Shown: positions 1-64,000 of the stretch, in pieces
How positions within the stretch are numbered: position 1 is the stretch's first letter
How the letters are laid out: every line of letters begins with the position of its first letter
From: Patescibacteria group bacterium
GTDB lineage: Bacteria > Patescibacteriota > Patescibacteriia > 2-12-FULL-60-25
Assembly: GCA_018063105.1 (NCBI GenBank)
Contig: JAGOQX010000001.1
Span: 8,551-72,550 of the forward strand
Direction: 5' to 3'
Length of the DNA stretch: 64,000 nt
Translations under genes and position numbers: made by a program
Notes under the pieces: model-generated
What the model saw: the letters and a program-made list of their open reading frames with translations, nothing else
Database searches by the model: none
Told to the model about the DNA's origin: nothing

Positions 1-1047
1 CAGCAGACCATCCATATGACGACTCCACGTATATCGTTGCAGCACGCGCTCACGACCAGCTCTCCCCATTCGCGATCGCAACTCTGGATGCTCGATCAAA
101 CACTGGAGTCGTGCTGTGAGTGCAAAAACATCTTTTGGAGGGATGAGATACCCCGTTACCTCATTATCAACCACCGTTCTCACTCCCGGCAACGTCGAAG
201 CAACAACAGGTACACCAGAAGACATTGCCTCAACCGCGACCAATCCAAACGCTTCGGCACCAGAAACGGACGGACAGGCGACGACCTGTGCAAAGCGAAA
301 AATATCTGCAAGATCCTGTTCCGGAACTCTTCCAAGAAATCGAACTCGACGTTCAAGTCCCAACTCTGCCGCAAGACGTTCGTAATGTGCTCGCAAATTC
401 CCATCGCCAACCAAGACACCCCATACATTTGACGGCAATCGTGCCAACGCACGCAGCAGCACATCCACACCTTTGAAGGCATGGGCCGTATCCATCCCAC
501 CGACAAACAACACGACGGGCACGCCTGGAGGAATCCCAAACCGATCAGATGAAACCATTCCGGGCGAGAACAACGACTCATCAACACCAAATGGAATTTC
601 AATCACGCGCGATGCAACGCTTCGATATGAAGAATGCTCGGCATAATCTCGAGATGAAACTAACAACGCATCAGCAGCATCAATGATCGCCGGCTGCCAC
701 CATTTCCGATGTAGGTCCGAAGCTTTTCCCTTCCAGCCAGGTGCTGTAGCATCCATGTGCAATGTCATCACCAATTTTTTGATATGACCGTTTCGCTTCA
801 GTGCCGCAACACGACCAGCGACCCCATAAAACGGATAATGCAGATGAACAATATCTGCAGCAGCAGTGAGCTGACGAAGTGAACGCATCCACCCAACATT
901 TCCGATTCGAAAAAATGGATGCGTGGTCAGCGATGCCACGGATGCATCAACATCACACGCACGAAGAAGCTCAACCTCATGAGCTGCCACAGCTCCCATT
1001 CCACCAACCTCTGGAGGCGACACGCACGCAAGATGAAGAATACGCAT
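1..1047 (-). CDS. GT4-family (GT-B fold) glycosyltransferase; 3' end runs off the window
   Basis: Absent from the ORF track because there is no stop inside the window. Manual reverse translation from the ATG at 1047-1045 reads MRILHLACVSPPEVGGMGAV ... FAQVVACPSVSGAEAFGLVAVEAMSSGVPVVASTLPGV ... GRERVLQRYTWSRHMDGLL. It is open to position 1. The EX7E-type GT4 motif and typical C-terminal tail are present. Confidence 0.8.
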   Translation of the reverse strand, partial: MRILHLACVSPPEVGGMGAVAAHEVELLRACDVDASVASLTTHPFFRIGNVGWMRSLRQLTAAADIVHLHYPFYGVAGRVAALKRNGHIKKLVMTLHMDATAPGWKGKASDLHRKWWQPAIIDAADALLVSSRDYAEHSSYRSVASRVIEIPFGVDESLFSPGMVSSDRFGIPPGVPVVLFVGGMDTAHAFKGVDVLLRALARLPSNVWGVLVGDGNLRAHYERLAAELGLERRVRFLGRVPEQDLADIFRFAQVVACPSVSGAEAFGLVAVEAMSSGVPVVASTLPGVRTVVDNEVTGYLIPPKDVFALTARLQCLIEHPELRSRMGRAGRERVLQRYTWSRHMDGLL

Positions 1048-1056
1048 ATTCGTATA

Positions 1057-1389
1057 CTACTCCTTGGGAGGAAAATCTTTGAGTGCCTCGCGTTGGACAA
1101 GTTTCGTAATCGTTCGTTCTAACCGCTCCAAGCTGATAAATAATTTAAAGACAAGGACAAACAGGGCGACAACGGAACCGTACAATACAAAATCCGCCCC
1201 ACGACCGACACCAAAAAACTGCGCAACAACCGTTGTTGTCTGCGGCAACAACACGATGACACCCGCACCGATCCAGAGCACACTCCAGACCAATGCTTCT
1301 ATACGAGAAATAACATCTTGCGAAGCACGTCGCCAAGTGATAGCAAGCGCAATACCGAGAACAGCGATGAGGACGAATTGAATCAACAT
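1057..1389 (-). CDS. DUF2304-family small membrane protein (commonly paired with GT2 genes)
   Basis: 110-aa ORF with 3-4 hydrophobic helices. Contains FFGVGRGADFVLYGSVV and a C-terminal LERLERTITKLVQRE helix typical of DUF2304. Lies directly downstream of a GT2 gene. Confidence 0.6.
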   Translation of the reverse strand: MLIQFVLIAVLGIALAITWRRASQDVISRIEALVWSVLWIGAGVIVLLPQTTTVVAQFFGVGRGADFVLYGSVVALFVLVFKLFISLERLERTITKLVQREALKDFPPKE

Positions 1390-1420
1390 ACTGTTAATTC
1401 CAGACGTTCACCTCCCCTAA

Positions 1421-1500
1421 CCCCTCCTTCGTAAGGAGGGGGATGTGACACATCACGTCAGAACTCTCCCTCCTTACGAAGGAGGGAGGTGGAGGGAGGT
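1421..1500. repeat. Cluster of short GC-rich palindromes built on CCTCCTT/AAGGAGG plus a 10-nt tandem duplication
   Basis: Hairpin 1 at 1421-1441 is cccctcctt-cgt-aaggagggg (9-bp stem). Hairpin 2 at 1466-1488 is ctccctcctt-acg-aaggagggag (10-bp stem). A palindrome gatgtg-a-cacatc sits between them. ggagggaggt occurs twice in tandem at 1481-1500. The cluster is intergenic between the GT2 stop and the DUF2304 start. Confidence 0.6.
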
Positions 1501-1548
1501 GGTGCCCTGTGTTATTTTTATTATTCATGTCCATATTTTTATACAAAT

Positions 1549-2229
1549 TTATTTCGCAAACAAACCTAAGAATAACTTCCACACAATGTGCAGTGCATCC
1601 GTATTTCGCTGTCCTTTTGCCAACGTCTCCTCAGAATAGATCACCCGTACTGGGACCTCTGTCCATCGAAGCGACGATCGAGTCACTACGCGTAAAATTT
1701 CTGAGCAATGCGCGAACCCATCTTGATTGAACCGAATCTTAGGTGCTGCATCTCGAGTAAACGCTCGCATGCCACCCTGCGGATCTGTCACGCGACGCGG
1801 GATTCCCATGAGCAATGAATTGAACGTCCGCGCGCCTCGAAGCAATGCGCGACGAGCCAATGGAATTCCCTGTGGCTGCTCACCTAGAAAGCGCGAACCA
1901 AATACAACGTCAACCTGGCCATCGCGCAATGGCTGCAGAACATGAGGCACACACGTCGGATCAAACTGCCCATCCGCATCCGTATGAATCACCACATCCG
2001 CCCCCAGTAAGAGCGCCGCCTCTGTCCCCGTTCGCAGACCTGCACCCTGACCTCGATTCACCTGATGACGCAACACCACAACGCCTAAACGACGGGCAAC
2101 CTCCCCGGTCCCATCATGCGATCCATCATCCACCACCACAACACCGTCTACATACGGCAAAACCCCGCGAATTGAGCCCTCTATTCGCGGAGCCTCGTTA
2201 TATGCCGGAATAACGGCAATCGTCTTCAT
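1549..2229 (-). CDS. GT2-family glycosyltransferase (polyprenol-phosphate sugar synthase-like)
   Basis: 226-aa ORF. N-terminus MKTIAVIPAYNEAPRIEGSI, then VVVVDDGSHDGT and a TDADGQ (DXD-like) motif typical of DPM1/GtrB-like GT2 enzymes. Confidence 0.85.
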   Translation of the reverse strand: MKTIAVIPAYNEAPRIEGSIRGVLPYVDGVVVVDDGSHDGTGEVARRLGVVVLRHQVNRGQGAGLRTGTEAALLLGADVVIHTDADGQFDPTCVPHVLQPLRDGQVDVVFGSRFLGEQPQGIPLARRALLRGARTFNSLLMGIPRRVTDPQGGMRAFTRDAAPKIRFNQDGFAHCSEILRVVTRSSLRWTEVPVRVIYSEETLAKGQRNTDALHIVWKLFLGLFAK

Positions 2230-2261
2230 CCCCCTACCTTACTGGAAAAGCGGTTTTTTTT

Positions 2262-3287
2262 CTACCCGGCCTTAAAACCCAACAATGACTTATGGGAAAT
2301 GGAATAATCAATAGCTCGCTTCAGGCCCTCGTCCAATCGAACGAGCGGAATCCAATCGAGTTTTTCTTTTGCCTTTGTCACATCCGGAACACCAAGCTGA
2401 CTCATGAATAACAACGGTGGTTCAAATTTAATACGCGACGTCGAGCCGGTCATTTCAATAATCCGCTGTGCAACATCTACAAGGGACACATCTTGATCAC
2501 TCCCAAGATTCAATGGACCGAATCCTGGTGGCGCCTTCATGAGCTTCATGATCCCATCAACAACATCAGCGACGTAAATGAGTGATGTTTTAAATGTCTC
2601 ATCCCCATAAATCACAACATCTTTGTTATCCAGTGCATCCGTAATAAAATCTGGAATCATTTGACCATCGTACAACGGCATTCGAGGACCGTACGTTCGA
2701 AAGATGCGCGCAATCTTTGCATCAATCCCATGAACCTGCGCGTAGGTTTCAAACATGGTTTCTGCATATCGCTTGCCTTCGTCATAACAGGCGCGTGGTG
2801 ATAACGCATTAACCATACCGTACTCCTCTTCCTTGTACGCATGATTATCTGCTGGACGAGGTCCGTACACGACCGATGCGGATCCCAACAAAATCTTGGC
2901 GTGATATTTTACCGCTAAATCCAATGCATTTTTTACCGCAACCGAATTCGCCAACAACGTTTGCATCTTATATTGATCAAACTTCTTCGGACTTGTTGGG
3001 CAGGCAAAATGATAGATTTCTTGAATTCCCTGAAACTTAATTTTGAATCGTGCTAATTCCGGAAATGCTTCAGGATCAAACGGCATGTTGAAATCATGTC
3101 GAATAAATTCAAAATCCGGATTTTTCAACAACAGATCAATATTTGATTCTTGCGACGTGACAAAATTATCCACACAGATCACTCGAGCGTCTTCTGAGAG
3201 AAGTTTTTCGCACAAAAACGAACCGATAAACCCAGCACCGCCAGTCACTAAGATATTCTTCTTTTCGGACACAGGAGCTTCTGCCAT
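2262..3287 (-). CDS. Extended SDR, UDP-glucuronate decarboxylase (UXS)-like, non-canonical active-site motif
   Basis: 341-aa ORF. Has Rossmann motif TGGAGFIGS, CYDEGKRYAET (YxxxK) and ARIFRTYGPRM, resembling UXS/ArnA-C enzymes. The STSEVYG motif reads SASVVYG. Carries an insertion ELARFKIKFQGIQEIYH. Confidence 0.8.
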   Translation of the reverse strand: MAEAPVSEKKNILVTGGAGFIGSFLCEKLLSEDARVICVDNFVTSQESNIDLLLKNPDFEFIRHDFNMPFDPEAFPELARFKIKFQGIQEIYHFACPTSPKKFDQYKMQTLLANSVAVKNALDLAVKYHAKILLGSASVVYGPRPADNHAYKEEEYGMVNALSPRACYDEGKRYAETMFETYAQVHGIDAKIARIFRTYGPRMPLYDGQMIPDFITDALDNKDVVIYGDETFKTSLIYVADVVDGIMKLMKAPPGFGPLNLGSDQDVSLVDVAQRIIEMTGSTSRIKFEPPLLFMSQLGVPDVTKAKEKLDWIPLVRLDEGLKRAIDYSISHKSLLGFKAG

Positions 3288-3291
3288 ATTA

Positions 3292-4305
3292 TTAAAAAGA
3301 TATTTGTTTACGATGTGATTGAGCGTAATCGATCATGCGACGCAAACCGTCCTCTAACCGAACCAACGGAATCCAACCCAACACCTCACGCGCGCGCGTT
3401 GTGTCTGGCAATCCCGCTTCTATGTAATGTGCATACGGAGCTTCAAAGCGAATGCGCGACGTTGATCCGGTAAATTCTAAGACCTTTTGCGCGATGGAAA
3501 CCAATCGAACATCCTGATCTGATCCAAGGTTCAACAATGTCACATCAATCGGCGTTTGCATGAGTCGATTCAACCCATCAACAATATCAGAAACAAATGC
3601 CATTGATGTTCGCGTTTCCTCATTCCCAGCAATGGTAATGTCTTTGTTGTCTAGCGCGGATAAAACAATATCAGGAATCAGGTTCCCATCAAAAATCTTC
3701 ATGCGCGGACCATAGGTTCTGAAAATACGAGCGATCTTTACATCAATGTGATAGACATCAGCGTATGTCTGCAAAATAGCTTCTGAAAACCGCTTCCCCT
3801 CATCATATGCACCACGTGATGTGAGATGATCGATACGACATTCATCCGTTTCCGCATAATACGTTTTTTCTGCACGACGTGGACCATAGAGCACGCTCGA
3901 GGAGGCGTACAGGAGTTTTGAGCGATAATGCACGGCCAAATCCAACACATTCTTCACCCCGACGGAATTCGTTAACACTGTCGCGATTTTAAAATCATCA
4001 AAATGTCGTTTCGAAATCGGGCAGGCAAGATGATAGATTTCCTGAATCCCCTGAAACTTAATTTTAAATCGCTCTAATTCAGGCAACGATTCCAAATCAA
4101 TCGGCTGAATAATGTCGTGATTGATGAATTCAAAATTTGGATCTTGCAACAGGTGATCAATATTCGAAACAGAACTTGTAATAAAGTTATCAATACAAAT
4201 CACGTGTGCATCTTTGATCAACCGATCGCACAAATGTGAACCAATAAACCCAGCACCACCTGTCACGATAACGTTCTTACGTTCAAAGATAGGTTTGTCT
4301 TGCAT
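3292..4305 (-). CDS. Extended SDR, UXS-like, tandem paralog of 2262-3287
   Basis: 337-aa ORF. Has TGGAGFIGS, AYDEGKRFSEA and ARIFRTYGPRM. The STSEVYG motif reads SSSVLYG. Carries the same ELERFKIKFQGIQEIYH insertion as its neighbour. Confidence 0.8.
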   Translation of the reverse strand: MQDKPIFERKNVIVTGGAGFIGSHLCDRLIKDAHVICIDNFITSSVSNIDHLLQDPNFEFINHDIIQPIDLESLPELERFKIKFQGIQEIYHLACPISKRHFDDFKIATVLTNSVGVKNVLDLAVHYRSKLLYASSSVLYGPRRAEKTYYAETDECRIDHLTSRGAYDEGKRFSEAILQTYADVYHIDVKIARIFRTYGPRMKIFDGNLIPDIVLSALDNKDITIAGNEETRTSMAFVSDIVDGLNRLMQTPIDVTLLNLGSDQDVRLVSIAQKVLEFTGSTSRIRFEAPYAHYIEAGLPDTTRAREVLGWIPLVRLEDGLRRMIDYAQSHRKQISF

Positions 4306-4353
4306 GGTGTGTAGTATACCGCATTTTTTATCTCTCCTCTATGCCATTTTTTA

Positions 4354-4463
4354 TTCGTCATCCCGAGCGAAGTCTGACGAAGCCGAGGGATCCCTTAGTT
4401 GAGCGGCCGGACGCTAAGCGATTCCTCCGCGCGTCGTCTGACTCCTTGGTCGGGATGACGAGG
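4354..4463. repeat. Roughly 110-nt imperfect-palindrome (MITE/REP-like) element, copy 1
   Basis: ttcgtcatcccgagcgaagtctgacgaagccgagggatcccttagt ... ctaagcgattcctccgcgcgtcgtctgactccttggtcgggatgacgag. The termini gtcatcccga / tcgggatgac are inverted repeats. A near-identical copy in the opposite orientation lies at 53099-53214. Intergenic between the S8 protease stop and the UXS-like start. Confidence 0.8.
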
Positions 4464-4466
4464 TTG

Positions 4467-6356
4467 TTATCTTGGCCACGTCTCGTAAAAGTTCCAGCCT
4501 TTCTGACGGCGTTCTCCTTCTGGAATCTGCTTCCATGGTTTTAAAGAAACCGTACCGCGTGACGGATGAACACCCACAGCGTCACCTGTTAAAACAAGTT
4601 GAGCTGCGCGTGTCAGAAGCGCATACGCACCTGCACCACCCTGCGATTCTGTACGCTTCATCGTCCGTCCATCCGTTGCTTTCTTCAATGCATAGACTCC
4701 ATGAGCCAAACGTACTCCCCGAGCGCCGATGACAGCGATCTGTTGAGCGCCAAATTTGGCATTGATCAAAAAGGATGGAACTGGACGAGTAATACTAACA
4801 GCAGAAATTCCTCGTGCATCCGTTGCCTCCAAGGTTGATATTTCTCGTGCATCCTGCGCAGCTTCAGACACAAGCCAAGCACGATGACCGTTTGCCTCAC
4901 CTAGAAAGAGCACCTCTTTCCCGGATGCATCCAAATCTGCGGCTGCAAGAAATAATCCTTTTTCAACTGTCTTCCCTATTTCCCCTGCAGCCAACAACAC
5001 ACCGTCCAACCGAAAGACGCTCCATGCCCCCTTCGGATCTCCGATCATCGTTACCGCAATCTGAGGTTCCAGCGTTCCATTCCATCGAATAAACGCAGCC
5101 CGAACTCCCCGTCGATCAGTAGGCGACCCGACCTGCAATCGCATCCGCTCCGCCCGACCCGCCGTCAGAATACGAACCTCTGGAGATGATCCAGGCGCAG
5201 AACCTTCAAGAGAGAGCGGCCCCAACAATGCAGACTGATTGTCTTCCTTCAAAGCTCGCGCAACGTTCACACGACCAATGCCGAGCTTGCCAGCAAACGC
5301 ACCCGCATCAAACGGATCACTCGTCCGACGAATCTGCTCAGCTAATTCCTGACCTCGCCACTCTGGATGTTTTGCTTTTAAAAGTGCGGCTAAACCCGAA
5401 ACCAACGGCGCAGCAACGGACGTTCCGCTTAAATGACCGACGTATCCAGAGATAGAAGTGTTTGGCTCATGCGGATCAACGGTCGGTCGTGCAGCAAAAA
5501 TGTCTTGACCCGGCGCACTCACATCAACACATGCTCCAAAATTCGCTTTATTCACTTTTTGATTCAAACGATCAATTCCCGTCACCGTTAACTCCCCTAA
5601 GCCCAACACACCTTTGTGACAGGCCGGATATCCAGGCAATTGATCCATATCTTGCCCACCAGCATCATCACTATTTCCAGCAGCGCTCACAACAAGAACA
5701 CCTTGAGATGTTGCCAGACGAATCGCATCAGCAAGATCCTGATCAAACTCGTATCCAACTAAACTTAAATTAATAATATCTGCTCCATGCGCAACAGCGT
5801 AGCGAATCGCACGAACGATATGACCGTCCCCACCCGTACCCGCACCATCCAATACAACGAGCGGCATGATACGCGCACGCCAAGACACTCCAGCAATTCC
5901 GATACCGTTATTTCCTTCGCCCGCGATCAATGATGCGACGACCGTTCCATGAATCCATGCATCCGTTAAAATTTGCCCAGAAGATGTTGGGGTGACATCC
6001 GCGATATCCAACACAAAATTCCACCCGTGCACGTCATCAATATATCCATCCCCATCATCATCTTTGTTATTCCCTGCAATCTCGTTTGGATTTGTCCAGA
6101 TGTTTTGCTTCAAATCTGCATGCGTAATATCAACAGCACTATCAATCACCGCAACAACCACATCGCGCGAACCCGTGGAAGAAACCCAGCCCTCACGTGC
6201 ATGAATCGCGTCGAGATACCACTGTTTTGAACCGAACGTATCATTCGTTTCCACCGAAGGTGTACTCGTTGTCGCGGCATGCGAAAGAGCCGGCAATCCA
6301 AGACTCCAAAAAACAGCGAGGAAGATGGGAATGCATCGGCGAAAGAGGTACGTCAT
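4467..6356 (-). CDS. Secreted subtilisin-like serine protease (peptidase S8) with an uncharacterised C-terminal extension
   Basis: 629-aa ORF. Signal peptide MTYLFRRCIPIFLAVFWSLGLPALSHA. Catalytic triad motifs VAVIDSAVD (Asp), HGTVVASLIAG (His) and GTSVAAPLVSGLAALL (Ser). About 250 aa C-terminal region carries no motif I recognise. Confidence 0.9.
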   Translation of the reverse strand: MTYLFRRCIPIFLAVFWSLGLPALSHAATTSTPSVETNDTFGSKQWYLDAIHAREGWVSSTGSRDVVVAVIDSAVDITHADLKQNIWTNPNEIAGNNKDDDGDGYIDDVHGWNFVLDIADVTPTSSGQILTDAWIHGTVVASLIAGEGNNGIGIAGVSWRARIMPLVVLDGAGTGGDGHIVRAIRYAVAHGADIINLSLVGYEFDQDLADAIRLATSQGVLVVSAAGNSDDAGGQDMDQLPGYPACHKGVLGLGELTVTGIDRLNQKVNKANFGACVDVSAPGQDIFAARPTVDPHEPNTSISGYVGHLSGTSVAAPLVSGLAALLKAKHPEWRGQELAEQIRRTSDPFDAGAFAGKLGIGRVNVARALKEDNQSALLGPLSLEGSAPGSSPEVRILTAGRAERMRLQVGSPTDRRGVRAAFIRWNGTLEPQIAVTMIGDPKGAWSVFRLDGVLLAAGEIGKTVEKGLFLAAADLDASGKEVLFLGEANGHRAWLVSEAAQDAREISTLEATDARGISAVSITRPVPSFLINAKFGAQQIAVIGARGVRLAHGVYALKKATDGRTMKRTESQGGAGAYALLTRAAQLVLTGDAVGVHPSRGTVSLKPWKQIPEGERRQKGWNFYETWPR

Positions 6357-6442
6357 CCAAGTAGCTTACCTCAACCTGAATGAGATGTCTTGGGAACGAA
6401 AAACATTGATCCTTTTGCCCAAATCTGCCAAACTCTCACTAT

Positions 6443-7816
6443 ATGTATCGCATTGGAATCAAAGTAAAACGGTTTTTGCTCGTAACCGGGGATTTTCTGG
6501 TGTTTTTCTGCTCGCTCTTCCTCACCCTGAGCCTCCGATACGGCACCATCTCATCCGGCATTTGGGATGCGCACGTTGTTCCATTCTTCATCATCAGCAT
6601 CGCCTGGCTCGTCACGTTCTACATCTCTGGCCTGTACGACCTCTCACTCACAACGGACAGCTTTCGATTCTTGCGCACATTTCTGGAAAGCATGCTCATC
6701 AACCTCGGTCTTGCGCTCGGCTTCTTTTATCTGGTCCCATTTTTCGGTATTGCTCCACGCACAAACTTGATTTTAGATTTTGTTCTCGTCCTCCTCGTAG
6801 GGTACGCCTGGCGCATGCTCTTTAATCGCATTCTCGCCCCATCCCTATTCCGCGATCGCGTCCTCTTCATCGGTCATCCAGATGACGCGATGCGCGTCAA
6901 CGAACTGTTCAAACAAAGCGCGCTCGGTTTTGAACTCGTTGCCGTTGCGGAGACGGCGCCAGGAACACACACGGAAGACGGCGACATTACGTGGCATGTG
7001 AGCTTGGACGTCATTGACCAACTGTTGCGTGATAAAAATATCAACACGATCGTTCTCGGACACAAGCCAGAAGATATTCCGGGTTTGCGTGATGCGCTCT
7101 ACAAAACCTTGTTCACCAACGTCACGATTTTAGATCGCACAACGCTGGAAGAGATTTTGACAGGCCGAGTTCCTCTGGAGCACGTTTCGCAATCCTGGTT
7201 TCTTGAACATCTCCGAGAAAATGACAAGACGTGGTACGAGGGCGCCAAACGTATTTCAGACTTCATCCTCTCTATCCCAATTGGACTATTCACCCTCCTC
7301 ACATTTCCGATCCTGGCGCTTCTCGTCAAATGGTCTTCACCGGGTCCGATCTTGATTCGACAAACGCGCATCGGCAAACACGGCAAACCGTTTACATTGT
7401 TTAAATATCGCACGATGGTTGCGAATGCCGAGACAATGGGTCGACCGCAATATGCAACAGAAGACGATCCGCGCATCACAAAAATCGGAAAATACTTACG
7501 CAAAACACGCCTCGACGAACTTCCGCAATCCTGGAACGTCCTCCGCGGCGACATGAGCCTGATCGGTCCGCGACCGGAACGCCCGGAGTTCGTGGAAGAG
7601 CTGACACGACAAATGCCGTTCTATCCATTACGACACCTGACCCGACCGGGGCTATCAGGATGGGCGCAGGTGAAGTTTAGGTATGCCTCGACGTTTGAGG
7701 ACAATTTGAAAAAATTACAATACGATTTGTACTATATTAAGCACAGGTCGATCCTCCTTGACATAGCGATACTATTGAAGACGATTGGGATTGTGGTGCG
7801 GAGACAGGGAACGTAA
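6443..7816 (+). CDS. Initiating polyprenyl-phosphate glycosyl-1-phosphate transferase (WbaP/WcaJ/WsaP-type bacterial sugar transferase)
   Basis: 457-aa ORF with N-terminal TM helices. C-terminal motif KTRLDELPQSWNVLRGDMSLIGPRPERPEF is diagnostic of the Bac_transf family. Confidence 0.9.
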   Translation: MYRIGIKVKRFLLVTGDFLVFFCSLFLTLSLRYGTISSGIWDAHVVPFFIISIAWLVTFYISGLYDLSLTTDSFRFLRTFLESMLINLGLALGFFYLVPFFGIAPRTNLILDFVLVLLVGYAWRMLFNRILAPSLFRDRVLFIGHPDDAMRVNELFKQSALGFELVAVAETAPGTHTEDGDITWHVSLDVIDQLLRDKNINTIVLGHKPEDIPGLRDALYKTLFTNVTILDRTTLEEILTGRVPLEHVSQSWFLEHLRENDKTWYEGAKRISDFILSIPIGLFTLLTFPILALLVKWSSPGPILIRQTRIGKHGKPFTLFKYRTMVANAETMGRPQYATEDDPRITKIGKYLRKTRLDELPQSWNVLRGDMSLIGPRPERPEFVEELTRQMPFYPLRHLTRPGLSGWAQVKFRYASTFEDNLKKLQYDLYYIKHRSILLDIAILLKTIGIVVRRQGT

Positions 7817-7866
7817 TATTCGTTCAGTTTTTTGCTTTCGTTATCGCGTATCACGTTTTCTAAAAA

Positions 7867-8850
7867 ATGAAATCACGGCTACCTAATACATCACCAACAT
7901 ACATGTTCATCCTCCCACCTGATGCGCTGGTCAACATCCTTCGTTGCTCTTTCTGCAAAGCATCCTTAGAACACACACAGACTGCCTGGAGATGCCAAAG
8001 CTGCGCAATGGTCTTTCCAAATTCACCCATACACGTTGGAACGCATGAAGAATTAACGATCGACTTCAGTATTTCGAAACGACCCTATTGCTTAACGGAA
8101 TCTGAAAAAATTTGGAAAGAAGAACAGGAACGGTACGAAGAACGAAGTAGGACGCATCACAATATTCTTCCTATCCAAGAATACCTCAATGAAATCAATG
8201 GCGTGAAAGAAATCTATACACGCGAGTTTCATCTTGAAGGCGCAGTGCTTGATGTGGGTGGTCATCAGGGCAGACTGAGACATTTTTTAGATGAGCAGAC
8301 AAGCCTATACGTCTCTATCGATCCGTATAAACAGACATTCTCTAATATTGAGTCGCTCACTCCTCTTCTCGAGGCGTACCCCGTATTAAAGCAGCCTTGC
8401 TATTTTGTCGTCGGCGTCGCCGAACGTCTCCCGTTTGCAAGTCAATCGTTTGATTGGGTTCACATGAGATCCGTCCTTGATCATTTTGAAGATCCATATC
8501 TTGCGCTAAAAGAAGCGTACAGAGTGTTAAAACCGGGTGGAAAAATCCTCATCGGATTAGCCATTGTTGAGAAGTTGCACCGTACAGAACAGAACACATC
8601 ACTCCTTCAACGAATCAGAACGAATGTCCAAAAAAATGGAATCAGCGGCCTCTTCCGAACGGTAATACAAAAAATGAGAGATCGCGTCTTCCATCATCAC
8701 ACGCAGCATCATCACGTCTTTCGTTTTTCTCACGCACAGCTCACCGAAATGCTTCAGGATGCCGGCTTCAGCGTCCACCATGAACATTGGCAGAAACCAC
8801 CGACCGACTTCTGTCTCTATCTAGACGCGATAAAACAAACGAACAAATAA
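7867..8850 (+). CDS. Class I SAM-dependent methyltransferase with N-terminal zinc ribbon
   Basis: 327-aa ORF. CSFC...CQSC zinc ribbon. SAM motif I VLDVGGHQG and post-I/II region VLKPGGKILIG. Confidence 0.7.
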   Translation: MKSRLPNTSPTYMFILPPDALVNILRCSFCKASLEHTQTAWRCQSCAMVFPNSPIHVGTHEELTIDFSISKRPYCLTESEKIWKEEQERYEERSRTHHNILPIQEYLNEINGVKEIYTREFHLEGAVLDVGGHQGRLRHFLDEQTSLYVSIDPYKQTFSNIESLTPLLEAYPVLKQPCYFVVGVAERLPFASQSFDWVHMRSVLDHFEDPYLALKEAYRVLKPGGKILIGLAIVEKLHRTEQNTSLLQRIRTNVQKNGISGLFRTVIQKMRDRVFHHHTQHHHVFRFSHAQLTEMLQDAGFSVHHEHWQKPPTDFCLYLDAIKQTNK

Positions 8851-8881
8851 CCGAGCCAGCATCTCTTAACCTTGACACCTT

Positions 8882-8910
8882 TTGACACCTTTTGACCATG
8901 CCTGTACACT
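8882..8910 (+). promoter_or_regulatory. Sigma-70-like promoter candidate (TTGACA-17 nt-TACACT) within 10-nt direct repeats
   Basis: TTGACA at 8882-8887, a 17-nt spacer, then TACACT at 8905-8910. The ATG of the HTH gene at 8917 is 7 nt after the -10 element, so the transcript may be leaderless. tttgacacct is tandemly repeated across 8871-8898. Confidence 0.45.
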
Positions 8911-8916
8911 TGATCC

Positions 8917-9165
8917 ATGAATAAGGAGATCAACAATCACGAAGTCTATTCAACGGTTGAAGCACAACAGCTGCTTAAAATCAGCGAAAGCACCATCAAG
9001 AGACTGCTCAAAAAGGGGCTCATCAAAGCAAATAAAGTCGGCGGCCAATATCGCATTCTTGGAAAAGAGCTGCTTCGCCTTGTTTCACCAGAAGCGGAAC
9101 AACAAGCGATACAATCTTATCTGAAGCTCAAGAAAAAAATCGTCACAAAGATCAACCCTTGGTAA
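8917..9165 (+). CDS. Small excisionase/MerR-type helix-turn-helix (HTH_17-like) DNA-binding protein
   Basis: 82-aa ORF. YSTVEAQQLLKISESTIKRLLKKGLIKANKVGGQYRILGKELLRLV matches the excisionase-family HTH pattern (helix, then a basic wing ...G..yRI). Confidence 0.65.
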   Translation: MNKEINNHEVYSTVEAQQLLKISESTIKRLLKKGLIKANKVGGQYRILGKELLRLVSPEAEQQAIQSYLKLKKKIVTKINPW

Positions 9166-9171
9166 CTTGAT

Positions 9172-9987
9172 ATGGAAACCGTCATTCGACCAAAAAAGAC
9201 GATAAGCCTCGAAGATTTCAAAGAGATCTGGCGCTATAAAGAGCTCCTCTATTTCTTCACATGGCGCGATCTTAAGGTCCGATACAAACAAACGGCTATC
9301 GGCGTTCTCTGGGCAATCTTCCAACCTTTCATGACGATGGTCGTTTTTACGATGTTCTTTGGGAATCTCCTAAAGGTTCCATCCGATGGGGTTCCCTATC
9401 CAATTTTTGTGTATATCGGACTTCTCTTCTGGCAATTCTTTTCTAGCGCACTTTCGGATACGAGTAATGTGCTCATTTCAAATCAAGCAATTATTACAAA
9501 AGTTTATTTTCCAAGACTTATTCTTCCATTTTCATCGGTAGCAACAAAACTCATCGATTTTGCAATCGCGTCAATCATTCTCATTGGAATGATGGTATAT
9601 TACGGCTATACTCCGCGTCCTGTTGGCATCCTCATTCTCCCCGTCCTCATCAGTATTACTTTCATGGCATCAGTTGGTGGCGGATTGTTTCTCGCGGCTG
9701 TAAACGTAAAATATAGAGATGTTCGATATGTTCTTCCGTTTTTCATCCAGATCCTTCTCTTCGTCACACCGGTTATCTATCCGGCTGGTATCGTAGGCAG
9801 ATATTCATGGGTCCTCGCCCTGAATCCAATGATGGGGGTCATCCAAACTGCACGCGCTGCATTTCTAGGTACCGCGCCTATAAATTGGACGCTCCTCACG
9901 CTCTCCTCTGCTGCCAGTGCAATCCTGTTTGTTATTGGCATTATCTATTTCAAAAAAGTCGAGCGTTATTTCGCTGATATCATCTAA
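9172..9987 (+). CDS. wzm: ABC-2 type polysaccharide export permease (Wzm/TagG-like)
   Basis: 271-aa ORF. YKELLYFFTWRDLKVRYKQTAIGVLWAIFQPF signature followed by 6 TM helices. Confidence 0.9.
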   Translation: METVIRPKKTISLEDFKEIWRYKELLYFFTWRDLKVRYKQTAIGVLWAIFQPFMTMVVFTMFFGNLLKVPSDGVPYPIFVYIGLLFWQFFSSALSDTSNVLISNQAIITKVYFPRLILPFSSVATKLIDFAIASIILIGMMVYYGYTPRPVGILILPVLISITFMASVGGGLFLAAVNVKYRDVRYVLPFFIQILLFVTPVIYPAGIVGRYSWVLALNPMMGVIQTARAAFLGTAPINWTLLTLSSAASAILFVIGIIYFKKVERYFADII

Positions 9988-9993
9988 ATCTCT

Positions 9994-11268
9994 ATGGAAC
10001 CAATCATCGAAATCAAAGGTGTAGGAAAAAAATATAACATCACACATCAGCGTGGAGGATACATTGCGCTTCGCGATATCTTTGCGAATATTCTTCGAAA
10101 TCCATTTAAATTTGCAAAACAAAAAGCAAAACAAATAGTAGGACTTGAAACAAAAGAAGAGTTTTGGGCTCTTCGTAATATCAATCTCGAAATACAAAAA
10201 GGCGAGATCATTGGAATCATTGGCCACAACGGAGCTGGAAAATCAACACTTCTGAAAATTCTTTCAAGGATAACACCGCCAATAGAAGGAGAAATCATCA
10301 TGCGAGGCAAAGTCGCGTCGCTACTTGAAGTAGGAACTGGATTTCATCCAGAGTTGACAGGACGCGAAAATATTTTTCTGAACGGCGCAATTATCGGCAT
10401 GACGCAAAAAGAAATCGCGCGAAAATTTGATGAAATCGTCGCGTTCGCCGGAGTTGAAAAATTTCTTGATACGCCGGTCAAATACTATTCAAGCGGAATG
10501 TTTGTCCGACTCGCCTTTTCCGTTGCGGCACATATGGAACCGGACATTCTGATCATCGATGAAGTTCTTGCCGTCGGCGATGCGGAATTTCAAAAAAAAT
10601 GCTTGGGAAAAATGGAAGAAGTGACAAAAGCAGAAGGAAGAACAATTTTATTTGTCAGTCATAATATTGGAGCCATCCAACAATTATGTAAAAAATGCGC
10701 ACTACTGGAACATGGCAAGCTAAAAAGCTTTGGTCCGACCGAACAAATCGTCGCCGAATATCTTGGTAGCAACAAAACACTCGGCGCAACTTCAAGTATT
10801 CTCAATAATCAACATCTCAAGGGAACGCGTGAAGCTACTATCACGGAAGTGGGCATTAGCAATAAGGAGATTAAAAAGAATGCGTTTCTCATCAATGAAC
10901 CCATTCAATTTGATATCAACTTCAACGTCCAACCGAACGCGCGTCCGCTTTCATTTTGGATCATATTCACGAATCAAGAAGGATCCAGAGTCTTAAACAC
11001 CTTTCAAAAAGATATCGAAAAACCGAATGCGTACACGCCAGGCCAGCATACGATACGTGTAACACTTAACGACATTGGCCTCATGCCTGGTAGATATACT
11101 GCTCTTATCGGTATCTTTGCACACGACATGGCTACAAAATTCGATTTCGCAGATTGGGTCGAACCAGCACAAGTCTTCGACATCGCACCAACGTTCTCCG
11201 ACGGCACTCCATTTGACGGCCGATGGGGAACTATGACAACGAAAGCCAATTGGAAAACAACCCTATGA
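9994..11268 (+). CDS. wzt: Polysaccharide export ABC ATPase with C-terminal substrate-binding extension (Wzt/TagH-like)
   Basis: 424-aa ORF. Walker A GHNGAGKST, signature YSSGMFVRLAFS and Walker B ILIIDEVLAVGD. An additional roughly 170-aa beta-rich C-terminal domain sits where the Wzt_C carbohydrate-binding module lies. Confidence 0.9.
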   Translation: MEPIIEIKGVGKKYNITHQRGGYIALRDIFANILRNPFKFAKQKAKQIVGLETKEEFWALRNINLEIQKGEIIGIIGHNGAGKSTLLKILSRITPPIEGEIIMRGKVASLLEVGTGFHPELTGRENIFLNGAIIGMTQKEIARKFDEIVAFAGVEKFLDTPVKYYSSGMFVRLAFSVAAHMEPDILIIDEVLAVGDAEFQKKCLGKMEEVTKAEGRTILFVSHNIGAIQQLCKKCALLEHGKLKSFGPTEQIVAEYLGSNKTLGATSSILNNQHLKGTREATITEVGISNKEIKKNAFLINEPIQFDINFNVQPNARPLSFWIIFTNQEGSRVLNTFQKDIEKPNAYTPGQHTIRVTLNDIGLMPGRYTALIGIFAHDMATKFDFADWVEPAQVFDIAPTFSDGTPFDGRWGTMTTKANWKTTL

Positions 11269-11825
11269 TACACTCACTTTCTCAAGGCGCTTTGATTTGG
11301 ATTACCGGACTCCCAGGTGCGGGAAAAACAACGACGGCAAAACATCTATACGAACTTGTAAAAGATCAAGTGCCTACCGTCTGTATCGATGGTGATGTTA
11401 TGCGTGAGCTTATGGGCGGAGACCTTGGATACACTGACAGTGACCGGCTCGCTAACGCATATCGTATTGCTCGACTATGTAAGCACTTGGTCGATCATCG
11501 TCTTCTTGTCATCTGTTCTACCGTCTCATTATATAAAGAAATTCATGAATGGATTCGCACGTACATTGCGATTACGACAATCGTCCTCATCGATGTAGAC
11601 TTCTCCACGCTCGTCCAGCGCGATCAAAAAGGAATGTACAGCCAAGCACTCGCTGGACAGCTCACAAACGTACGCGGAGTAAACCAGGCATATGACATTC
11701 CCGAGGCACCAGAATTTACCATACAGAATAACGGGAATATTGAAACGCTCTTCGCCCTCGCGCCGCAAATCATGGATACTGTTCTGCAGCGACTTCAGGT
11801 ACACACGGACTCACCGAGCGTATGA
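11265..11825 (+). CDS. APS-kinase-fold P-loop kinase; candidate cytidine diphosphoramidate kinase (Cj1415 type)
   Basis: Start moved to the ATG at 11265, an ATGA overlap with the wzt stop. 186 aa. WITGLPGAGKTT, IDGDVMRE..GDLGYTDSDR and RDQKGMYSQALAGQLTNVRGVNQAYDIPEAPE align motif-for-motif with CysC. No ATP sulfurylase is in the window. Confidence 0.75.
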   Translation: MIHSLSQGALIWITGLPGAGKTTTAKHLYELVKDQVPTVCIDGDVMRELMGGDLGYTDSDRLANAYRIARLCKHLVDHRLLVICSTVSLYKEIHEWIRTYIAITTIVLIDVDFSTLVQRDQKGMYSQALAGQLTNVRGVNQAYDIPEAPEFTIQNNGNIETLFALAPQIMDTVLQRLQVHTDSPSV

Positions 11826-14221
11826 TTATAAAAAATCCATCCTCTACCATTTCTTTTGGGAGTAAAGCGGAAACTCTGGAACGACTTCGCCCGCATCTCC
11901 ATTCTGCCGTGATAGATCCTCTCTATTTTTTTACCGTACAAGAATGGAACAACGATCGTGCATCCATTGTAAAAAAAATACACTCTTTTTTAGGCGACCA
12001 CCCGCTCGTTGTTCGTAGCAGCGCAATAGATGAAGACGGCCTGAACCAATCAAATGCGGGACACTACACCTCGACTCTTAATATCCCTGCACAAGATACT
12101 CAAAAACTTGAGTCTGCCGTTGATGCGACCATCACTTCTTATACGGACAATCGTGCGGACCACCAAGTGTTCGCGCAGCCTTTTCTCAATTCCGTTGAAA
12201 TGAGCGGGGTCATTTTTACACGTGACATCAATTCATTCGCTTCGTATGTCACCATTAACTACGATGATGAAAGCGGTCGAACAGATACGGTGACAAACGG
12301 ATCAAACAACCGATCTAAAACGTTTATCTTTCTTAAAGAACGCTGCTACGAACTCACTGATGAGCGATTCCGTCGTTTACTCGATGTCGTAGAAGAACTT
12401 GAACGGTTATTTGAAAATGATGCACTCGACATTGAATTTGCAGTTCGGAACAATGCGATTCATGTGCTCCAGGTGCGACCGATCGTACGCAAACATAATG
12501 CTATCGACGTACCAGATGCAACGCGCCTGCGTACAACACTTCAACAGATCTACGATCGAATAAAAGAACTAGCAACCCCTCACCCAGATCTATATGGCAA
12601 AGAAACGCTGTATGGCATTATGCCGGATTGGAATCCGGCAGAAATGATCGGAATCAAACCACGACCTCTCGCGCTCTCCCTGTATCGAGAGTTGATTACG
12701 GACAACGTTTGGGCGTATCAACGGGACAACTATGGCTATAAACGGCTGCGTAGTTTTCCGCTCCTTGTTTCATTCGCCGGTCATCCATATATCGATGTAC
12801 GAGTGGACTTCAATTCGTTCATTCCTAAAGCCATTCCAGACGAACTTTCGCATCGACTGACGGATTTTTATTTACAAAAATTACAAGCATCGCCTGCGAG
12901 TCACGACAAAATAGAATTTGACATCGTGTATTCCTGTTACACGTTTGATCTACCAAATAGAATGACCGAGCTTCTTCAGCACGGATTTACGACCGAGGAT
13001 ATCAATCTCATCACCAACTCCTTACGTCAACTCACACTCGGCATCATCGGGAACGACGATACTCCAGGTCTCTATACCACCGACCTCGAACGAATTCACA
13101 CGTTAGATGGAAGACGAGAGACACTCCTCGCCTCGCCTCTATCGGATATCAACAAAATTTACTGGCTTATTGAGGATTGCAAACGATATGGCACGCTCCC
13201 GTTCGCCGGTATCGCGCGAGCTGGCTTTGTCGCGATGTCTTTACTTCAATCAATGGTCACTTGCGGCATCCTCACCTCTGAGGAAAAACAACGTTTTCTC
13301 AATTCGTTACACACGATTACTCGACAACTGAATGTAGATACGCGTGCACTCAATGCCGAGCGCATGAGTCACCAAGAATTTCTCAAAAAATACGGCCATC
13401 TTCGTCCAGGTACGTATGACATCACACTCGGAAATTACTCCGAACAATTCGATACATACTTTCAACGCACACCGTCCACAACGACTAATACGAATGATCT
13501 GCATCCGCAAACCTTTCATCTGACCGACGTCCAGACAGGGGCCATCCGAATGCTTCTTGATGAACACAGCCTACCGATGAGTGTAGAGCATCTTTTTCAA
13601 TTCATCCGCGAAGCCATTGAGGGTCGTGAATACGCAAAATTTGCATTTACGAAAAACGTTTCCCAAGTCCTAACACTGATAAAGGGCTATGGAAAGCAAA
13701 TGAACTTAGATTCGGAACAACTATCCTTTACGGAAATTGGCACATTCCTGCGATTTTATTCGACAGTCGCATACTTTGATGAACAGGACGTCTTAACTGC
13801 GGAGATCGAACGGAACCAAAAAATGTATCACTTGTACAAAGTATTAAAACTTCCGCATCTCATCTGCAAGCCTGAAGATGTATTCGCCTTTCATGTTGGT
13901 ACAATGGAACCAAACTACATTACCCAGACAATCGCTGAAGGCGACATTCACGTTTTACGTTCAACCGATACGCCCGAAATGCTGCACGGAAAAATCACAT
14001 GCATTGAAAGTGCAGATCCAGGATTTGATTGGATCTTTTCCCACAACATCGCAGGGCTCATCACGACCTATGGTGGTGCTAATTCACATATGGCTATACG
14101 CGCCGCGGAACTCAATATTCCAGCAGTGATCGGTTGCGGCCCACTCCTATTCGAACAGTGGAGCCACGAGCGGCGTATACGTCTTGACGCAGCAACACGA
14201 CGCGTTATTCCTCTTCTATGA
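11822..14221 (+). CDS. PEP-utilising/PPDK-like three-domain enzyme; candidate L-glutamine kinase (Cj1418 type)
   Basis: 799-aa ORF. N-terminal PPDK_N/ATP-grasp motif LVVRSSAIDEDGLNQSNAGHYTS. C-terminal phosphohistidine swivel domain ITTYGGANSHMAIRAAELNIPAVIGCG. ATGA overlap with the upstream gene. Confidence 0.7.
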   Translation: MIIKNPSSTISFGSKAETLERLRPHLHSAVIDPLYFFTVQEWNNDRASIVKKIHSFLGDHPLVVRSSAIDEDGLNQSNAGHYTSTLNIPAQDTQKLESAVDATITSYTDNRADHQVFAQPFLNSVEMSGVIFTRDINSFASYVTINYDDESGRTDTVTNGSNNRSKTFIFLKERCYELTDERFRRLLDVVEELERLFENDALDIEFAVRNNAIHVLQVRPIVRKHNAIDVPDATRLRTTLQQIYDRIKELATPHPDLYGKETLYGIMPDWNPAEMIGIKPRPLALSLYRELITDNVWAYQRDNYGYKRLRSFPLLVSFAGHPYIDVRVDFNSFIPKAIPDELSHRLTDFYLQKLQASPASHDKIEFDIVYSCYTFDLPNRMTELLQHGFTTEDINLITNSLRQLTLGIIGNDDTPGLYTTDLERIHTLDGRRETLLASPLSDINKIYWLIEDCKRYGTLPFAGIARAGFVAMSLLQSMVTCGILTSEEKQRFLNSLHTITRQLNVDTRALNAERMSHQEFLKKYGHLRPGTYDITLGNYSEQFDTYFQRTPSTTTNTNDLHPQTFHLTDVQTGAIRMLLDEHSLPMSVEHLFQFIREAIEGREYAKFAFTKNVSQVLTLIKGYGKQMNLDSEQLSFTEIGTFLRFYSTVAYFDEQDVLTAEIERNQKMYHLYKVLKLPHLICKPEDVFAFHVGTMEPNYITQTIAEGDIHVLRSTDTPEMLHGKITCIESADPGFDWIFSHNIAGLITTYGGANSHMAIRAAELNIPAVIGCGPLLFEQWSHERRIRLDAATRRVIPLL

Positions 14222-15006
14222 ACGCTATCATTCTCGCGGCAGGCATGGGTACACGACTCGGCGCATACACCGCCGATCGTCCAAAATGCACCTTGTTATT
14301 CAAGGGCAAGCAACTAATCGAGCATCAGGTGGATACCCTGCGTCGCGCTGGTATTACAGATATTACAATCGTGCGAGGCTATCATTCAGAATGCATACAA
14401 ATTCCGGGAGTTCGATACGTTCAAAATGATGATTTCATGAATACGAACATGGTTGAAACACTCTTCTGTGCAGAATCTGAAATCAAAGGCGACACACTTA
14501 TTGCTTACGCAGACATTCTCTACGAACCACGCGTCATCGCGGCGATTCAAGCGAGCACCGTCGACATCGGCGTTACCGTCGATACGGATTACTGGACCTA
14601 TTGGTCAGCTCGACTCGATCATCCGGAGCAAGACACGGAAAGTCTCGTTGTGAACGATCAAGGGACGATTATCGAATTAGGCGATTCAAGCTGTCCGTCA
14701 GAAAAAGCGCGCATTCGATATGTCGGACTCATCAAACTATCTCAAAAAGGTGCTGAAGCGCTCAAGCGCGTCTATCATGAAAACAGCATCGCTCACAGCA
14801 ATTCAAACGAGCCATGGAAACGGTCCAAATGCTTCCGCAAGGCGTATATGACCTGTTTATTACAAGCGGTGATCGATTCTGGTTTTCCCGTTCATCCCAT
14901 CGAAATTCAACACGGATGGATTGAATTCGACACTGTTGAAGATTACGAACGCGCCGCAAAGTGGGACGCGGAAGGCAATCTGGATCGCTTTATCCACCTC
15001 ACATAA
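14218..15006 (+). CDS. LicC-like nucleotidyltransferase; candidate CTP:phosphoglutamine cytidylyltransferase (Cj1416 type)
   Basis: 262-aa ORF. MNAIILAAGMGTRLG...DRPKCTL NTP-transferase signature. ATGA overlap with the upstream gene. Confidence 0.7.
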   Translation: MNAIILAAGMGTRLGAYTADRPKCTLLFKGKQLIEHQVDTLRRAGITDITIVRGYHSECIQIPGVRYVQNDDFMNTNMVETLFCAESEIKGDTLIAYADILYEPRVIAAIQASTVDIGVTVDTDYWTYWSARLDHPEQDTESLVVNDQGTIIELGDSSCPSEKARIRYVGLIKLSQKGAEALKRVYHENSIAHSNSNEPWKRSKCFRKAYMTCLLQAVIDSGFPVHPIEIQHGWIEFDTVEDYERAAKWDAEGNLDRFIHLT

Positions 15007-15008
15007 CT

Positions 15009-15677
15009 ATGCGTATTGCCATTTCACAACGCTCGATCACGCATGAGCAGGGCGCGCGCCTGGATGCTCTTGAGCAAGACTACATCCGCTATTATCAAAC
15101 GTTCGGGTACACGCTCATTCCCATCCCGAATGTCCTCAATGATCCAGATTCCTACCTGTCATCCATTGGCATTCAAGGCATTATTCTGAGCGGCGGAGGC
15201 GACGTTCATCCATCGCTCTATGGTCATCCGGCAGCATCAACTGGATCCTACATGCCGGAACGCGATCGAACGGAACGCCTGCTCGTACAATACGCCATCG
15301 ATCATGCAATACCTCTCTTTGGCGAGTGCCGTGGCGCCCAATTCCTCAATGTATTTTTTGGTGGATCCCTCATCGAGGATCTGGTAGAGTACTTACCGCA
15401 TGCGATGAGCCATGTACAAACCCAACATATTGTGACATTCCACCCAAACGACCGGCTCCCCAATCTTCCGCCAGGGACAGAAACCAATTCGTACCATCGT
15501 CACGGCTTCACAGAAAAAGAACTCGCGCCAAACCTCCGCCCTTTTGCATCAACCGGTGACGGTGTCATCGAAGGCTTTATTCATGCCTCCATGCCGATCA
15601 TCGGAATCCAATGGCATCCGGAACGCGGCAAACCAGATGACAGCACCACATCACTCATCAAAACGCTTTTCAGATAG
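15009..15677 (+). CDS. Class I glutamine amidotransferase / peptidase C26-like hydrolase; candidate gamma-glutamyl-CDP-amidate hydrolase (Cj1417 type)
   Basis: Start moved to the ATG at 15009 (MRIAISQR), 2 nt after the upstream stop. 222 aa. ILSGGGDV, nucleophile motif GECRGAQFLN, and IQWHPER with His/Glu. Confidence 0.7.
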   Translation: MRIAISQRSITHEQGARLDALEQDYIRYYQTFGYTLIPIPNVLNDPDSYLSSIGIQGIILSGGGDVHPSLYGHPAASTGSYMPERDRTERLLVQYAIDHAIPLFGECRGAQFLNVFFGGSLIEDLVEYLPHAMSHVQTQHIVTFHPNDRLPNLPPGTETNSYHRHGFTEKELAPNLRPFASTGDGVIEGFIHASMPIIGIQWHPERGKPDDSTTSLIKTLFR

Positions 15678-15704
15678 CATCTTTATTCCTCACTCTTCCT
15701 TCAT

Positions 15705-16493
15705 ATGTCAACCTCCTCAACCTCACAAGCAACAAAAGCCTGGGACTATACAGATCAAGCTGCCTACTACCGTTTCCGTCCGAACTACGCTGAAAAAGCG
15801 ATTGATGATGTATGCGCGTATGTCAATGCAAAAGCTGATCAGTTTGTGGTGGCAGACGTCGGCGCCGGAACAGGAAACTTAACGGTCATGCTCCTCGCTC
15901 GACAACTCCCGTGCATTGCAATAGAACCAAACGATGCCATGCGTACTATCGGCATTGAATCAACAAAAGAGTTTGAACATATTTCATGGCGCACCGGAAC
16001 CGGCGAACACACGACTCTCGATGACGCGTCCGTCGATTGGTTTGCCATGGGCTCATCGTTCAACACCACGGATCGTGAAGCAACACTGAAGGAGGCCCAT
16101 CGCGTTCTGAAGCCGGGTGGATATTTTAGCTGCATGTGGAACCATCGAGACCTTGAAGACCCAATCCAAAAACGCATTGAGGACATTATTCTTTCCATCG
16201 TTCCAACCTATCAACGCGGCACACGTCGCGAAGGACAAGCAGACATCATCCTTTCAAGCAAGCTATTCAATGACGTTCATTACATTGAGCAGCCACAACA
16301 AGTAGAACGAACGCTGGAAGAATATATGAACGGATGGAAGTCTGTGAAAAATATCTATTGGGATCACGAGACAGAACAAGGCAAACAAACATTTAAAGCC
16401 ATTGAAGACGCGGTCAAAAAAGAATTTGGACATCTTGATAAACTACATCTGACGTACGTCACCCGCATATGGACCGCACGCGTCCAAAAATAG
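15705..16493 (+). CDS. Class I SAM-dependent methyltransferase (Cj1419/Cj1420-like position)
   Basis: 262-aa ORF. Motif I VADVGAGTGNLT and VLKPGGYFSCMW. Confidence 0.75.
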   Translation: MSTSSTSQATKAWDYTDQAAYYRFRPNYAEKAIDDVCAYVNAKADQFVVADVGAGTGNLTVMLLARQLPCIAIEPNDAMRTIGIESTKEFEHISWRTGTGEHTTLDDASVDWFAMGSSFNTTDREATLKEAHRVLKPGGYFSCMWNHRDLEDPIQKRIEDIILSIVPTYQRGTRREGQADIILSSKLFNDVHYIEQPQQVERTLEEYMNGWKSVKNIYWDHETEQGKQTFKAIEDAVKKEFGHLDKLHLTYVTRIWTARVQK

Positions 16494-17473
16494 ATCCAAC
16501 TCATCGAGAAACAGCTCTCCTTGCCTCCTCCCAATTCCCATCGGGAGTAGCTTGGCTTCTCAATTTCTTCGTCGAATTAGACGTCCTTATCTATCGCGGA
16601 AACAGTCCGGAAAAAACATGGCTCTATGATTCGAACAACCGCACCTATCGTGTAACCGAGGGTGATCAGATACTAAAGCAATGGATTCCCGCGCTCACCG
16701 ATCAACCGGACCGAACATTTGCCGAATCTCTTTGCATTCGATGGAGTCATGAGTTCCCAAACTCTACCAACGTACAACAAAAAGTGATCCTCATGATGCG
16801 AGATGGACGAGATGCAGTATATTCTCAATATAAACGCGAACATGCTGCCGATAGGGCACTTCAGGATATGTTGCGGATGCACTACGCACCGCTCGACCTA
16901 CCTCCAGCTGAAACATGGGCTACCCACGCGTACCTGTGGCTTCAACGTATTCCGAAGGATCGACTTCATATCATTCGGTTCGAAGACATCAAGACCGATC
17001 CTCTTCCGGAAGTAAAACGACTCCTCGCCTTTCTGGGGATGCAACGATCAGATGAAGATCTCCAGCGAGCAATCACCAGCTCAAGCTTTGAACGTGCAAA
17101 ACAAGCGGAAACTGCCTATCGAGCACAACAGACACAAACGCAATTCGCAGAAGTGAACCGTAAAGGACAACCGGGCGAATGGAAGACGAATTATACACCA
17201 GAAACACTGCGATTTTTCACCGGATTTCCACTATACATTCTCAATACATTCGGGTACGAAACGGATGCATCGACTACGTGTACCGACGCATGCTGTCGCC
17301 TCTTACTCAAGATCAAAAAAGCTCAGGTCGTCTCTCGCTGGTTTATGCGAGTAAACCTTCGCAGTGTCACACAACGGTTCATGCAACAAGTAATAAATAC
17401 AATCAAAAGCCTTCTCCCAAAACAAGTACGGATAGTTACTAAAAAATTAAAACAAAATGTCACCAACAGTTGA
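16469..17473 (+). CDS. Sulfotransferase-fold protein (Sulfotransfer_1-like)
   Basis: 334-aa ORF. 5'-PSB-like loop FPSGVAWLLN. 3'-PB-like MMRDGRDAVYS. IRFEDIKTDPLPEVKRLLAFLG. The C-terminal NRKGQPGEWKTNYTPE matches the RKGxxGDWKNxFT motif of PAPS-dependent sulfotransferases. Confidence 0.75.
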   Translation: MDRTRPKIDPTHRETALLASSQFPSGVAWLLNFFVELDVLIYRGNSPEKTWLYDSNNRTYRVTEGDQILKQWIPALTDQPDRTFAESLCIRWSHEFPNSTNVQQKVILMMRDGRDAVYSQYKREHAADRALQDMLRMHYAPLDLPPAETWATHAYLWLQRIPKDRLHIIRFEDIKTDPLPEVKRLLAFLGMQRSDEDLQRAITSSSFERAKQAETAYRAQQTQTQFAEVNRKGQPGEWKTNYTPETLRFFTGFPLYILNTFGYETDASTTCTDACCRLLLKIKKAQVVSRWFMRVNLRSVTQRFMQQVINTIKSLLPKQVRIVTKKLKQNVTNS

Positions 17474-17481
17474 TTCCACAT

Positions 17482-18381
17482 ATGACTACGGCTCTATCCA
17501 TAGACAATAGCGAGCAATTCGAGGCCTGTCCTCTTTGTGACTGCAAAGACCTCTATTTGGTTGGCACAATTTCCTATTCAGAGCCGCTCATCTTCGCGAC
17601 CACGCCTATCACGTTATCGCATAAACCGAGTTATCACCGTTGTCAGCAGTGCGGAAGCGGAATCGTTCAACAGACAATTCCCGAAGAAACCATGCGGACA
17701 TTGTATCAAGAGACCGAAGGGAACCGATGGTCCGCACCACCATTTACCCAAGAAAAGACACTTTCCCTTCGACGTGCATTCGATCGATTGCTAAAAACGG
17801 GGACGCGTCTGCTTGATATCGGCTGCAGCTCGGGTGAGTTATTGGATTATGCCGTTGATCGAGGCGCCGTCGTTGCGGGCGTTGAGCCGTCTACCTACTG
17901 TCGTCAGGAGTGCGAAACGAAGGGTCACCACGTCTATCGATCGATTGATGACATTCCCGATGACGTTACGTTTGACAGTATTACCGCGTTCGATCTCATC
18001 GAGCATCTACACGAACCCAAACATTTTCTTCAGAAGTGCTCGTCTCTGCTCCGTCCAAACGGGAGTCTTCTTATTCTGACAGGAAACCCAAACTGTCTTT
18101 CAGCTCGCCTAGCCAATCAACGGTGGTGGTACATCGGTTACCCTGAGCATGTCTTTTTTCCAACAAAAAAATCATTACAGCATCTCGCAGATTTTACGTT
18201 GGATTTCTACAATCCTGTCTATAATTCTCAAGCGTACCAAACACGATCTTGCTCGCAGTGGAATATTCAGGGTGCACGCAATGTGAAAGACACGGCGATT
18301 CGCTTACGCAAACAGAACTATACAGGCCTGCCACTTCTCGGTCCTGATCACGCACTCGTTCATCTCATGAAACGCATATGA
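17482..18381 (+). CDS. Class I SAM-dependent methyltransferase with N-terminal zinc ribbon
   Basis: ATG at 17482; the ORF track begins at a TTG at 17470. CPLCDC...CQQCGS. Motif I LLDIGCSSGELLD and LLRPNGSLLILTG. Confidence 0.7.
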   Translation: MTTALSIDNSEQFEACPLCDCKDLYLVGTISYSEPLIFATTPITLSHKPSYHRCQQCGSGIVQQTIPEETMRTLYQETEGNRWSAPPFTQEKTLSLRRAFDRLLKTGTRLLDIGCSSGELLDYAVDRGAVVAGVEPSTYCRQECETKGHHVYRSIDDIPDDVTFDSITAFDLIEHLHEPKHFLQKCSSLLRPNGSLLILTGNPNCLSARLANQRWWYIGYPEHVFFPTKKSLQHLADFTLDFYNPVYNSQAYQTRSCSQWNIQGARNVKDTAIRLRKQNYTGLPLLGPDHALVHLMKRI

Positions 18382-19160
18382 AACATATAATCCAACACTT
18401 TCTTTCCTTTGTCACTCGCTGTCTGTTAGGCATTCTGCGCGGTTTTGAAATACTGCGTCATAAAATCCTGCGAATACTTCGTACGATTGATATCTACCTA
18501 TCCGGGGAAGAGTGCCTCACACTCCGTGATTGCGCACTTCTCGTAAAACTTTGTGAACGTCAACCGCCCGGATCAGATCGATTTCTCGAATATCCCTGGA
18601 TGATTGAACACATCCCTCAACGAACACAACACCTATTAGACGTCGGTTCAACGATTGCTCCCATGCTGCGTGATTTGCTCCCTCAAACAATCAACATCTC
18701 GGCCATAGATTTTTCCGACAGAAAACAACCGTGCTCGGCCATACAGTACGTTCATGGCGATATCCGTCAGACGTCGTTTCACGATACGACGTTCGATTGT
18801 ATTACCTGTATTTCGACACTCGAACACATTGGTGTCGCTGGACGCTATGGCTGCGACAACGATCCGGATGGCGATCTGAAGGCGATGGTTGAGATGCACA
18901 GAATTCTACAACCAAACGGTACACTCCTTCTTACTGTTCCCTACGGAATTCGAGACGTCCTACCTATTAACAAGCTATACACTGAAGCCCGTTTACAGGC
19001 GTTGTTCGAAAACCGTTTTACAGTTACATCAATCACCTACAAAAAGTTCTCAACAAAATGGAAATACTGGTTCAGCGTGAGCGAGCAGGAAGCGGCAAAA
19101 ACAGATATGCTTCAAGATCGTTGGTATGCCATAGCGCTTATTGAACTCCAACGCGTATGA
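18378..19160 (+). CDS. DUF268-like SAM-dependent methyltransferase-fold protein
   Basis: 260-aa ORF. LLDVGST, then ISTLEHIGVAGRYGCDNDPDGDLKAMVEMHRILQPNGTLLLTVPYG, which resembles the DUF268 signature. ATGA overlap with the upstream gene. Confidence 0.55.
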   Translation: MKHIIQHFLSFVTRCLLGILRGFEILRHKILRILRTIDIYLSGEECLTLRDCALLVKLCERQPPGSDRFLEYPWMIEHIPQRTQHLLDVGSTIAPMLRDLLPQTINISAIDFSDRKQPCSAIQYVHGDIRQTSFHDTTFDCITCISTLEHIGVAGRYGCDNDPDGDLKAMVEMHRILQPNGTLLLTVPYGIRDVLPINKLYTEARLQALFENRFTVTSITYKKFSTKWKYWFSVSEQEAAKTDMLQDRWYAIALIELQRV

Positions 19161-20026
19161 TCGCCCCCGCGTTTTTCACACTTCCAAAACCATTTGCTAA
19201 CGATCACATTGCGGTGATTCAGTACAACGCGATTAAAAGCTGGACTATTTCTAATCCACAAAGCGACATTTTTTTAATTGGAGATGAAATCGGCGTCAAA
19301 GAAATTTCAGATGAGCTACGCGTTCAGCATCTGCCGTTCGTTCAACGGAATCAATTCGGGACCCCCCTCATTAACTCTGCACTCCATATCGCAGGTTCGC
19401 GCACGAACGCACCCGATCTTGTCTATATCAATACCGATATCATATTGATTGATCATTTTTCAACTCTCCGATCAACATTACCACTCGATTCCTTCCTCCT
19501 CATTGGACAACGAACCGATCTCGACGTATCAGAACCACTGACTTTTCGTCCGGGATGGGAATCACAACTCATGGATCAAGTCTCAAAAATCGGCAAACTG
19601 CATTCAAAATCCGGCATTGACTATTTCATGTTTCAAAAGGAAATCTGGAACGATCTCCCCCCTTTTGCCGTAGGTCGTGCCGGTTGGGACAACGGGTTCA
19701 TCTTTCTCGCAAGATCAAGGAACATCCCCGTCATCGACGCGACAACATTTGTTCGTGCCGTCCACCAAAACCATTCTCACACGTCGCAGCAAATTCAGAA
19801 CGGGGATTGGCACGGTCCCGAGCGAGACGAAAACATTCGTCTCAGCGGTGGATCAAAATCCCTCATGACCATTGCCGACGCGCTGTATCGTATCGACGGC
19901 TCCTCTCTGATAAAAAACCGCCTCTCATTTAACTTCATACAGAAATTCCTTTTTAAGGCACCGAGCATCCTCATTAAACATACTGTAGCTAAAAAAGCAT
20001 TGCCGTTGCACAGGAGTGCATCGTAA
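19157..20026 (+). CDS. Hypothetical protein (possibly a GT-A-like transferase)
   Basis: 289-aa ORF, ATGA-coupled to its neighbours. Only weak cues: INTDII (DXD-like) and GRAGWDNGF. I do not recognise a family. Confidence 0.5.
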   Translation: MIAPAFFTLPKPFANDHIAVIQYNAIKSWTISNPQSDIFLIGDEIGVKEISDELRVQHLPFVQRNQFGTPLINSALHIAGSRTNAPDLVYINTDIILIDHFSTLRSTLPLDSFLLIGQRTDLDVSEPLTFRPGWESQLMDQVSKIGKLHSKSGIDYFMFQKEIWNDLPPFAVGRAGWDNGFIFLARSRNIPVIDATTFVRAVHQNHSHTSQQIQNGDWHGPERDENIRLSGGSKSLMTIADALYRIDGSSLIKNRLSFNFIQKFLFKAPSILIKHTVAKKALPLHRSAS

Positions 20027-20053
20027 AAAATTCCGTTGCAATACACAACAGTT

Positions 20054-21172
20054 ATGCGATTCCTCGTCTACAACGCCGATTACAAAAGCTTCATGAACTC
20101 CGTGTATCTTCACCATCCGGAGCTTGCCTCACGATCCTTCAAGGAGCAATTGGATTACCGGTATTCAAGTCTGTTTGGCTATTCTGATGCCTATTCGTAT
20201 CATCTCAAACAACTTGGACATGAGGCGATCGATCTCTATGTCAATCACCGCTTCCTCCAACAGCAATGGGCCAGAGAACACGGCATTCGTTTCCGTTCAG
20301 AGACGCGAATCAACCTTCCGCTGATCAAACGCCTTCCGTTTATCCGATCCAACTGGTTCAAAAAAATCCTTCTTGCTCAGGTTGAGTGGTACAAACCGCA
20401 CATTTTCTATACGATGGCAATGGATGGCGTTGGAGGAAGATTGATGTCCGAAATAAAAAAGAACTATCATTGCCGTATCGTAGGACAACACGCGGCGACA
20501 TTCCCAAAGTCCATGGATCATCTTTCCGCCTACGATTTGGTATTCTCATCACTCCCGAATCAAGTTGAACATTTTCGAAAAATGGGAGTACGAAGCGAGT
20601 ACCTTCCCCTATTATTCGATGAACGCGTCCTTACACGGATCTCACGTGACGATCATTCACGATACGATGTTGTACACGTCGGAGGATACGGTCCCATCCA
20701 TACCGAACGAAACCGCATTCTCGAAGAAATTTCTGCCAAAATACCCGTATCGTGCTGGGGATATGGAACGAATCACTTATCCGCTCACAGTCCGATCCTG
20801 CAACACTATCAAGGAGAAGCCTGGGGCATCGATCGATTCAATATTATTGCAAACTCCAAGATAACAATAACGAAGCACATTACTTCTGTCGCCAATGGAT
20901 ATGCAAACAATATGACATTGTTTGAAGCCACGGGTTGTGGATCGATGCTGCTCTGTGACGAAAAGCGAAACATCGGTGAATTATTTGAACCCGGCAAAGA
21001 AATCATTACCTACAAAAATGCCGACGATGCTGTCGACAAAATCCACTATTATCTGAACCACGAAGACGAGCGAGCTCAGATCGCAAAAGCCGGACAGGCC
21101 AGAACGCTGCGTGATCACAACGGCACGGTACGAATGCGACAAATGCTCGAAAAGATTCAATATCTCATCTAG
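20054..21172 (+). CDS. CgeB-family / Glyco_trans_1_2-type glycosyltransferase
   Basis: ATG at 20054; the track ORF begins at a TTG at 20036. C-terminal ATGCGSMLLCDE...EIITYKNADDAVDKIHYYLNHEDERAQIAKAGQARTLRDH is typical of CgeB-like (DUF3880 + GT1_2) proteins. Confidence 0.65.
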   Translation: MRFLVYNADYKSFMNSVYLHHPELASRSFKEQLDYRYSSLFGYSDAYSYHLKQLGHEAIDLYVNHRFLQQQWAREHGIRFRSETRINLPLIKRLPFIRSNWFKKILLAQVEWYKPHIFYTMAMDGVGGRLMSEIKKNYHCRIVGQHAATFPKSMDHLSAYDLVFSSLPNQVEHFRKMGVRSEYLPLLFDERVLTRISRDDHSRYDVVHVGGYGPIHTERNRILEEISAKIPVSCWGYGTNHLSAHSPILQHYQGEAWGIDRFNIIANSKITITKHITSVANGYANNMTLFEATGCGSMLLCDEKRNIGELFEPGKEIITYKNADDAVDKIHYYLNHEDERAQIAKAGQARTLRDHNGTVRMRQMLEKIQYLI

Positions 21173-21183
21173 ACACTCGACGT

Positions 21184-22014
21184 ATGTCAATACAACATAG
21201 GGTCCAACATTTCCTCGATACACCGATAGGACAGATTCCAAAAAAACTTTTGGCAACGTTTTTTCCGAATTGGCTCCGTGACCCATTCCAAAAACTCAAG
21301 AGACTTCCAAGATTTACAACCGGTGAAACGGTTTTATTTTCAAAAAAAATCACCATCGCTGACGGACCGTCATTTGTATCGATGTATAAAGAGTTATTTG
21401 AACATGAGATCTATAAATTCTCTTCAAACACCGATCATCCCGTCATCATCGATTGCGGAGCGAATATCGGCCTAAGCGTCATATATTTTAAACGACTTTT
21501 CCCGGAAGCAAAGATTACGTGCTTTGAACCGGACCCGAGGATATTTAAAATATTGCAATCCAATATCGCTGCGTTCGGCCTCCGAGAGATTCATGCCGAG
21601 CAAAAGGCCGTTTTCAACAAAGAAATAGATCTTCAATTCTATGCCCAAGGTGGCGACGGTGGACGATTGGCGAATAGTTCTGAAAATAACAAAACTATTA
21701 TCGTTTCGGCTGTCCGTCTACGCGAATACCTACACGAAAAAATTGATTTCTTGAAAATTGACATCGAGGGAGCCGAAGCAGAAGTTATCGAAGACTGCGC
21801 TGATCTGCTAGCCAATGTTGATAATCTATTCGTCGAATTTCATTCATTCGACGGCCAAGAGCAACATCTCGACACGATCTTACGTGCCATACACAACGCG
21901 GGGATGCGCTACTATATTCATCCGATCGGGATTCAATCTGCTCACCCCTTTTATGAAAAAAAGACCTACGAGGGATCGGATATGCAGCTCAACATTTTCG
22001 CTTGCAGGAAATAA
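21184..22014 (+). CDS. FkbM-family methyltransferase
   Basis: 276-aa ORF. VIIDCGANIGLSVIYF and DFLKIDIEGAEAEV are signatures of the FkbM family. Confidence 0.8.
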   Translation: MSIQHRVQHFLDTPIGQIPKKLLATFFPNWLRDPFQKLKRLPRFTTGETVLFSKKITIADGPSFVSMYKELFEHEIYKFSSNTDHPVIIDCGANIGLSVIYFKRLFPEAKITCFEPDPRIFKILQSNIAAFGLREIHAEQKAVFNKEIDLQFYAQGGDGGRLANSSENNKTIIVSAVRLREYLHEKIDFLKIDIEGAEAEVIEDCADLLANVDNLFVEFHSFDGQEQHLDTILRAIHNAGMRYYIHPIGIQSAHPFYEKKTYEGSDMQLNIFACRK

Positions 22015-22859
22015 TGCGCACTTACCATAACATATATATGATAGGACTCAGACGCGCAGTATCAAAGATGGGTATTTCTCAAAAAGTCAAAAAGACTATT
22101 TTTTGGTGCAAAGAAGCGCCGAGAAACATCTTGAGTGCATTCCTTCCATCGGCGTACGTCCTTCTCTACCACCGCGTAGCAGATGTCACGGATGATCCAC
22201 ACCTTCTGGCTGTACGCAAAAAACATTTTGAAGATCATATTCGGTATCTCACGGAAAAAGGGCACGTCATCTCACTCAACCAACTCGTCCAGGACATCAA
22301 GAACCACTCCGTACGTGATAAAAGCGTTGTTGTTACATTTGACGATGGGTATGCCGATAACTTTTACAATGCCTATCCGATCCTCAAAAAGTACAACGCG
22401 CCTTTTACCGTATTCGTCTCCGCCCTTCCTATGTTAAACCAAGAAACTTTTCCTTGGGATGCAGGGACTGACGACGCATCGAGAGGTCGACCAATGACGA
22501 AAGATGAACTATTGCAACTCGCGCAAGACCCTCTTGTCTCTATCGAATCACATACACTCAGTCATCCTCGCCTCATTCAGTTAGCGGACGACGAACAATT
22601 CAAAGAGCTGTCCGAAAGTCGACGGCTTATTTCGACGATCTTACAAAAAGACATTCTCGGTCTCTCCTATCCATTTGGTTCACCTTGGGATTTCGACCGC
22701 CGGACGGTCGCCCAAGCAAAAAAAACCGGTTACACCTTTGCCTGCGCGAATTATCCCGGACACGTCACACAAGCGGTCGATCTGTATCGGATCCCGCGAT
22801 ACCTCGTGCGGGATTGGCCGATTGAAATCGCAATAGAAAAATGGCGAGGCCTTCTATGA
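22002..22859 (+). CDS. Polysaccharide deacetylase (CE4 family)
   Basis: 285-aa ORF. VVVTFDDGYADNFYNAYPILKKYNAPFTVFV (TFDDG motif) and ESHTLSHPRL (His motif). Start codon is uncertain. Confidence 0.8.
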   Translation: MQEIMRTYHNIYMIGLRRAVSKMGISQKVKKTIFWCKEAPRNILSAFLPSAYVLLYHRVADVTDDPHLLAVRKKHFEDHIRYLTEKGHVISLNQLVQDIKNHSVRDKSVVVTFDDGYADNFYNAYPILKKYNAPFTVFVSALPMLNQETFPWDAGTDDASRGRPMTKDELLQLAQDPLVSIESHTLSHPRLIQLADDEQFKELSESRRLISTILQKDILGLSYPFGSPWDFDRRTVAQAKKTGYTFACANYPGHVTQAVDLYRIPRYLVRDWPIEIAIEKWRGLL

Positions 22860-24067
22860 ACGTCCTCCAAATAAACACCGTTGATTGTAAAGGCGGTGCC
22901 GCGAAAGTAGCCACGGAGCTTCAACGTCAACTCCACGCTGACGGACACGGATCCTATTTTCTGGTTGGCTCCAGAGGCGATTTCAAGAATCCCTATACCG
23001 ATTCCATTCCGATCAATCGATTTTCGCGTTCTCTGAATTATCGCCTCCATACAAACGACACCATCTTCCGCACAGCATCCATCGTATCAAAACATCCCTG
23101 GTTTACATCTGCGGACGTTGTGCATTTTCACAACATTCATGGAGGCTATTTTAATTTGGAAGCATTCCCGTATTTAACACACCTCAAACCATCCGTCTGG
23201 ACTCTCCATGATCCATGGATCGTTCATGAATTCGGACTTACGCCTGAATATAACCCGATTTTCAAACGCATCAGTTCGTTTTTCACAACAAAAAAACAGC
23301 GTTTAATCAAACAAAACAACGCAATTCTCATCTCCCCATCAAGATGGCTCAGTGAAAAAGTTTTGTCCTGTTATCCGGACGCTGACGTTCGCGTTATACC
23401 CAATGGAATTGATACGACGATTTTTCACCATTCAGATAAACAGGCTTGTCGCAAAACTCTCGATCTGCCACTTGATAAGCACCTTGTTCTTTTTGTTGCC
23501 TACGAAGGATCGAAACACCCGACAAAAGGGTGGGAGTATACTGAGGCCCTATGCAGATCATCTCACATACCGGACGATGTTCTATTCGTCTCCATTGGAG
23601 ACAGGAATAATGGTAACCGCCTCACGCAAGATCATCGCGTCATACACATCCCATTCATTGATAATCCCAACATCCTCGCTCAATATTATTCTGCGTGTGA
23701 CACTTTTCTTTTTCCGTCACTTGCCGACAATCTCCCGCTCGTCGCTCTTGAAGCAATGTCGTGTGGTCTTCCAGTTATCAGCTTTGACACTGGAGGGATG
23801 AAGGAGATTATTGATCACAACATGAATGGGTATCTCGTGATGTATAAAAATAGCGACGAGCTCCTTCGAACAGTTCAACAGGTCATTGCAATGCCAAACG
23901 ATGAACGACAAAACGTATCGAATAACGCCATCAAAAAAATCCAGCAACACTTTACACTCAAGAGAATGGTTCAATCCTATTCAGACATATACGAAGAAGC
24001 CATCAAAAAACACGCGATTCTGAATTCAATCAATCGCTCTCAGCGAGCGTTCCTTCATAAAAAATAA
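22856..24067 (+). CDS. GT4-family glycosyltransferase
   Basis: Start set at the ATG at 22856, an ATGA overlap. MNVLQINTVDCKGGAAKVA N-terminus. FPSLADNLPLVALEAMSCGLPVISFDTGGMKEII. Confidence 0.85.
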   Translation: MNVLQINTVDCKGGAAKVATELQRQLHADGHGSYFLVGSRGDFKNPYTDSIPINRFSRSLNYRLHTNDTIFRTASIVSKHPWFTSADVVHFHNIHGGYFNLEAFPYLTHLKPSVWTLHDPWIVHEFGLTPEYNPIFKRISSFFTTKKQRLIKQNNAILISPSRWLSEKVLSCYPDADVRVIPNGIDTTIFHHSDKQACRKTLDLPLDKHLVLFVAYEGSKHPTKGWEYTEALCRSSHIPDDVLFVSIGDRNNGNRLTQDHRVIHIPFIDNPNILAQYYSACDTFLFPSLADNLPLVALEAMSCGLPVISFDTGGMKEIIDHNMNGYLVMYKNSDELLRTVQQVIAMPNDERQNVSNNAIKKIQQHFTLKRMVQSYSDIYEEAIKKHAILNSINRSQRAFLHKK

Positions 24068-24074
24068 CAGCCAT

Positions 24075-24995
24075 ATGGTCATCTCAAAAATCATTGGCGG
24101 TCTTGGAAATCAGATGTTCCAGTACGCCATGGGGCGAGCAGTCGCTGAACGCAATCAAGACGAACTCGTTCTCGATAACCGCTCGTTCAACACGTACTTC
24201 CGGAAATACTCGCTGGATCAGTTCTGTATTCAAGGAACAAAAATCACCGATAAAGAAGCCACCACTCTCAAAAAATACGAATGGAATCATTCTCCGTTTC
24301 TGTTTCTTGAAAATCAAAAGCCCATCCCCCGACGAGCCTTCCGGCGCGAGAATCCACGAGACTATTTTCAGTACGTTGCCGACTATCAAACGGGAACGAA
24401 CAAGCCATTCATTTATCTTGACGGCTATTGGCAAAACGAGGGCTATTTCAAGAGCATTCGTGAAATTCTTCTGAATGAATTCACCCTCAAACCGGAATAC
24501 GCCATCAAGGACGAGCAGTTATTAAAAGACTTGGCACAACCCGATACCGTTTCTCTGCATATCCGACGCGGCGATTACCTATCAAGTAAGGCTACCGCGT
24601 ATGGCGTATTGCCTGCATCCTACTATCAAACCGGCCTTGACACGATCACGAACCGTATTCGTCATCAGCCTACGGCGGTCTATATCTTCACAGATGATCC
24701 GACTTGGGTCATTCGCCATCTTCATCTCGACCTTCCGATGCACATCGTCTCGCAAGAAATCGAATTAACGGATAGCCAGGAACTGGTCGCTATGTCTCTA
24801 TGCCATCACCAAATCATTGCCAACAGCACCTTCAGCTGGTGGGCGGCGTGGCTGAATACACATTCCACAAAACAGATTGTCGCTCCATTCACCTGGATAC
24901 AAAACGACAACTACTCTACCTGGAAAAAAGGACCGGTTCCCGACGAATGGGAACGCGTTGAAAACGAATTGGTCCACGCACCTAATCCGATGTAA
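24075..24995 (+). CDS. GT11-family alpha-1,2-fucosyltransferase-like glycosyltransferase
   Basis: 306-aa ORF. GGLGNQMFQYAMGRAVA, SLHIRRGDY and ANSTFSWWAAWL are the three GT11 motifs. Confidence 0.85.
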   Translation: MVISKIIGGLGNQMFQYAMGRAVAERNQDELVLDNRSFNTYFRKYSLDQFCIQGTKITDKEATTLKKYEWNHSPFLFLENQKPIPRRAFRRENPRDYFQYVADYQTGTNKPFIYLDGYWQNEGYFKSIREILLNEFTLKPEYAIKDEQLLKDLAQPDTVSLHIRRGDYLSSKATAYGVLPASYYQTGLDTITNRIRHQPTAVYIFTDDPTWVIRHLHLDLPMHIVSQEIELTDSQELVAMSLCHHQIIANSTFSWWAAWLNTHSTKQIVAPFTWIQNDNYSTWKKGPVPDEWERVENELVHAPNPM

Positions 24996-25004
24996 ACTGG
25001 CCCC

Positions 25005-25967
25005 ATGACCCCTCACGTCAGTGTCGTCATGGCCGTGCGGAACGGACACAAGACACTTAAAGAAGCACTCGACAGCATTCTGGAACAAACCTTCCAGGAT
25101 TTCGAGTTCATCATTATTGATGACGCATCTGACGATGCAACGGGTGCGATTCTTCGACAACGGAACGACCCTCGAATCATCCGAATACGCAACAACACAA
25201 ATCTCGGACTTGCCGCATCGCTCAACGAAGGAATTCGACGCGCAAAGGGAGAGTACATCGCCAGAATGGACGGAGACGATGTTGCCCCTCCGAATCGTTT
25301 TGCAATCCAAGTCGCTTTTTTGGACGCGCATCCTGCCATCGGAATTCTCGGATCAAGCGCACGACTCATTGGGAAGACTGGCCAACGAAAGGGTCGATAC
25401 ACAGCCATGCCAACGCATACGCTGATCAAATGGCGTTCGCTCTTTGGTTCACCGATGATCCATCCGTCGATCATGGCGCGTCGTTCAATCCTCCTCGCAA
25501 ATCCCTACGACGAAACCTATCGAAACTCACAGGATTTTGAACTCTGGAGTCGTTTACTATTCGGGTCAACCGTTCAATTCGCGAACCTCAAAAAACCGCT
25601 TCTCTTGTATCGCGTCCATCAAGATTCAACTTCCTCAAAACGAACGGTCGAACAAAAAGAATTGAGCATGCAAACCATGTTCAACAACATGGCACGGTAT
25701 ACAGACCTTTCTGATCAAGAAGTACAAGCACTTCGGACAATCCGTCTCGGAGAACAGATCACCGGTCGCATAGAAAAGATCATCTTCGGTCTGTATCGTC
25801 GTCTCGCAACTTCCTTCATCTCTCGTGAACCGGTGACGTTCAAAGAACGATTCGCAATCTATCGATTTCTCATTCAATCAAAGTGGTTCATCTGGAAAAC
25901 TCGAATCCGTTCAATGCTTAACCTCGCAGAACTGCTCCCCGTTCATAATCGCACGACCAAGAAATAA
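25005..25967 (+). CDS. GT2-family glycosyltransferase
   Basis: 320-aa ORF. VSVVMAVRNGHKTLKEALDSILEQTFQDFEFIIIDDASDD and ARMDGDD. Confidence 0.85.
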   Translation: MTPHVSVVMAVRNGHKTLKEALDSILEQTFQDFEFIIIDDASDDATGAILRQRNDPRIIRIRNNTNLGLAASLNEGIRRAKGEYIARMDGDDVAPPNRFAIQVAFLDAHPAIGILGSSARLIGKTGQRKGRYTAMPTHTLIKWRSLFGSPMIHPSIMARRSILLANPYDETYRNSQDFELWSRLLFGSTVQFANLKKPLLLYRVHQDSTSSKRTVEQKELSMQTMFNNMARYTDLSDQEVQALRTIRLGEQITGRIEKIIFGLYRRLATSFISREPVTFKERFAIYRFLIQSKWFIWKTRIRSMLNLAELLPVHNRTTKK

Positions 25968-27689
25968 CAACGCATATGCCAACGATGGATATTCTGTCAT
26001 AATTCGTTCAGCTCCATACGACCGCATCGTCACAGGCAATAATTTTCGTTCATCAAGGTATTGGATTGATGCACGCGTCACCTCTCGCAATGCGGGAGTA
26101 GATTGAAACCAGTTTCCAGGCAAACCAAATCCTGCTTTTTTTCGATACACCAACTCCGTCGGCAAATAATCCGCAAGGATCCCTTTTAAAAACGATTTCA
26201 AGACGCCACCCTTCAGATGCTCTGATTCGAATTCCGATGCACTCGCAATAACATCCTGATCCAGTAACGGTACACGTCCTTCGATAGACGCGTATGACGT
26301 TGCAAGATCAATCTTGCGAAGTAAATCGTTCTCTAAATATGCAACGAAATCAAAATCGATCGGTCGAACTCCAGTGCCTGCTAGATACGCTTTCGCAACG
26401 CTCCATGACGAAACCGGACACAGACTTCCGGCCGGTGAAAGTTGTGATAGATAAAATGACACCGGCCTTCGCATGATCTTCATGCATGTCATTATGAGAC
26501 GTTGCGTCCAAGCTCCTCTCGGCGGAGATAAAAACAAACGATCCAACGCTCCGATTTTCGCATCAAGCACCGACATGCCGGACAATGGAATATGCCGATG
26601 ATATCCACGAAATAGCTCATCTCCTCCTTCGCCCGACAATACAACTTTCACATCACGAGACGCACGTTCGGCCAAGAAAAACGTTGGGAAAATGGAACTA
26701 TCAAAAATAGGTTCATCAATACGACACAGGACGCGTTCCAACACCCGCTCTAGTTCAGCTGATCCAAAATCGATGACCGTACAGTCTAACTTCAAACGTT
26801 CATTAATTGCACGAAAATATTTTTCATCGCGTTGGTCATTCGGGAATCGTACGCTATACGTTCGAAGATGCTTGTTATTTGAATGAAGAACAGCTGCGAT
26901 CAACGAACTGTCCGTCCCGCCTGAAAAAAAGACACCAACCGGCACATCTGAAACAAGATGCGACAGAATTGAACGCTCCAAAAGCCCCTTAAACGCCTCA
27001 CGTGATTGTATTTGTTCGGAGACAAATGAGGCCTGTTCATTTCGAATCACCTGTTTCGCCTGAAGATCAAACTCCAATACATGACCGGGCTCAAGCATGA
27101 ATACATCCTCATACAACGTTTGTGGCGTCGGTATATACCCCAATGCCAAATACAATTCTATCGCAGAACGGTCAAGAGATGGTACTAGCTTTTCCTTTGC
27201 GAGTAATTGAAGCACTCCTTTTACTTCTGATGCAAAAAATATTCTACCATCACGCACGGAATAATACAGCGGTTTTATTCCTGCTCGATCCCGAAAAAGA
27301 AAAACCTTTTGTGCATCACAATCTTCGATCGCAAAAGCAAACATTCCATGAAGATGTTCCGTCAACTTTGTCCCCCACTCGCGATATGCAGCCAAAATCA
27401 CCTCAGTGTCCGATTCTGTTCGAAACGGATGGTGCAATTCCAGTTGACCTCTAATTTCGCGATAATTATAAATCTCACCATTAAACGTAATGCGAAGTCG
27501 CCCCGTTACATCCTCCATCGGTTGCGCAGACCTCTGATCAACGTCAATAATCGAGAGACGGGCATGGCCAAGCGTCACCAATCCGTCGGACGATATCCCT
27601 TCACCATCCGGACCACGATAGGCAATCAACCGCAACGCAGAACGAACTGCTTCCGGTGAGTCACCCGTGCAACCAACGATTCCGCACAT
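25911..27689 (-). CDS. Asparagine synthase (glutamine-hydrolysing)-like amidotransferase, paralog 1
   Basis: Start trimmed to MCGIVGC, because the Ntn Cys must be residue 2. 592 aa. SGGTDSS PP-loop. The 3' end overlaps the convergent GT2 gene by 57 nt. Confidence 0.85.
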   Translation of the reverse strand: MCGIVGCTGDSPEAVRSALRLIAYRGPDGEGISSDGLVTLGHARLSIIDVDQRSAQPMEDVTGRLRITFNGEIYNYREIRGQLELHHPFRTESDTEVILAAYREWGTKLTEHLHGMFAFAIEDCDAQKVFLFRDRAGIKPLYYSVRDGRIFFASEVKGVLQLLAKEKLVPSLDRSAIELYLALGYIPTPQTLYEDVFMLEPGHVLEFDLQAKQVIRNEQASFVSEQIQSREAFKGLLERSILSHLVSDVPVGVFFSGGTDSSLIAAVLHSNNKHLRTYSVRFPNDQRDEKYFRAINERLKLDCTVIDFGSAELERVLERVLCRIDEPIFDSSIFPTFFLAERASRDVKVVLSGEGGDELFRGYHRHIPLSGMSVLDAKIGALDRLFLSPPRGAWTQRLIMTCMKIMRRPVSFYLSQLSPAGSLCPVSSWSVAKAYLAGTGVRPIDFDFVAYLENDLLRKIDLATSYASIEGRVPLLDQDVIASASEFESEHLKGGVLKSFLKGILADYLPTELVYRKKAGFGLPGNWFQSTPALREVTRASIQYLDERKLLPVTMRSYGAERIMTEYPSLAYALLFLGRAIMNGEQFCEVKH

Positions 27690-27690
27690 A

Positions 27691-28380
27691 CTATTTCGTC
27701 GAGCTCGATACCATTTCTGTGTAATGTACTTCAAACAAAAAATTGTACGCGAACATTGACGGCGCAATCGAGGCGAGTTTTCGAAACGGTGGGCGGGTAT
27801 ACCCTTCGAGAACCAACGTCACCGGCGTTTGTGTGAACGTTAATACCCATTTTAAATGTTGAGCATTAAACTGGGTGATATGCGTCGGATCTTCCAGGGG
27901 CGTACAGGCACGTTGACCAAGAAGATACCGGAATCGATGCTTCAAAAAAAACGCATTTGGCACGGTTCCAACGAAACGACCGCCTGGCTTTAGATGTTGA
28001 ATAATTTTGGATACCACGATCTCTGGTTGATATACGTGCTCCAAAACTTCACTGCACAAAATAACGTCGAACTTCCGATCTTCCAATTCAGACCAATCAC
28101 CCAAGAGATCCATGCCGAAAAAGGATCCACGGCCAACCGTGTGTTTTGCACGCTCTATCGCCGTTGGATCAATATCCACACCGACAAGATCGTCTACGCG
28201 ATCTACAAAATGCTTCGTGAGCGTTCCATCACGACACCCAAGATCCAGCCATACCCCACCCTTTGGCGTGTGTCGTATAATCCAATCCGCCCGTTCTTTC
28301 TCTAAAATAGAGAATCCAAGCCTTCCACGACTCTCGTGATGTGACTGATAAAGCTCTGCGAGATGTGAAGTATTGGACAT
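27691..28380 (-). CDS. Class I SAM-dependent methyltransferase
   Basis: 229-aa ORF. WLDLGCRDGTLT motif I, VILCSEVLEHV and LKPGGRFVGTVP. Confidence 0.75.
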   Translation of the reverse strand: MSNTSHLAELYQSHHESRGRLGFSILEKERADWIIRHTPKGGVWLDLGCRDGTLTKHFVDRVDDLVGVDIDPTAIERAKHTVGRGSFFGMDLLGDWSELEDRKFDVILCSEVLEHVYQPEIVVSKIIQHLKPGGRFVGTVPNAFFLKHRFRYLLGQRACTPLEDPTHITQFNAQHLKWVLTFTQTPVTLVLEGYTRPPFRKLASIAPSMFAYNFLFEVHYTEMVSSSTK

Positions 28381-28392
28381 ACGAGAACAGTA

Positions 28393-30549
28393 TCACGTCC
28401 TTTCTGGGTGTTCAATCAATAAAATCAACCGTGCAATTTGAGATGTAACCGTATGCGTTTTCATCGCTATATCCCTCAACTGTATCCTCAGCGACCATCG
28501 TTCTTCCGCCGAAAGTGATACGATTTTTTCCAACGCCTTCACTCGTGCACTATCATCTTTCGCGATCAACCAATGGAGCGACTCCGGAAGGGAATGACGT
28601 AACCCGTCTGTTGCCACAATCGGAATAACGCCACACAACATACTCTCAACAATCACCTTGTCTAGACTTGCTTCACATGCGCTAAATTGAATATCAAATG
28701 TACATAAAAACTTTGGCATCTCGTCATACGGAACCAAAGACGGCCCCCAATGAATCCGGCTCGGGTGTTCTTGAATCACATTCTGTAATTCTCGTTCATA
28801 CATCTGATCTGGTCGCGGACCAACAATTTGCATTGTTCCCCATTCTTCACCCTTCGCATGAAGAAATGATTCCATTAATTCTTCGATACGTTTCACACGC
28901 GTCACTCGTCCCAATGTAATAATCTGTAATCGATCAGAAGACTGTTCTCGTTCACACATGACAAATCGGTCAGATGATATTGCCTGACCTATGCTAACAG
29001 CACGCACAAAAGGGCTCGCGCAAGCCTCTAGAACCGACGTGACGACCGTATGCGCGATAACAGATGCCGGAATTACCCAAGGGTTCACGATGTAATGCGC
29101 ATACCATAAAATGAGCTTCTTTCCAAACAAGCGCCACAACCAACCAGCAATAATCACATACTGAACATCTCCGCGAACGAACACCGCATCATATTCCTTT
29201 CGTCGTCTCCACGATTCTCTCCACACCGTCGACAACGCCGTCCATCGCGATCGAGATTCTCTTGGTCGAAGTGGAATCACCGTTACATTCGCGGGAAGCT
29301 GATATCGACCAACGCGCAACGCGAGGACCGTGATCGTATCAAATTGCGCTGAAGCGGCCACGAGCCACTCATGGAAGAATCCCATCAATGCATCGTCCAA
29401 ATCAACTGCCTGAACCGTGACGAGCAAACGGCGCTTAGAGGTTACACCCTGAAGAACACGCTCTGCATATCGCACCAAGTCCGTTGCATGATCAGCGGAA
29501 TCCCATCGCGCAGCTTCCACGATCGATGCCTCAGAAAATTGTCGTCTCGTCTCCGCGTCACGGAGAAGCGTTCGTACAGACTTCCGAAGTCCCGACTCAT
29601 CCGCAATCGGAACGACAAATCCATTCTCATTGTTTCGAACTGCCTCCCCTGCACAACCCGTATCTGTCGTCACGACCGGACAGCCGCATGCCATCGCCTC
29701 GATCATGACCATTCCCCAACCTTCCCAGGAAGATGGATGAAGCAAACAGGTCGCAGATCGATACCACACGGCAAGATCTGAAGGCGCGAGATGACCGACG
29801 AACAAAATCTGCTGTTGAATGCCGACGGACACAAATCGTTGCTCAATCTCATTTCGAAGATGGCCTATGCCGGCTATCACAAGTTTCAGCAACGGATCTT
29901 CTTTTAACAATGGAATCATGATGTCACACAACAGAAACGGCTCCTTTTCCTCATGCAGACGTCCGACAAACAATACATACGGACCATCATTTTTTCGTTC
30001 GCCCTGAGGAGAAAAAATAGACAGGTCTGTACAGATCGGCATTGAAATTGTTCGTTCAGTTGGAACACCGAAATCTTCAACCACTTGACGACGCAATCGT
30101 TCGCTCACGCAACGAACACCATCCGCTCGTCGCACGATCCACTTACTCAGCGCATTTAACGGGCGATGCGACTTTTTCTGTCTAATCCATTGCGGGTTAT
30201 CCAAATAGTTTCCATGAAGCTGAACGATAAATGGAACGTTGTGCAATCGAGAAAATAGCCAAGCCAAAAATCCAGAATAAGAAGCGTCCTGCGATGTAAC
30301 GATTTGAATTTTTTCTGCGCGTGACAGCGTGAACATTCGAATGAGTGCGTGAAAAAAAATCCAAGGCTTCGAACCTCCGCCGATACGTTCCACAACAACG
30401 CCTGGCGCAAGAACAATTTCAGTAGACGAACCAGAAGCAAGCGCAATAATACGCGCTTCATGCCCCTGAAAATAGGCAACCTGACGACGAGCGGCACTCG
30501 AAGCAGGATCGCATACGGTTCGGTCGATACTGATACTGAGAATTTTCAT
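28393..30549 (-). CDS. Two-module GT-B glycosyltransferase (GT4 module fused to a second GT-B-like module)
   Basis: 718-aa ORF. The N-terminal half carries SSWEGWGMVMIEAMACGCPVVTTDTGCAGEAV. The C-terminal half has a second Rossmann-like pair ending in SLDKVIVESMLCGVIPIVATDG. Confidence 0.75.
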   Translation of the reverse strand: MKILSISIDRTVCDPASSAARRQVAYFQGHEARIIALASGSSTEIVLAPGVVVERIGGGSKPWIFFHALIRMFTLSRAEKIQIVTSQDASYSGFLAWLFSRLHNVPFIVQLHGNYLDNPQWIRQKKSHRPLNALSKWIVRRADGVRCVSERLRRQVVEDFGVPTERTISMPICTDLSIFSPQGERKNDGPYVLFVGRLHEEKEPFLLCDIMIPLLKEDPLLKLVIAGIGHLRNEIEQRFVSVGIQQQILFVGHLAPSDLAVWYRSATCLLHPSSWEGWGMVMIEAMACGCPVVTTDTGCAGEAVRNNENGFVVPIADESGLRKSVRTLLRDAETRRQFSEASIVEAARWDSADHATDLVRYAERVLQGVTSKRRLLVTVQAVDLDDALMGFFHEWLVAASAQFDTITVLALRVGRYQLPANVTVIPLRPRESRSRWTALSTVWRESWRRRKEYDAVFVRGDVQYVIIAGWLWRLFGKKLILWYAHYIVNPWVIPASVIAHTVVTSVLEACASPFVRAVSIGQAISSDRFVMCEREQSSDRLQIITLGRVTRVKRIEELMESFLHAKGEEWGTMQIVGPRPDQMYERELQNVIQEHPSRIHWGPSLVPYDEMPKFLCTFDIQFSACEASLDKVIVESMLCGVIPIVATDGLRHSLPESLHWLIAKDDSARVKALEKIVSLSAEERWSLRIQLRDIAMKTHTVTSQIARLILLIEHPERT

Positions 30550-30560
30550 ACGTGGTCAAC

Positions 30561-31163
30561 CTATTTAATCAAAAACACAGAATAAAAATGTGTGTTTGAT
30601 TTTTTATTCGTCCGAAACAATGTATCAAGGGCATGGGCGAGCGCATCATGAACGGAGCGGAGACGTGTATACAGCGGAGAGAAGTGTGCAATCATCAAAA
30701 ACCAACCGCCATGTTTCTGAAGATGAATCTCGGAATAATCACGACAGATAAGTCGAAGCGTATCATCAAAAAACCTCCAATAATCCGGATACGCGCCCAC
30801 GCCGTGGCGCGCATGATACGAATAGATTGATGGAACCTGAATAAATACCATCCCTCCTGGTTTGAGAATACGGTGCATTTCACGAACTGCATCTGCCGGT
30901 CGTTCAACGTGCTCCAAAACAGAACGGCACATTATTCCATCAACCGACGCATCCGCCATTGGAATCGCGTGGATGTCTCCAACGATGTCTGGATGATAAT
31001 CGGCGGAAACATCTAGCGTCTTGTAATCGCATTCCGTGAACAGTGACTCGAACTTTTTCATCCCCTTCATAAACCGCGTCCCACCACCAACGTCAAGAAT
31101 CGTCTTACACGTTGACATGCGTTGCATGCATTTATTTTCAAATTTCTCAAATGGTCGCTGCAT
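30561..31163 (-). CDS. Class I SAM-dependent methyltransferase
   Basis: 200-aa ORF. ILDVGGGTRF motif I, IMCRSVLEHV and LKPGGMVFIQVP. Confidence 0.75.
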   Translation of the reverse strand: MQRPFEKFENKCMQRMSTCKTILDVGGGTRFMKGMKKFESLFTECDYKTLDVSADYHPDIVGDIHAIPMADASVDGIMCRSVLEHVERPADAVREMHRILKPGGMVFIQVPSIYSYHARHGVGAYPDYWRFFDDTLRLICRDYSEIHLQKHGGWFLMIAHFSPLYTRLRSVHDALAHALDTLFRTNKKSNTHFYSVFLIK

Positions 31164-32271
31164 ATGCGTGAAGAATGGAATAAAACGAATCGATCATTGA
31201 CGACTCTAGCGCCTGCTTCAATACGACATGAGAATGGATTGCTCGTTGAATCTCGTTCATCCACATCATCTCGTCGCGATACGGAACCACGGAAACACCC
31301 GCATCCACCAGTTGTGGCAATTCAACATTTCCTCCTTTATCACTCACGATACACGGCAAACCCGAAGACAGCGCTTCAACGGCGACGTGCGAAAATCCTT
31401 CGTAGCTGGACGGAAGGACGAACAGGTCGGCCGCACGATACCACTCAGCCACCGTTTGCTGATTCTGCTTTCCTAAAAAACGAACACGCGACTCAAGTCC
31501 GAGCGTCTGCATGAGCGATTTCCAACGACCAAGTTCTGGTCCATCGCCGATATGAACGAGGATGAAATTTGATGACAGCTTTGGCAACAACGAAATCAAG
31601 AAATCAACATCTTTCCATGGAACCGCTCGCCCGACAGTCAACAACACTCGCTCCGTCCCAAGATGAAAACGCGAACGCAATTTATCTCGAGTCGAAGAGA
31701 CAGGTGGAAGCTCGACCTGATTATACACGACCTCAATCTTCTCAGATGGCGCGCCCCACTGCTCAACGATGCACTTCAAATAGTGACTTGGTGTCACGAT
31801 CTTTTTTGCGCGGCGAATCGTCCATCGTTCTAAAAATTCCAGCACGCGAATTTTTCCACTGTGACGATGCGTGACGAACATATCAAGCAATTCAGGTTGG
31901 TTTACCGTTCGTTGATAGATTTCCCAGGCATAATCACCGACAACTTTCATCACCATCGGCTTTCTAGCCACCAACGCGCCAATGGTTCCAGGGAACCCTT
32001 CAGACACGGGACCCTGCAAAAAAACGATCTGCGACGTTTTCGCGGCCTTCCAAACCTCGATCGCATATCGGACATATCGAGCGACCGCACCTCCGGCACG
32101 AGATACAACATGCACGTCCCATCCTTCACCCTGAATCGTTTTTTCATCGCCGTAACAAATAACCACCGGCTCATCACCGCGTCGTTTCAATTCACCCGCA
32201 AGGCGATGCACAAAGCTCGCCGGCCCGCCGATGTCTGGTGGATAGATCCCCGTGGCTAGAACGATTTTCAT
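31147..32271 (-). CDS. GT4-family glycosyltransferase
   Basis: 374-aa ORF. MKIVLATGIYPPDIGGPASFV and LPSSYEGFSHVAVEALSSGLPCIVSDKGGNVEL. Confidence 0.85.
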   Translation of the reverse strand: MKIVLATGIYPPDIGGPASFVHRLAGELKRRGDEPVVICYGDEKTIQGEGWDVHVVSRAGGAVARYVRYAIEVWKAAKTSQIVFLQGPVSEGFPGTIGALVARKPMVMKVVGDYAWEIYQRTVNQPELLDMFVTHRHSGKIRVLEFLERWTIRRAKKIVTPSHYLKCIVEQWGAPSEKIEVVYNQVELPPVSSTRDKLRSRFHLGTERVLLTVGRAVPWKDVDFLISLLPKLSSNFILVHIGDGPELGRWKSLMQTLGLESRVRFLGKQNQQTVAEWYRAADLFVLPSSYEGFSHVAVEALSSGLPCIVSDKGGNVELPQLVDAGVSVVPYRDEMMWMNEIQRAIHSHVVLKQALESSMIDSFYSILHAYAATI

Positions 32272-32272
32272 A

Positions 32273-33091
32273 TTACATCCAACGACGAATATTCTCTTTC
32301 AACGTTTTTGGCAATTGAAGTCCCGCATGGCTCGCGGTGCTACTGACCCATTTTCCCATTCGAATCAATCCGACGCGAATCGCGCTTGAAACAGCATACA
32401 TCGTCCGCTGAACAGTCGGCATCGGACGATCAGACGGGATATGAACTGAACCACGAACGATTTCGAACTTCCCCATCTTCAATCCTGTGACGATCGAACT
32501 GACTGGGCGAGGCGACGCCTGCGCCCCTACAGACTCTATATCAAGATGAATCCGTGGACCGCCCCAATGCGACGCTCGGTGAAGATCTAACCCGGCGGAT
32601 GCGAGCAGCTTCGGCAACTTCCGTCGCAGAAATGACAGATACGAAACGGCAGCCGTCCGCGGAACGTGTTTGCCGTCGTATTGCCCATTCCAAATTTCGA
32701 TACCATCTAGCACAGCGAGATGCGCATCCTGGATTTCAAATTGATTTCGATGTGGATGCGCCAACACGATCCACGCTCCGTCTGCTTTCGCTTTTTTCAT
32801 CATCTCAATCGGTATCCCGATCTGTACGGGCGATGAGACACCAATCGCGAGCGTATGAGAATTCCCGCTGGTGATTTCAAAACCCGGGATAAACGACACT
32901 CGATCATCGCTCACACTTCGACATTCATCGATAAACTTTTGCATCTTCTCTTCATCCATTCCTTCCGTGTGCTCGGTCATACAAACAAATGAGATCCCAT
33001 CACGTACCGCAAGATCGCGGATTTCAGATAGCGAAAGTTTCCCATCGTAGGAATGAGTTGAATGGAGATGAACAAGTCCAATGAGCTTCAT
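32273..33091 (-). CDS. PHP-domain metal-dependent phosphoesterase
   Basis: 272-aa ORF. VHLHSTHSYDGKLSLSEIRDLAVRDGISFVCMTEHTE and ...LAHPHR His clusters typical of the PHP fold. Confidence 0.7.
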   Translation of the reverse strand: MKLIGLVHLHSTHSYDGKLSLSEIRDLAVRDGISFVCMTEHTEGMDEEKMQKFIDECRSVSDDRVSFIPGFEITSGNSHTLAIGVSSPVQIGIPIEMMKKAKADGAWIVLAHPHRNQFEIQDAHLAVLDGIEIWNGQYDGKHVPRTAAVSYLSFLRRKLPKLLASAGLDLHRASHWGGPRIHLDIESVGAQASPRPVSSIVTGLKMGKFEIVRGSVHIPSDRPMPTVQRTMYAVSSAIRVGLIRMGKWVSSTASHAGLQLPKTLKENIRRWM

Positions 33092-34278
33092 AATTTCTTT
33101 GAGATTTGATCAACGACTTGCCACAACGACGGCTTCCAATCATCCCAAGATTCAACGTCGTATGACAGACCAGGCTGTTGAAACCGACAGAACTCTTTTA
33201 CCGCATTCCAGCGCTTCTGTCCATCGATTGAAGGCGACGTTGAAAAGAGATATCCGATGAGATGACGGACGTCACCGAGAAGCTGGCGAGAGCGAATCCC
33301 CCTCGTAAATGCTGGCGTTTCGTCGATTTTTCCCATCATGATTTGTTGATAAATGAGCCACGGAAAATCGACTCCAGCCGCAATCGCTAACGGTAGCGAG
33401 CCCCAAAATCGGCCATTGATTTCCATCAAAACCGGCTTCTGCGTCTTCGCATCACGCTTCCACTCTACCATGACCGGACCGGACCAATGTAGTGATTCAA
33501 TGAGACGTTGGCTGTAGCCAAGCATATCCGATGGCGGATCGATACTCTCACGCAAGACGCTCGCACCACCGCTCACATCAAATGAACGAAGACGATGATG
33601 CGCGAATGTGGCCAACGGTTTTCCATCAGATGCGAGAAAGAAGATGCCAAATTCTTCACCGTCAACAAATTCTTGAATCAACGGGGACTCACTAAATCGT
33701 CCCGTCGTTTGTCGCCACACAATCGTTGCTTCTTCGATGTTTTGTACTTTTTGTACCTTTCCCCATTCACCAGTAGATGTTTTCCAAATACAACTGTGAC
33801 GTGGTTTCAAGATGCACGGATAGCTTGTCGCTGACGTGAATATCTGTTCTGCCGCTTCAACCGTTTCAACAACATCTGTCCGCGGAGTTGGGATGTCACA
33901 TTGCTTCGCGAGTTCGCATGTTTTTGATTTATCAAACGCGATCTCAACAGAATCCGGTGAGCTCAACGGAAAACGAACCAGTGAAGCAAACCGTTCGCGC
34001 TGACGGGCGATCGGCAAAAACGTCAGATCGCTAAACGTGAAGAGAACCGGTGACTCAGGTTGACGACGGAGGAACGTTTCGAGGTCATCTAAAAATCCTG
34101 CGAGATCTTTGAGGGGTGAACGATACAAGAATCGCTCAGCGCAATACTTCGAATGAAGCGCCATCGCAGACGATCGTTCCGCACCACAAATAACATGAGC
34201 ACCGTGACGCGCCAAAGATCGCGTTGCTGCGAGCGCGCTCTGCAAGCTTCCATCCAGAACTAAAGCCGGGGCTGACAT
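33088..34278 (-). CDS. ATP-grasp domain protein (carboxylate-amine ligase-like)
   Basis: 396-aa ORF. PCILKPRHS, QEFVDGEEFG and MEINGRFWGSLPLAIAAGVDFPW are typical ATP-grasp elements. ATGA overlap with the PHP gene. Confidence 0.7.
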   Translation of the reverse strand: MSAPALVLDGSLQSALAATRSLARHGAHVICGAERSSAMALHSKYCAERFLYRSPLKDLAGFLDDLETFLRRQPESPVLFTFSDLTFLPIARQRERFASLVRFPLSSPDSVEIAFDKSKTCELAKQCDIPTPRTDVVETVEAAEQIFTSATSYPCILKPRHSCIWKTSTGEWGKVQKVQNIEEATIVWRQTTGRFSESPLIQEFVDGEEFGIFFLASDGKPLATFAHHRLRSFDVSGGASVLRESIDPPSDMLGYSQRLIESLHWSGPVMVEWKRDAKTQKPVLMEINGRFWGSLPLAIAAGVDFPWLIYQQIMMGKIDETPAFTRGIRSRQLLGDVRHLIGYLFSTSPSIDGQKRWNAVKEFCRFQQPGLSYDVESWDDWKPSLWQVVDQISKKL

Positions 34279-35213
34279 ATATCAACAATCTGTCGCATCG
34301 TAAGCTGTTCGAGATCTTGCGATTTTCGCGCAGCGTCAACGACTTTAAAAATCATTTCCAATCCGCCGATCAGTCCGTTTGGATCAGAGGCAATATTGAA
34401 CGGATGAAACCACAGATGAAAGACACGCTTCTGTTGCATCGCCTCATCAATCCCCTTCACGACCTTGCGGACACGTGCCATGACGGGCAATCCTTTTCCC
34501 CAACCATGGCGATGTGGATAATAATAGCTTCCCGGAATATTCCAGATCCCATCTTCAAACTTCGGCATCACCGTTCGCGCTGGGATCAGCGCATATTCAT
34601 CGACAACATGTGCGACGCGCTTCAACAGACCAGGCGCATGTCGATACCACGTGTTGTCCGGTCCCCGATACGCAGTGAATCCATTTCGAGATAACAACGG
34701 AACATGACGGACAACATTTTCTGGGTAGACGAATGACGTTAGTTTTGGAAGAGCTTGCAACACGGCGATGGACTGACAGGCGCGCAACTCAGATTCGAAA
34801 CAGGCCTCTGAACATCCAGGATCATCCGCACGAACATGAGAAAACGTGTGACATCCAATTTCTTGCGGCACCTTACATGACCGAATTTTTTCAACAATAT
34901 CTTTTCCATACCAGATCGGATCCGTCTGCACATCCGTCGCTGGATCAACAGAAAACCAATCTGATCGTGGCGACATGATCTCGGGATGTTTTACCCCGTT
35001 TACAGGTTCACAGTGATCCAAAAATAGATGGCCAACAACAGCCCATGTTGCCGCAATATGATACTTTTCACAGAGACCCAAAAGACGATCAATCACAACC
35101 CGCGTCCGCTCATAGTCCGGACGAAGTGATGCACGACCTCGCGTGCCCCAAGCCAGCTCCGTATCAATAGAGAGTGTGAAAATTCCTTTTGGAAGCTGAA
35201 TCATTTTTTCCAT
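34260..35213 (-). CDS. Polysaccharide deacetylase-like (CE4-related) protein
   Basis: Start trimmed to MEKMIQ (ATG at 35213, 1 nt after the upstream stop). FTLSIDTELAWG and CHTFSHV motifs. 19-nt overlap with the ATP-grasp gene. Confidence 0.65.
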   Translation of the reverse strand: MEKMIQLPKGIFTLSIDTELAWGTRGRASLRPDYERTRVVIDRLLGLCEKYHIAATWAVVGHLFLDHCEPVNGVKHPEIMSPRSDWFSVDPATDVQTDPIWYGKDIVEKIRSCKVPQEIGCHTFSHVRADDPGCSEACFESELRACQSIAVLQALPKLTSFVYPENVVRHVPLLSRNGFTAYRGPDNTWYRHAPGLLKRVAHVVDEYALIPARTVMPKFEDGIWNIPGSYYYPHRHGWGKGLPVMARVRKVVKGIDEAMQQKRVFHLWFHPFNIASDPNGLIGGLEMIFKVVDAARKSQDLEQLTMRQIVDICQPRL

Positions 35214-35214
35214 A

Positions 35215-36360
35215 TCAGTGCTTCGTGATCTCTTCGAACAGTTCACGCACCTGACGCGCAACAACATCCCACGAGAATCGTTCCTTCACCATCTTCGCGG
35301 CTCGTTCACAAATCTCTGTTCGTGATTCTGTTGAAGAATTCATCACTCGCTCAACCGTACTAGCAACACTCTTTGGATTTAATGGTTCACAAACAAACCC
35401 CGTTTGACCGTCCGTCAAAAAATCAGGAATGCCGCCGACCATCGTTCCGATGACCGGAACACCGACTCCCATTGCCTCGAGAAATGAATTCCCCAAACCT
35501 TCAGTCAGTGCTGCACGGATAAACACGTCCGATGCGCGTAGTACCTCCGGAAGACGATCATGCGTGACCAAACCGAGGAACTTCACCCGATGATCAAGAC
35601 CTAGCACATGCACACGATCACGAAGTATCTGCTCGAGATGACCGAAGCCACAGATAACAAAACAGACGTGCTCTGGAAGCAATGGAAGAGCCTCGATCAC
35701 ATCCTGTACGCCATTCTTTTTCACTAATCGCGAAGCCGTCATTAATATAAATGCATCTGGCGCAAATCCAAACGACTGACGAACCTCAGCAAGACGATCA
35801 GATGAAATAGTTTTTGAAAAATTTTCAATATCAACGCCGTTTGGAATTACGCGTGAGACTGAACCGCCAAACCCCATTCGCCCTCCCCAGCGTTCGAGGA
35901 ATATTGAAATCGCCTGCACGGCCACAGCATTCTGAAAAATCTGATGGAACCACGGACGAATCCATCTTGTTCGTCGGTCGATATCTTCAAACGCGTCACC
36001 CTCTTGAAGCGTTAATAGATATGGCAAGCCGCAAAGACGTTTTGTTTTTGCGGCAGCCAAACCGCCCCATGACGCCATCATACTCCAAGCGATATCAAAT
36101 TTTTTCCGTCGATGCGCACGTGCGACAATGAACGGCGACTGCAAGACAAGCAAAAATTTGTCCACAATTCCCCAGGCAAATCCGTATCTGTGAATGAGGG
36201 CGTTCCCAACCTGCTGTGTTCTTGGACGACCCGTAAATAATTTTGCGCAGTGAATATCGAATTCAATCTCCGGAAGGCGTTTAATAATTTCACCCAATGC
36301 AACCTCAGCGCCTCCAGCTGGAGGTAAAAAATCATCTGTTGTGAAAACAGCGATTCTCAT
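35215..36360 (-). CDS. GT4-family glycosyltransferase
   Basis: 381-aa ORF. MRIAVFTTDDFLPPAGGAEV and ALTEGLGNSFLEAMGVGVPVIGTMVGGIPDFL. Confidence 0.85.
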   Translation of the reverse strand: MRIAVFTTDDFLPPAGGAEVALGEIIKRLPEIEFDIHCAKLFTGRPRTQQVGNALIHRYGFAWGIVDKFLLVLQSPFIVARAHRRKKFDIAWSMMASWGGLAAAKTKRLCGLPYLLTLQEGDAFEDIDRRTRWIRPWFHQIFQNAVAVQAISIFLERWGGRMGFGGSVSRVIPNGVDIENFSKTISSDRLAEVRQSFGFAPDAFILMTASRLVKKNGVQDVIEALPLLPEHVCFVICGFGHLEQILRDRVHVLGLDHRVKFLGLVTHDRLPEVLRASDVFIRAALTEGLGNSFLEAMGVGVPVIGTMVGGIPDFLTDGQTGFVCEPLNPKSVASTVERVMNSSTESRTEICERAAKMVKERFSWDVVARQVRELFEEITKH

Positions 36361-36362
36361 AG

Positions 36363-38234
36363 TCAGATTTTATATTTCGATAGCCATGACGAAAGCGTGA
36401 GCATCATCCACAAACGATTCCCGTGGTCTGCGCCGCGTTGATTTTCAGAAATGAGACGCTGAATCGCCTCAGGCTTCATCACCTTGAGTAACGGGGACGC
36501 AGAATCAAGACAGCGATCATGAATCAATTGGCGGAGTGGTCCGCGAAACCATGCAGCAAGAGGAACTTGAAATCCACGTTTTGGACGATCAAGAACCGCA
36601 TCCGGAACGATGCCCTTCATTGCCCGACGAAATGCGATCTTTGTATGACCATCATGAACCTTTTCAGAAAGCGGAAGACGTAATGCATACGCAGCCAACT
36701 CCTGATCCAAAAACGGAGCACGTGCCTCTAAGCCGAATCGCATGGTCGCACGATCCATTTTTACATTTAAATCATCGGGGAGATACGATGTAAAATCAAA
36801 ATACATTGCCGCATCAAGTTGGGAGGAACCTCCCATCTGTTTCGCGACAAATTTTACTGCATCAGATGAAATCGTTTCGGCTGCAAATGCAGACTGCATA
36901 CAATCAGCTAAACGCTCTGAACCAAAATACGATCCACAAAACATCTCACCATATGCTCCGGACGGATCAGCGAGACGCAACGCGCGAACAACGTCTGACA
37001 TGCGTTCAATGCGAGGATCACGAAGAAGCCGACCCATACGACCTGCGAATGACGATGCAATTGCTCCACCAAACGCCCCTCGAGCTAGCGACATCGCACG
37101 CTCATAATGCGCATACCGGCGATACCCGCCGAATAGCTCGTCACCTCCATCGCCCGTTAGAACCACCTTGATCGATGCGGAGGTTTCTTTTGCCAATAAC
37201 CACAGTGGCAATGCAGATGAATCCGCGAACGGCGCATCGTAGTGCGCCACAAGTTCATCAACGAGCTCTTGCAACTGCTCAGGCCGCGCTTCAAATTCAT
37301 GATGGTCCGTCCCAAATGCGTTTGAAATTTCACGAGCTTCACGACGCTCATCCATGCTCAATTCCGGAAAACCCATCGTAAAGGTTTGCAGTTTTGGATT
37401 ATATTTTGATGCGTACGCAACAACCGCGGCAGAATCAATTCCGCCCGAAAGAAACGCACCAACCGGAACATCTGCGGCAAGCTGACGAATCTTCACTGAC
37501 TCTTCAAACAGCTCACGAATCCGATCATCAATCTGCGTCGATGATTCAGTAGCCATCACTCCTCTTTCCCATTCATGATATTTCTCAACATGCAGCTCCC
37601 CTTCTTTCCAGATCGCAAATGAACCCGGTGGCAACTGCTCAACACCAACAAATCCGGTTTTAGGTGAAGGAACATATTGCAAACCAAGAAATAATCGCAC
37701 GGCTTGCATATCCGGAACCATCGGCACAACGGATGCAAGAGCTTTGAGCTCAGATGCGAAGCGAACATCTCCGTTCAATGATGCATGATAAAACAACGGT
37801 TTTTTTCCAACTCGATCTCGAGCAAGAATCAACGTGCGCTCTTGCGAATCCCAAATCGCAAATGCAAACATGCCGCGCAGATGTTTTACGCAATCCGCAC
37901 CCCACTGACGATATCCTTCTAAAATCACTTCCGTGTCTGACGTTGTTTGAAAATGGCTCCCCTTTTGCTCCAGAACTTTTTTCAAATCTTGAAAATTATA
38001 AATCTCTCCGTTAAACACGATCGTGAATCGACCGGTCACGTCTGTCATCGGTTGATTTCCATTTGGAGACAGATCGATGATCGATAGCCGTCGATGCACA
38101 AGCCCGACACCCGAAGCTCGCCACACACCAGCTGCATCCGGACCACGGTGCGCAATAGCGTCAGACATGCGTCGAAGCAACCCCTCGTCTGAAGGGGCGC
38201 CGTCACGCGTCACAATCCCAGCAATTCCGCACAT
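36363..38234 (-). CDS. Asparagine synthase (glutamine-hydrolysing)-like amidotransferase, paralog 2
   Basis: 623-aa ORF beginning MCGIAGIV (Ntn Cys2). SGGIDSAAV PP-loop. Confidence 0.85.
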   Translation of the reverse strand: MCGIAGIVTRDGAPSDEGLLRRMSDAIAHRGPDAAGVWRASGVGLVHRRLSIIDLSPNGNQPMTDVTGRFTIVFNGEIYNFQDLKKVLEQKGSHFQTTSDTEVILEGYRQWGADCVKHLRGMFAFAIWDSQERTLILARDRVGKKPLFYHASLNGDVRFASELKALASVVPMVPDMQAVRLFLGLQYVPSPKTGFVGVEQLPPGSFAIWKEGELHVEKYHEWERGVMATESSTQIDDRIRELFEESVKIRQLAADVPVGAFLSGGIDSAAVVAYASKYNPKLQTFTMGFPELSMDERREAREISNAFGTDHHEFEARPEQLQELVDELVAHYDAPFADSSALPLWLLAKETSASIKVVLTGDGGDELFGGYRRYAHYERAMSLARGAFGGAIASSFAGRMGRLLRDPRIERMSDVVRALRLADPSGAYGEMFCGSYFGSERLADCMQSAFAAETISSDAVKFVAKQMGGSSQLDAAMYFDFTSYLPDDLNVKMDRATMRFGLEARAPFLDQELAAYALRLPLSEKVHDGHTKIAFRRAMKGIVPDAVLDRPKRGFQVPLAAWFRGPLRQLIHDRCLDSASPLLKVMKPEAIQRLISENQRGADHGNRLWMMLTLSSWLSKYKI

Positions 38235-38305
38235 ATTTTGGGTCTTTGTTCTATACCTGCCTTATGTTAACCTAGAAGGATAGAAGGCGCAAAAAATCAA
38301 CCTAT

Positions 38306-39451
38306 ATGAAACAACGCATCCTCTTACTCGTCACTGTCGCGGATTGGGGCGGAGTTCAATCCTTTTTAACGCATTTCGCTACAGACCTGCTCAAAGAGGG
38401 TCACGAAGTGCTGCTAGCTGCCGGCGGTGAAGGCGAGCTATGGAGTCGAGCAAAAGCGCTCGGGATACCAACGCATCGATTACAGCACGTTGTTCGCGAT
38501 ATTCGTCCGTGGGAAGACATTAAAGGGATTGCTGAAATTCGTGCGCTCATCAAATCATGGAAACCGGATGCTATTGACGTGAACAGTTCAAAGATCGGAA
38601 TCCTGGGCTCAATCGCAAATACTCTTGTCTCGCCTCGGCCGCGCTGCGTTTATCGCATTGGAGGCTGGGTCTTTCTTGAACCCATGTCACCAAGACGAAA
38701 CTGGATGTACAGGACTGCGGAACGCATCACGGCCCCACTGAAAGACATCATCATTACCGTTCATCCAAACGACGAAAAATTAGCACGATCTCTCCATTTT
38801 TCACCTCGAGAGCGCATCATGACCGTTCCAAACGGGTTAGACGTTGCGAACTTCGTCTCACAACTCCAAACAAAACAACAAGCACGTCAGACGCTTGGAC
38901 TCCCGGAACACGCGTTTGTCTATGGGACCGTTGCAAACGCGTACCCACCAAAAGATTTATCAAACTACCTTCGACGCTCAGACCCGATTCTTTCGGAAGA
39001 TCATTCCGCGCATCTCGTCATCATCGGTGAAGGACCTCAATTCAAAGAGCTGCAAGCGACACGCGCCACACTCCCAAACGCTGACCGCATCCATCTAGTC
39101 GGACAACGTACAGATGCTACAGAGCTCTACAGTGCGTTCGACGTATTCGTTCTTCCATCAATCAAAGAAGGTATGCCATGGACTATCCTCGAAGCCATGG
39201 CAGCACGCATTCCTGTAGTTGCCACAGATGTTGGCGCGTGCAAATGGATGCTCACCAGCGAAAAACATGGAAATGCAGGAATCTGCATTCCACCCAATGA
39301 CACGCTTTCACTTCAAGACGCCCTTCGCACACTTCGAAACAACGCAGAGCTTCGTGAGGCGCTTGCTCACGGAGGCCAGTACATGAGTCTTAATCGTTTT
39401 TCTTGGGACATCACCTATCGCGGCAACAGAGACGCACTTCTACCTCGTTAA
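38306..39451 (+). CDS. GT4-family glycosyltransferase
   Basis: 381-aa ORF. LLVTVADWGGVQSF and LPSIKEGMPWTILEAMAARIPVVATDVGACKWML. Confidence 0.85.
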   Translation: MKQRILLLVTVADWGGVQSFLTHFATDLLKEGHEVLLAAGGEGELWSRAKALGIPTHRLQHVVRDIRPWEDIKGIAEIRALIKSWKPDAIDVNSSKIGILGSIANTLVSPRPRCVYRIGGWVFLEPMSPRRNWMYRTAERITAPLKDIIITVHPNDEKLARSLHFSPRERIMTVPNGLDVANFVSQLQTKQQARQTLGLPEHAFVYGTVANAYPPKDLSNYLRRSDPILSEDHSAHLVIIGEGPQFKELQATRATLPNADRIHLVGQRTDATELYSAFDVFVLPSIKEGMPWTILEAMAARIPVVATDVGACKWMLTSEKHGNAGICIPPNDTLSLQDALRTLRNNAELREALAHGGQYMSLNRFSWDITYRGNRDALLPR

Positions 39452-41838
39452 CGTCTTGGCCCCGTACCAGCTGAAGTCGTCGCCGTGATTGTTTGAATCG
39501 GCGCGGCTGACGTCGCTTTTGGTTGTGATGCAATCGCCTGTTTAAAGCTCTCTTCTATTGTTTTTGCGGTTCCATTCTTTAGTCCAATTAAATTGGTGGC
39601 AAATGATGGATCATTACGCACGATCGCACCAAGAATCAAGTTTCGTTCTTCAATCAGATTAAGATGCTCCGCCGCCCGAGCTAACTCTAAAAACAGCTGC
39701 GCACTTCCACCGGATAGTGATGGAATTTTTAAGAGCAATGCCTTAAATCCTTCCGGATCCTTCAGCACATCATACGCACCAGCTAAAGCAACGGCATCTT
39801 GCGTATTTTGTAGTCCATATGCAGAACTCGCATTCGCTGACGCAACCAATTCTTTTGCACCCTCCTCTTTCTTTCCAAAATCATATGCGAGGGTTAATCC
39901 AAGATACCAATGCGCTTCGCCAACATTTGGATTCAATGCCACAGCCTGTTTGTAGAGATCTAACGCCTTCTCCTTATCTCCTTGGAGCAAGTAGAATCGA
40001 GCAAAGCTAAAATACAACTGTTGGCGTTTTGGACTCGTTCGAATTGCTTCCTGATATTGCTCAATAGCCAACGGCTTATCCTCTGGAACAAACTTAGAGA
40101 ATGCATCAAGAAATCGCCCAAAGATAAAATGCGGATGTGTGCTATTTGGATGATCTGCTAAATGCTTGCGAGTAATATTCACAATTAAATCATGCCAAAC
40201 CCGCCAATCCGCAAACTTCTCCATACTTCCGCTGTCTGCTAATGAAATAAGATTGCGGGCCTGTAAAAATGTCTGCTCATCCAGATATGGAGTTGGAATA
40301 GCGGCCGCCTGTTTTGCAAGTACTAACGACTGAGCATACATACCCCCGCCGAAATAGCTATTTGACTGAATACTTAAGACCGATGCTTGAGCAGGCAATA
40401 CCGAATACCTCCAGACAACGATACACATGGCAAATTGCAAAATACCAAATGCAATCCACGGCACCGCCTTTGGCTCGTTTGCATTCAAAGGATTCGCAAC
40501 ACCCTCTTCTTTTATCCCAATAAAATCACCTTTTGTTGCAGCGCTGACAAGAGCATACAAGAAAAAACTCATCGTAAATCCTGCCGGCTGGTCAAATACG
40601 AATAAGTTCTGAACGAAATATGCAATGGGTAAGGCGACAAAAATGCTCATCGTCGGTAAATCGATCCAGTTTTTTCTATACGCTCGATACACGCTAAAAA
40701 ATAAGGCAAAAAATAAACCAAAGAACGTGAGCGCTCCGATAATACCGGTCATGGATAGCGCGTCCATCACCGTATTATGCGAACGATCAAACCATGTTTC
40801 GTAATACCCAAATTCCAAAGATTTGGGATTATATTTTGCGTTAAACAAAATATGATAGTTATCCAATCCCCAACCGGTCATTGGACGCTCAAGGAATCCT
40901 TGCCACGCAATATCCCAAGCTATAAATCGAGTTACGGTTCCGACCTGAAAATTTGTAAAACGGTTCAGTGGTGAATTCGCGACAAAGCTCGTGTTTCGTA
41001 GTGCAAAGATTAATCCGTATAAAATAAATCCAATTGCAGCAACGCCCAGTACAGCTCGTTTTGCTTTTTTATTTGCAGTAAACAATGCATAAACCATCGC
41101 AAAAGCCACAACGCCCACAGCTAAACCAAGAAGCGCACCACGTGATTGTGCTGCGACAAATGCCCCGACATCAATAACAGCCGCGCTCGCCAAAAACATC
41201 TTCATTGACCGAGATGCACCCTTTAACCACAGCCACACAATGAAAAACAGATTAAAAATCTGATACGCAGCCATGTAAATCGGATTATCCAATAATCCAC
41301 CTACACGAGGACCGGCCGGGAACATGAGTAATTTTGGAAATGGGATCTGTAGCAATGAAACACACCCCATGATAACGGACAATGCAACCTCGTAGACCAG
41401 AATCTTTCTCCACTCTTTCCATGTCGTCAGAACTGAGGTCGACATCACGAACCATGCAAAGAAATGCAATAACGTGAACAATCCATTCATACGCTCCTGA
41501 TTCCCCCACCAGGCACGCAATGGATCAATCGCGAATACAACGGATAAGGTCAATGCGATAAAATATGCGAGAACTGCCAACAGAACTGGCGTTGGACGCG
41601 GTCGATACTTTGGCTCAGCCCATGCAAGAATGACGTAGGCAGGAAACGTTAAACCGATGAGAACCTGAAAAAACAACAGCTTTGAAAACACGAACGGAAA
41701 AATAACCTTTGGAACAAAGACGAGAGGCAAGAGCAATCCTCCATAAATCCCAATCAGGGAAATAATGCGCAACCATGAGATAGCTTTTATTCGGTTCATA
41801 GATGATGGATAGGATAACACGGTGTTGAAGGAAGACAA
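39448..41838 (-). CDS. O-antigen ligase/Wzy_C-family polytopic membrane protein with C-terminal TPR domain (candidate glycan ligase / O-oligosaccharyltransferase)
   Basis: 796-aa ORF. About 12 TM helices with a GWGLDNY...RSHNTVMD loop typical of the O-antigen ligase family. About 300 aa of C-terminal TPR-like repeats, e.g. LLQGDKEKALDLYKQAVALNPNVGEAHWYLGLTLAY. Confidence 0.75.
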   Translation of the reverse strand: MSSFNTVLSYPSSMNRIKAISWLRIISLIGIYGGLLLPLVFVPKVIFPFVFSKLLFFQVLIGLTFPAYVILAWAEPKYRPRPTPVLLAVLAYFIALTLSVVFAIDPLRAWWGNQERMNGLFTLLHFFAWFVMSTSVLTTWKEWRKILVYEVALSVIMGCVSLLQIPFPKLLMFPAGPRVGGLLDNPIYMAAYQIFNLFFIVWLWLKGASRSMKMFLASAAVIDVGAFVAAQSRGALLGLAVGVVAFAMVYALFTANKKAKRAVLGVAAIGFILYGLIFALRNTSFVANSPLNRFTNFQVGTVTRFIAWDIAWQGFLERPMTGWGLDNYHILFNAKYNPKSLEFGYYETWFDRSHNTVMDALSMTGIIGALTFFGLFFALFFSVYRAYRKNWIDLPTMSIFVALPIAYFVQNLFVFDQPAGFTMSFFLYALVSAATKGDFIGIKEEGVANPLNANEPKAVPWIAFGILQFAMCIVVWRYSVLPAQASVLSIQSNSYFGGGMYAQSLVLAKQAAAIPTPYLDEQTFLQARNLISLADSGSMEKFADWRVWHDLIVNITRKHLADHPNSTHPHFIFGRFLDAFSKFVPEDKPLAIEQYQEAIRTSPKRQQLYFSFARFYLLQGDKEKALDLYKQAVALNPNVGEAHWYLGLTLAYDFGKKEEGAKELVASANASSAYGLQNTQDAVALAGAYDVLKDPEGFKALLLKIPSLSGGSAQLFLELARAAEHLNLIEERNLILGAIVRNDPSFATNLIGLKNGTAKTIEESFKQAIASQPKATSAAPIQTITATTSAGTGPRR

Positions 41839-41850
41839 ACAGAATTACAA

Positions 41851-41882
41851 AATACCAAAACCCCCAGCAAATGCTGGGGGCT
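41851..41882 (-). terminator. Rho-independent terminator of the surface-protein gene
   Basis: On the minus strand: CCCCCAGC-attt-GCTGGGGG (8-bp GC stem) followed by TTTTGGTATTTT. It begins about 60 nt after the stop at 41944. There is no T-tract on the plus strand. Confidence 0.8.
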
Positions 41883-41943
41883 TGGAACAGTCTAAGCTGT
41901 AGCTCTGATATGGAATCAACCAAAGGCTGAAACCAACATCAAA

Positions 41944-44900
41944 TTACAAGCTGAGGGTCTGTGATTGTGACAAGTCCTGAACGTACAAGTCGTTTGTCCA
42001 GTCGCGGGATCCCGTCTGAGCCACAGGTGAGTGTGGGACTTCTGAGAAATCTGACCAAACGAACGTACCTGTTGCGGAGCCGGTTCCACCTGATGGAGCG
42101 GCTGCCGTATCAATGTTAAATACATTGGCCGTTGCAGTAAGAGCGTTGTAAGCTCCCGTTGCCAAGTAACCAGTCACGACCGGGTTCGTGTTATCACGGT
42201 AGAACGACGTTGTCACGCTCTTGCCAGAGGTAGCGCCTGAAACCGTCGCATGCAACGTGTAAACATTTCCTGATCCGGAGATCGATTCTTCCTGACCAGC
42301 AGCCATTGCTACGACAACGAACACGGCTTGTGCGTCGCCTGTTGCGATGGAACCAGTGATCAAGTTATCTGTCGATGTACCGTTTGTGATCGTGTATAGG
42401 CTTGTATCCATATCCGTTCCGCCGCGGCGTAATCGGAAGTTGGACAATGTAACACCAGCACTCTTTGTCACTTGGAAGATAGCTTGCTTCCAGGCGATTG
42501 AACCTGCGCTGTCAGCAGCAATCTGCCACTTGATCAAGTCTTGATCCGTGTTTGACAATGTTGCTGAAGACAAGGATTGCTTCGTGACGATTGGCATGCT
42601 CTTGCGAAGGACCATGACGTTGCCAGCAGATGAAACTGCGGCGGCGTACAATCGTTCACCAGAAGCGAGACCCGTTGCACGAATGTTCTCCATGCTTGCG
42701 TAGCTTGAGCTCCATTCACCGGTCTGAAGACCGCTCATGAGATCAACAGCTGGGACATGACCCGAGCGAGAAACGCCCGTGTTTGCTCCGCTAACGGAGC
42801 TGGATGCCTGAACAGCTGAAAGTTTTGCCCAAACCTGGAACGTTACTGAGCTGTCCTTCGGAACCGTAATTGGGTTCGCGGAAAGATCAAGGTCCTTCGT
42901 TCCGGTTGCACCGGATGAGAAGAGACCCTCAGCCTTCACTGCACCATTCATAGCAATTGCAACGCCGGCGAAGTCTGCATTATCAGACATCAAACCTGCT
43001 GTTGCGCTTGCTGTTTGAAGAGCGATGCGGTCAAGTGAGATCGCTTCATATTGAGCAGTTGCCTTGTATTGTGCCATTGGGATCCAGGCATCTTTGCCAG
43101 CAACCACAATGTTTGATGCTGGGTGAGCATCAGGAGCAATGGTCAAAGATCCGTTTGCACGCACCGTCTGAATGACGGAAGGGGCCGCACCAGTTGCCTG
43201 GGCTGTGACCGCTGCATCAAGCGATGCTGTAACCGTGTTGGAATCCTGGTCCTGAGCTGAAACATCAGCTGCTTCAGCGATACCAACAGCGATCTGGTCG
43301 TAGTCTGCTGTTGATGAAGCCGTTGAGGAAAGGGTCGCTTTCACTGTCAATGTCTTGGACGTTCCCTTTGGAATGACCAAATTCATGTTTGAGATCTGTG
43401 CCTTACCTGTTGTTGCATCAGGTGACTTGGCAAGACCGACCTGCGTTGCGCCGTCGAACAATGCGAGGGACGTCACGCGATCATCGAAGTTTGTCAAGTT
43501 ACAAGCTGCACCACCGAAGTCTTCACTGTTACAACCGGACGTTACGAGGTCAGCCTGACCTGCAAGCGTCAAACTCGTAACCGTGATGTCTGACTGTGCA
43601 GAAGCTGCGAGCACGAGGCCGGCAACTGGAACATCAGCCTGTTTCTTAACCACCGTTCCGGAAACCGGATTGGAAGCCAAGGAAACCGTCAATGAAGAGG
43701 TCTTGACCGTCAAAGCATTACCCGTGACGTCTGTGTTCGGGACGATCTTGGAAGTTGCCAAGAATTCACCCGTGTCAACAACGCGGACATCGCTTGAGCC
43801 AAAGGCTGCGAAGGCTGCCTTGTATTCACAGAGACCTGTTGATGAGAAGTACGCTGCACCGTCATCTGAACCACTGTACAAATCAGACACCAAAGCCAAG
43901 TTCATTGATTGACCGGCTGAGATGTTGAAAGAATCAGTAAAGGTCAATGTTGCTGTTGTTGCCGAGTCGGCAGCTGACATCTCCAAAGGACCCATCACTG
44001 TTGTGCCCGTGTCCAAATTCTTGACCTTGATGGATCGGAAGTAGTCTACTCCTCCTGCACCAACAACTGTACAACCTGTACCGGCGGTTTTTGTGATGGT
44101 GAAGACCATCTTACGAACCTCCAATGTGTTGTCTGGTGAGGACAAGGCAAATTTGTACAATGGAACGCCCAATTGACCCTTCGCAATGTTTGTTGTTGCT
44201 GGGCCATTGAATGCGTTTGTCAATTGACCACCTTGAGTTGTTACCTCAACGTAGTTCGTTGAAGTTCCATCAAAGTTTGCTGAACCACCTGAACAGCCAG
44301 TGGCTGTGCTGATGATACAGGTCTGTGCGCCTGCTCCGTATACACGATCCATCGCGATCAAATCCGTCGTGTACTCAACGTACGTGCGGATTGTGCGGCT
44401 TGCGCGACCACCAACGTCAGCCTTCAAAGAGAAGTTCTTCGTTGTGCCGTTTGCAATCATGTATGAAGGGCTGAACTTAAGCGTGATGCGGCCATTTGCG
44501 TCGACCGAAGCAGCTGTAGCAACCAATGTTGCGCCCTGGTACAAGTTGAAGTTCGTCAAATCCGAGTTGGTAACGCTACCAGCCTGGTAGAGCGTGACTT
44601 GTTTCACGTCCACATCGTTGGTGTTTGCAACCAATTTGAAGTTTGAGATTTCAACCTGCTTTGAACCGATTGTTGGGTTCGCTGGGGTTGTTCCCTTCTG
44701 GATATCAACGCGAGCAGCTGAGGAAGTTCCAACCGTGAACACGTTTCCGCGTACTGGGAAGGCACCTGAGACCGTCGAGTTACCGCTGACCACGACTGAA
44801 GCCGCGTCAACAAGTTCGAAGGAGTGCTGACCACCTGTGGTCGTCGTGTAGATGTCGCCGTAGACGACAAGTGACAACGTTTGACCAGCAGCGATCGTTT

Positions 44901-45882
44901 GGTTCAAGCCGTTGAATTCAACAACGTTTGTTGCTGCATTGACCGTGCGACCCGTTGTGAGGCGCTTGCCATTTGCATCATACAAGTAGACGTTGGCGAA
45001 ATCGCTGACAGCGCCAACACCAACGCGGTGGAAGCGGACTCCTGTCACCACGACGCTTGCGCTACCTGCGGTCAAGTTGACCTTGGTGAGCTGGACGCCG
45101 GATGAATTCTTAGGAACTGTCATGCCAGCTGGGGTGTCTGATGCCAAAGCAACGGACAACGCACCACCGACAACCGGACCTGCACCCGCCGAGACCGTGT
45201 CAGCCAAAACTGACTCACGACCTGCGACGTCTGAACCGTTTCCGTAGGAAAGGGTTGTGGTGATGACGTTGGCTTTATTCAAACCGTTCGCTGCGAATGC
45301 AGCGTCTGATGAGAACTTGCGCTTCATACCGCCCATGACTACGTACACCGATGAATCACCGGCGTATTGAATCAATGAACCATCCGGGTGGACGTTCGTT
45401 GAAACTGATGAACCAACCGTGTAGTTGACAAAGAAGCCATCGGCAACGTCAACAACGCGGGATGCCCATGCATTACCGTAGAGAGCCTTGGCAACAGCTT
45501 CGGACTCAATCCAGTGAAGGACGCCACCTGGGGTGACGGCATAGGTCTTAGGATCTGTCGTGATCTTCACGAGCTTTGTGCCCGAGCGAAGAGTGACGTT
45601 TCCACCAATCTGAACAGCAGCTAATTCTGCATCCGTAATGGTTTTAACGGAGGAGAAGTCAGCGTACCATGACATGTATGTTTTTTCGTTAGGAAAAACA
45701 TAGCGTTTGCCATCTGCAGCGTAGAAATACACAGCAGGGCCTGAGGCCTTGATCAAATCACCGCCGGAGAGAGTGGCTGCTGACGCAACACTTGGAAGCG
45801 CCAATGAACCAACGCCCACGGACCAAGCAATTGTGGTCAATGTGACGAACACGGAAAAAACCTTTTTAAGAGCTTGTAACAT
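41944..45882 (-). CDS. Large secreted S/T/A/G/V-rich cell-surface (S-layer-like) protein with tandem beta-sandwich-like modules
   Basis: 1312-aa ORF. Signal peptide ...GSLALPSVASA/ATL. N-terminal repeated Y-x-V-x-G-x-K-R-x-F modules. Repeated ...V.V..VTL...G...N..LY.G...V...G...L.F...G.TK.F.LKA units. Only six Cys. Flanked by a 259-nt upstream spacer and its own terminator. Confidence 0.7.
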   Translation of the reverse strand: MLQALKKVFSVFVTLTTIAWSVGVGSLALPSVASAATLSGGDLIKASGPAVYFYAADGKRYVFPNEKTYMSWYADFSSVKTITDAELAAVQIGGNVTLRSGTKLVKITTDPKTYAVTPGGVLHWIESEAVAKALYGNAWASRVVDVADGFFVNYTVGSSVSTNVHPDGSLIQYAGDSSVYVVMGGMKRKFSSDAAFAANGLNKANVITTTLSYGNGSDVAGRESVLADTVSAGAGPVVGGALSVALASDTPAGMTVPKNSSGVQLTKVNLTAGSASVVVTGVRFHRVGVGAVSDFANVYLYDANGKRLTTGRTVNAATNVVEFNGLNQTIAAGQTLSLVVYGDIYTTTTGGQHSFELVDAASVVVSGNSTVSGAFPVRGNVFTVGTSSAARVDIQKGTTPANPTIGSKQVEISNFKLVANTNDVDVKQVTLYQAGSVTNSDLTNFNLYQGATLVATAASVDANGRITLKFSPSYMIANGTTKNFSLKADVGGRASRTIRTYVEYTTDLIAMDRVYGAGAQTCIISTATGCSGGSANFDGTSTNYVEVTTQGGQLTNAFNGPATTNIAKGQLGVPLYKFALSSPDNTLEVRKMVFTITKTAGTGCTVVGAGGVDYFRSIKVKNLDTGTTVMGPLEMSAADSATTATLTFTDSFNISAGQSMNLALVSDLYSGSDDGAAYFSSTGLCEYKAAFAAFGSSDVRVVDTGEFLATSKIVPNTDVTGNALTVKTSSLTVSLASNPVSGTVVKKQADVPVAGLVLAASAQSDITVTSLTLAGQADLVTSGCNSEDFGGAACNLTNFDDRVTSLALFDGATQVGLAKSPDATTGKAQISNMNLVIPKGTSKTLTVKATLSSTASSTADYDQIAVGIAEAADVSAQDQDSNTVTASLDAAVTAQATGAAPSVIQTVRANGSLTIAPDAHPASNIVVAGKDAWIPMAQYKATAQYEAISLDRIALQTASATAGLMSDNADFAGVAIAMNGAVKAEGLFSSGATGTKDLDLSANPITVPKDSSVTFQVWAKLSAVQASSSVSGANTGVSRSGHVPAVDLMSGLQTGEWSSSYASMENIRATGLASGERLYAAAVSSAGNVMVLRKSMPIVTKQSLSSATLSNTDQDLIKWQIAADSAGSIAWKQAIFQVTKSAGVTLSNFRLRRGGTDMDTSLYTITNGTSTDNLITGSIATGDAQAVFVVVAMAAGQEESISGSGNVYTLHATVSGATSGKSVTTSFYRDNTNPVVTGYLATGAYNALTATANVFNIDTAAAPSGGTGSATGTFVWSDFSEVPHSPVAQTGSRDWTNDLYVQDLSQSQTLSL

Positions 45883-46141
45883 AGGAACCCGTATAGGGCT
45901 TTCGAATATAGGACATTACGTCATTCAAAAAATTGAATATCCGCAATGCAATGACTGAATAAAGCGCTTGTCCTCCGGTTCAACACCGGAGCCGACCTTT
46001 GGTTGACAAGCGATTGGCGAGGATGTTCAAACGAGCGGGCAAAAGATGATCTGTAAAGATCTGTATCCCCCGCCCGTCAGGATGACCGTCCCGGTGTATA
46101 TTGGGACACTCACCCTGCAAGACCGGGATACGGTCTGCGAC

Positions 46142-47266
46142 CTATGGCTGCGTTTGCCCTGTTTCCGGCGTGCTATTCGTTGAAGAAGTATCTTGCATTG
46201 TTGTTGTACTCGTTTCTGATGTAGAGGAGGTCACACCTGGCTCCACCGCATCCTGAACCTGAGGAGTAGACCCATCACTCGTAGATGATGCGGCTGCCGC
46301 AACATCAAGCTGATCCTGCGCTTTTTGCAGCGTAAAGGCCTGCGTCGTCATATCCTTCATTTGGTTTACGAGTTCTGGCAATGTTGAAGAAGCTGTCGCT
46401 ATAGTGGAGGTCACCGAAGGCACTATCTCGATGGTTGAACTGGCGCCCTGGGTGTCGCTCATCAACGCGGAGGATGCTAGCATGTCCGTCACCACTTTTG
46501 TATGGTCTTGAATCGCCTGCTGCACATCGCCTTCTGTAATCGCATCATTTGATTCTTGGTGCTTTTCTACCATCACCTCAATAGCTTTGATACCCATATC
46601 TGCAGCAACAGACTGAACCTCCGTCACTTTTTCAACGGATTCTGGGGAAAGGAGTGATTTGGTTTCTTGTAATGCATTAATCACCTCGTTTGTTTTTTGA
46701 TCAATCATTCTTGCTGCGGCAACGGCATTTTCCGCTGGAACTTCTTTAGTGACATCGGCAAGCTGTTGTTTCATTGTATTCAAATCTCGCTTCAAAATTT
46801 CGGCGACCTGTGCAACCTGCGATCGTCGAGAATCGTCTTTTGCAACCTGTTGAAGCTCGTTCACTCGTCGTTCAGTAAAATGCGTTTTCAATTTGAGTTG
46901 ATCCTGTTTCGTTCCTGCCATCACAAGTTGCGCCTGTTCGCTCACTAATTTTAATCCATAAAACACATCGCCTGGCAGTGCACGCTCGGCCGCTGAAACG
47001 GACAACATTGATCCACCAGCAAGAACCGCTACAAGCGAAATCACAGCCATCACCGGTCTGCGAACTAATTCACCAATGCGACTTGCTGAAATAAATCGAA
47101 CATACGCATGCGCACGTTCAGATATTGTTGCTTTCCCAAGAGGCAATGTATTACCGATCTGCATCACCAACGTTTCTCGGGTTGCACGAACCCACGCCGC
47201 ATCAGGCTTGATGTGGCGTTCAGTCATCTGTATAGACCGAAGTCGTTGTTGAAAATCTTTGCTCAT
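46142..47266 (-). CDS. Bitopic anti-sigma-factor-like protein (DUF5667-type)
   Basis: 374-aa ORF with a 4-nt overlap with the upstream sigma gene. One TM helix (VMAVISLVAVLAGGSML), then AERALPGDVFYGLKLVSEQAQL typical of DUF5667, coiled-coil segments and an S/T-rich tail. Confidence 0.6.
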   Translation of the reverse strand: MSKDFQQRLRSIQMTERHIKPDAAWVRATRETLVMQIGNTLPLGKATISERAHAYVRFISASRIGELVRRPVMAVISLVAVLAGGSMLSVSAAERALPGDVFYGLKLVSEQAQLVMAGTKQDQLKLKTHFTERRVNELQQVAKDDSRRSQVAQVAEILKRDLNTMKQQLADVTKEVPAENAVAAARMIDQKTNEVINALQETKSLLSPESVEKVTEVQSVAADMGIKAIEVMVEKHQESNDAITEGDVQQAIQDHTKVVTDMLASSALMSDTQGASSTIEIVPSVTSTIATASSTLPELVNQMKDMTTQAFTLQKAQDQLDVAAAASSTSDGSTPQVQDAVEPGVTSSTSETSTTTMQDTSSTNSTPETGQTQP

Positions 47267-47841
47267 GATTCTTTCGTGTCTTGCGTATCCGTTTCCTGCA
47301 GAGCTTTGAGCGCCCTGTGGAACATCACTCGCACATGTCCGGGTTTCTTTTCAATGATCTCACCGATAACGGAGAACGGGAGGTCATCGATTAACCGGAG
47401 CGTCACCACATCTCGATAGTCTTCTTTTAACCGATCGAGCCGCTGAAGGATCAGGCTGAGATCAGCTCGCGCCTCGATCAGCGCCTGACCGCCCCCTTTA
47501 TCGCTTTCATGCTCAATAACAGTAGACGTTGAATCAGGGTGAAACGTTACAGACTCCACAATCACGTCCCCGGTCTTGCGATAATGGTCCGCGATCAGAT
47601 TTTTCACGATTCTGTATAAAAGGGCCCGAATATGGGTTACTTCATGCTGTTGACTCACGTATTGCCAGGCCCGCGTAAAGGTTTCAGCCGTCACATCCTG
47701 CGCGTCCTCCTTACTAGGTAATTTTAAAAATGCATATCGATAAATAGCCTCCACATAGCGGTCATAAATCCGCGCGAAGGCTTCAGGGTCCCGTTTCGTT
47801 CTGACTCGAAACAGGAGGTAGCTGTCAAATACATTAGTCAT
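47263..47841 (-). CDS. ECF-type sigma-70 family RNA polymerase sigma factor
   Basis: 192-aa ORF. Region 2 FARIYDRYVEAIYRYAFLKLPSKEDAQDVTAETFTRAW. Region 4 YRDVVTLRLIDDLPFSVIGEIIEKKPGHVRVMFHRALKAL. Confidence 0.85.
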   Translation of the reverse strand: MTNVFDSYLLFRVRTKRDPEAFARIYDRYVEAIYRYAFLKLPSKEDAQDVTAETFTRAWQYVSQQHEVTHIRALLYRIVKNLIADHYRKTGDVIVESVTFHPDSTSTVIEHESDKGGGQALIEARADLSLILQRLDRLKEDYRDVVTLRLIDDLPFSVIGEIIEKKPGHVRVMFHRALKALQETDTQDTKES

Positions 47842-47893
47842 GGGGCGTTAACGCACAGGCCTCACCTTCCTAGCATTAACTCAAAGTGTATCG

Positions 47894-47922
47894 AATGTAC
47901 CCGAAAAACATCTTTTTAGCAA
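47894..47922 (-). promoter_or_regulatory. Candidate sigma-70-like promoter for the sigma/anti-sigma operon
   Basis: The minus strand reads TTGCTA-17 nt-TACATT about 50 nt upstream of the ATG at 47841. Pattern match only. Confidence 0.3.
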
Positions 47923-48046
47923 GCGTTTCAGGCCAAAAATAGCTTATATTAGCCTAAAATCATAACTTTATCGATCCAGAATACCATTATAGTGCCCAGA
48001 AGCCAAGACATGTTGGATGAATTCTGCTATCCTATAGATACGTCCT

Positions 48047-48733
48047 ATGAAATATCAATATTCAACCACCGTAACGCTTGCCGTCTGCAGTATTCTTCTG
48101 CTTTCCTCCCCGGTATTTGCTGCCACAAGCGCTGCCCCCGCATCAAAGTGCGTCACAACAAAAACACAAGGCATGCATGCGAGCGCAACGGCTCAAATGG
48201 AAAAAGATATTGCTGCATACGCAAAAACGGCATCCGCCGAATCAGCCATTCAAACATATCGACAAAACATGGTTACCGCATGGGATGCGATGACCGAACC
48301 GTATTGTGGATTCGGATCATACGGAGCAGCTTCAGCCGTTAAGTCATATTCAAAGAGTGTTATTCGTGCACGAACTGCATTTTTAAACGCGGTCAAAGGT
48401 AAGCCTGCCGTTGCCGTGGTCGCTGCATCAAACACCCCAAAAACAGTTCCAGCGCCCGTAGAAACCAAAATACCAAAAGCAACAACATCATCAGCCTCAA
48501 CACTTCGAGGCCTTCATCGCGGAATGGAGTCTGATGCTGTGTTGACACTCCAAAAACTTCTTCAAACGTATTCTGGATCCAAAGACAACTCATTGCTCAC
48601 CGGGTATTTTGGACCAAAAACTGAAAAGGCAGTCATCGCATTTCAAATTGCATCAAAACTCATTTCTGATGCTGATGCACCTGGCGCAGGAACGATTGGA
48701 CCACGCACAGCTGCAGCACTCGAAAAACTCTAA
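48047..48733 (+). CDS. Secreted protein with C-terminal peptidoglycan-binding domain (PG_binding_1)
   Basis: 228-aa ORF. Signal peptide ...LLLSSPVFAATS. C-terminal GMESDAVLTLQKLLQ...LTGYFGPKTEKAVIAFQ...GTIGPRTAAAL. Confidence 0.7.
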   Translation: MKYQYSTTVTLAVCSILLLSSPVFAATSAAPASKCVTTKTQGMHASATAQMEKDIAAYAKTASAESAIQTYRQNMVTAWDAMTEPYCGFGSYGAASAVKSYSKSVIRARTAFLNAVKGKPAVAVVAASNTPKTVPAPVETKIPKATTSSASTLRGLHRGMESDAVLTLQKLLQTYSGSKDNSLLTGYFGPKTEKAVIAFQIASKLISDADAPGAGTIGPRTAAALEKL

Positions 48734-48735
48734 TC

Positions 48736-49413
48736 TTATTTTCCAACAGCAAGCACAGCGCCATACACTCGCTTAGTGCCAACTTTTTTTAATACTCGAG
48801 CAACTTCTTGCATCGTTGAGCCCGTTGTATACACATCATCAACCAGAAGAACTGCTTCCGGCACTTTTGCGTTTGGCAAGATATAAAATAGTTCTTGGAC
48901 GTTCGCTTTTCGCAAAAGCCCGGTCTCAAGACGCGCTTGAGGTAAGCGATCTTCATCTGCACGCTGCACGCATCGCCCCATTGCTGCCCAAGGCAAGACC
49001 GCTGCTTGAAAACAGCGCGCGATAATTTCAGTTTGATCAAATCCACGCGAACGCACATGACTCGGCGCTCCAGGAATTGACTGAATCAATAGCTGCTCCT
49101 CCCCTGCCCACGGCCACGGACCCAAATGAAATTCCTTCCAGTCCATGAGATATTGTTTGAACAACGGCTCAATACACGTTGCGCCGCGATACTTTAATCC
49201 AGTGATAGCACTCCGAAGCTTTTGATCATGGTACCAACCCGTAGCAACTAAACCATCCAAAACCCCAATATTCGAGTGAACGTTCGTTGACGCGAATTGT
49301 ATTCCACTCCGACAGGATTCACACCACCAAGATCCGTGCGCTTGACAGGCCACGCAATGAGGCGGAAAAAAGACGTCATAGACGCCATTTTTCACTGATT
49401 CAACCCAACGCAT
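48736..49413 (-). CDS. comFC: ComF-family protein (ComFC; phosphoribosyltransferase-type competence protein)
   Basis: Start set at the ATG at 49413, 1 nt after the upstream stop. 225 aa. N-terminal zinc finger PPHCVACQ...WWCESC. C-terminal PRT motif VLLVDDVYTTGSTM. Confidence 0.8.
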   Translation of the reverse strand: MRWVESVKNGVYDVFFPPHCVACQAHGSWWCESCRSGIQFASTNVHSNIGVLDGLVATGWYHDQKLRSAITGLKYRGATCIEPLFKQYLMDWKEFHLGPWPWAGEEQLLIQSIPGAPSHVRSRGFDQTEIIARCFQAAVLPWAAMGRCVQRADEDRLPQARLETGLLRKANVQELFYILPNAKVPEAVLLVDDVYTTGSTMQEVARVLKKVGTKRVYGAVLAVGK

Positions 49414-49414
49414 A

Positions 49415-50023
49415 CTACAATGCAATGTCCGTCCACTCGAGATGATCAATCAAATACCCACCAGAAGGCTGACGCATAAACGTCACCTTCACCTGTTTAC
49501 CCTGAATCCGTGATGGCGCATTAGACGCGCCTACATTTTCATATTGAATCGCATCAACTGATACGAGAATTGACGCATCGCCGATCACGCCATTTTCAGC
49601 ATGCGAGGAAACGACTCGTGTTGAAATACCAAACAACGGACCTGACGCAGGATGCGCTTGCTGCATCGTCTGTTGAGCAGCACGAATTTCTATCGCCCCC
49701 GATTGCGTCATATCACTCATCGCATCTTCAGTTCCCAAAAAACCATTTTCACTTGAACCGGAGCCAATACGCTCAACCGTTGCCTTCGCTCGATCCTCAA
49801 GGACACGCAATTGCAAAGTTGCGGTTGGAATAGCCACTGGCGTAGACGTGCTTGTCGGAACAACGACTTTTGGACCTGCGACATACGGAATATCAGATGT
49901 TGGCGCAGGAGGCGCGAGCGCTTTTCGCTGAGCAAGATACGGCGAAAGCAAGAGATACAAGCCAAGTAGCAAGAGGAGTAATCCTACGATGATAACGATG
50001 GCGAGTTTTGTACGTTTTTGCAT
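49415..50023 (-). CDS. Bitopic membrane-anchored hypothetical protein (T4SS-operon member)
   Basis: 202-aa ORF. N-terminal TM KLAIVIIVGLLLLLLGLYLLL, a Pro-rich linker and a roughly 130-aa C-terminal domain. Tightly packed between VirB4 and comFC. Confidence 0.55.
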   Translation of the reverse strand: MQKRTKLAIVIIVGLLLLLLGLYLLLSPYLAQRKALAPPAPTSDIPYVAGPKVVVPTSTSTPVAIPTATLQLRVLEDRAKATVERIGSGSSENGFLGTEDAMSDMTQSGAIEIRAAQQTMQQAHPASGPLFGISTRVVSSHAENGVIGDASILVSVDAIQYENVGASNAPSRIQGKQVKVTFMRQPSGGYLIDHLEWTDIAL

Positions 50024-50031
50024 AGCAACAA

Positions 50032-51936
50032 TTAAGCCGTTTTCGGCGCTTCAAGTGATTCTTGGAATTCTTTCTTTGCCGCTTCAATCTTCAATAACTG
50101 ATTCGGATCTGTTGTGACAATCTGATCTTCTGTATATGACGCAACGATCTGAATAGCCGCATGCTTCTGTCCGGCAAAGAAAATTCCTTCACCGCGACCT
50201 GATTCAAGCAAGAGATACTTTTCAGACTGCGTCAACATGAACACGCGAGCAACGAGATCGATGGACGCAGGTGATTGTTTCAACAGCAACTGCATTGCCG
50301 AGTTCGTCACAATGGCCTGACCATACGGTGAGGTCAAAAAGTCATTCACGTCTTGTGTGATCGTGGTGATGCCAAGGTAATACTTACGACAACGCTTCAC
50401 GAGAGCAAAGATGAATTTCGCGGAGTCTTCGTGTTGCATCAACCACCACGCCTCATCAATACACAAAATACGTTTTTTGCGTTCAGATCGAACAACGTTC
50501 CAGATATAGTTGACGATCGTATAGATTGCCATTGGTCGCAACTCATCTTCCAAATCACGGACAGAGAAAATGACGAGTTGATTATTCATACGCACCGTTG
50601 TTGGCGAGTTGAGCAACCCGGAGAATGTTCCTTCTGTATATTTTTTCAAACGCAACACCAGATCCCCCGTCCCCTCCATACCTTCCAAAATATCCTGAAA
50701 ATCCTGCATGATCGGAGGCGTGACCGTAGTCAAATCTGCACCCGGCACAATATCTTTTTTCGCGTACGTTTCCAAAAGTGCACGATCCAAAATAGAATCT
50801 TCAGACACGGTGAGTTTTCCCAACATCAACTTCAACAACCCCTTCACCGTAATAACAGCGCTTCGAATCACGTCCTCCACAGATACAGATTCACCCGTTG
50901 GGCGAGGAAGATCAAACGGATTAATCTTTGCCGTTGATGACAGCGAGATATTCACATACGTTCCACCCACCGCATCAGACAGATGCTTGTATTCCATTTC
51001 AGGATCAATCACGATGACATCCGTCCCCAACATCATGGAACGTAAAATTTCGAGCTTAATGGAATAGGATTTTCCAGCACCAGACGTTGCGAAGATAACC
51101 GCATTCGCGTTCGGCAACGAGAATCGATCAAAAATAATCAACGAATTATTATGACGATTAATCCCGTACAAGATGCCGTTATCAGACGTGAGCTCAGCCG
51201 AAGTAAATGGAAACGAAGAAGCAAGCGGCGAGGTGCTCATGTTAAACGTGATCATGAGCTCATCATTTCCAACGGGCATTGTTGAATTGAACCCTTGTTC
51301 TGCTTGGAAATAGGCGCGCTTCGTATAAATCAACATCGAACCGAACGTTGATTCAACGGTACGCGATAATCGTTCAAGCTCCTCAACAGACGTTGAATAA
51401 AAACTGCAATAAAAGGCAAATTGAAAAAAGTGCTCAATTCCCTGCGTCAGATCATCACGCAACTGTTCGATGTCTCGAAGCGCCGTTTCTGCAATTGGAT
51501 CACGAGGTTTTCCGGCTTCTGCATCTGATGTAATTTGCGATTCAACAATACCAACCTTCTTTTTCAACTGTTTCAAAATAACATCTGCTTTGATTGGATA
51601 GAAAAACATCGCCGTATCCATCTGCGCGTTCAAATTGATGATCGGCGAAGCCCAACCAACGGACACGTATCGAGGATAGGTAATGATGAACAATGTGCGA
51701 ACCCACACATCACCAAGCCGCACAAAGCTCGGTTCGATTTTCATGGAACTCGGCGCAATCAAGTCGCGAATACTCGCAATACCACGACGATAAATTCGCT
51801 CCTCCTCAAGCAAGACCTTTTCCTTTTCCTGCTCCTGTTTCATCTGCTCTTTCGATGGACCACGGCGCAGCCCAACGCCTCCGGCCGTGATGACAGAAGG
51901 GTCTAATTTTTTTTCTTCTTGAGGAGTGAATGCCAT
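50032..51936 (-). CDS. VirB4/TrbE/PrgJ-family T4SS ATPase (C-terminal major part)
   Basis: 634-aa ORF. IAPSSMKIEPSFVRLGDVWVRTLFIITYPRYVSVGW, Walker A FATSGAGKSY and Walker B RILCIDEAWWLM. Confidence 0.85.
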   Translation of the reverse strand: MAFTPQEEKKLDPSVITAGGVGLRRGPSKEQMKQEQEKEKVLLEEERIYRRGIASIRDLIAPSSMKIEPSFVRLGDVWVRTLFIITYPRYVSVGWASPIINLNAQMDTAMFFYPIKADVILKQLKKKVGIVESQITSDAEAGKPRDPIAETALRDIEQLRDDLTQGIEHFFQFAFYCSFYSTSVEELERLSRTVESTFGSMLIYTKRAYFQAEQGFNSTMPVGNDELMITFNMSTSPLASSFPFTSAELTSDNGILYGINRHNNSLIIFDRFSLPNANAVIFATSGAGKSYSIKLEILRSMMLGTDVIVIDPEMEYKHLSDAVGGTYVNISLSSTAKINPFDLPRPTGESVSVEDVIRSAVITVKGLLKLMLGKLTVSEDSILDRALLETYAKKDIVPGADLTTVTPPIMQDFQDILEGMEGTGDLVLRLKKYTEGTFSGLLNSPTTVRMNNQLVIFSVRDLEDELRPMAIYTIVNYIWNVVRSERKKRILCIDEAWWLMQHEDSAKFIFALVKRCRKYYLGITTITQDVNDFLTSPYGQAIVTNSAMQLLLKQSPASIDLVARVFMLTQSEKYLLLESGRGEGIFFAGQKHAAIQIVASYTEDQIVTTDPNQLLKIEAAKKEFQESLEAPKTA

Positions 51937-51956
51937 AAAATAAAAGTATCGATTGG

Positions 51957-52637
51957 TTATCCCTCTACTTGCAACTTCTCAATCGGAACCATGCGCTGCG
52001 TTTCAAATAATTCCGGATTATACACCGTGTAAAACAACTCGATCAGACCCTGTGTATCAAGCATTACCGCGTTCAATGACATGGACTGTAGCCCACCCAT
52101 AATCGCGTTCACCCGCAACATCAAGGACTCTTTATTCTTTGCAAAACGCTCTTCAGAAAGATGAATCGCAACAGATGGTGTTAATATTTCCGAGAGACGA
52201 GCAAAAAATCCTTTTTGTTTATCCGTTGTTGGATCAAGTGGGATCACCACAAAAAACTTTTTCTGCATGATTTCACCCAGATCAACCAGCTGTTTCACGT
52301 AATCACGGTAGTCTGCAATCTGACGACGTAAGAGATCATTGGTTTGATTTCGCTCCTGCTCATTCAACTTCCGAATATATTCATCGATGTTCATCCGACG
52401 AGACTGAATCACGACCTGAATGGGAAAATCCAAGGAATTCAAGAACTGCATGTATGCCTGAACAATAGCGTTCTGTTCATCCATTGATTTCAGCGCAAAA
52501 TTAATACTCGAGACCAATAGGACCGCGCGCGTTGTTCCATCTTTCATCACGATCACGTTCTCCTTGATCTCTGCAATATCAAGGTACCTCTGAGAGGGAA
52601 CGCCTGGTTTACTGCCTGCGAGTTTTTTGCTTTGCAT
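51957..52637 (-). CDS. VirB4 N-terminal-domain-like protein (split VirB4, N part)
   Basis: 226-aa ORF. YLDIAEIKENVIVMKDGTTRAVLLVSSINFALKSMDEQNAIVQAYMQFLNSLDFPIQVVIQS matches the extreme N-terminal pattern of Gram-positive VirB4s (Tn916 Orf16/PrgJ type). 20-nt gap to the ATPase ORF. Confidence 0.6.
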   Translation of the reverse strand: MQSKKLAGSKPGVPSQRYLDIAEIKENVIVMKDGTTRAVLLVSSINFALKSMDEQNAIVQAYMQFLNSLDFPIQVVIQSRRMNIDEYIRKLNEQERNQTNDLLRRQIADYRDYVKQLVDLGEIMQKKFFVVIPLDPTTDKQKGFFARLSEILTPSVAIHLSEERFAKNKESLMLRVNAIMGGLQSMSLNAVMLDTQGLIELFYTVYNPELFETQRMVPIEKLQVEG

Positions 52638-52639
52638 AC

Positions 52640-53080
52640 TTAAAAAGAGTCATCCTCTGGTTTATAAACACCACCTGTGTTAACGATCAATGACAGATCT
52701 CGTAACCGACTACTTTCTGGTCGTGGCTTCAGTATCGCTACTTGGGTTGGAGGTAAGACACCAATCTTTGTCCAAGCTCGTAATTCCGCATCTGTCGGCC
52801 GCTTATCCCACGTTCGCAATGCAGGACGAATCGTTGTTTGCAAAAAGTTCACGAAAAAAATATGAAATGGCTGACCGTTGATTTTCAAGAAGCTAAAAAC
52901 ACCTGCAAGCGGCGCAACGATCACGATGAACAGGATAAAATACGGCGTTGCCAAAATACGAGATGCGATAAAAATCGAAAACACCGCAATCAGACAGATC
53001 AAAAATTGGCGAACCGTAATCGGACCGAGGATTTGGTCTTCGTTATCAATGAACTGCGGGACGATGAATTTCTCTGGCAT
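52640..53080 (-). CDS. PrgI/Orf17-like small two-TM T4SS protein
   Basis: Start trimmed to MPEKFIVPQF (ATG at 53080), because the longer ORF extends into the repeat element. VPQFIDNEDQILGPITVRQFL followed by two TM helices is the PrgI-family pattern. Confidence 0.65.
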   Translation of the reverse strand: MPEKFIVPQFIDNEDQILGPITVRQFLICLIAVFSIFIASRILATPYFILFIVIVAPLAGVFSFLKINGQPFHIFFVNFLQTTIRPALRTWDKRPTDAELRAWTKIGVLPPTQVAILKPRPESSRLRDLSLIVNTGGVYKPEDDSF

Positions 53081-53098
53081 GTGGAAAAAGATTTTTTT

Positions 53099-53214
53099 GC
53101 TCGTCATTCCGACCAAGGAGTCAGACGACACGCGGAGGAATCGCTTAGATGCACGGTCGACCGGACGACTAAGGGATCCCTCGGCTTCGTCAGACTTCGC
53201 TCGGGATGACGAAG
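53099..53214. repeat. Roughly 110-nt imperfect-palindrome (MITE/REP-like) element, copy 2, inverted relative to copy 1
   Basis: The reverse complement reads ttcgtcatcccgagcgaagtctgacgaagccgagggatcccttagt ... ctaagcgattcctccgcgtgtcgtctgactccttggtcggaatgacgag. Both arms of about 45 nt are nearly identical to 4354-4463, and only the central 16-20 nt differ. Confidence 0.8.
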
Positions 53215-53246
53215 AGAGGATACTGACCAGGACATGGCGTTTCTCA

Positions 53247-55037
53247 TCAGAAGTGTAGCTTACTATTCAGTGAAATGATAGCAGCGATTTCCGTTGGCGT
53301 CGGACACTCCTCCCCTGCCGCCCGCTTCTCATCCGCAAGTTGTGCGACCGGTTTTGCTTTTTGAAACGCTTCAGACATCAAATGAATATACGCCTGCTGC
53401 AATGGACAGGATTGCCAAGCACGAATCCCCTCAATACGTCGCTCCAGTGATTCCTGATTCAGGATATCAATCCGCTGCATGATTTTCTGTATGGCTGCCT
53501 CCGGATCTTTCGATAGCCGTCGAAATTCGATGATAGACATTTCCTTTAACTCCTGAATTGGACCGGTCAACCGAGGCCCTCCATACTTCACATCATCAAG
53601 ACGTGGTTTTGATTGCGCGGCCACGGTTTGCAAGTCAGCCGTTGCTTTCGAAACCTTCACCTCTTGGCTCGCAACAGCAGGAGCAACCTTGGCCTGAGTG
53701 AAGGGGCTGACCGGTGACGGAATCACCTGAGCAGCACCAACCGGAACCGCCGCGCCAGAAGCTACGGCAGGAACCATTTTCCCAAATCTCTGTTCTTCTG
53801 TTGCTCGCTCTTTCATATCCATCGGATGGACCGCTGCAAACGCCTGCTTCATTCGATCTGCAACCTGCTTATTTTCATCTTCAATCTGTTTTCTAGAAGC
53901 GATCTTTTCTTGATACCATTTCGCATGCTCCTCAGCCTCACGCTTCTTCCGCTCCGTCACTTTTACTGACTGCTCCTGCATCTGCTGTTCCAATTTCGCT
54001 TTTTCATCCTGCATGATGGATGAATGAAACGCCGCATATTGCGCCTCAATCTGTTTCACCGTTGCATCCGCCGTTGCCTGATCATAGCCCATCCCGCCAA
54101 CCTTCGTGTCCCGCATGAGAAGCTGCGTCAGCTCAATCGTGTTACGGACATCACGCAAACGAGAAGAGATGATATAACGAAGACGTTTCGCAGAATATTC
54201 GTCCGCTGGTTTTGTAGACAACGAAGCAAACGTTGTTTCAACCGCCTGGTCCAAAACACTCTGCGGACTATTTATCGGTTTCTGCATCTGCGCCGAAATC
54301 GCCGCAATCTCAGACTCATCTTCTGTAAGTGGTTTTGCAGCAACATCCTCCGGCGCAACCTTTGGCTTGCGACTTGCAGAAAGCCAATCAGAATATTCGT
54401 CTTCGGAAAGGATCTGAACCGTACTCACCAACCGACCCATCTCCATCATAGTTCGCTTAGCAAGATCTGCTTCAATCCCCAAGCCACCAAGATCCACCTG
54501 ACGCTGCAATACCTCAAGTATCTGTTCATCCGTACGGATTCCTTTAATCTTACTCACAAGCAATTCTCGTAACCGATCACGCTGCTGCTGACTCATCAAC
54601 GTCATTCCAACACGATTACTAATTTCAGAAACAACACCGGAGTAAGAAAGCGGCTTAAGTAGAATGTGAGTTTCCGGCCAACCTGTCGTTGAAATCTTGT
54701 ATCGATCCAGGACACTCGTCAGTTCATCACCGTATAATTCACGTAAAGGCCACACGGCAGCCTGCAATATGCCGGCGAGAAAACCAGACCAGCCTTCTTC
54801 GTGCATCGAAACTGGAACAAGATCAAATTTAAGTTTTTCAACAGCTTCAAGCAGAGAGAGGTCATTAAAGGCAGTCGCGATAAGCATCTTTGACAGCTTA
54901 TCAATTTGATCATCATTTAATGAAGCATGCTGTGCGACAATAGCTAAATTACTATCAAAGTCCGAGGAAAGCAAAAAGGCTCGCACCCCCACCGGAAGAT
55001 CTGCAAACATCCTATATGTAGTGCGCGTAGCAGGCAT
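53247..55037 (-). CDS. Hypothetical soluble coiled-coil protein (T4SS-operon member, no recognised domain)
   Basis: ATG at 55037; the track ORF begins at a TTG at 55067. About 596 aa. Central Lys/Glu-rich coiled coil (EKAKLEQQMQEQSVKVTERKKREAEEHAKWYQEKI). No TM helix and no motif I recognise. Confidence 0.55.
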   Translation of the reverse strand: MPATRTTYRMFADLPVGVRAFLLSSDFDSNLAIVAQHASLNDDQIDKLSKMLIATAFNDLSLLEAVEKLKFDLVPVSMHEEGWSGFLAGILQAAVWPLRELYGDELTSVLDRYKISTTGWPETHILLKPLSYSGVVSEISNRVGMTLMSQQQRDRLRELLVSKIKGIRTDEQILEVLQRQVDLGGLGIEADLAKRTMMEMGRLVSTVQILSEDEYSDWLSASRKPKVAPEDVAAKPLTEDESEIAAISAQMQKPINSPQSVLDQAVETTFASLSTKPADEYSAKRLRYIISSRLRDVRNTIELTQLLMRDTKVGGMGYDQATADATVKQIEAQYAAFHSSIMQDEKAKLEQQMQEQSVKVTERKKREAEEHAKWYQEKIASRKQIEDENKQVADRMKQAFAAVHPMDMKERATEEQRFGKMVPAVASGAAVPVGAAQVIPSPVSPFTQAKVAPAVASQEVKVSKATADLQTVAAQSKPRLDDVKYGGPRLTGPIQELKEMSIIEFRRLSKDPEAAIQKIMQRIDILNQESLERRIEGIRAWQSCPLQQAYIHLMSEAFQKAKPVAQLADEKRAAGEECPTPTEIAAIISLNSKLHF

Positions 55038-55047
55038 AACAACGAAA

Positions 55048-57915
55048 CTACGTAATACGTGCAACAAATTTCTCGAGATCCTTGTGCTTTTCCATCGCTT
55101 TTCTCATCATCAATGCCTGCTCTTCCTTTGAACCGGAACTAAACCGTTCTCCCAACTCAGAACGTTTATTAATAGCATTCGTTGATATATATATAGATCG
55201 CACAACTTCTTCAACTTTTTTAGCCATTTCACCCTTCGCCTCCTTAGAAATTGTTCCAAGATTATCCATTCTCCCAGGCGTGGACATAATTTTCACGACA
55301 TTTTCTGTCATCTTTCCACCTTGCTGAATAGCTTGCGTATCCATATTCGCAACATAGCTGATAGCATGAATCCGATCATTTATGTCCGTGGAAGCGATAT
55401 TCATCATGACTTCATTCATATTTTCTGCATCAGCAACCTCCTGTTCTGCGGTTCCATATGTTCCCGCTGCAGTATCATATCCAACCGTCACAGATGACGG
55501 TAAACCCTTTATCTGACCCTGTTGCATCACCGCACGTTCACTGACGCTATACGAGGAACCCATAGGACCAGTTGCATATAAGTTAGCAGCCGAACGACCG
55601 CTACTCCTATCTGCAAGATGCTTCATCTTATCCATGTCAATTTCAACTCCAATCTTTTTCGCAATGTCATCCGCCTCAGATACGGTAATCGTAAGCGCTG
55701 CCGGAGGAACAGCCGCAGCACCAAGGCCACGCGTTACATCGCTCCAAGAGTTATAGGTAGATGCAGGTCCCGTGGCTGCAACGCCGGTTCCGATTGTTGC
55801 GTATGCAAGACCGGTCGGCGTCATTGTCATACGCGCGTCTAAACCCGTAGAAACTTTTCTTGATTCCAACCCATCAATATGTGCTGCAACGGTTTTAGCA
55901 ATTTCACCACCACCAGCCATAACCTTTTCGTACGCCTTTGAATTACGCAATCCCTCATAATCACCCGTGCTAAGAAAGCTCTTAAACAGGCCTTCGACAA
56001 CACGCGTATCCTTCAACGAATCAGACTGCAAATAGGAAAATAGGCGTTCCGGATTTGCAATTGCTTCTTTCATATATCCAGAGACATCTGAACCCGGCGC
56101 AACCATATCCGGACGCTTCTCTAAATACGATTTAAAAGCCTTTATCTTATCTTCATCATTTCTAGCCTCAGCCGCTGCTAAACCGGCAGCAATTTGAACT
56201 GCAGCCTCTCCACGAACTCTTGCGTCAGCATCCCCATCAGACATACCGGCCTTTACATAAGCCTCTTTTCTACTCTTTAGCGCGTTACTATCCATAGCCC
56301 ACGCTCCAATTTGCATCGCTGACGCTTCTTTCACGTCATCCGTCCCATTAGCTGCCAAATATTGAACACCCTCAATCCCCTTGGTGTAGCCACCCTTTGT
56401 ATATGCGGCCAAAGCCAACTTTTGTGCTTCTTCCGTTTCATATTTATTTGAAGCCAATGTACTTCCACCTTGAGACTTATAAAAAGCAGCTTGCATCGAT
56501 AGTGGAACCTGTCCGCCACGTTCTTCCAACTTCTTCTTTGCAGCAGCCTTATCTTTTTGCGAAATAGAAACCAATCCAGCACCCATGATACCAGCCGCCT
56601 TTCCAAACATACTGTTTGGACTTTGAGCCCCCTCTTGAACAAGCGCCTTTCCAATTCCTGAACTGATCCCCCATCGTCGATCCACCGCCTTCGCTGTCCC
56701 CTTCCCCGCCTTATACCCCAACATCGCTGCCCAACCAGCAGGACCACCAGTGGATTTAATCTTATTCGCTACCTGTCCAAGCTGCCCCGCAGTTTCTGTT
56801 GACACTCTCACCGCTGTACTCAATCCAATCATCAACATGATTGCTGCAACCAAAAAGGTCTGCATCTTTTCTGGTCTTCCAACTCCAGTCACGGTTACCC
56901 CTAATTGGGCCTGATCTGCTGCGCTGCCTGGCGTATAAATTTTTTCTGTGACGGCAAAGTTGTCACCTCCATTTTGAACCATGGCAAATGTGAGCCACAA
57001 AAAGAACGCGATGATCGGTCCACCGGTCAGCATGGTTGAAAGCTTTTTCCACCACTCACCCGTAAACGTCGAAAGCGATGCTTTTAACGTGTCTGGAAGC
57101 GCTGTGGCAAAAAAGGCTGCTGGGGAAAAAATCAACAAGACCCACAACATCACAATGCGCACGATAAAATAGATGCACATGATGAGCATGATCGTTGCGA
57201 CAACCGAAAGCATACCGACTGCAAAAACCAAAGCTATAATAACTTCTGAAGGATCGTGATCGGTAGCACCATACGCTCCCTGCATCACGGTTAACATATC
57301 CGTCAGCCCAAATGCTGCCATAAAATTTCCAAGGGCAGCCGCTCGGAATCCGTTCACAAACGTTAATGTGAGCACCTGTGAAAAATCAATCAGCAATCCA
57401 ACGAGTGTCTTTGAAAAGTTGATCAACACGGACATGAGCAACAATTTTGGAACAACTTTTTTATAATGAAACTTTTCGTATCCGATAATTGTTGAAAATG
57501 CCACGACGAGCAACACTAAAATAAAGAACATGTTGCACACATCACGAACTAATGGCCATCCAATCAACACCGGCTGAGCTTGAACGAAATTATTATATTG
57601 GGCCGCCTGAATCATCATGTCTGCCAATGCATTATTAAGCATCAGCAATAACTTCACGATGAGATAAAGCAAACCGCTCACCAAACCCAATATCGGACCA
57701 AAAATTGTATAACCCGTTTGATCCGTCAGAGGACCAAACACGGCATCCGCGTTCACAGGGCGTACGTATGCAATCAAGATGAGCAATGCTACAAATCCAC
57801 CCAAAGCAGGGAGCGCATACTTAGAGTGCAGAGCTTCAGCAAATATTTTTCCGCGCATAAAAAGATGTTCACATGCGCGACGTGTACGCGATAGAATCGC
57901 AAGGTTCATAGCCAT
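55048..57915 (-). CDS. Polytopic membrane protein, VirB6/TrbL- or PrgH/TcpH-like, with a large C-terminal soluble region
   Basis: The ORF is open from 57966 (GTG). ATG candidates lie at 57915, 57909 and 57858. A signal-like segment ALPALGGFVALLILIAYVRPVNA is followed by about 7 TM helices (about 330 aa), then about 570 aa of Ala/Gly/Lys-rich soluble sequence. It is the first gene of the T4SS-like operon. Confidence 0.55.
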   Translation of the reverse strand: MAMNLAILSRTRRACEHLFMRGKIFAEALHSKYALPALGGFVALLILIAYVRPVNADAVFGPLTDQTGYTIFGPILGLVSGLLYLIVKLLLMLNNALADMMIQAAQYNNFVQAQPVLIGWPLVRDVCNMFFILVLLVVAFSTIIGYEKFHYKKVVPKLLLMSVLINFSKTLVGLLIDFSQVLTLTFVNGFRAAALGNFMAAFGLTDMLTVMQGAYGATDHDPSEVIIALVFAVGMLSVVATIMLIMCIYFIVRIVMLWVLLIFSPAAFFATALPDTLKASLSTFTGEWWKKLSTMLTGGPIIAFFLWLTFAMVQNGGDNFAVTEKIYTPGSAADQAQLGVTVTGVGRPEKMQTFLVAAIMLMIGLSTAVRVSTETAGQLGQVANKIKSTGGPAGWAAMLGYKAGKGTAKAVDRRWGISSGIGKALVQEGAQSPNSMFGKAAGIMGAGLVSISQKDKAAAKKKLEERGGQVPLSMQAAFYKSQGGSTLASNKYETEEAQKLALAAYTKGGYTKGIEGVQYLAANGTDDVKEASAMQIGAWAMDSNALKSRKEAYVKAGMSDGDADARVRGEAAVQIAAGLAAAEARNDEDKIKAFKSYLEKRPDMVAPGSDVSGYMKEAIANPERLFSYLQSDSLKDTRVVEGLFKSFLSTGDYEGLRNSKAYEKVMAGGGEIAKTVAAHIDGLESRKVSTGLDARMTMTPTGLAYATIGTGVAATGPASTYNSWSDVTRGLGAAAVPPAALTITVSEADDIAKKIGVEIDMDKMKHLADRSSGRSAANLYATGPMGSSYSVSERAVMQQGQIKGLPSSVTVGYDTAAGTYGTAEQEVADAENMNEVMMNIASTDINDRIHAISYVANMDTQAIQQGGKMTENVVKIMSTPGRMDNLGTISKEAKGEMAKKVEEVVRSIYISTNAINKRSELGERFSSGSKEEQALMMRKAMEKHKDLEKFVARIT

Positions 57916-58009
57916 ACGTTGACGTGTGGAAGTATAGCATACGAACGAGGCCCTCTCACTCTCCACAAAATCCCCGTATCCTGATATAGTTCAAACCACC
58001 ATTATCCTC

Positions 58010-59479
58010 ATGCTCAAAATTAATTTCTTGCACTCAACGGTCGACACAAAAGCACGACGTGCGACCATCCTTGTTGCGATTGGATTCACCCTCTTTGTGG
58101 GCTGCATTGCAGCAATCGGCGCCAACGCCTCGTATCGATCTGCCACCCGCGGAACCACCGTTCTGAGCGAGGTTGGCAATTTTTTTGTTTTCTCCAATCT
58201 CCAACGACTCGTCTTGGGCGGACCGGCTGATGCAAATTCAAATGCACTCGCGACTCCGGACAATCGATTAAACATCCTCCTGCTCGGTATCGGCGGCGCC
58301 GGACACGATGGGCCGCAATTAACAGATACGATCATCATCGCGTCCCTTGATACAACCACCAACAAACTAGGCCTCGTTTCCGTCCCACGTGATCTTGCCT
58401 ATCCGCTTGGAGGAGGTCGTTTTGAAAAGATCAATGCCGTGAACGCGAATTTTGAAGCAGCAAATCCAGGGCAAGGCGCCAGTCTAACCGCAGAAGCATT
58501 TTCAAAACAGTTCAACGTTCGCATTGATCGTGTTGTTAAAATTGATTTTGCCGGCTTTGAAGAATTTATCAATGCCCTTGGCGGAATCGATGTAAATATT
58601 GAAAACACATTTACAGACCCACTCTTCCCAACGGAAGACGATGGACCAAATCCATTCCACTGGGTCACTGTCACGTTTACCAAAGGACCAGAACACATGG
58701 ATGGCAAACGCGTCCTCACTTACGTCCGATCACGACACGGGACAAATGGTGAAGGATCTGACTTTGCTCGAAGCCGCAGACAGCAGATTGTTCTGAAGGC
58801 TGTCCGTGAACGCCTCCTCAGCATGGGAACCCTGAGCAACCCAAAAACCATGACAGACCTATGGGGTTCTATCGCGAACCACCTTGAAACAACACTTTCT
58901 GCCTGGGACATGCTCAAACTTCTCCCCGTTGCTGCCCGATTTTCAACGGAAAATATGACCACCCACGTCTTGACGGATGACCCAAAACAGGGTCAACTGG
59001 TCTCTGGTACAGTCGATGGCTCATTTCTGCTCTTCCCGAAAAAGTCAGATTGGTCAGAAATACGAGCAATTACAGCAAATCCGTTCACAGCACCCGTTGA
59101 ATTCAACAAACAAGCGCATGCAACGGAACCGATTGGGATTGAATTATTGAACGGTACACTCAAAACCGGGCTCGCCGCACAGGTGAGCGACGTTCTTGAT
59201 TCTATGGGGTACACCGTCGTTTCAACCGGAAATGCAACGAAACGCGGATTTGAGCGAACGGTGATTTATGACCTAACCAACGGGAAGAAGCCGACAGAGC
59301 TTGCACGACTCAAAAAATTGCTTGATGCCAACGTGTCAACAACCGCCCCAACAGCCCAGGGCATGGTCACGGATGGTCTTGTCAAAGAGCGCGTCACAAC
59401 CAGCACCACCAATTTCTTAATTATTCTTGGAACCTCCAGTCAGAACGTTACCTCGTATGCCAGCAACACGAACCCGTAG
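58010..59479 (+). CDS. LytR-CpsA-Psr (LCP) family glycopolymer transferase with LytR_C domain
   Basis: 489-aa ORF with an N-terminal TM helix. LNILLLGIGGAGHDGPQLTDTIIIASLD and VSVPRDL signatures. C-terminal IELLNGT...GLAAQVSDVLDSMGY (LytR_C). Confidence 0.85.
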   Translation: MLKINFLHSTVDTKARRATILVAIGFTLFVGCIAAIGANASYRSATRGTTVLSEVGNFFVFSNLQRLVLGGPADANSNALATPDNRLNILLLGIGGAGHDGPQLTDTIIIASLDTTTNKLGLVSVPRDLAYPLGGGRFEKINAVNANFEAANPGQGASLTAEAFSKQFNVRIDRVVKIDFAGFEEFINALGGIDVNIENTFTDPLFPTEDDGPNPFHWVTVTFTKGPEHMDGKRVLTYVRSRHGTNGEGSDFARSRRQQIVLKAVRERLLSMGTLSNPKTMTDLWGSIANHLETTLSAWDMLKLLPVAARFSTENMTTHVLTDDPKQGQLVSGTVDGSFLLFPKKSDWSEIRAITANPFTAPVEFNKQAHATEPIGIELLNGTLKTGLAAQVSDVLDSMGYTVVSTGNATKRGFERTVIYDLTNGKKPTELARLKKLLDANVSTTAPTAQGMVTDGLVKERVTTSTTNFLIILGTSSQNVTSYASNTNP

Positions 59480-60896
59480 ACGCCCCGTCGTCGCACTTGT
59501 CGGACGCGCCAACGTCGGAAAATCAACACTCTGGAACAAGCTCACTGAATCAAGTCGAGCCATGGTTTCGACGATCGCTCACACCACTCGAGATCGTAAC
59601 TACGCACCTGTTGTCTGGCGCGGAGAATCCATTGACGTGATCGACACCGGAGGACTGGATGCGGAACAAGGAACAACCGTTGGCCAAGGAATCATTCACC
59701 AGGCAGAACTAGCGATCCGTGAAGCGGACGTTGTGTTATTTATCGTTGACGCAAAAGTCGGCGTTATCGCCCAAGACCGAGATTTAGTTCGACAGGTCAA
59801 AAAATTGAACAAACACGTGTTGTTAGTCGCGAATAAAGTGGACAACGCCGTGATGCTTGGTGATGCAGCAACAAATGAAATGTGGTCACTTGGATTAAAT
59901 GATCCGATCACTTGCTCTGCTTCAACCGGACGCGGCATCGGTGATTTGCTGGATGGCGTCTACGCAGAACTCGAACGTATCGGCAAACAGCCGGTCCCGC
60001 TTGATGAAGAAACCGGTCTCAAGATCGTTGTGATGGGACGACCAAACGTTGGAAAGTCCTCGCTTGTCAACGCAATCCTTGGCGAAGAACGCGTCATCGT
60101 CTCCCCTCTTCCACACACAACTCGAGAACCGATGGACACGCATTTGATGTGGCATGATCAGCCAATCACGCTCGTTGATACGGCTGGTATGCGCAAACGG
60201 TCGCACGTTGATACCACGCTGGATGAAGTTGCGCTTGAACGAAATCGCGAGGCATTGCTTCGTTCAGATATCGCCTTTCTCGTGCTTGATGCAACCCAAG
60301 GCGCATTTGATCAGGACAAACATCTTGCCGGTATGTTGCGCGATGAACACAAAGGGTTAGCCATTGTCGTCAACAAGTGGGATCTCGTTCAAGACAAACA
60401 AACGCACAGCACGGAAGAATACGAACGCGACATTCGACGCGCGTTTCCGTTCTTGTGGTGGGCACCAATTATTTTCACGTCCGCAAAGAAAAATCTCCGC
60501 GCGACAAGCCTGCTTGACCTCGCATTTGAAATTCGGGAAGAACGTCGCCGACAGATTTCATTCAATGCATTGCAACGCTTCTTGAAGAACATTCTTCTGA
60601 TCAAAAAGCCGATTCAGAGCTACGGCCCACAATCGCCATACATTCACGATATCACGCAGGTTGGCGTTGAACCTCCAACATTCCGCATTCAGGTTCGCGG
60701 GCAAAAAGCGGATGTGCATGAGTCTTGGTTACGCTTTTTCGAAAATCGTCTTCGTGAGAAATTCGGATTCACCGGAACCCCAGTCAAACTCACCGCATAC
60801 ATCGCTCCAATGCGCCGCGATGACATGCCAGAAAAAATGCTTAACAGACCTTCACGACGCAAGCGACCGATCGGACGTAACGTCGGACGATACTAA
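59457..60896 (+). CDS. der: Ribosome-associated GTPase Der (EngA), two G domains plus KH-like domain
   Basis: G1 motifs VALVGRANVGKSTLWN and IVVMGRPNVGKSSLVN. DTGG/DTAG and NKVD/NKWD. The start is uncertain (59427 or 59457), and either choice overlaps the LCP 3' end. Confidence 0.9.
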   Translation: MPATRTRRRPVVALVGRANVGKSTLWNKLTESSRAMVSTIAHTTRDRNYAPVVWRGESIDVIDTGGLDAEQGTTVGQGIIHQAELAIREADVVLFIVDAKVGVIAQDRDLVRQVKKLNKHVLLVANKVDNAVMLGDAATNEMWSLGLNDPITCSASTGRGIGDLLDGVYAELERIGKQPVPLDEETGLKIVVMGRPNVGKSSLVNAILGEERVIVSPLPHTTREPMDTHLMWHDQPITLVDTAGMRKRSHVDTTLDEVALERNREALLRSDIAFLVLDATQGAFDQDKHLAGMLRDEHKGLAIVVNKWDLVQDKQTHSTEEYERDIRRAFPFLWWAPIIFTSAKKNLRATSLLDLAFEIREERRRQISFNALQRFLKNILLIKKPIQSYGPQSPYIHDITQVGVEPPTFRIQVRGQKADVHESWLRFFENRLREKFGFTGTPVKLTAYIAPMRRDDMPEKMLNRPSRRKRPIGRNVGRY

Positions 60897-60904
60897 TACT
60901 CGAC

Positions 60905-61459
60905 ATGAAACTCATCATCGGACTAGGCAACCCGGGCAAAGAATATGCCCGCACACGACACAACGCCGGATATCTGGCAGTAGAGGCATTCGCCAAAGTG
61001 CACCAGGCGCAATGGTCAACGAATGACAAACGTAAAGCGACGATCAGCAAATTTCAACTTGATGAACAATCTATTCTGTTGGCAAAACCGCTGACGTTTA
61101 TGAATTTGTCCGGTGAGGCGGTTCAATCACTTCTTTCATACTACAAAGCTGATTTGAAAGACGTGTTGATCATCCAAGATGAACTTGATCTTCCCGTTGG
61201 ACAACTTGCGTTTATCGAGGAAGGTGGAGATGCGGGACATAATGGAATTGCATCGATACAGGAAATGCTGGGGACGAAAAAGATTACACGACTTCGTATT
61301 GGCGTTGGACGACCGACGAATGCGGAGCCGATTGAGAAGTGGGTGCTTGGGCCGATGGATCGGCAGACGGTGGATACAATTGATCGAACACCGGAGGCGG
61401 TTGAGGATTGGTTGGTGATGGAGATGGGGCAGGTGATGAATCGGTGGAATAGGAAGTAG
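60905..61459 (+). CDS. pth: Peptidyl-tRNA hydrolase
   Basis: 184-aa ORF. MKLIIGLGNPGKEYARTRHNAGY and GHNGIASI signatures. Confidence 0.9.
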   Translation: MKLIIGLGNPGKEYARTRHNAGYLAVEAFAKVHQAQWSTNDKRKATISKFQLDEQSILLAKPLTFMNLSGEAVQSLLSYYKADLKDVLIIQDELDLPVGQLAFIEEGGDAGHNGIASIQEMLGTKKITRLRIGVGRPTNAEPIEKWVLGPMDRQTVDTIDRTPEAVEDWLVMEMGQVMNRWNRK

Positions 61460-61468
61460 CTTTTACTC

Positions 61469-61498
61469 TTACTTTTTTGTCGAATTACAAAAAAGTAA
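61469..61498 (+). terminator. AT-rich perfect 12-bp hairpin after pth (weak terminator candidate)
   Basis: ttacttttttgt-cgaatt-acaaaaaagtaa begins 10 nt after the pth stop and is followed by an A/T-rich tract. The stem is AT-rich and there is no directly adjoining U-run, so confidence is low. Confidence 0.3.
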
Positions 61499-61630
61499 CA
61501 AAATAAAAATTTTGGGGGTTCGGCTGAACTCGCTCAGCGTTGCGATCAGCTCATCCTCTTTTTTTATTTGTAGATCTTCACTAGATCGCTCAAACAGGCA
61601 GGCGAACCCCCAAACCCCCGGCGGACGGAG

Positions 61631-61677
<47 letters not shown>

Positions 61678-61887
61678 CTCAGGGCTTGTTTTTCGTGGAC
61701 GAAAAACTCGGGGGTAGAGAGATAGGGGCAGGAGAAGTGTCCACAATTGACACAAACTCAAATTCATGGCAGCGGTATATAAAGACCCTCGGTTCTGCCT
61801 GCGTCTGGTCATACAACCGGGAGACGACGAAGCGTTTTCCTGGGATAACCGCGCACAGACAGAATCGAGGGGACAAACTTGATTTCC

Positions 61888-63081
61888 ATGTTGTACCAAC
61901 AATCAACCTGTTTCGTCAAGTCCCTCGACTGGGACGAGAATCGTCTGGCTTGGCTAATCTTAGCCTGGTTCGATGGTTTTGGTAGCAAAAGTCTGCAAAA
62001 ACTTTCTCGCCAATTTCGGCAAGATGGTGAACGCGCACTGCGCGCTACGACAGAAGACTTGCGCGAGCTTGGGATTCGCACGAATACCATTGAGCGCTTT
62101 TTCAGGTATCAACAAACAGCCGACGTCACAACATATCTGAAACAATTAGAACGAGATGATATTCGGTTCATCCTGATTGATGATAAAGACTATCCCCAGC
62201 TCTTGCGTGAAATCAATGATCCGCCGTTTGCTCTTTTTCAGCGCGGTGCAACGATCAATTCCGGACAACCCTGCGTAACGGTCGTTGGAACACGAAACAT
62301 CACACCATATGGCAAACATGTCACGACCACGCTATGCACAGAACTTGTTCGTGCTGGATATTGCACCGCCTCTGGATTAGCGTTTGGCGTTGATGCTACG
62401 GCGCACGAGGCAACGCTTGATGCGCGCGGAATCACGATCGCGGTGTTAGGTGGTGGATGTGATGATGATACGATCTATCCTCGCGAACATGTTGCGCTTG
62501 CGCATCGGCTCCTCAAATCCGGCGGAACGATTATTTCGGAGATGCCGCCAGGCACGGAACCGATGCGCCATCATTTTCCGTTGCGGAATCGTATTCTAGC
62601 CGGGCTTAGTCCAACGACCGTGGTTGTAGAGGCAGCTGAAGCCTCAGGATCATTGATCACTGCGCATGCTGCGTTAAACTACAACAGAGAAGTCTTTGCT
62701 GTACCAGGACCAATTACGAGCGTGCAATCAAAGGGAACGAATACGTTGATTGGGATGGGCGCAACGCCGTATTTGGGACCAGAGACGATTGTGCGGGCGG
62801 AGCGGAAAGAGATAACGGTCGACCGGACAGGTCGTGGGACGACACGACCTGGGGTAACCACGAGGGTTACCCCTACGGAAGAGAATATGACTGCGGAAGA
62901 AATGATCGTTGCAAAGGCTTTACACGAACCACTGTCGATTGATGAATTGACGCGAAAAATACAACGTCCTTCAACGAGTATTTCTATGATCCTTCTGCAG
63001 CTCGAAATGCGTGGAATCATTGATGATCTTGGAGGAAAACGATACCAACTGCGTGGGTCATTTCATCCTACTTCTGATTGA
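61888..63081 (+). CDS. dprA: DNA-processing protein DprA (Rossmann-like DNA-protecting domain plus C-terminal winged helix)
   Basis: ATG at 61888; the track ORF begins at a TTG at 61879. VVGTRNITPYG...ASGLAFGVDATAHEATL...FPLRNRILAGLS...VVVEAAEASGSLITA. C-terminal LLQLEMRGII winged helix. Confidence 0.9.
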   Translation: MLYQQSTCFVKSLDWDENRLAWLILAWFDGFGSKSLQKLSRQFRQDGERALRATTEDLRELGIRTNTIERFFRYQQTADVTTYLKQLERDDIRFILIDDKDYPQLLREINDPPFALFQRGATINSGQPCVTVVGTRNITPYGKHVTTTLCTELVRAGYCTASGLAFGVDATAHEATLDARGITIAVLGGGCDDDTIYPREHVALAHRLLKSGGTIISEMPPGTEPMRHHFPLRNRILAGLSPTTVVVEAAEASGSLITAHAALNYNREVFAVPGPITSVQSKGTNTLIGMGATPYLGPETIVRAERKEITVDRTGRGTTRPGVTTRVTPTEENMTAEEMIVAKALHEPLSIDELTRKIQRPSTSISMILLQLEMRGIIDDLGGKRYQLRGSFHPTSD

Positions 63082-63119
63082 CCCGTGCGGCTTCATCTGA
63101 TATAACTCACGCATTATCT

Positions 63120-64000
63120 ATGAATCTTGTCATCGTTGAGTCTCCAACAAAAGCAAAGACCATTTCACGGTTTCTTGGCAAAGACTACAAAGTCATCGCC
63201 AGCTTTGGTCATGTGCGAGATTTGCCAAAATCAAAACTCGGCGTTGATGTAGAACATAACTTCGAACCGACCTACGTTGTTTCTGCAGATCACAAAGCAA
63301 AGGTGAAAGAACTAAAAGATGCTGCCAAAAAAGCGTCACACGTTCTCCTCGCAACCGATGAAGACCGTGAGGGGGAAGCGATCTCCTGGCACATTGCCGC
63401 AATTTTAGATGTCGAAATTGCCACGGCGCAGCGCATCACATTTCACGAAATTACGGAGAGCGCAATCAAACACGCCATTGAGAATCCGCGTCATCTCGAC
63501 ATGAATTTGATCAATGCACAGCAGGCACGACGTGTGATGGATCGCTTGGTGGGGTATCAACTCAGCCCATTTTTGTGGCGCAACGTGAAACGAGGACTTT
63601 CAGCCGGTCGTGTGCAATCCGTTGCCGTTCGACTGATCGTGGAACGTGAACGTGAAATCTTGGCATTTGTCCCGGAAGAATACTGGACCATTGAAGGTGA
63701 GTTCCAAGGATTAAAAGATGCGACAACGTTTGACGGAAAACTCCATGCGCTAGATGGAAAGACGATTGATAAGATGGCGCTGAAAACAAAAGAGGCGGCA
63801 GACGCGCTTGTTGCAGAAATTACTGGAAAACCATTCACGGTCACAAACGTTGAAACGAAAGAACGACACGTCAATCCCCCAGCCCCGTTCACAACCTCCA
63901 CATTGCAACAGGATGCAAACAAACGACTCGGATTTTCCGCAAAGCAAACGATGATGATCGCCCAAAAACTCTACGAAGGCACCGAGCTCGGTGCACACGG
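63120..64000 (+). CDS. topA: DNA topoisomerase I, N-terminal part (runs off the window)
   Basis: Absent from the ORF track because there is no stop in the window. Manual translation from the ATG at 63120 gives MNLVIVESPTKAKTISRFLGKDYKVIASFGHVRDLPKSKLGVDV...LLATDEDREGEAISWHIA (TOPRIM domain). Confidence 0.9.
   Translation, partial: MNLVIVESPTKAKTISRFLGKDYKVIASFGHVRDLPKSKLGVDVEHNFEPTYVVSADHKAKVKELKDAAKKASHVLLATDEDREGEAISWHIAAILDVEIATAQRITFHEITESAIKHAIENPRHLDMNLINAQQARRVMDRLVGYQLSPFLWRNVKRGLSAGRVQSVAVRLIVEREREILAFVPEEYWTIEGEFQGLKDATTFDGKLHALDGKTIDKMALKTKEAADALVAEITGKPFTVTNVETKERHVNPPAPFTTSTLQQDANKRLGFSAKQTMMIAQKLYEGTELGAH

Follow-up and report, generated by a model that had tools for sequence, protein, structure and literature searches.

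Sugar phosphoramidates are described as rare in the literature, and Campylobacter is the only genus in which O-methyl phosphoramidate (MeOPN) has been demonstrated. It influences serum resistance and recognition by phages there, and bears on vaccine design (PMC3907429, PMC6429109). In C. jejuni, the products of Cj1415–Cj1418 were reported by Raushel and co-workers to produce CDP-phosphoramidate 3'-phosphate, 'the likely donor' (PMC11800397). Related genes outside this genus are known already, as JGI names some relatives "glutamine kinase" and a similar cluster appears in a preprint on the Borg elements of Methanoperedens. Literature searches combining phosphoramidate with Patescibacteria, or diphosphoramidate with sulfotransferase, found nothing, and looking for methyl phosphoramidate in further taxa produced nothing relevant.

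Here, five densely packed genes at positions 11265–16493 of a 64-kb window (the whole stretch of DNA analysed) were examined. Judged by their sequences, they probably form a phosphoramidate-donor module of the C. jejuni Cj1415–Cj1419 kind, with an adjacent candidate transferase of the sulfotransferase fold.

Gene layout and exporter context

At NCBI the contig bears the name 'Patescibacteria group bacterium', in agreement with the CPR-like host guessed in an earlier note on this DNA. The gene starts called here are the same as those in the NCBI calls (MBP9863838–MBP9863843), and the coordinates and junctions given in that note match exactly. The relevant genes are as follows.

9172–9987, + strand: Wzm-type ABC-2 permease, glycan exporter (PF01061, 1.5e-15; NF050109 galactan exporter permease, 2.8e-22)
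9994–11268, + strand: Wzt-type ATPase with C-terminal Wzt_C carbohydrate-binding domain (ABC_tran, 5e-23; Wzt_C, 1.2e-12)
11265–11825, + strand: Cj1415-type kinase of the APS-kinase fold, 186 aa, proposed cytidine diphosphoramidate 3'-kinase (APS_kinase, 1e-33; NF004041)
11822–14221, + strand: predicted Cj1418-type L-glutamine kinase, 799 aa (PPDK_N and PEP-utilizers mobile domain; NF004508)
14218–15006, + strand: predicted Cj1416-type CTP:phosphoglutamine cytidylyltransferase (NTP_transf_3; Cj1416 match)
15009–15677, + strand: predicted Cj1417-type gamma-glutamyl-CDP-amidate hydrolase, class I GATase/C26 fold (Peptidase_C26/GATase, 4e-38)
15705–16493, + strand: Cj1419-type SAM methyltransferase, proposed to O-methylate the phosphoramidate (Methyltransf_11; Cj1419 match)
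16469–17473, + strand: sulfotransferase-fold protein, proposed phosphoramidate (MeOPN) transferase (PF00685, 1.2e-22)
17470–18381, + strand: Methyltransf_23 methyltransferase accompanying the cassette (PF13489, 7e-24)
58010–59479: LCP-family ligase gene

The wzt stop codon (11266–11268) overlaps the ATG of the kinase gene within an ATGA at 11265, and further ATGA overlaps are found at 11822 and 14218, where the genes for the 799-aa protein and the nucleotidyltransferase start. The hydrolase gene follows after a gap of 2 nt (15007–15008). The module is located between wzt and glycosyltransferase genes, and no tRNA or Rfam element was found within the window. The C-terminal domain of Wzt shares 38% identity with those of the Patescibacteria loci L082 and L089 and 32% with that of the Spirochaetes locus L041, and all three of these domains are encoded next to the same module. 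In L082 and L089, a Methyltransf_23 gene comes directly after the one for the sulfotransferase-like protein, and in L041 a copy with 40% identity is found after the cytidylyltransferase gene.

Relationship to the C. jejuni Cj1415–Cj1419 proteins

The C. jejuni reference loci were obtained using a published primer and a genome scan. Each of Cj1415–Cj1419 was found to match one gene alone in the window, the expected one, which supports the correspondence proposed in the earlier note for Cj1415–Cj1418. NCBIfam models agree in both directions, NF004508 being the model that the Cj1418 fragment fits best and NF004041 the one that Cj1415 fits best. The four folds that had been claimed (APS kinase, PPDK-like, LicC-like and C26) were also recovered in Pfam and PDB searches. 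With no structure of Cj1415–Cj1418 in the PDB, sequence matches there were limited to LicC, to APS kinases and C26 proteins of a generic kind, and to the swivel domains of PEP synthases. The resemblance observed to the C. jejuni genes consists of homology, conserved catalytic motifs and synteny and, together with the NCBIfam results, it supports the earlier prediction of a MeOPN-type donor pathway.

The 799-aa protein, which includes an ATP-grasp N-domain and a phosphohistidine swivel domain, shares 40% identity with Cj1418 over 798 aa (610 bits). It matches NF004508/PRK05849 over its full length with 964.6 bits against a cut-off of 501, and the Cj1418 fragment matches PRK05849 too. The swivel motif GGANSHMAIRAAE contains His756, as quoted previously, and this residue aligns with Cj1418 His737, which we take to be the phosphorylated residue. 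The motif GG.NSHMAIR..E, with the swivel histidine, is invariant across the glutamine-kinase family. The name given to this protein by NCBI is 'phosphoenolpyruvate synthase', and the PPDK_N and PEP-utilizers domains are common to it and to PEP synthases, which would fit a PEP synthase or a rifampin-type antibiotic phosphotransferase clustered with the other genes by coincidence. However, the protein scored 67 bits with the best PEP-synthase model, which has a cut-off of 883, and 41 bits with that for rifampin phosphotransferase, which has one of 999, and the match to PEP synthase in the PDB is confined to residues 697–774 in the swivel domain, whereas Cj1418 aligns over the full length. These scores and alignments effectively refute either identity, and the protein is predicted to be an L-glutamine kinase.

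The nucleotidyltransferase shares 34% identity with Cj1416 in a full-length match of 257 aa (E = 1e-47), and an N-terminal AAGxGxRL...PKC motif is common to both. Its top PDB sequence match, LicC (1jyk; 3e-12), is far weaker than the match to Cj1416, and no dedicated NCBIfam model for a Cj1416-type cytidylyltransferase exists. The hydrolase contains the GECRG and WHPE motifs noted earlier, which align with GICRG and WHIE in Cj1417, but shares only 27% identity with that protein. It scores higher against generic C26 proteins (PDB 3fij, 1.9e-28) than against Cj1417, and its best NCBIfam match, NF045546, reached 75 bits, below the cut-off of 250. The hydrolase is thus only a distant relative of Cj1417. 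The two fall in one single-linkage cluster that is represented in 69 loci.

A SAM methyltransferase in a Cj1419/1420-type role had also been proposed, and the product of the fifth gene was found to share 50% identity with Cj1419 over 248 aa and 34% with Cj1420. The Cj1419-type family is encoded no more than 6 kb from the glutamine kinase gene in 53 of 80 loci. As knockouts of Cj1419 and Cj1420 left the C. jejuni capsule unchanged (PMC11800397), a role in methylation is only putative. The strong conservation of this family in the module provides a functional lead for both C. jejuni genes.

A homologous module could also lead to a different product, such as an unmethylated phosphoramidate, a donor in which a different amide replaces glutamine, or a modified acceptor that is not a glycan. 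Identity to the characterised enzymes is only 27–40%, the hydrolase misses the equivalog cut-off, and the candidate transferase belongs to a family other than that of Cj1421/22. Phosphoramidate without the O-methyl group has been reported on Xanthomonas and Shewanella LPS (PMC3907429). Against this stand the Cj1419 orthologue, which is syntenic in many loci, the retention of the entire enzyme set with its catalytic motifs, and the position of the module between wzt and glycosyltransferase genes, and a different product is considered unlikely.

The kinase and the adjacent sulfotransferase-fold protein

The NCBI product names follow a reading in which the kinase is an APS kinase making PAPS and the adjacent sulfotransferase sulfates the glycan, which would leave the PEP-utiliser, the cytidylyltransferase and the hydrolase with unrelated roles. 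The APS_kinase match, an identity of 33% to E. coli CysC, and the PF00685 match (1e-22) and PAPS-dependent structural relatives of the next gene product are in keeping with ordinary sulfation. However, the only APS-kinase model with a curated cut-off that the kinase passed is that of the Cj1415-type subfamily, NF004041 (146.7 bits against 127; Cj1415 gave 292.9 bits). It fell below the cut-offs of TIGR00455 (apsK; 115.9 bits against 138.7), as did Cj1415, and of NF002059 (119 against 244) and NF003013 (103 against 163). The kinase is 38–39% identical to Cj1415, and the CysC motifs DGDN, AFISP and FTGID have become DGDV, CSTVS and VRGVN, a set of changes shared exactly with Cj1415. Unlike E. 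coli CysC, it carries the motifs DGDxxRExxG, STVS and RDQKG of the module kinases. As identity to E. coli CysC, the one bona fide CysC compared (30–33%), is about the same as mean identity to other module kinases (32%), the basis of the assignment is its motifs and context together with the HMM cut-offs.

The earlier note had argued against sulfate activation from the lack of an ATP sulfurylase. In Pfam scans of 48 ORFs in the window, among them every ORF of at least 300 aa, neither an ATP sulfurylase nor CysD or CysN was detected, and E. coli CysD and CysN had no match there using tblastn. CysD and CysN were also absent from 90 related loci that were fetched. In addition, the kinase and sulfotransferase-like genes co-occur across phyla with those for the glutamine kinase, cytidylyltransferase and hydrolase, and the sulfotransferase-like family lacks a catalytic residue, as set out below. 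Ordinary sulfation is thus very improbable, and a cytidine diphosphoramidate 3'-kinase is the preferred assignment.

The sulfotransferase domain encoded by the gene at 16469–17473 was absent from the earlier note. The AlphaFold model of this protein (mean pLDDT 84.5) has PAP- or PAPS-bound sulfotransferases as its top Foldseek matches, with a probability of 1.0 to SULT7A1, SULT2A1 and SULT1E1. The 3'-phosphate motifs are kept (R111, S119 and RKG at 231–233) and His94 is conserved; H94, R111, S119, R231 and G233 vary little or not at all within the subfamily. PAPS sulfotransferases have a 5'-phosphosulfate-binding (PSB) loop with a catalytic lysine, of the PKSGTTW type. This lysine is absent from all five aligned subfamily members that cover the loop, which have FPSGVAW, TGSGVAW or EPSGATW, and the sixth aligned member starts downstream of it. 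As Trp29 is kept at the position of the tryptophan in the SULT loop, use of PAPS is compatible with the sequence.

The subfamily has 23 detectable homologues, and each one on a sufficiently long contig adjoins the module. Eight of the 23 are apparently on the same contig as a glutamine-kinase match, and a full module was found next to each of the four further members that were inspected. Counterparts in L082, L083/84, L085/86, L041, L055 and L065 are also found beside the module, and a second, related sulfotransferase-like family (hhalign probability 96%) accompanies it in 11 more loci. A gene for a CysQ-like 3'-nucleotidase (Inositol_P) occurs with the module in 17 loci, which fits a PAP-like by-product.

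No homologue of Cj1421/Cj1422, the MeOPN transferases established by genetic evidence, was found, and the Cj1421 fragment had no match in the window. In a sample of 79 loci, the family with the C-terminal DUF2972 domain of Cj1421/22 was restricted to those of Campylobacter and Helicobacter. Comparison of the sulfotransferase-like and Cj1421/22 families using hhalign gave a weak match, with a probability of 13% (E = 0.0021), or 60% (E = 9e-5) with a richer alignment. An Acidobacteria-specific neighbour family (cluster 11) was rejected as a relative of the sulfotransferase-like family, at a probability of 0.6%.

From its fold and gene association, it is likely that the sulfotransferase-fold protein is a phosphoramidate transferase using a PAPS-like 3'-phospho-CDP-amidate. 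At ~300 aa, proteins of this kind are compact candidates for the transfer step, which is still open in C. jejuni (PMC11800397, PMC12409886), and would allow a direct test of 3'-phospho-CDP-amidate as the donor and of the stage at which methylation occurs.

Spread of the module

Relatives of the glutamine kinase are spread over many phyla, with at least 587 GTDB species carrying one in their genomes, and form ~1,600 clusters at 50% identity, and most adjoin the same partner genes. Among 80 loci from many phyla, the cytidylyltransferase gene lies no more than 6 kb from the glutamine kinase gene in 69, the hydrolase gene in 71 and the kinase gene in 54, with all three present in 48. The full set is present in the Patescibacteria loci L082–L086, L089 and L091, and synteny was seen in all Patescibacteria relatives examined. 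The view that phosphoramidate modification is rare, and its occurrence here notable, finds no support at the level of genes, as the module is widespread in public genomes and its presence outside Campylobacter is not notable in itself. As the donor genes span hundreds of species in many phyla, including the ultra-small Patescibacteria, P–N decorations of glycans are probably much commoner than the chemistry suggests.

Proposed pathway and comparison with known systems

Each chemical step in the following scheme is transferred from C. jejuni enzymology (PMC11800397, PMC6429109), and the transfer and methylation steps are new proposals drawn from gene association and fold. The 799-aa glutamine kinase would form L-glutamine phosphate, which the cytidylyltransferase would couple to CMP from CTP to give CDP-L-glutamine. 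The C26 hydrolase would then remove glutamate to leave cytidine diphosphoramidate, and the APS-kinase-fold enzyme would phosphorylate its 3'-OH, producing 3'-phospho-CDP-amidate, a PAPS look-alike. The O-methyl group would come from the Cj1419-type methyltransferase, and the sulfotransferase-fold protein would move the (methyl)phosphoramidate onto a sugar hydroxyl of a glycan made in the cytoplasm by the surrounding operon and then exported by Wzm/Wzt.

A more tentative possibility is that the small, module-locked branch of the sulfotransferase fold consists of phosphoramidyl transferases that accept 3'-phospho-CDP-(methyl)amidate in place of PAPS, with methyl phosphoramidate in this Patescibacterium as a non-reducing-end cap that would end chain elongation and be recognised for export by the C-terminal domain of Wzt, though this is rather doubtful. 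The end cap draws its support from the adjacency of the genes and from the 32–38% identity of the Wzt C-terminal domains in three module-linked loci.

The C. jejuni MeOPN locus (Cj1415–Cj1422) includes the same five families (glutamine kinase, cytidylyltransferase, hydrolase, 3'-kinase and Cj1419-type methyltransferase). The module here has kept the catalytic His as well as the Cys/His motifs, and both modules are inside an ABC-transporter-dependent glycan locus. However, the gene order differs, as previously noted, being kinase, glutamine kinase, nucleotidyltransferase, hydrolase and methyltransferase here but 1418-1417-1416-1415 in C. jejuni, and one methyltransferase gene replaces the Cj1419/Cj1420 pair. 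The place of Cj1421/Cj1422 (DUF2972) is taken by the sulfotransferase-fold protein of ~330 aa, and Wzm/Wzt, with a Wzt_C domain, serves as exporter in place of KpsMT. The host, a Patescibacterium, presumably lacks an outer membrane.

With the PAPS system (CysC, sulfotransferases and CysQ), the module shares the APS-kinase fold and, in the candidate transferase, the sulfotransferase fold, 3'-phosphate-binding motifs and catalytic His. Both also follow the principle of a nucleotide donor with a 3'-phosphate, and a CysQ-like Inositol_P gene is added in many module loci. It differs in the absence of ATP sulfurylase, in a kinase that scores below the apsK cut-off and has none of the signature motifs of CysC, and in a transferase candidate without the PSB-loop lysine, and the proposed donor is a cytidine diphosphoramidate, not an adenosine phosphosulfate.

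The Borg elements of Methanoperedens carry a MeOPN-like four-gene cluster with Cj1416–1418-like genes in a surface-glycan region (bioRxiv 10.1101/2024.11.05.622173). That cluster was assigned by structure prediction only, is described without a kinase or sulfotransferase-like partner, and belongs to a host of a different domain. A Methanoperedens locus (L024) is among the glutamine-kinase loci found here.

As in the E. coli O9a system (WbdD and Wzt; PMC3482155), the glycan is ABC-transporter-dependent, Wzt has a C-terminal glycan-binding domain, and a small methylated phospho-group is predicted to arise from wzt-adjacent genes. However, a WbdD homologue is absent, and the group would be a methyl phosphoramidate from a nucleotide donor. 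If an end cap is indeed formed, it would be the P–N counterpart of the O9a methyl-phosphate cap, and wall glycans with a P–N cap would be widespread among CPR bacteria and in many other phyla.

Gene layout and relationship to the C. jejuni enzymes

An unbroken run of genes from wzm through a methyltransferase gene was found on the forward strand at 9172–16493, with a sulfotransferase-domain gene overlapping its end.

9172–9987, +, wzm
9994–11268, +, wzt
11265–11825, +, P-loop kinase, 186 aa (Pfam APS_kinase)
11822–14221, +, 799-aa protein (Pfam PPDK_N and PEP-utilizers)
14218–15006, +, nucleotidyltransferase, 262 aa (Pfam NTP_transf_3)
15009–15677, +, C26/GATase protein, 222 aa (Pfam Peptidase_C26/GATase)
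15705–16493, +, methyltransferase, 262 aa (Pfam Methyltransf_11)
16469–17473, +, sulfotransferase-domain gene, overlapping the methyltransferase end (PF00685, 1.2e-22)

ATGA junctions are present at 11265, 11822 and 14218, and TAA-CT-ATG at 15004–15011. The sequence and the NCBI gene calls (MBP9863838-43, 78.9-kb contig), which have identical starts, confirmed the gene positions and junctions described in the earlier note, and Pfam confirmed the folds it had named for the five module proteins. No Shine-Dalgarno sequence is obvious within 20 bases 5' of the start of any coupled gene (e.g. window 11245–11264).

The proposed kinship with Cj1415–Cj1418 was borne out by direct comparison with the C. 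jejuni proteins and by NCBIfam models applied to both sides. Two C. jejuni loci were used, L001, obtained via a published cj1416 primer (PMC3907429), and L002 (C. jejuni GP013), obtained by a genome scan with an alignment of the glutamine-kinase C-terminal domain; no Cj1415–Cj1418 structure was found in the PDB. When the whole 64-kb window was searched, the expected gene was the sole match for each C. jejuni protein.

Matches of C. jejuni proteins to window proteins
Cj1415: 38–39% identity, E about 1e-33
Cj1416: 34% identity over 257 aa, E = 1e-47
Cj1417: 27% identity, E about 1e-16
Cj1418: 40% identity over 798 aa, 610 bits
Cj1419: 50% identity over 248 aa, 255 bits
Cj1420: 34% identity

The 799-aa protein scored 964.6 bits (cut-off 501) with NF004508/PRK05849, also the best model for the Cj1418 fragment, and did not group with PEP synthases or rifampin phosphotransferases, the models for which gave 41–67 bits, far below their cut-offs of 850–1000. 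The motif GG.NSHMAIR..E is invariant in the glutamine-kinase family, and His756 of the 799-aa protein aligned with His737 of Cj1418 (779 aa), which we take to be the phosphorylated histidine that Taylor et al. reportedly described in 2018. The hydrolase motifs GECRG and WHPE aligned with GICRG and WHIE of Cj1417; its best model, NF045546 (gamma-glutamyl-CDP-amidate hydrolase), gave 75 bits, below the cut-off of 250, indicating a distant member.

The window kinase passed NF004041 alone (146.7 bits, cut-off 127), the model that Cj1415 also fits best (292.9 bits), and both kinases failed TIGR00455, the model for true APS kinases. DGDxxRExxG, (S/T)T(I/V)S and RDQKG are common to the module-linked kinases, including these two, whereas E. 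coli CysC has DGDNVRHGL, AFISP and RDPKG at the corresponding positions, and the phenylalanine of CysC FTGID is replaced in all module-linked kinases, mostly by Val. The window kinase is probably not a bona fide CysC. Sulfate activation, instead of phosphoramidate donor synthesis, is further opposed by the lack of ATP sulfurylase, CysD and CysN in the window. A Pfam scan of 48 window ORFs, including every ORF of at least 300 aa, identified glycosyltransferases, methyltransferases, two AsnB-like amidotransferases, epimerases, a Wzy_C protein, an LCP ligase and housekeeping proteins, with no ATP sulfurylase or CysD-type (PAPS_reduct) domain, as the earlier note had claimed for ATP sulfurylase. 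Queries with E. coli CysD and CysN gave no match in 90 related loci and, in the window, only a GTPase-domain signal in Der.

Distribution and synteny of the module

The 799-aa protein has more than 120 full-length homologues (44–60% identity), several already labelled 'glutamine kinase' by JGI, in hosts that include Patescibacteria, Elusimicrobia, Omnitrophica, Nitrospina and Magnetococcus. When representatives at 50% identity were searched exhaustively, 1,606 proteins reached E <= 1e-30; the top 150 each scored more than 547 bits and were nearly all full-length. At least 587 loci were confirmed in GTDB species genomes, those listed including Campylobacter, many Helicobacter, Lachnospiraceae, Bacteroides, Acidobacteriota, Omnitrophota, Bdellovibrionota, Chlamydiales, Cloacimonadota, Pseudomonas sp. 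CAN1 and Methanoperedens. A MeOPN-like cluster was previously noted in an archaeal element (bioRxiv 10.1101/2024.11.05.622173). A large share of the glutamine-kinase homologues (L088:2802-6002 and proteins such as P0155, P0185 and P0278) reach ~1,000 aa or more, with a maximum of 1,265 aa, and have an N-terminal extension of 200–470 aa; for L088, the sole long homologue with a Pfam listing, just the two kinase domains are listed.

In the best 80 loci, genes within 6 kb of the glutamine kinase included the hydrolase (71 loci), the cytidylyltransferase (69), the kinase (54) and the Cj1419-type methyltransferase (53). The kinase, cytidylyltransferase and hydrolase occur together in 48, many of the remaining 32 ending at contig edges, and the gene set is therefore syntenic in relatives. 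The commonest order, glutamine kinase-hydrolase-cytidylyltransferase, is also that of C. jejuni, whereas the window order (kinase-glutamine kinase-cytidylyltransferase-hydrolase-methyltransferase) was found again in Patescibacteria relatives. On a metagenomic contig (L090:15850-19122), the whole module and a sulfotransferase-like gene lie beside phage-type integrase and DNA methylase genes, which suggests that the cassette may spread by horizontal transfer.

Homology, motifs and synteny support the interpretation as a MeOPN-type donor pathway. The function assigned in the earlier note therefore stands; as the module is common across genomes, finding it outside Campylobacter is nothing unusual by itself, and the donor pathway is a new instance of a known, widely distributed one.

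A candidate phosphoramidate transferase

C. jejuni uses the transferases Cj1421 and Cj1422, a family with a C-terminal DUF2972 that was confined to Campylobacter and Helicobacter loci in our sample and had no match in the window. In members of this family (L002:93-1235, L014:3094-4863), an SG-loop and the motif LVRDPISxxKS lie upstream of DUF2972; that region aligned weakly with the window's sulfotransferase-like family (hhalign probability 13–60%), and Cj1421/Cj1422 may include a divergent sulfotransferase-like domain.

The sulfotransferase-like protein encoded at 16469–17473 had just 23 homologues in a database search. Eight are on contigs equal in size to those of glutamine-kinase matches, and all four others looked up (a 603-kb contig, a widespread Patescibacteria contig, a Peregrinibacteria contig and a 32%-identical outlier) directly adjoin a complete module. 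The two are also adjacent in Patescibacteria loci L082, L083/84 and L085/86 and in Spirochaetes, Sulfuricurvum and Bdellovibrionota loci. A second family, homologous to that in the window (hhalign probability 96%, E = 1.6e-9), lies beside the module in another 11 loci.

In its AlphaFold model (mean pLDDT 84.5), this protein resembles cytosolic sulfotransferases with bound PAP/PAPS. The family shares with PAPS-dependent sulfotransferases His94, R111...S119 (presumably the 3'-phosphate motif) and NRKGxxGEWK (presumably the SULT RKGxxGDWK motif), but its strand-loop-helix, FPSGVAW, has no equivalent of the lysine in PKSGTTW, which we take to be the sulfotransferase loop. At the C-terminal end (residues ~273–334), two long basic helices are predicted with lower confidence; homologues are 245–522 aa with widely varying tails, and this part may be a spacer, a membrane element or a site for binding a partner.

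The Raushel group considers 3'-phospho-CDP-amidate the likely donor and still treats the transfer step as open (PMC11800397, PMC12409886). From the linkage to the module and the fold, we propose that the sulfotransferase-fold protein would be the phosphoramidate transferase. A need to clear a 3',5'-bisphosphonucleotide by-product would lead one to expect a CysQ-like gene beside the module. A CysQ-like Inositol_P gene (PF00459; L017:11777-12592, L082:5998-6756, L085:10334-11092, L089:5997-6737, L090:8193-9008) was found there in 17 of 79 genome loci and in three Patescibacteria relatives, where it lies between the glutamine kinase and cytidylyltransferase genes, and may clear 3',5'-bisphosphocytidine; it is absent from the window's own cluster.

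Glycan locus and Wzt

Other genes of the window include the following.

25911–27767 and 36363–38234, -, two AsnB-type glutamine-dependent amidotransferases, glycan locus
32273–33091, PHP-domain gene, glycan locus
33088–34278, ATP-grasp gene, glycan locus
7867–8850, 15705–16493, 17470–18381, 18378–19160, 21184–22014, 27691–28380 and 30561–31163, seven SAM methyltransferases
41944–45882, 53247–55067 and 55048–57966, -, large ORFs of 1,312, 606 and 972 aa

The AsnB-type, ATP-grasp and PHP-domain genes suggest amidated or otherwise modified sugar acids. Seven methyltransferase genes are unusually many for a glycan locus, and the glycan is probably heavily methylated; two of the seven products have N-terminal Cys-rich, zinc-ribbon-like motifs. 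The large ORFs had no Pfam match at E <= 1e-6, and the latter two adjoin a TraG/HerA-like P-loop ATPase gene (50032–51936).

Translational coupling links the module to wzt, whose product bears a Wzt_C carbohydrate-binding domain (Pfam). Two Patescibacteria relatives have this domain at 38% identity and a Spirochaetes locus has it at 32%, in all three cases linked to the module. The pairing of the module with Wzt and a proposed module-specific sulfotransferase-fold transferase makes this a variant that merits specialist attention. In E. coli O9a, WbdD caps the chain end with methyl phosphate, and the equivalent Wzt domain recognises this cap (PMC3482155); by analogy a methyl-phosphoramidate chain-end cap is an attractive possibility here.

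What the first reader, a model, noticed from the sequence alone, without database searches (positions are those of the whole stretch)
16469..17473. Canonical sulfotransferase fold next to a pathway making a PAPS-like phosphoramidate donor: candidate novel phosphoramidate transferase
The 334-aa protein carries all the PAPS-binding hallmarks of Sulfotransfer_1. These are PSGVAW (5'-PSB), RDGRDAVYS (3'-PB), FEDIKTDP...FLG and RKGQPGEWKTNYT. It overlaps the 3' end of the preceding methyltransferase gene by 25 nt. The end product of the Cj1415-type kinase, 3'-phospho-cytidine-5'-diphosphoramidate, is structurally analogous to PAPS (a 3'-phosphonucleotide carrying an activated group). A sulfotransferase-fold enzyme is therefore a logical candidate to move the phosphoramidate to a sugar hydroxyl. 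In C. jejuni that step is attributed to Cj1421/Cj1422. I cannot tell from memory whether those share this fold. The alternative is genuine glycan sulfation using PAPS made by the APS-kinase-like gene.
Basis: inference. Interest (0 to 1): 0.7.

Follow-up and report, generated by a model that had tools for sequence, protein, structure and literature searches.

The report
Sulfotransferase-fold enzyme for phosphoramidate transfer
A gene annotated as a sulfotransferase in an uncultured Patescibacteria genome always sits inside the pathway that makes a PAPS-like phosphoramidate donor, so it most likely attaches that rare P-N group to a cell-surface sugar polymer, an activity not yet reported for this fold.

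Summary
The ORF at 16469-17473 is real. It encodes a 334-aa protein with a confident sulfotransferase fold: Pfam Sulfotransfer_1 at 81 bits, an AF2 model with pLDDT 84.5, and Foldseek probability 1.0 to PAP-bound SULTs. It keeps the catalytic His and the 3'-phosphate-binding motifs. It lacks the Lys/Arg of the 5'-phosphosulfate loop.

It directly follows orthologues of Cj1415, Cj1418, Cj1416, Cj1417 and Cj1419, the last at 50% identity. All 11 family members looked up independently, down to 26% identity and with shuffled gene order, sit beside the same cassette. A weak outgroup sulfotransferase does not. No ATP sulfurylase was found in any of these contexts.

In other organisms the protein is fused to the orthologue of the window's next gene, a methyltransferase. 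Across 80 GTDB cassettes, sulfotransferase-fold proteins of at least two lineages are the commonest partner. Real Cj1421/Cj1422, which I recovered, are DUF2972 proteins with no detectable homology to it.

The best reading is a phosphoramidyl (MeOPN) transferase that uses 3'-phospho-CDP-amidate (confidence about 0.7). Donor and base selectivity are untested. I found no literature linking MeOPN to sulfotransferases. I rate it a new variant of a known kind, interest about 0.7.

The parts
9172..9987 (+). Wzm-type ABC-2 permease of the glycopolymer exporter
   Evidence: Pfam ABC2_membrane, E=1.5e-15. The same gene precedes the cassette in sister loci L001, L004, L006 and L018.
9994..11268 (+). Wzt-type ABC ATPase with a C-terminal carbohydrate-binding Wzt_C domain
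   Evidence: Pfam ABC_tran at 4.8e-23 and Wzt_C at 1.2e-12. Its proposed role as reader of a terminal cap is inference.
11223..11825 (+). APS-kinase-like kinase. It is the Cj1415-type candidate cytidine diphosphoramidate 3'-kinase.
   Evidence: Pfam APS_kinase at 1.4e-33. NCBIfam PRK05541 scores 146 bits, above its cutoff of 127, while TIGR00455 apsK scores 116, below its cutoff of 138.7. An APSK domain is present in 74 of 80 GTDB glutamine-kinase loci and is fused to the glutamine kinase in 31 of them.
11822..14221 (+). L-glutamine kinase (Cj1418 type)
   Evidence: NCBIfam NF004508/PRK05849 at 965 bits, full length. Pfam PPDK_N plus PEP-utilizers.
14218..15006 (+). Nucleotidyltransferase. It is the Cj1416-type candidate CTP:phosphoglutamine cytidylyltransferase.
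   Evidence: Pfam NTP_transf_3 and NTP_transferase. It holds a conserved position in the cassette in 72 loci.
14961..15677 (+). Class-I glutamine amidotransferase / Peptidase_C26. It is the Cj1417-type candidate gamma-glutamyl-CDP-amidate hydrolase.
   Evidence: Pfam Peptidase_C26 at 3.5e-38. The best NCBIfam hit is NF045546, gamma-glutamyl-CDP-amidate hydrolase, at 74.6 bits, below its equivalog cutoff of 250.
15705..16493 (+). SAM methyltransferase, orthologue of Cj1419 (34% identical to Cj1420)
   Evidence: BLASTP gives 50% identity over 250 aa, E=3e-91, to Cj1419 from the recovered C. jejuni locus L095.
16469..17473 (+). Sulfotransferase-fold protein, the finding. It is the proposed phosphoramidyl/MeOPN transferase. 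The catalytic domain spans residues 14-270 and is followed by a basic helical tail at 273-333.
   Evidence: The tail has 14 K/R against 1 D/E in 61 residues.
17470..18381 (+). Zinc-ribbon plus Methyltransf_23 methyltransferase, fused to the sulfotransferase-fold domain in other organisms
   Evidence: Pfam Methyltransf_23 at 7e-24. P0182 (606 aa) is a window-type ST domain joined to an orthologue of this gene, with 40% identity over 295 aa and E=2e-79. P0197 has the same architecture.

Best explanation
The gene encodes a diverged sulfotransferase-fold group-transfer enzyme. It is the last-step transferase of a phosphoramidate (MeOPN-type) glycan-modification module. The five genes upstream make 3'-phospho-cytidine-5'-diphosphoramidate from glutamine, ATP and CTP. 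They do so by the chemistry established for C. jejuni Cj1418, Cj1416, Cj1417 and Cj1415. This much is shown: the orthologues are present and syntenic. The rest is inferred. The protein binds the donor the way sulfotransferases bind PAPS, holding the 3'-phosphate with R111/S119 and the RKG motif. The invariant His94 deprotonates a sugar hydroxyl. The phosphoramidyl group moves to the glycan and cytidine 3',5'-bisphosphate is released. Many sister cassettes carry a CysQ-like Inositol_P phosphatase that could remove that by-product. The translationally coupled methyltransferases are the Cj1419 orthologue upstream and the MT23 gene downstream. One of them O-methylates the group to give methyl phosphoramidate, before or after transfer. 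The acceptor here is a polymer built on a Bac_transf-primed lipid and exported by Wzm/Wzt. The modification may be a terminal cap read by the Wzt_C domain.
For: Fold and retained 3'-phosphonucleotide site.

The PSB-loop Lys/Arg is absent in all 23 family members. It is also absent in 10 of 13 members of the second cassette-linked ST family, which argues against ordinary sulfuryl-transfer chemistry.

Strict linkage: 11 of 11 ST-first look-ups plus the window lie next to the four-gene cassette and a Cj1419-type methyltransferase. Gene order is rearranged in L008, L009, L010 and in L018/L020/L043. The hosts span Patescibacteria, Bacteroidota, Sulfuricurvum, Bdellovibrionales, Thermodesulfovibrionales and Azospirillum. 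The outgroup sulfotransferase P0024 is not linked.

The window methyltransferase is 50% identical to Cj1419.

Rosetta-stone fusions join the ST domain to the downstream MT23 gene in P0182 and P0197. An ST-MT fusion also occurs in Geobacter locus L034.

A different ST-fold family accompanies most other cassettes. It hits Pfam Sulfotransfer_3. Its AF2 model has pLDDT 88, and Foldseek matches TPST2 and the CurM ST domain at probability 1.0. ST-fold proteins are present in 34 of 80 loci and in 23 of 48 full-length loci.

No Cj1421/22 homologue occurs in the window or in any related locus. No sulfate-activation genes occur in any ST-family context. A CysQ-like Inositol_P gene lies inside sister cassettes.
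Against: There is no biochemical or genetic test. The donor nucleotide is not established. The residues that sandwich adenine in SULTs are conserved as W29, F171, S205 and F206, so an adenine nucleotide is not excluded.

The only genetically validated MeOPN transferases, Cj1421/22, are not detectable homologues. About 10 of 48 complete cassettes show no recognisable ST-fold partner, and 5 of 80 carry a TagF-like phosphotransferase instead.

The APS-kinase-like enzyme could in principle phosphorylate APS. Only 64 kb of the genome was inspected for ATP sulfurylase. Linked genes share ancestry, so the 12 contexts are not fully independent.
Confidence: 0.7

Rival explanations
1. It is an ordinary PAPS-dependent glycan sulfotransferase. 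The APS-kinase-like neighbour makes PAPS, and the linkage to the glutamine-kinase genes only reflects two independent decorations of the same polymer.
For: It is a significant Pfam Sulfotransfer_1 member with PAP-binding 3'-phosphate motifs, a catalytic His and conserved aromatic base-stacking residues. The public annotation is 'sulfotransferase domain-containing protein'. One distant cassette, Vibrio pVa1, lies next to cysDN.
Against: The PSB-loop Lys/Arg that all characterised sulfotransferases use is absent (from my own knowledge of SULT, TPST, NST and Stf0 motifs). In 12 of 12 contexts the gene lies inside the phosphoramidate cassette, and none has an ATP sulfurylase. The kinase is fused to the glutamine kinase in 31 of 80 loci, which ties it to that pathway rather than to sulfate activation. 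The Vibrio locus with cysDN carries a TagF-like gene, not this family. Patescibacteria usually lack sulfate assimilation (general knowledge, not tested here).
Confidence: 0.1
2. It belongs to the phosphoramidate pathway and binds the 3'-phosphonucleotide, but it is not the glycan phosphoramidyl transferase. It might act on a lipid, protein or small-molecule acceptor. It might move an already methylated group in a different step order. It might recycle or hydrolyse the donor while another neighbour does the transfer.
For: In L008 and L009 the module sits outside any polysaccharide cluster. Unknown ORFs conserved with L006 lie just downstream, at window 18378-20026. Many relatives carry two ST-like domains in tandem, which suggests sub-functionalisation.
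Against: In most contexts the module is embedded among glycosyltransferases, flippases or ABC exporters. The invariant His94 and the open acceptor side are typical of transferases. No other conserved candidate transferase co-varies with the family.
Confidence: 0.15
3. It is a catalytically dead sulfotransferase-like scaffold or nucleotide sensor that merely travels with the cluster.
For: The canonical catalytic lysines are lost: the K48 equivalent is Pro and the K106 equivalent is Trp.
Against: His94, R111, D112, D115, S119, G233 and E237 are invariant across sequences as low as 26% identical, and 341 representative clusters score at E<=1e-30. That degree of conservation points to an active site under selection.
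Confidence: 0.03

Closest known systems
PAPS-dependent sulfotransferases (Pfam PF00685 Sulfotransfer_1; e.g. SULT7A1 5X2B, SULT2A1 3F3Y/4IFB, SULT1E1 1AQU)
   Same: They share the fold (Foldseek probability 1.0), the catalytic His, the 3'-phosphate-binding R...S and RKGxxGxW motifs, and the YEDLxxDP-type strand-helix.
   Different: This protein has no Lys/Arg in the 5'-phosphosulfate loop and no K106 equivalent. Only residues 96-250 match the Pfam model. It has a basic helical C-terminal tail. It is obligately linked to the glutamine-kinase cassette and never to sulfate-activation genes.
C. jejuni MeOPN transferases Cj1421/Cj1422 (Pfam DUF2972, PF11186)
   Same: The proposed job is the same, and so is the genomic place, directly next to the Cj1419/1420-type methyltransferases and the Cj1415-1418 genes. 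A short RDPxDxxxS-like motif in Cj1422 aligns to the 3'-phosphate motif at 16.4 bits, a score reached by 0 of 1000 shuffles.
   Different: No detectable sequence homology exists: hhalign probability is below 4% and jackhmmer finds nothing. Cj1421/22 are about 610-625 aa with a shared 244-residue N-terminal domain and phase-variable poly-G tracts. The window gene has no such tracts. Their fold could not be predicted here.
Sulfotransfer_3/TPST-like partners of other phosphoramidate cassettes ('family 5', e.g. P0028, and Anaerotruncus colihominis L036)
   Same: They have the same superfamily fold (hhalign probability 94%; AF2 plus Foldseek matches to TPST2 and CurM ST), the same RxP...S and RFEDLK motifs, the same cassette neighbourhood, and a degenerate PSB loop.
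   Different: They are 410-930 aa with extra N-terminal Rossmann-like or AMP-binding domains. They often occur as paralogue pairs. BLAST-level similarity to the window protein is absent.
WbdD of E. coli O9a (kinase plus methyltransferase chain terminator read by the Wzt carbohydrate-binding domain)
   Same: The system logic matches. Both are ABC-transporter-dependent polymers with a Wzt that has a C-terminal CBM, and both pair a phospho-group-adding enzyme with a methyltransferase, fused in relatives, to produce a methyl-phospho(ramidate) group. This is my own knowledge of WbdD. The parallel is inference.
   Different: WbdD uses ATP and a protein-kinase-like fold and makes methyl phosphate. 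Here the donor would be a 3'-phospho-CDP-amidate and the fold is sulfotransferase. A terminal-cap role is not shown.
TagF-like CDP-glycerol glycerophosphotransferases (PF04464) beside some cassettes
   Same: They are an alternative candidate for moving a substituted phosphate from a CDP-linked donor. They occur next to the cassette in L030, L081, L088, L091, L092 and Vibrio alfacsensis pVa1.
   Different: The fold is unrelated (hhalign probability 1%). None is present in the window.

Membership tests
PAPS-dependent sulfotransferase (Sulfotransfer_1, PF00685) | Pfam model scores above the gathering threshold | tested here: met
   81 bits against a cutoff of 22, E=1.2e-22, but only residues 96-250 align to model positions 82-243.
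PAPS-dependent sulfotransferase (Sulfotransfer_1, PF00685) | Sulfotransferase alpha/beta fold | tested here: met
   The AF2 model has pLDDT 84.5. The top 50 Foldseek PDB hits are all sulfotransferase-fold, PAP/PAPS-binding proteins (including retinol dehydratase) at probability 1.00.
PAPS-dependent sulfotransferase (Sulfotransfer_1, PF00685) | 3'-phosphate-binding motifs (Arg...Ser after strand 5, and RKGxxGxW) | tested here: met
   R111 and S119 are invariant. RKG at 231-233 has G233 invariant. These positions align to R130/S138/R257-G259 of SULTs.
PAPS-dependent sulfotransferase (Sulfotransfer_1, PF00685) | 5'-phosphosulfate-binding loop with catalytic Lys/Arg (P-K/R-S/T-G-T/S-T) | tested here: not met
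   The loop is F-P-S-G-V-A-W. The Lys position is P/G/S/C in all 23 family members, and Thr-Thr is replaced by V/L-A/S/T.
PAPS-dependent sulfotransferase (Sulfotransfer_1, PF00685) | Catalytic general-base His | tested here: met
   H94 is invariant in alignment A2.
PAPS-dependent sulfotransferase (Sulfotransfer_1, PF00685) | Uses PAPS as donor, so a PAPS supply must exist | not testable with these tools
   No ATP sulfurylase or CysDN was found among 40 window ORFs or in 11 sister contexts. The whole genome and the activity were not examined.
MeOPN transferases Cj1421/Cj1422 (DUF2972) | Sequence homology to Cj1421/Cj1422 or a DUF2972 hit | tested here: not met
   Real Cj1421/22 were recovered and hit DUF2972 at E about 1e-73. 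The window protein has no DUF2972 hit. hhalign probability is 3% or less. jackhmmer finds nothing in the window or in 94 loci.
MeOPN transferases Cj1421/Cj1422 (DUF2972) | Encoded next to Cj1415-1420 orthologues | tested here: met
   The window order is APSK, GlnK, NTP transferase, GATase, Cj1419 orthologue, ST.
MeOPN transferases Cj1421/Cj1422 (DUF2972) | Phase-variable homopolymeric G tract | tested here: not met
   There is no G or C run of 6 or more in 16469-17473, and none of 7 or more in 11223-18381.
MeOPN transferases Cj1421/Cj1422 (DUF2972) | Transfers (methyl) phosphoramidate to a sugar hydroxyl | not testable with these tools
   This needs an enzyme assay or a mutant with NMR.
Phosphoramidate (MeOPN) donor-biosynthesis cassette, Cj1415-Cj1419 type (system level) | L-glutamine kinase orthologue | tested here: met
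   NF004508/PRK05849 at 965 bits over the full length.
Phosphoramidate (MeOPN) donor-biosynthesis cassette, Cj1415-Cj1419 type (system level) | Cytidylyltransferase, gamma-glutamyl-CDP-amidate hydrolase and 3'-kinase present and adjacent | tested here: inconclusive
   The right Pfam families are present in the right order. PRK05541 scores above its cutoff. NF045546 is the best hit for the hydrolase but scores 74.6 bits, below the equivalog cutoff of 250. Substrate specificities were not tested.
Phosphoramidate (MeOPN) donor-biosynthesis cassette, Cj1415-Cj1419 type (system level) | Cj1419/Cj1420-type methyltransferase | tested here: met
   50% identity to Cj1419 (E=3e-91) and 34% to Cj1420.

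The most novel reading that the evidence does not exclude
Sulfotransferase-fold enzymes are the general, so far unrecognised phosphoramidyl/MeOPN transferases of a cassette found in thousands of bacterial lineages. That would be the first use of a non-PAPS, cytidine-based, non-sulfuryl donor by this fold. In this Patescibacteria polymer the ST domain, together with its adjacent and elsewhere fused methyltransferase, would act like a WbdD-type terminator, installing a methyl-phosphoramidate cap that the Wzt_C domain reads for export.
Probability: 0.45. Interest if true: 0.85.

Novelty: new variant of a known kind. Interest (0 to 1): 0.7.

Why it matters
The last steps of methyl-phosphoramidate decoration, transfer and methylation, have not been reconstituted even in C. 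jejuni. Raushel-lab papers of 2025 still list them as open (PMC11800397, PMC12409886).

The glutamine-kinase cassette is far more widespread than Campylobacter. More than 7,500 protein clusters score at E<=1e-100, and at least 576 GTDB species carry it. Outside Campylobacter no transferase has been assigned.

If the sulfotransferase-fold partners are that enzyme, four things follow:
- A new reaction type is added to a textbook fold.
- Hundreds of 'sulfotransferase' annotations in glycan clusters are wrong about the chemistry.
- P-N-modified surface glycans become predictable from genomes, including those of CPR bacteria and gut Firmicutes.
- Soluble, single-domain enzymes, and a culturable host (Azospirillum lipoferum 4B), become available to test the step that has resisted study with Cj1421/22.

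Tried and rejected
- I first suspected that Cj1421/22 were TagF-like ('CGPTase'). PMC8949473 shows the CGPTase gene (06875) is distinct from the MeOPN transferase (06810), so I rejected this.
- Attempts to reach C. jejuni sequences failed through the GTDB scan (the top 80 loci had no Campylobacter), through PDB (no Cj1415-1418 chains), and through homologue searches with a family-5 profile and with an Arcobacteraceae glutamine kinase. It worked with a primer-derived DNA pattern from the PMC8437040 supplement against metagenome contigs.
Profile comparisons give only a motif-level hint.
- I first labelled 'family 5' as AMP-ligases from one representative. Pfam, jackhmmer and AF2 showed it is a sulfotransferase-fold family sometimes fused to AMP-binding domains.
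- I considered over-interpreting the invariant D112/D115 as phosphoramidate-specific. I rejected this because RDPxD is common in bacterial sulfotransferases and D115 matches SULT D134.
- Base selectivity from the pocket was not possible because model coordinates are not exposed. Sequence mapping shows the stacking residues are conserved, which is uninformative.
- The F8, F16 and F17 neighbour families were tested for ST relatedness. Only a weak LRLEDFxxDP motif match appeared for F8, at probability 3.7%, so I do not claim it.
- Literature searches for MeOPN or phosphoramidate together with sulfotransferase found nothing relevant. One search was badly framed and useless.
Full report
**Observation.** It overlaps the upstream methyltransferase ORF (end 16493) by 25 nt and the downstream ORF (start 17470) by 4 nt. 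Pfam assigns Sulfotransfer_1 at 81 bits and E=1.2e-22, although only residues 96-250 align. An AlphaFold2 model built on 23 family sequences has mean pLDDT 84.5 and pTM 0.79. It shows a compact alpha/beta domain (residues 14-270) followed by long, low-confidence helices. Foldseek against the PDB returns only sulfotransferase-fold proteins with bound PAP/PAPS among its top 50 hits, at probability 1.00 and TM 0.45-0.58. The exact protein is in GenBank as MBP9863843.1, 'sulfotransferase domain-containing protein', from a Patescibacteria group bacterium MAG. The neighbouring glutamine kinase is annotated there as 'phosphoenolpyruvate synthase'.

**Where it departs from a canonical sulfotransferase.** In the alignment of the window protein with 22 homologues, His94, Arg111, Asp112, Asp115, Ser119, Gly233 and Glu237 are invariant. 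Profile alignment to solved SULTs puts R111/S119 on the 3'-phosphate-binding Arg/Ser, and RKG 231-233 on the RKG motif. The two Thr that hold the 5'-phosphate are Val-Ala. The Lys preceding the catalytic His in SULTs (K-T-H) is Trp here (W-S-H). My numbering of SULT1A1 residues comes from memory and was used only as a guide. So the 3'-phosphonucleotide site and the general base are kept, while the cationic residues that stabilise sulfuryl transfer are gone.

**Surroundings.** The gene is the eighth in a co-directional, tightly packed row:
- Wzm permease (9172)
- Wzt ATPase with a Wzt_C carbohydrate-binding domain (9994)
- APS-kinase-like kinase (11223)
- a 799-aa PPDK-like protein matching the Cj1418-type model NF004508 at 965 bits (11822)
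- an NTP transferase (14218)
- a Peptidase_C26 amidotransferase whose best NCBIfam hit is gamma-glutamyl-CDP-amidate hydrolase (14961)
- a SAM methyltransferase (15705)
- the sulfotransferase-fold gene
- a Methyltransf_23 gene (17470)
- further methyltransferases, glycosyltransferases and a deacetylase

An initiating Bac_transf gene (6443), an LCP-family gene (58010) and a Wzy_C/TPR protein (39448) also lie in the window. I scanned 40 window ORFs against Pfam, the 20 of the cluster and 20 others of at least 272 aa elsewhere in the window. None is an ATP sulfurylase or CysD/CysN.

**Co-occurrence test, starting from the sulfotransferase side.** A word-seeded search of 5.8 billion proteins found 22 clear relatives. 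A full HMMER scan of 1.84 billion representatives found 341 clusters at E<=1e-30. I looked up the genomic context of eleven relatives spanning 52% down to 26% identity: P0002, P0004, P0008, P0009, P0011, P0012, P0013, P0014, P0015, P0019 and P0022. In all eleven, the gene abuts the APS-kinase-like, PPDK-like, NTP-transferase and Peptidase_C26 genes and a UbiE-type methyltransferase. Gene order differs between them. L008 runs GlnK-GAT-NTP-APSK-MT-ST. L009 runs InosP-ST-APSK-GAT-NTP with GlnK inverted. L010 runs APSK-MT-GlnK-NTP-GAT-ST. The linkage is therefore maintained through rearrangement rather than simply inherited. A weak outgroup sulfotransferase (P0024, E=1e-4) has no such neighbours. 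No context contains sulfate-activation genes. Several cassettes contain an Inositol_P (CysQ-like) gene. That fits removal of a nucleoside 3',5'-bisphosphate by-product, but it does not discriminate pCp from PAP.

**Co-occurrence test, starting from the cassette side.** A GTDB scan with a glutamine-kinase profile found at least 576 loci, and I analysed 80 from many phyla. An APS-kinase domain is present in 74 of them and is fused to the glutamine kinase itself in 31. That ties the kinase to the phosphoramidate pathway. Members of the window's family occur in Bacteroidetes, Sulfuricurvum, Bdellovibrionales, Pseudomonadota and Thermodesulfovibrionales loci, and on Azospirillum lipoferum 4B plasmid p6. 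Most other cassettes carry a different protein of 410-930 aa, often as a paralogue pair. It hits Pfam Sulfotransfer_3 and relates to the window family at hhalign probability 94%. One member (P0028) models at pLDDT 88 and matches TPST2 and the CurM sulfotransferase domain. Its PSB-like loop also lacks Lys; three of 13 members have Arg there. Overall, ST-fold proteins are detected in 34 of 80 loci and 23 of 48 full-length loci. TagF-like phosphotransferases appear in 5. An unassigned 340-aa family appears in about 18, and about 10 complete loci have no candidate.

**Comparison with the known MeOPN transferases.** I recovered a C. jejuni NCTC 11168-type contig using primer sequences from the supplement of PMC8437040. 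It carries hddA-gmhA2-hddC-Cj1422-Cj1421-Cj1420-Cj1419. Cj1421/22 hit only DUF2972. That agrees with PMC5808241, which describes a shared N-terminal domain, a predicted transmembrane segment and DUF2972. Profile-profile comparison to either ST family gives probability of 3% or less. jackhmmer with Cj1421/22 finds nothing in the window or in 94 loci. A broad ST profile scores Cj1422 at 16.4 bits, a score reached by 0 of 1000 shuffles, through an 'LLRDPIDSLKS' segment that aligns to the 3'-phosphate motif. Cj1421 is not significant. By contrast, the window methyltransferase at 15705 is a clear Cj1419 orthologue at 50% identity and E=3e-91. The window thus holds orthologues of Cj1415-Cj1419, with the ST-fold gene in the place of Cj1421/22.

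**Fusions.** Among the representatives, P0182 (606 aa) and P0197 (822 aa) consist of a window-type ST domain followed by an orthologue of the window's next gene, the zinc-ribbon/Methyltransf_23 protein at 17470-18381 (40% identity over 295 aa, E=2e-79). A Geobacter locus has an ST-methyltransferase fusion of another subtype. At least eleven representatives carry two ST-like domains in tandem. That recalls the paired transferases of C. jejuni. These fusions argue that group transfer and methylation are consecutive steps carried out by physically coupled proteins.

**Mechanism proposed.** Shown: the fold, the retained 3'-phosphate site and His, the loss of the PSB lysine, the presence and synteny of the five donor-pathway orthologues, the strict linkage, and the fusions. 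From established biochemistry (Taylor, Raushel and co-workers, as summarised in PMC11800397): Cj1418, Cj1416, Cj1417 and Cj1415 make CDP-phosphoramidate 3'-phosphate, 'the likely donor'. Inferred: the ST-fold enzyme uses this PAPS-like donor. His94 activates a sugar hydroxyl. The phosphoramidyl group is transferred and pCp leaves. A coupled methyltransferase then yields methyl phosphoramidate. The basic C-terminal helices (14 K/R against 1 D/E) would hold the enzyme at the membrane where the lipid-linked polymer is built. More speculatively, the modification could be a chain-terminating cap recognised by the Wzt_C domain, by analogy with WbdD and methyl phosphate in E. coli O9a.

**Limits.** I had no assay, no ligand docking and no whole-genome check for PAPS synthesis. 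The base-stacking residues of SULTs are conserved (W29, F171, S205/F206), so adenine is not excluded. The genomic contexts are phylogenetically related. Some cassettes use other candidate transferases.

**Literature.** Full-text searches found no paper that links MeOPN or the glutamine-kinase pathway with sulfotransferases. Papers from 2025 still treat the decoration steps as unresolved. Key subscription papers were not available, so a prior remark there cannot be excluded.

**Verdict.** Novelty is a new variant of a known kind. Confidence in the phosphoramidyl-transferase reading is about 0.7, and interest is about 0.7.

Noticed in passing
window 17470-18381, and proteins P0182 and P0197: The gene after the sulfotransferase-fold ORF (zinc-ribbon plus Methyltransf_23) is fused to a window-type ST domain in other organisms. 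This forms a single transferase-methyltransferase polypeptide.
   Followed up: yes
window 9994-11268: The Wzt ATPase carries a Wzt_C carbohydrate-binding domain and lies immediately upstream of the phosphoramidate cassette, overlapping its first gene. The same arrangement occurs in L001, L004, L006 and L018. It suggests export is gated by a terminal modification, possibly the phosphoramidate.
   Followed up: partly
L001:6997-7737, L004:5998-6756, L006:7042-7800, L009:9193-10008; absent between window 14221 and 14218: A CysQ-like Inositol_P phosphatase sits inside many sister cassettes but is missing from the window. It is a plausible scavenger of the nucleoside 3',5'-bisphosphate by-product.
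   Followed up: partly
GTDB loci L026-L087 (e.g. L026, L037, L044, L060): In 31 of 80 loci the glutamine kinase is about 975 aa because an APS-kinase-like domain is fused to it. This occurs mostly in Acidobacteriota and Bryobacterales.
   Followed up: partly
L074:14481-15503 and 13 related ORFs ('F8'): A 340-aa family with no Pfam hit accompanies the fused-kinase cassettes. It contains an LRLEDFxxDP segment resembling the sulfotransferase YEDLxxDP motif. hhalign probability is only 3.7%.
   Followed up: partly
proteins P0187, P0196, P0199, P0201, P0203, P0207, P0209, P0219, P0192, P0190, P0195: These are tandem fusions of two sulfotransferase-like domains, one of them window-type, often with C-terminal TPR regions. 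They may be two acceptor-specific transferases in one chain.
   Followed up: partly
L095:2895-6665 (C. jejuni Cj1422/Cj1421): The segment published as a transmembrane domain (FFSHGAGAFTLGQFF), followed about 80 residues later by RDPIxxxK and then a YLD/YIDM strand-helix, has the order and spacing of sulfotransferase motifs. The fold was not testable here.
   Followed up: partly
window 16469-17473, residues 273-333: The C-terminal 61 residues are predicted helical, low in confidence and strongly basic (14 K/R, 1 D/E). Homologues carry C-terminal extensions of very different lengths (245-522 aa among the close homologues of alignment A2). This could be a membrane anchor or a ruler-like element.
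   Followed up: no
window 25911-27767 (-) and 36363-38234 (-): Two asparagine-synthase-type amidotransferases lie in the glycan region. AsnB-like genes also neighbour the cassette in 8 other loci, which suggests amidated uronic acids in these polymers.
   Followed up: no
window 41944-45882 (-), 53247-55067 (-), 55048-57966 (-), 50032-51936 (-): Three large ORFs (1312, 606 and 972 aa) have no Pfam match. They lie beside a TraG-like P-loop ATPase, so this may be a secretion or DNA-transfer module of the Patescibacteria host.
   Followed up: no
L093 (Azospirillum lipoferum 4B plasmid AZO_p6) 5638-8178 and 14010-15104: A culturable bacterium carries the cassette with a window-type ST (WP_014189878.1) and an 846-aa protein annotated 'adenylyl-sulfate kinase'. 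Only the C-terminal 165 residues of that protein are kinase, and the N-terminal roughly 670 residues are unassigned.
   Followed up: partly
L094 (Vibrio alfacsensis pVa1) 5436-14010: Here the cassette, with a fused kinase-GlnK, lies beside cysD/cysN and a TagF-like CDP-glycerol glycerophosphotransferase family gene rather than an ST-fold gene.
   Followed up: no

Follow-up and report, generated by a model that had tools for sequence, protein, structure and literature searches.

A conserved T4SS-like operon of ABY1 Patescibacteria with comFC as its last gene, and its possible role in DNA import

Does a T4SS-like operon that ends in comFC import DNA, or is comFC a passenger on a machine with another job? 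The question is raised by a locus in a 64-kb stretch of DNA (the window, to which all coordinates refer) from a Patescibacteria metagenome-assembled genome nearest to Uhrbacteria (class ABY1). A preliminary description had read this locus as a minimal, possibly ComB-like DNA-uptake machine. The locus is almost certainly a chromosomal T4SS cluster of the kind typical of ultrasmall Patescibacteria, class ABY1, Uhrbacteria-like. It encodes a vertically inherited, minimal monoderm translocon that descends from MPF_FATA conjugation machinery. The translocon comprises VirB3/PrgI, VirB8, a VirB6-like subunit of the channel and a VirB4 motor in two pieces, TrsD and the ATPase; comFC is the fixed seventh gene of the operon.

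The seven genes and their products

The window translations contain all seven co-directional minus-strand ORFs of the preliminary description, intact and for the most part rightly named, with Pfam supporting the VirB4, PrgI and ComF-type assignments. The features are as follows.

48736..49413, minus strand: ComFC (ComF family), from Pfam, TIGR00201 and a PDB profile match
49415..50023, minus strand: VirB8-like bitopic protein, 202 aa, from AF2, Foldseek and profile search
50032..51936, minus strand: VirB4 ATPase of CD1110 (MPF_FATA) type, from Pfam, NCBIfam and BLAST
51957..52637, minus strand: TrsD/TraC-like protein, the split-off VirB4 N-terminal domain, 226 aa, from BLASTP, hhalign and NCBIfam
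52640..53080, minus strand: PrgI/VirB3-like protein, 146 aa, 2 TM helices, from Pfam PF12666
53100..53213, minus strand: MITE-like palindromic repeat, 114 nt, with a second copy at 4354-4462 (plus strand)
53247..55037, minus strand: p606, 596 aa, coiled coil with GpsB/DivIVA-like modules, from alignments and profile searches
55048..57966, minus strand: probable VirB6/TrbL-like polytopic protein, from a TM scan, weak TrbL matches and gene order
61879..63081, plus strand: dprA, context outside the operon, from Pfam DNA_processg_A (6e-73) and DprA_WH

When measured with the best-supported start codons, the junctions were as tight as had been described save for one repeat insertion. The VirB6-like stop (55048) and the p606 ATG (55037) are 10 nt apart, PrgI and TrsD 2 nt, TrsD and VirB4 20 nt, and VirB4 and the 202-aa gene 8 nt, while 1 nt lies between the stop of the latter (49415-49417) and the comFC ATG (49413). 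The exception is the 166-nt spacer between the p606 stop (53247) and the PrgI ATG (53080), which contains the palindromic repeat.

The VirB4 ATPase matched Pfam P-loop_TraG (3e-28), AAA_10 and DUF87, and its translation carries both previously reported motifs intact (Walker A ATSGAGKS and Walker B ILCIDEAWW). It scored 345.6 bits against NCBIfam conju_CD1110 (cut-off 325) over model positions 170-730 of 752 and shares 24% identity with pGO1 TrsE (E = 3e-45). The first ~170 positions of the conju_CD1110 model, which VirB4 lacks, are supplied by the preceding ORF. This ORF had been called a VirB4 N-domain and proved to be TrsD, based on its similarity to pGO1 TrsD (E = 9e-8 and 28% identity by BLASTP; E = 1.4e-5 by hhalign) and its NCBIfam matches to TrsD (1.6e-6), VirB4_plasma (positions 109-233, 2.8e-10) and conju_CD1110 (positions 15-123); its homologue at locus L082 has a precomputed PF26593 TraC-like match. 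The PrgI-like call likewise held up, with PF12666 matched over the cut-off at 1.6e-8 and the start codon fixed by an N-terminus (MPEKFIVPQF) that is the same in the relative L001.

The 202-aa protein is bitopic, as had been proposed, and the present analysis adds its identity as VirB8-like, for which its predicted structure argues. An N-terminal TM helix is followed by a Pro/Thr-rich linker and an NTF2-like C-terminal domain (AF2 mean pLDDT, 83; C-terminal domain, >90). The best Foldseek match of the model was CagV (6iqt, 1e-5), with Brucella VirB8 (5jbs), Agrobacterium VirB8 (2cc3), TrwG, DotI, TraM and TraE among the further top matches; in profile searches the best PDB match was PrgL (7aed, E = 0.019), and hhalign gave 3e-4 against pCF10 PrgL. 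The comFC call is well supported even though the match to TIGR00201 comF (4e-15, model positions 1-184 of 190) falls under the curated cut-off. The product combines a 4-Cys zinc ribbon with a phosphoribosyltransferase fold (Pfam Pribosyltran and DZR_2), its only near-full-length PDB match is H. pylori ComF (7p0h, E = 1.6e-5), and our alignment shows no variation in C20, C23, C31, C34 or the DDV.TTG loop.

The first gene is probably VirB6-like. Its start is uncertain (GTG 57966, ATG 57915 or ATG 57858, with the divergent lytR beginning at 58010). A hydropathy scan predicted 7 TM helices, all in the first ~390 aa; these are followed by a K/A/G-rich C-terminal extension of ~580 aa that is probably cytoplasmic and for which a PDB search returned no relative. 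The earlier VirB6/PrgH-like assignment is made probable by TM topology, by position and by weak TrbL and TrsL matches, but not by Pfam, which returned no match for the window copy. Sub-threshold TrbL matches occurred in three homologues (PF04610, 2e-4; PF19597, 5.9e-4; and, in P0139, PF04610 at 4.3e-4 over model positions 5-189 of 215), the homologue P0141 has a precomputed PF19590 match, and hhalign gave E = 0.015 against pGO1 TrsL. Foldseek found no significant match for the AF2 model (pLDDT, 61), with TrwI/VirB6 chains reaching the highest probabilities (0.2-0.4).

The second gene encodes p606, a lineage-specific cytoplasmic coiled-coil protein that is confined to Patescibacteria T4SS loci. 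Two GpsB/DivIVA-N-like modules (motif RLRDVR...GGLGL...IE..Y) are accompanied by a coiled coil, by a Pro-rich linker and, at the C-terminus, by a conserved domain of ~110 aa. Alignments show that the protein is internally duplicated and that its C-terminus is conserved, and the scan for TM helices predicted none. The family profile matched GpsB N-domain structures (6gp7, 4ug3 and 6gpz; E = 8e-4 to 1e-3), and the NCBIfam GpsB model gave 3.3e-3; none of the 33 family members searched had a Pfam match. The family comprises 2242 clusters (50% identity) out of 1.84 billion representatives.

Conservation of the comFC linkage and setting of the operon

The 120 best-listed Patescibacteria/Uhrbacteria proteins share 82-96% identity with VirB4, and 8000 proteins matched it below 1e-10. 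Related loci were taken as the best 80 of 552, a sample that is biased toward close relatives. Among these, gene order and strand were the same in 76/76, and the VirB6-like gene heads the block wherever it was detected (54/80). Conservation of the comFC adjacency had been fixed beforehand as a test: comFC lies on the same strand, directly past the T4SS genes, in 68/69 related species-level genomes with VirB4 identities of 70-96%, while the flanking genes change, so the adjacency stands. Between VirB4 and comFC, 68/69 loci examined have an ORF of ~182-220 aa equivalent to the VirB8-like gene, and the VirB4-to-comFC distance is ~0.45-0.9 kb in 67 of the 69 loci with enough flank and 2.3 kb in one more. 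Since 19-242 nt separate the VirB8-like stop from the comFC start in 26/68 loci (the two abut or overlap in the other 42), translational coupling is not universal.

Past comFC, the genes vary even between close relatives, and the conserved block stops exactly at comFC. Among 45 loci with a full upstream flank, dprA is kept at a similar distance in 13, all Uhrbacteria-like, and recG (11/45) and radA (7/45) lie nearby in different sub-lineages. In unrelated metagenomic comF loci, VirB4 was nearby in 4/37, three of which have the ABY1 arrangement. The linkage is restricted to ABY1 plus one odd case, L101 (VirB4 44% identical), in which comFC divergently adjoins a PrgI-TrsD-VirB4 cluster.

Consistent with the preliminary description, a domain search of window ORFs of at least 120 aa found no relaxase, T4CP, integrase or SLT/CHAP hydrolase. 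The absence of a coupling protein is a statement about these 64 kb, and most Patescibacteria VirD4 homologues sit far from virB4 according to Quinonero-Coronel et al. (2025, PMC12102498). No att-like feature was found at the locus and no compositional break across the window. Since the operon is flanked by lytR-der-pth-dprA on one side and an envelope glycan cluster on the other, which are housekeeping and glycan genes, the locus is not an ICE or conjugative element. The gene dprA had been placed 12 kb downstream. Its distance from comFC is indeed 12.4 kb, but it lies on the 5' side of the operon, 3.9 kb past that end, divergent and behind lytR-der-pth.

Comparison with known systems

The operon shares with the Patescibacteria-clade T4SS, as described in PMC12102498, an MPF_FATA VirB4, TrsD, PrgI/VirB3 and VirB6, with VirB8 in ABY1, as well as a chromosomal location without a relaxase nearby and, in ABY1, co-location with comF, recG and radA. 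The main text of that paper contains no mention that we found of the GpsB/DivIVA-like nature of p606, the long VirB6 tail or the near-universal position of comFC directly after VirB8 (68/69 loci). The Saccharibacteria cluster SEML1_0006-0019 differs in having a VirB2-like pilin array and an adjacent peptidase/lysozyme, both absent here, and in lying beside dnaA/dnaN (PMC10633639). The local order VirB3-TrsD-VirB4 is that of pGO1 trs (TrsC-TrsD-TrsE...TrsL), and the order VirB6-VirB3-VirB4-...-VirB8 is that of pCF10 prg (PrgH-PrgI-PrgJ-PrgK-PrgL), with sequence similarity detectable for TrsD, VirB4 and PrgL. Unlike these systems, the present one is chromosomal and vertically inherited, has the additional 596-aa protein and comFC, and lacks a relaxase, VirD4/PcfC, a VirB1-type hydrolase (TrsG/PrgK), an adhesin, a topoisomerase and SSB.

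H. pylori ComB is a precedent for DNA import by T4SS machinery without T4CP and relaxase (review); it is VirB4-driven and lacks VirD4, VirB11 and a relaxase, and ComFC and DprA are in use in the same cell. However, the ComB machine (VirB2-4/6-10) belongs to a diderm cell and takes dsDNA through the outer membrane only, leaving the inner-membrane step to ComEC, whereas the present MPF_FATA set is monoderm and has no VirB2/7/9/10. The label "ComB-like" therefore fits poorly, and the analogy is loose. To our knowledge, comFC is absent from the H. pylori comB operons. A second precedent for DNA import without T4CP or relaxase is the crenarchaeal Ced system (CedA/A1/A2/CedB), in which a VirB4/HerA-like ATPase and a polytopic membrane protein import DNA from a partner cell, with no relaxase in the recipient. 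Ced likewise operates in a single-membrane cell, but it has no PrgI, TrsD, VirB8 or link to ComFC, and the similarity to CedB is generic to VirB4 (48 bits for model NF041017 against a cut-off of 700).

What the machine may transport

We favour DNA import coupled to ComFC, at a probability of roughly 0.4. The machine would assemble in the single membrane at the site of contact with a host cell, where VirB4 would power the movement of a macromolecule through it. In ABY1 it would most likely bring DNA into the cell. ComFC would receive the DNA in single-stranded form on the cytoplasmic side and hand it on to DprA/RecA (and RadA/RecG), to be recombined or salvaged. Both direction and substrate are putative; if they are right, the operon would encode an import device analogous to ComB or archaeal Ced. 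Operon conservation, the dprA, recG and radA neighbours and the specificity of the comFC-VirB4 linkage speak for import, and the lack of a VirB2-like pilin or cell-wall hydrolase near the operon in the window speaks against it. So do the established partners of ComFC, which are ComEC and ComFA, and the widespread T4P/ComEC route in Patescibacteria (PMC10633639). The spacers before comFC in 26/68 loci and the genetics of Southlakia described below count against import as well. Co-regulation or an inherited gene order, without physical coupling, could account for the linkage. Neither the arrangement nor the idea is new: PMC12102498 already reported co-location of the ABY1 T4SS with comF, recG and radA and proposed import of DNA or other macromolecules by Patescibacteria T4SS.

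It is also quite possible that the same machine exports effectors or serves as a host-contact conduit or attachment device for episymbiosis, with comFC a co-transcribed passenger that is expressed on host contact but serves ordinary natural transformation apart from the T4SS, together with type IV pili and ComEC. In Southlakia epibionticum, the only Patescibacterium with genetic tests of its T4SS, the T4SS is essential, ComEC, ComF and DprA are not fitness genes, transformation depends on ComEC, and the authors suggested that the system exports proteins or has some other role (Wang et al. 2023, PMC10633639). ComF is therefore not required for what the T4SS does at its core in Patescibacteria. 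The T4SS is widespread in Patescibacteria classes without a comF neighbour, and protein secretion by the Ptl and Brucella systems takes place with no T4CP (PMC12102498). The 33/37 comF loci without VirB4 nearby and the real spacer before comFC in 26/68 loci point the same way. A passenger accords less well with a conserved block whose end falls exactly at comFC, with changing genes on either side of the block, and with the recurrence of dprA, recG and radA nearby in different sub-lineages. Export also fits less well in that neither the operon nor the adjoining DNA contains candidate effector or pilin genes.

Readings that keep closer to the conjugative ancestry fare worse. A DNA-export or conjugation-like donor apparatus, for which other parts of the genome would encode the coupling protein and a highly divergent relaxase, is improbable. 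It would suit the MPF_FATA ancestry and a view limited to 64 kb of the genome, and 2,918 Patescibacteria genomes have VirD4 homologues (148/5,713 near virB4), but relaxases were detected in just 103, and the distant t4cp homologue of S. epibionticum is non-essential whereas other T4SS genes are essential (PMC12102498). The operon also keeps a fixed chromosomal site beside housekeeping genes in dozens of species. We know of no role for ComFC in donor DNA processing, which likewise counts against a donor. That the operon is the decaying remnant of an integrated conjugative element, landed next to comFC by chance, is barely credible: a minimal gene set without hydrolase, T4CP and relaxase and the one MITE-like insertion would fit decay, but all seven ORFs are intact, there is no integrase, att-like feature or compositional shift, and the identical order in 76/76 loci with VirB4 70-96% identical across class-level divergence indicates strong purifying selection. 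The conservation of gene order and VirB4 identity effectively refutes the remnant.

The repeat insertion itself is real. Its two copies have an exact 39-nt core in common (0 expected by chance), and their alignment reveals 12-nt terminal inverted repeats (TCGTCATCCCGA). Within the operon it sits in a spacer, and it is missing there in L001, the closest relative (VirB4 96% identical), which has only 16 nt at the p606-PrgI junction. The RNA of the spacer in the window has a predicted folding energy of -55 kcal/mol (z = -3.2).

Organization of the operon and assignment of its products

ORF calling and translation yielded seven co-directional ORFs on the minus strand, and the ORFs, their gaps and the repeat copies confirmed the preliminary description of a seven-gene operon with short gaps and one repeat insertion. 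The PrgI start was placed at the ATG at 53080 because L001, the closest related locus, encodes an identical N terminus (MPEKFIVPQF). With the divergent lytR gene beginning at 58010, it is uncertain where gene 1 starts. Promoter and terminator scans did no better than chance, and the ends of the operon cannot be drawn from them.

Operon features and repeat copies
48736-57966, minus strand: seven-gene operon
53247-55037, minus strand: gene 2, encoding the 596-aa protein
53100-53213, minus strand: 114-nt palindromic, MITE-like element in the spacer between gene 2 and PrgI
50032-51936, minus strand: VirB4 gene
4354-4462, plus strand: second copy of the MITE-like element

Gaps between adjacent genes, computed from the best-supported start codons
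Gene 1 to gene 2 (596-aa protein): 10 nt
Gene 2 (596-aa protein) to PrgI: 166 nt
PrgI to gene 4 (TrsD): 2 nt
Gene 4 (TrsD) to VirB4: 20 nt
VirB4 to gene 6 (VirB8-like): 8 nt
Gene 6 (VirB8-like) to comFC: 1 nt

Both element copies are intergenic and about 110 nt long, end in 12-nt inverted repeats (TCGTCATCCCGA) and have in common an exact 39-nt core, for which the chance expectation is none. The RNA of the operon copy folds strongly (-55 kcal/mol, z = -3.2). Since the same junction in L001, whose VirB4 is 96% identical, measures just 16 nt and contains no element, the insertion is recent.

The VirB4 product matched P-loop_TraG (3e-28), AAA_10 and DUF87 in Pfam as well as the Gram-positive-type NCBIfam model conju_CD1110 (345.6 bits; cut-off, 325), covering positions 170 to 730 of 752, and its translation contains the Walker A and B motifs as first quoted. 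PrgI/VirB3, encoded beside virB4, scored 35.4 bits against PF12666 (cut-off, 27). The 226-aa ORF directly upstream of VirB4 fits the missing N-terminal part of VirB4, aligning in NCBIfam with positions 109 to 233 of VirB4_plasma (2.8e-10) and 15 to 123 of CD1110, and also resembles the TrsD family (1.6e-6), with all of these NCBIfam matches falling under the curated full-length cut-offs. It further matched TrsD of pGO1, a Gram-positive conjugative MPF_FATA system (BLASTP, 9e-8; hhalign, 1.4e-5). Given that VirB4 lacks its N-terminal part and that TrsD matches this part, the motor is split into TrsD and the ATPase, as in pGO1. The link between TrsD and VirB4 N-domains derives from the NCBIfam models; hhalign comparisons of the TrsD family with this VirB4 family and with PrgJ of pCF10, a second MPF_FATA system, were not significant, and the TrsD family profile had no matches in the PDB. 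The Pfam, NCBIfam and BLASTP matches support the earlier calls of a VirB4 ATPase, a VirB4 N-domain ORF and PrgI.

The 202-aa bitopic protein, which the preliminary description had left unnamed, gave an AlphaFold model (pLDDT 83) that matched CagV, Brucella and Agrobacterium VirB8, TrwG, DotI and TraM in Foldseek (E = 1e-5 to 1e-3). PrgL was the top PDB match of its family profile (E = 0.019), and hhalign aligned the family with pCF10 PrgL (3e-4). The predicted structure, with an NTF2-like domain, thus identifies the protein as VirB8-like.

In the 972-aa product of gene 1, seven predicted transmembrane helices precede a basic, probably cytoplasmic tail of ~580 aa, which has no relative in the PDB. 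Its position in the operon fits a VirB6/TrbL/PrgH-like channel subunit. The copy in the window matched no family, and three homologues gave sub-threshold matches to TrbL, TrbL_4 or VirB6 (2e-4 to 6e-4). An AF2 model of the N-domain reached a mediocre pLDDT of 61, and none of the matches it gave in Foldseek was significant, with TrwI/VirB6 chains highest by probability. The family profile found no PDB matches, and hhalign gave no significant match to pCF10 PrgH or pGO1 TrsF and only E = 0.015 to pGO1 TrsL; a word-indexed homologue search with the VirB6-like domain recovered just 11 proteins, hydrophobic words having apparently overwhelmed it. A VirB6-like identity, as in the original call, is thus probable but not proven.

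The 596-aa protein has no predicted transmembrane helix. In family alignments A7 and A10, an internally duplicated motif (RLRDVR...GGLGL...IE..Y) precedes a coiled coil, a Pro-rich linker and a C-terminal domain that is conserved. The family is large (2242 clusters at 50% identity among 1.84 billion representatives), and Pfam detected no family in any of 33 members. The broad family profile matched three GpsB N-domain structures in the PDB at about 1e-3, and the protein matched NCBIfam GpsB at 3e-3. These similarities provide a lead, at E values of about 1e-3, that the protein may carry two GpsB/DivIVA-N-like modules; that it acts as a membrane-associated cytoplasmic scaffold is likewise a lead, not a result.

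Taken together, the VirB6-like protein, VirB3, TrsD plus VirB4, and VirB8 constitute a minimal monoderm translocon, accompanied by a cytoplasmic coiled-coil protein.

Conservation of comFC beside the T4SS genes

The last gene of the operon encodes a product with DZR_2 and Pribosyltran domains (Pfam). It has the N-terminal four-Cys zinc ribbon and the type-I phosphoribosyltransferase fold with a PRPP loop that mark the ComF family, and residues C20, C23, C31 and C34 and the DDV.TTG loop are invariant in the family alignment. It aligned with Helicobacter pylori ComF (7p0h) over positions 18 to 208 of 223 (E = 1.6e-5) and matched TIGR00201 at 4e-15, under the cut-off of that model. By these similarities, the product is assigned to the ComF family (ComFC).

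A VirB4-alignment scan of genome contigs provided 80 species-level loci, the best 80 of 552, to which the counts in related loci below refer. The 202-aa protein is identical to one in NCBI from a "Patescibacteria group bacterium", encoded on a 78.9-kb contig. Named VirB4 relatives among the matches listed were Patescibacteria and Uhrbacteria (82 to 96% identity), one Methylomirabilis-labelled record apart, and related loci with a specific taxon name were labelled Uhrbacteria, Magasanikbacteria or Falkowbacteria. Falkowbacteria belong to class ABY1. This class also includes Uhrbacteria and Magasanikbacteria (PMC12577380). Dozens of metagenome-assembled genome records with the operon are titled "uncultured Gammaproteobacteria bacterium", and one is titled "Candidatus Methylomirabilis sp."; these records, among them L001, L003, L011, P0072 and L055, are evidently mislabelled or mis-binned.

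All 76 loci in which four or more of the families were detected had the same gene order and strand. Among the 69 loci with enough flank, comFC lay on the same strand about 0.45 to 0.9 kb after VirB4 in 67 and 2.3 kb after it in one, the single exception having comFC 9 kb away. A bitopic ORF of ~182 to 220 aa fills the space between VirB4 and comFC in 68 of the 69; in 42 of these 68 loci its stop codon directly adjoins the first comFC start or overlaps it, and a spacer of 19 to 242 nt is present in the other 26. The genes past comFC differ even between close relatives.

As a reverse control, we examined 37 unrelated metagenome comF loci, which were retrieved with a generic PRPP-loop pattern and so represent a broad background sample, not ABY1 paralogues. 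VirB4 was nearby in 4/37, three of them with the ABY1 arrangement. In the fourth (L101), which encodes a VirB4 44% identical to that of the operon beside dnaA-dnaN, comFC is divergent and adjoins a PrgI-TrsD-VirB4 cluster. The position of comFC in relatives and this control together indicate that the adjacency is strongly conserved and lineage specific, and comFC is thus a fixed member of the operon. Conservation in related genomes had been set beforehand as the deciding test of the proposed comFC linkage, and the linkage was borne out (68/69 after VirB4; 4/37 unrelated comF loci with VirB4).

The L101 locus (1-12693 of Hainich groundwater contig ERZ1292623.186) comes from a distant member of the Patescibacteria and is a second, differently arranged comFC-T4SS adjacency: comFC lies ~200 nt from the T4SS genes, and dnaA-dnaN is followed on the opposite strand by VirB4-TrsD and a PrgI fused to a CarboxypepD_reg domain.

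Relationship to known systems and direction of transport

The locus belongs to the Patescibacteria-clade T4SS already described in the literature. In their survey of Patescibacteria T4SS, Quinonero-Coronel et al. 2025 (PMC12102498) describe a monophyletic VirB4 clade related to MPF_FATA, in which TrsD, PrgI/VirB3, VirB6 and VirB2-like proteins are widespread. Outside ABY1, VirB8 was hardly detected; relaxases are close to absent, and most VirD4 homologues are distant from virB4. According to the same study, ABY1 T4SS loci commonly include comF, recG and radA, and import of DNA or other macromolecules was suggested. The comF linkage and the DNA-import hypothesis are therefore already published; the present analysis adds the structural VirB8 assignment for this locus, the reading of VirB4 as split, the GpsB/DivIVA-like lead for the 596-aa family and counts for the conservation of comFC, which is limited to the block.

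The locus has local gene order in common with pGO1 (TrsC-TrsD-TrsE) and pCF10 (PrgH-PrgI-PrgJ...PrgL) but has no counterpart of the relaxase, coupling protein, hydrolase or adhesins of these systems. A domain scan of every window ORF of at least 120 aa detected no relaxase, coupling protein (VirD4/TcpA), integrase, recG or radA. No SLT, CHAP or lysozyme domain of a VirB1-type hydrolase, which is common, albeit not universal, in monoderm MPF_FATA-derived clusters, was found in the operon or the window, the nearest thing being a non-conserved PG_binding_1 protein (48047-48733). No VirB2, VirB7, VirB9 or VirB10 domain was found, nor was a small two-helix (VirB2-like) ORF near the operon or ComEC in the window. 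The reported absence of a relaxase, coupling protein, integrase and cell-wall hydrolase was accordingly upheld for window ORFs of at least 120 aa, with the proviso that, for the coupling protein, it applies to these 64 kb; one could be encoded elsewhere in the genome.

ComB-type uptake systems consist of VirB2-4 and VirB6-10 homologues, including an outer-membrane core (2025 review). Exogenous DNA that enters through such a T4SS is passed to ComEC. Because the locus lacks VirB2/7/9/10, it is not in the ComB family, and the "ComB-like" label applied to it at first is loose, although the two may work alike. Ced systems comprise a CedB ATPase and CedA/A1/A2 membrane proteins. The locus scored 48 bits with the CedB model NF041017 (cut-off, 700) and 1.6e-4 with CedD; both reflect generic VirB4 similarity only, and by these scores the locus is not a Ced system, although it may function like one.

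We favor DNA import with handover to ComFC and then to DprA/RecA (RadA/RecG), at a probability of roughly 0.4, because comFC is fixed in the operon, recombination genes recur as neighbors, donor-side functions are absent, and ComB and Ced provide precedents. The machine would sit in the single membrane at the site of host contact and be driven by VirB4, and incoming DNA would pass to ComFC and on to DprA/RecA (RadA/RecG). DNA import, if correct, would account for the way in which episymbionts auxotrophic for nucleotides obtain both food and genes from their hosts. The main rival, a serious contender in our view, is an essential host-interaction role as in Saccharibacteria, in which the machine exports proteins or serves as a conduit and comFC is merely co-expressed. 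Southlakia epibionticum cannot grow epibiotically without its T4SS, whereas ComEC, ComF and DprA are not fitness genes in this organism, in which comEC is needed for transformation (Wang et al. 2023, PMC10633639); a 2025 review states that T4SS essentiality cannot stem from interaction with ComEC. The Patescibacteria T4SS is the first shown to be essential to its own carrier bacterium, and the ABY1 variant alone is tied to a protein of known biochemistry, the single-stranded-DNA handler ComFC. This tie therefore makes the ABY1 T4SS the variant in which cargo and direction can most clearly be put to the test.

DNA export, with a coupling protein and relaxase encoded at a distance, is improbable. 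That the locus is the remnant of an ICE is least probable of all, and this reading was rejected on the conservation data. The locus is not an ICE: window ORFs of at least 120 aa include no relaxase, T4CP or integrase, base composition shows no break, and the operon lies beside lytR-der-pth in 23/45 relatives. DNA import also has a more elaborate form, "inverse conjugation," which we consider doubtful. Under this scenario, ABY1 would have turned a Gram-positive conjugation machine into a dedicated importer that draws DNA straight from the attached host. The split VirB4 (TrsD plus ATPase) would replace ComFA/ComEC as the motor for ComFC, and the machine would be positioned by a GpsB/DivIVA-like scaffold. 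If true, a T4SS would have been converted to DNA import a third independent time, following ComB and Ced, and for the first time in a monoderm bacterium. Overall, the gene calls and reasoning of the preliminary description were sound.

Genomic surroundings

Base composition is even across the window, the remainder of which holds an envelope-glycan cluster, an ECF sigma/anti-sigma pair, lytR, der, pth and dprA. Only an Uhrbacteria-like subset of relatives has the lytR-der-pth-dprA flank (lytR in 23 and dprA in 13 of the 45 with a full upstream flank). In another subset, recG (11/45 loci) and radA (7/45) occur downstream of comFC.

Features flanking the operon
1549-41838: very large glycan cluster
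41944-45882, minus strand: gene for a 1312-aa protein
46142-47841, minus strand: ECF-type sigma factor gene and DUF5667 gene, overlapping by 4 nt
48047-48733, plus strand: gene for a secreted PG_binding_1 protein
61633-61675: perfect (AC)21.5 microsatellite
61879-63081, plus strand: dprA

The glycan cluster encodes many GT1/GT2/GT4 glycosyltransferases, a Wzy_C-TPR ligase, a Wzm/Wzt ABC exporter, two asparagine-synthase paralogues, an ATP-grasp enzyme and several methyltransferases; its APS kinase, sulfotransferase and PEP-utilising enzyme suggest a sulfated surface polysaccharide. The 1312-aa protein has an N-terminal hydrophobic segment and no Pfam or NCBIfam match. Homologues 50 to 54% identical to it are encoded 3 to 4 kb downstream of comFC in three related loci (L009, L016 and L024), and it may be a surface protein loosely tied to the locus. 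The DUF5667 protein may be the anti-sigma factor of the ECF sigma factor. The PG_binding_1 gene is convergent with comFC, their stop codons being 2 nt apart. Neither this gene nor the sigma/DUF5667 pair is kept beside the T4SS in relatives, except for a PG-binding protein in locus L031.

The dprA gene, correctly noted at the outset but placed 12 kb downstream, in fact lies just 3.9 kb past the operon's 5' end, on the far side of lytR-der-pth. A spacer of 419 nt separates pth from dprA and contains the (AC)21.5 microsatellite, an unusual feature in a small bacterial genome; being upstream of dprA, it could be a slippage-prone switch.
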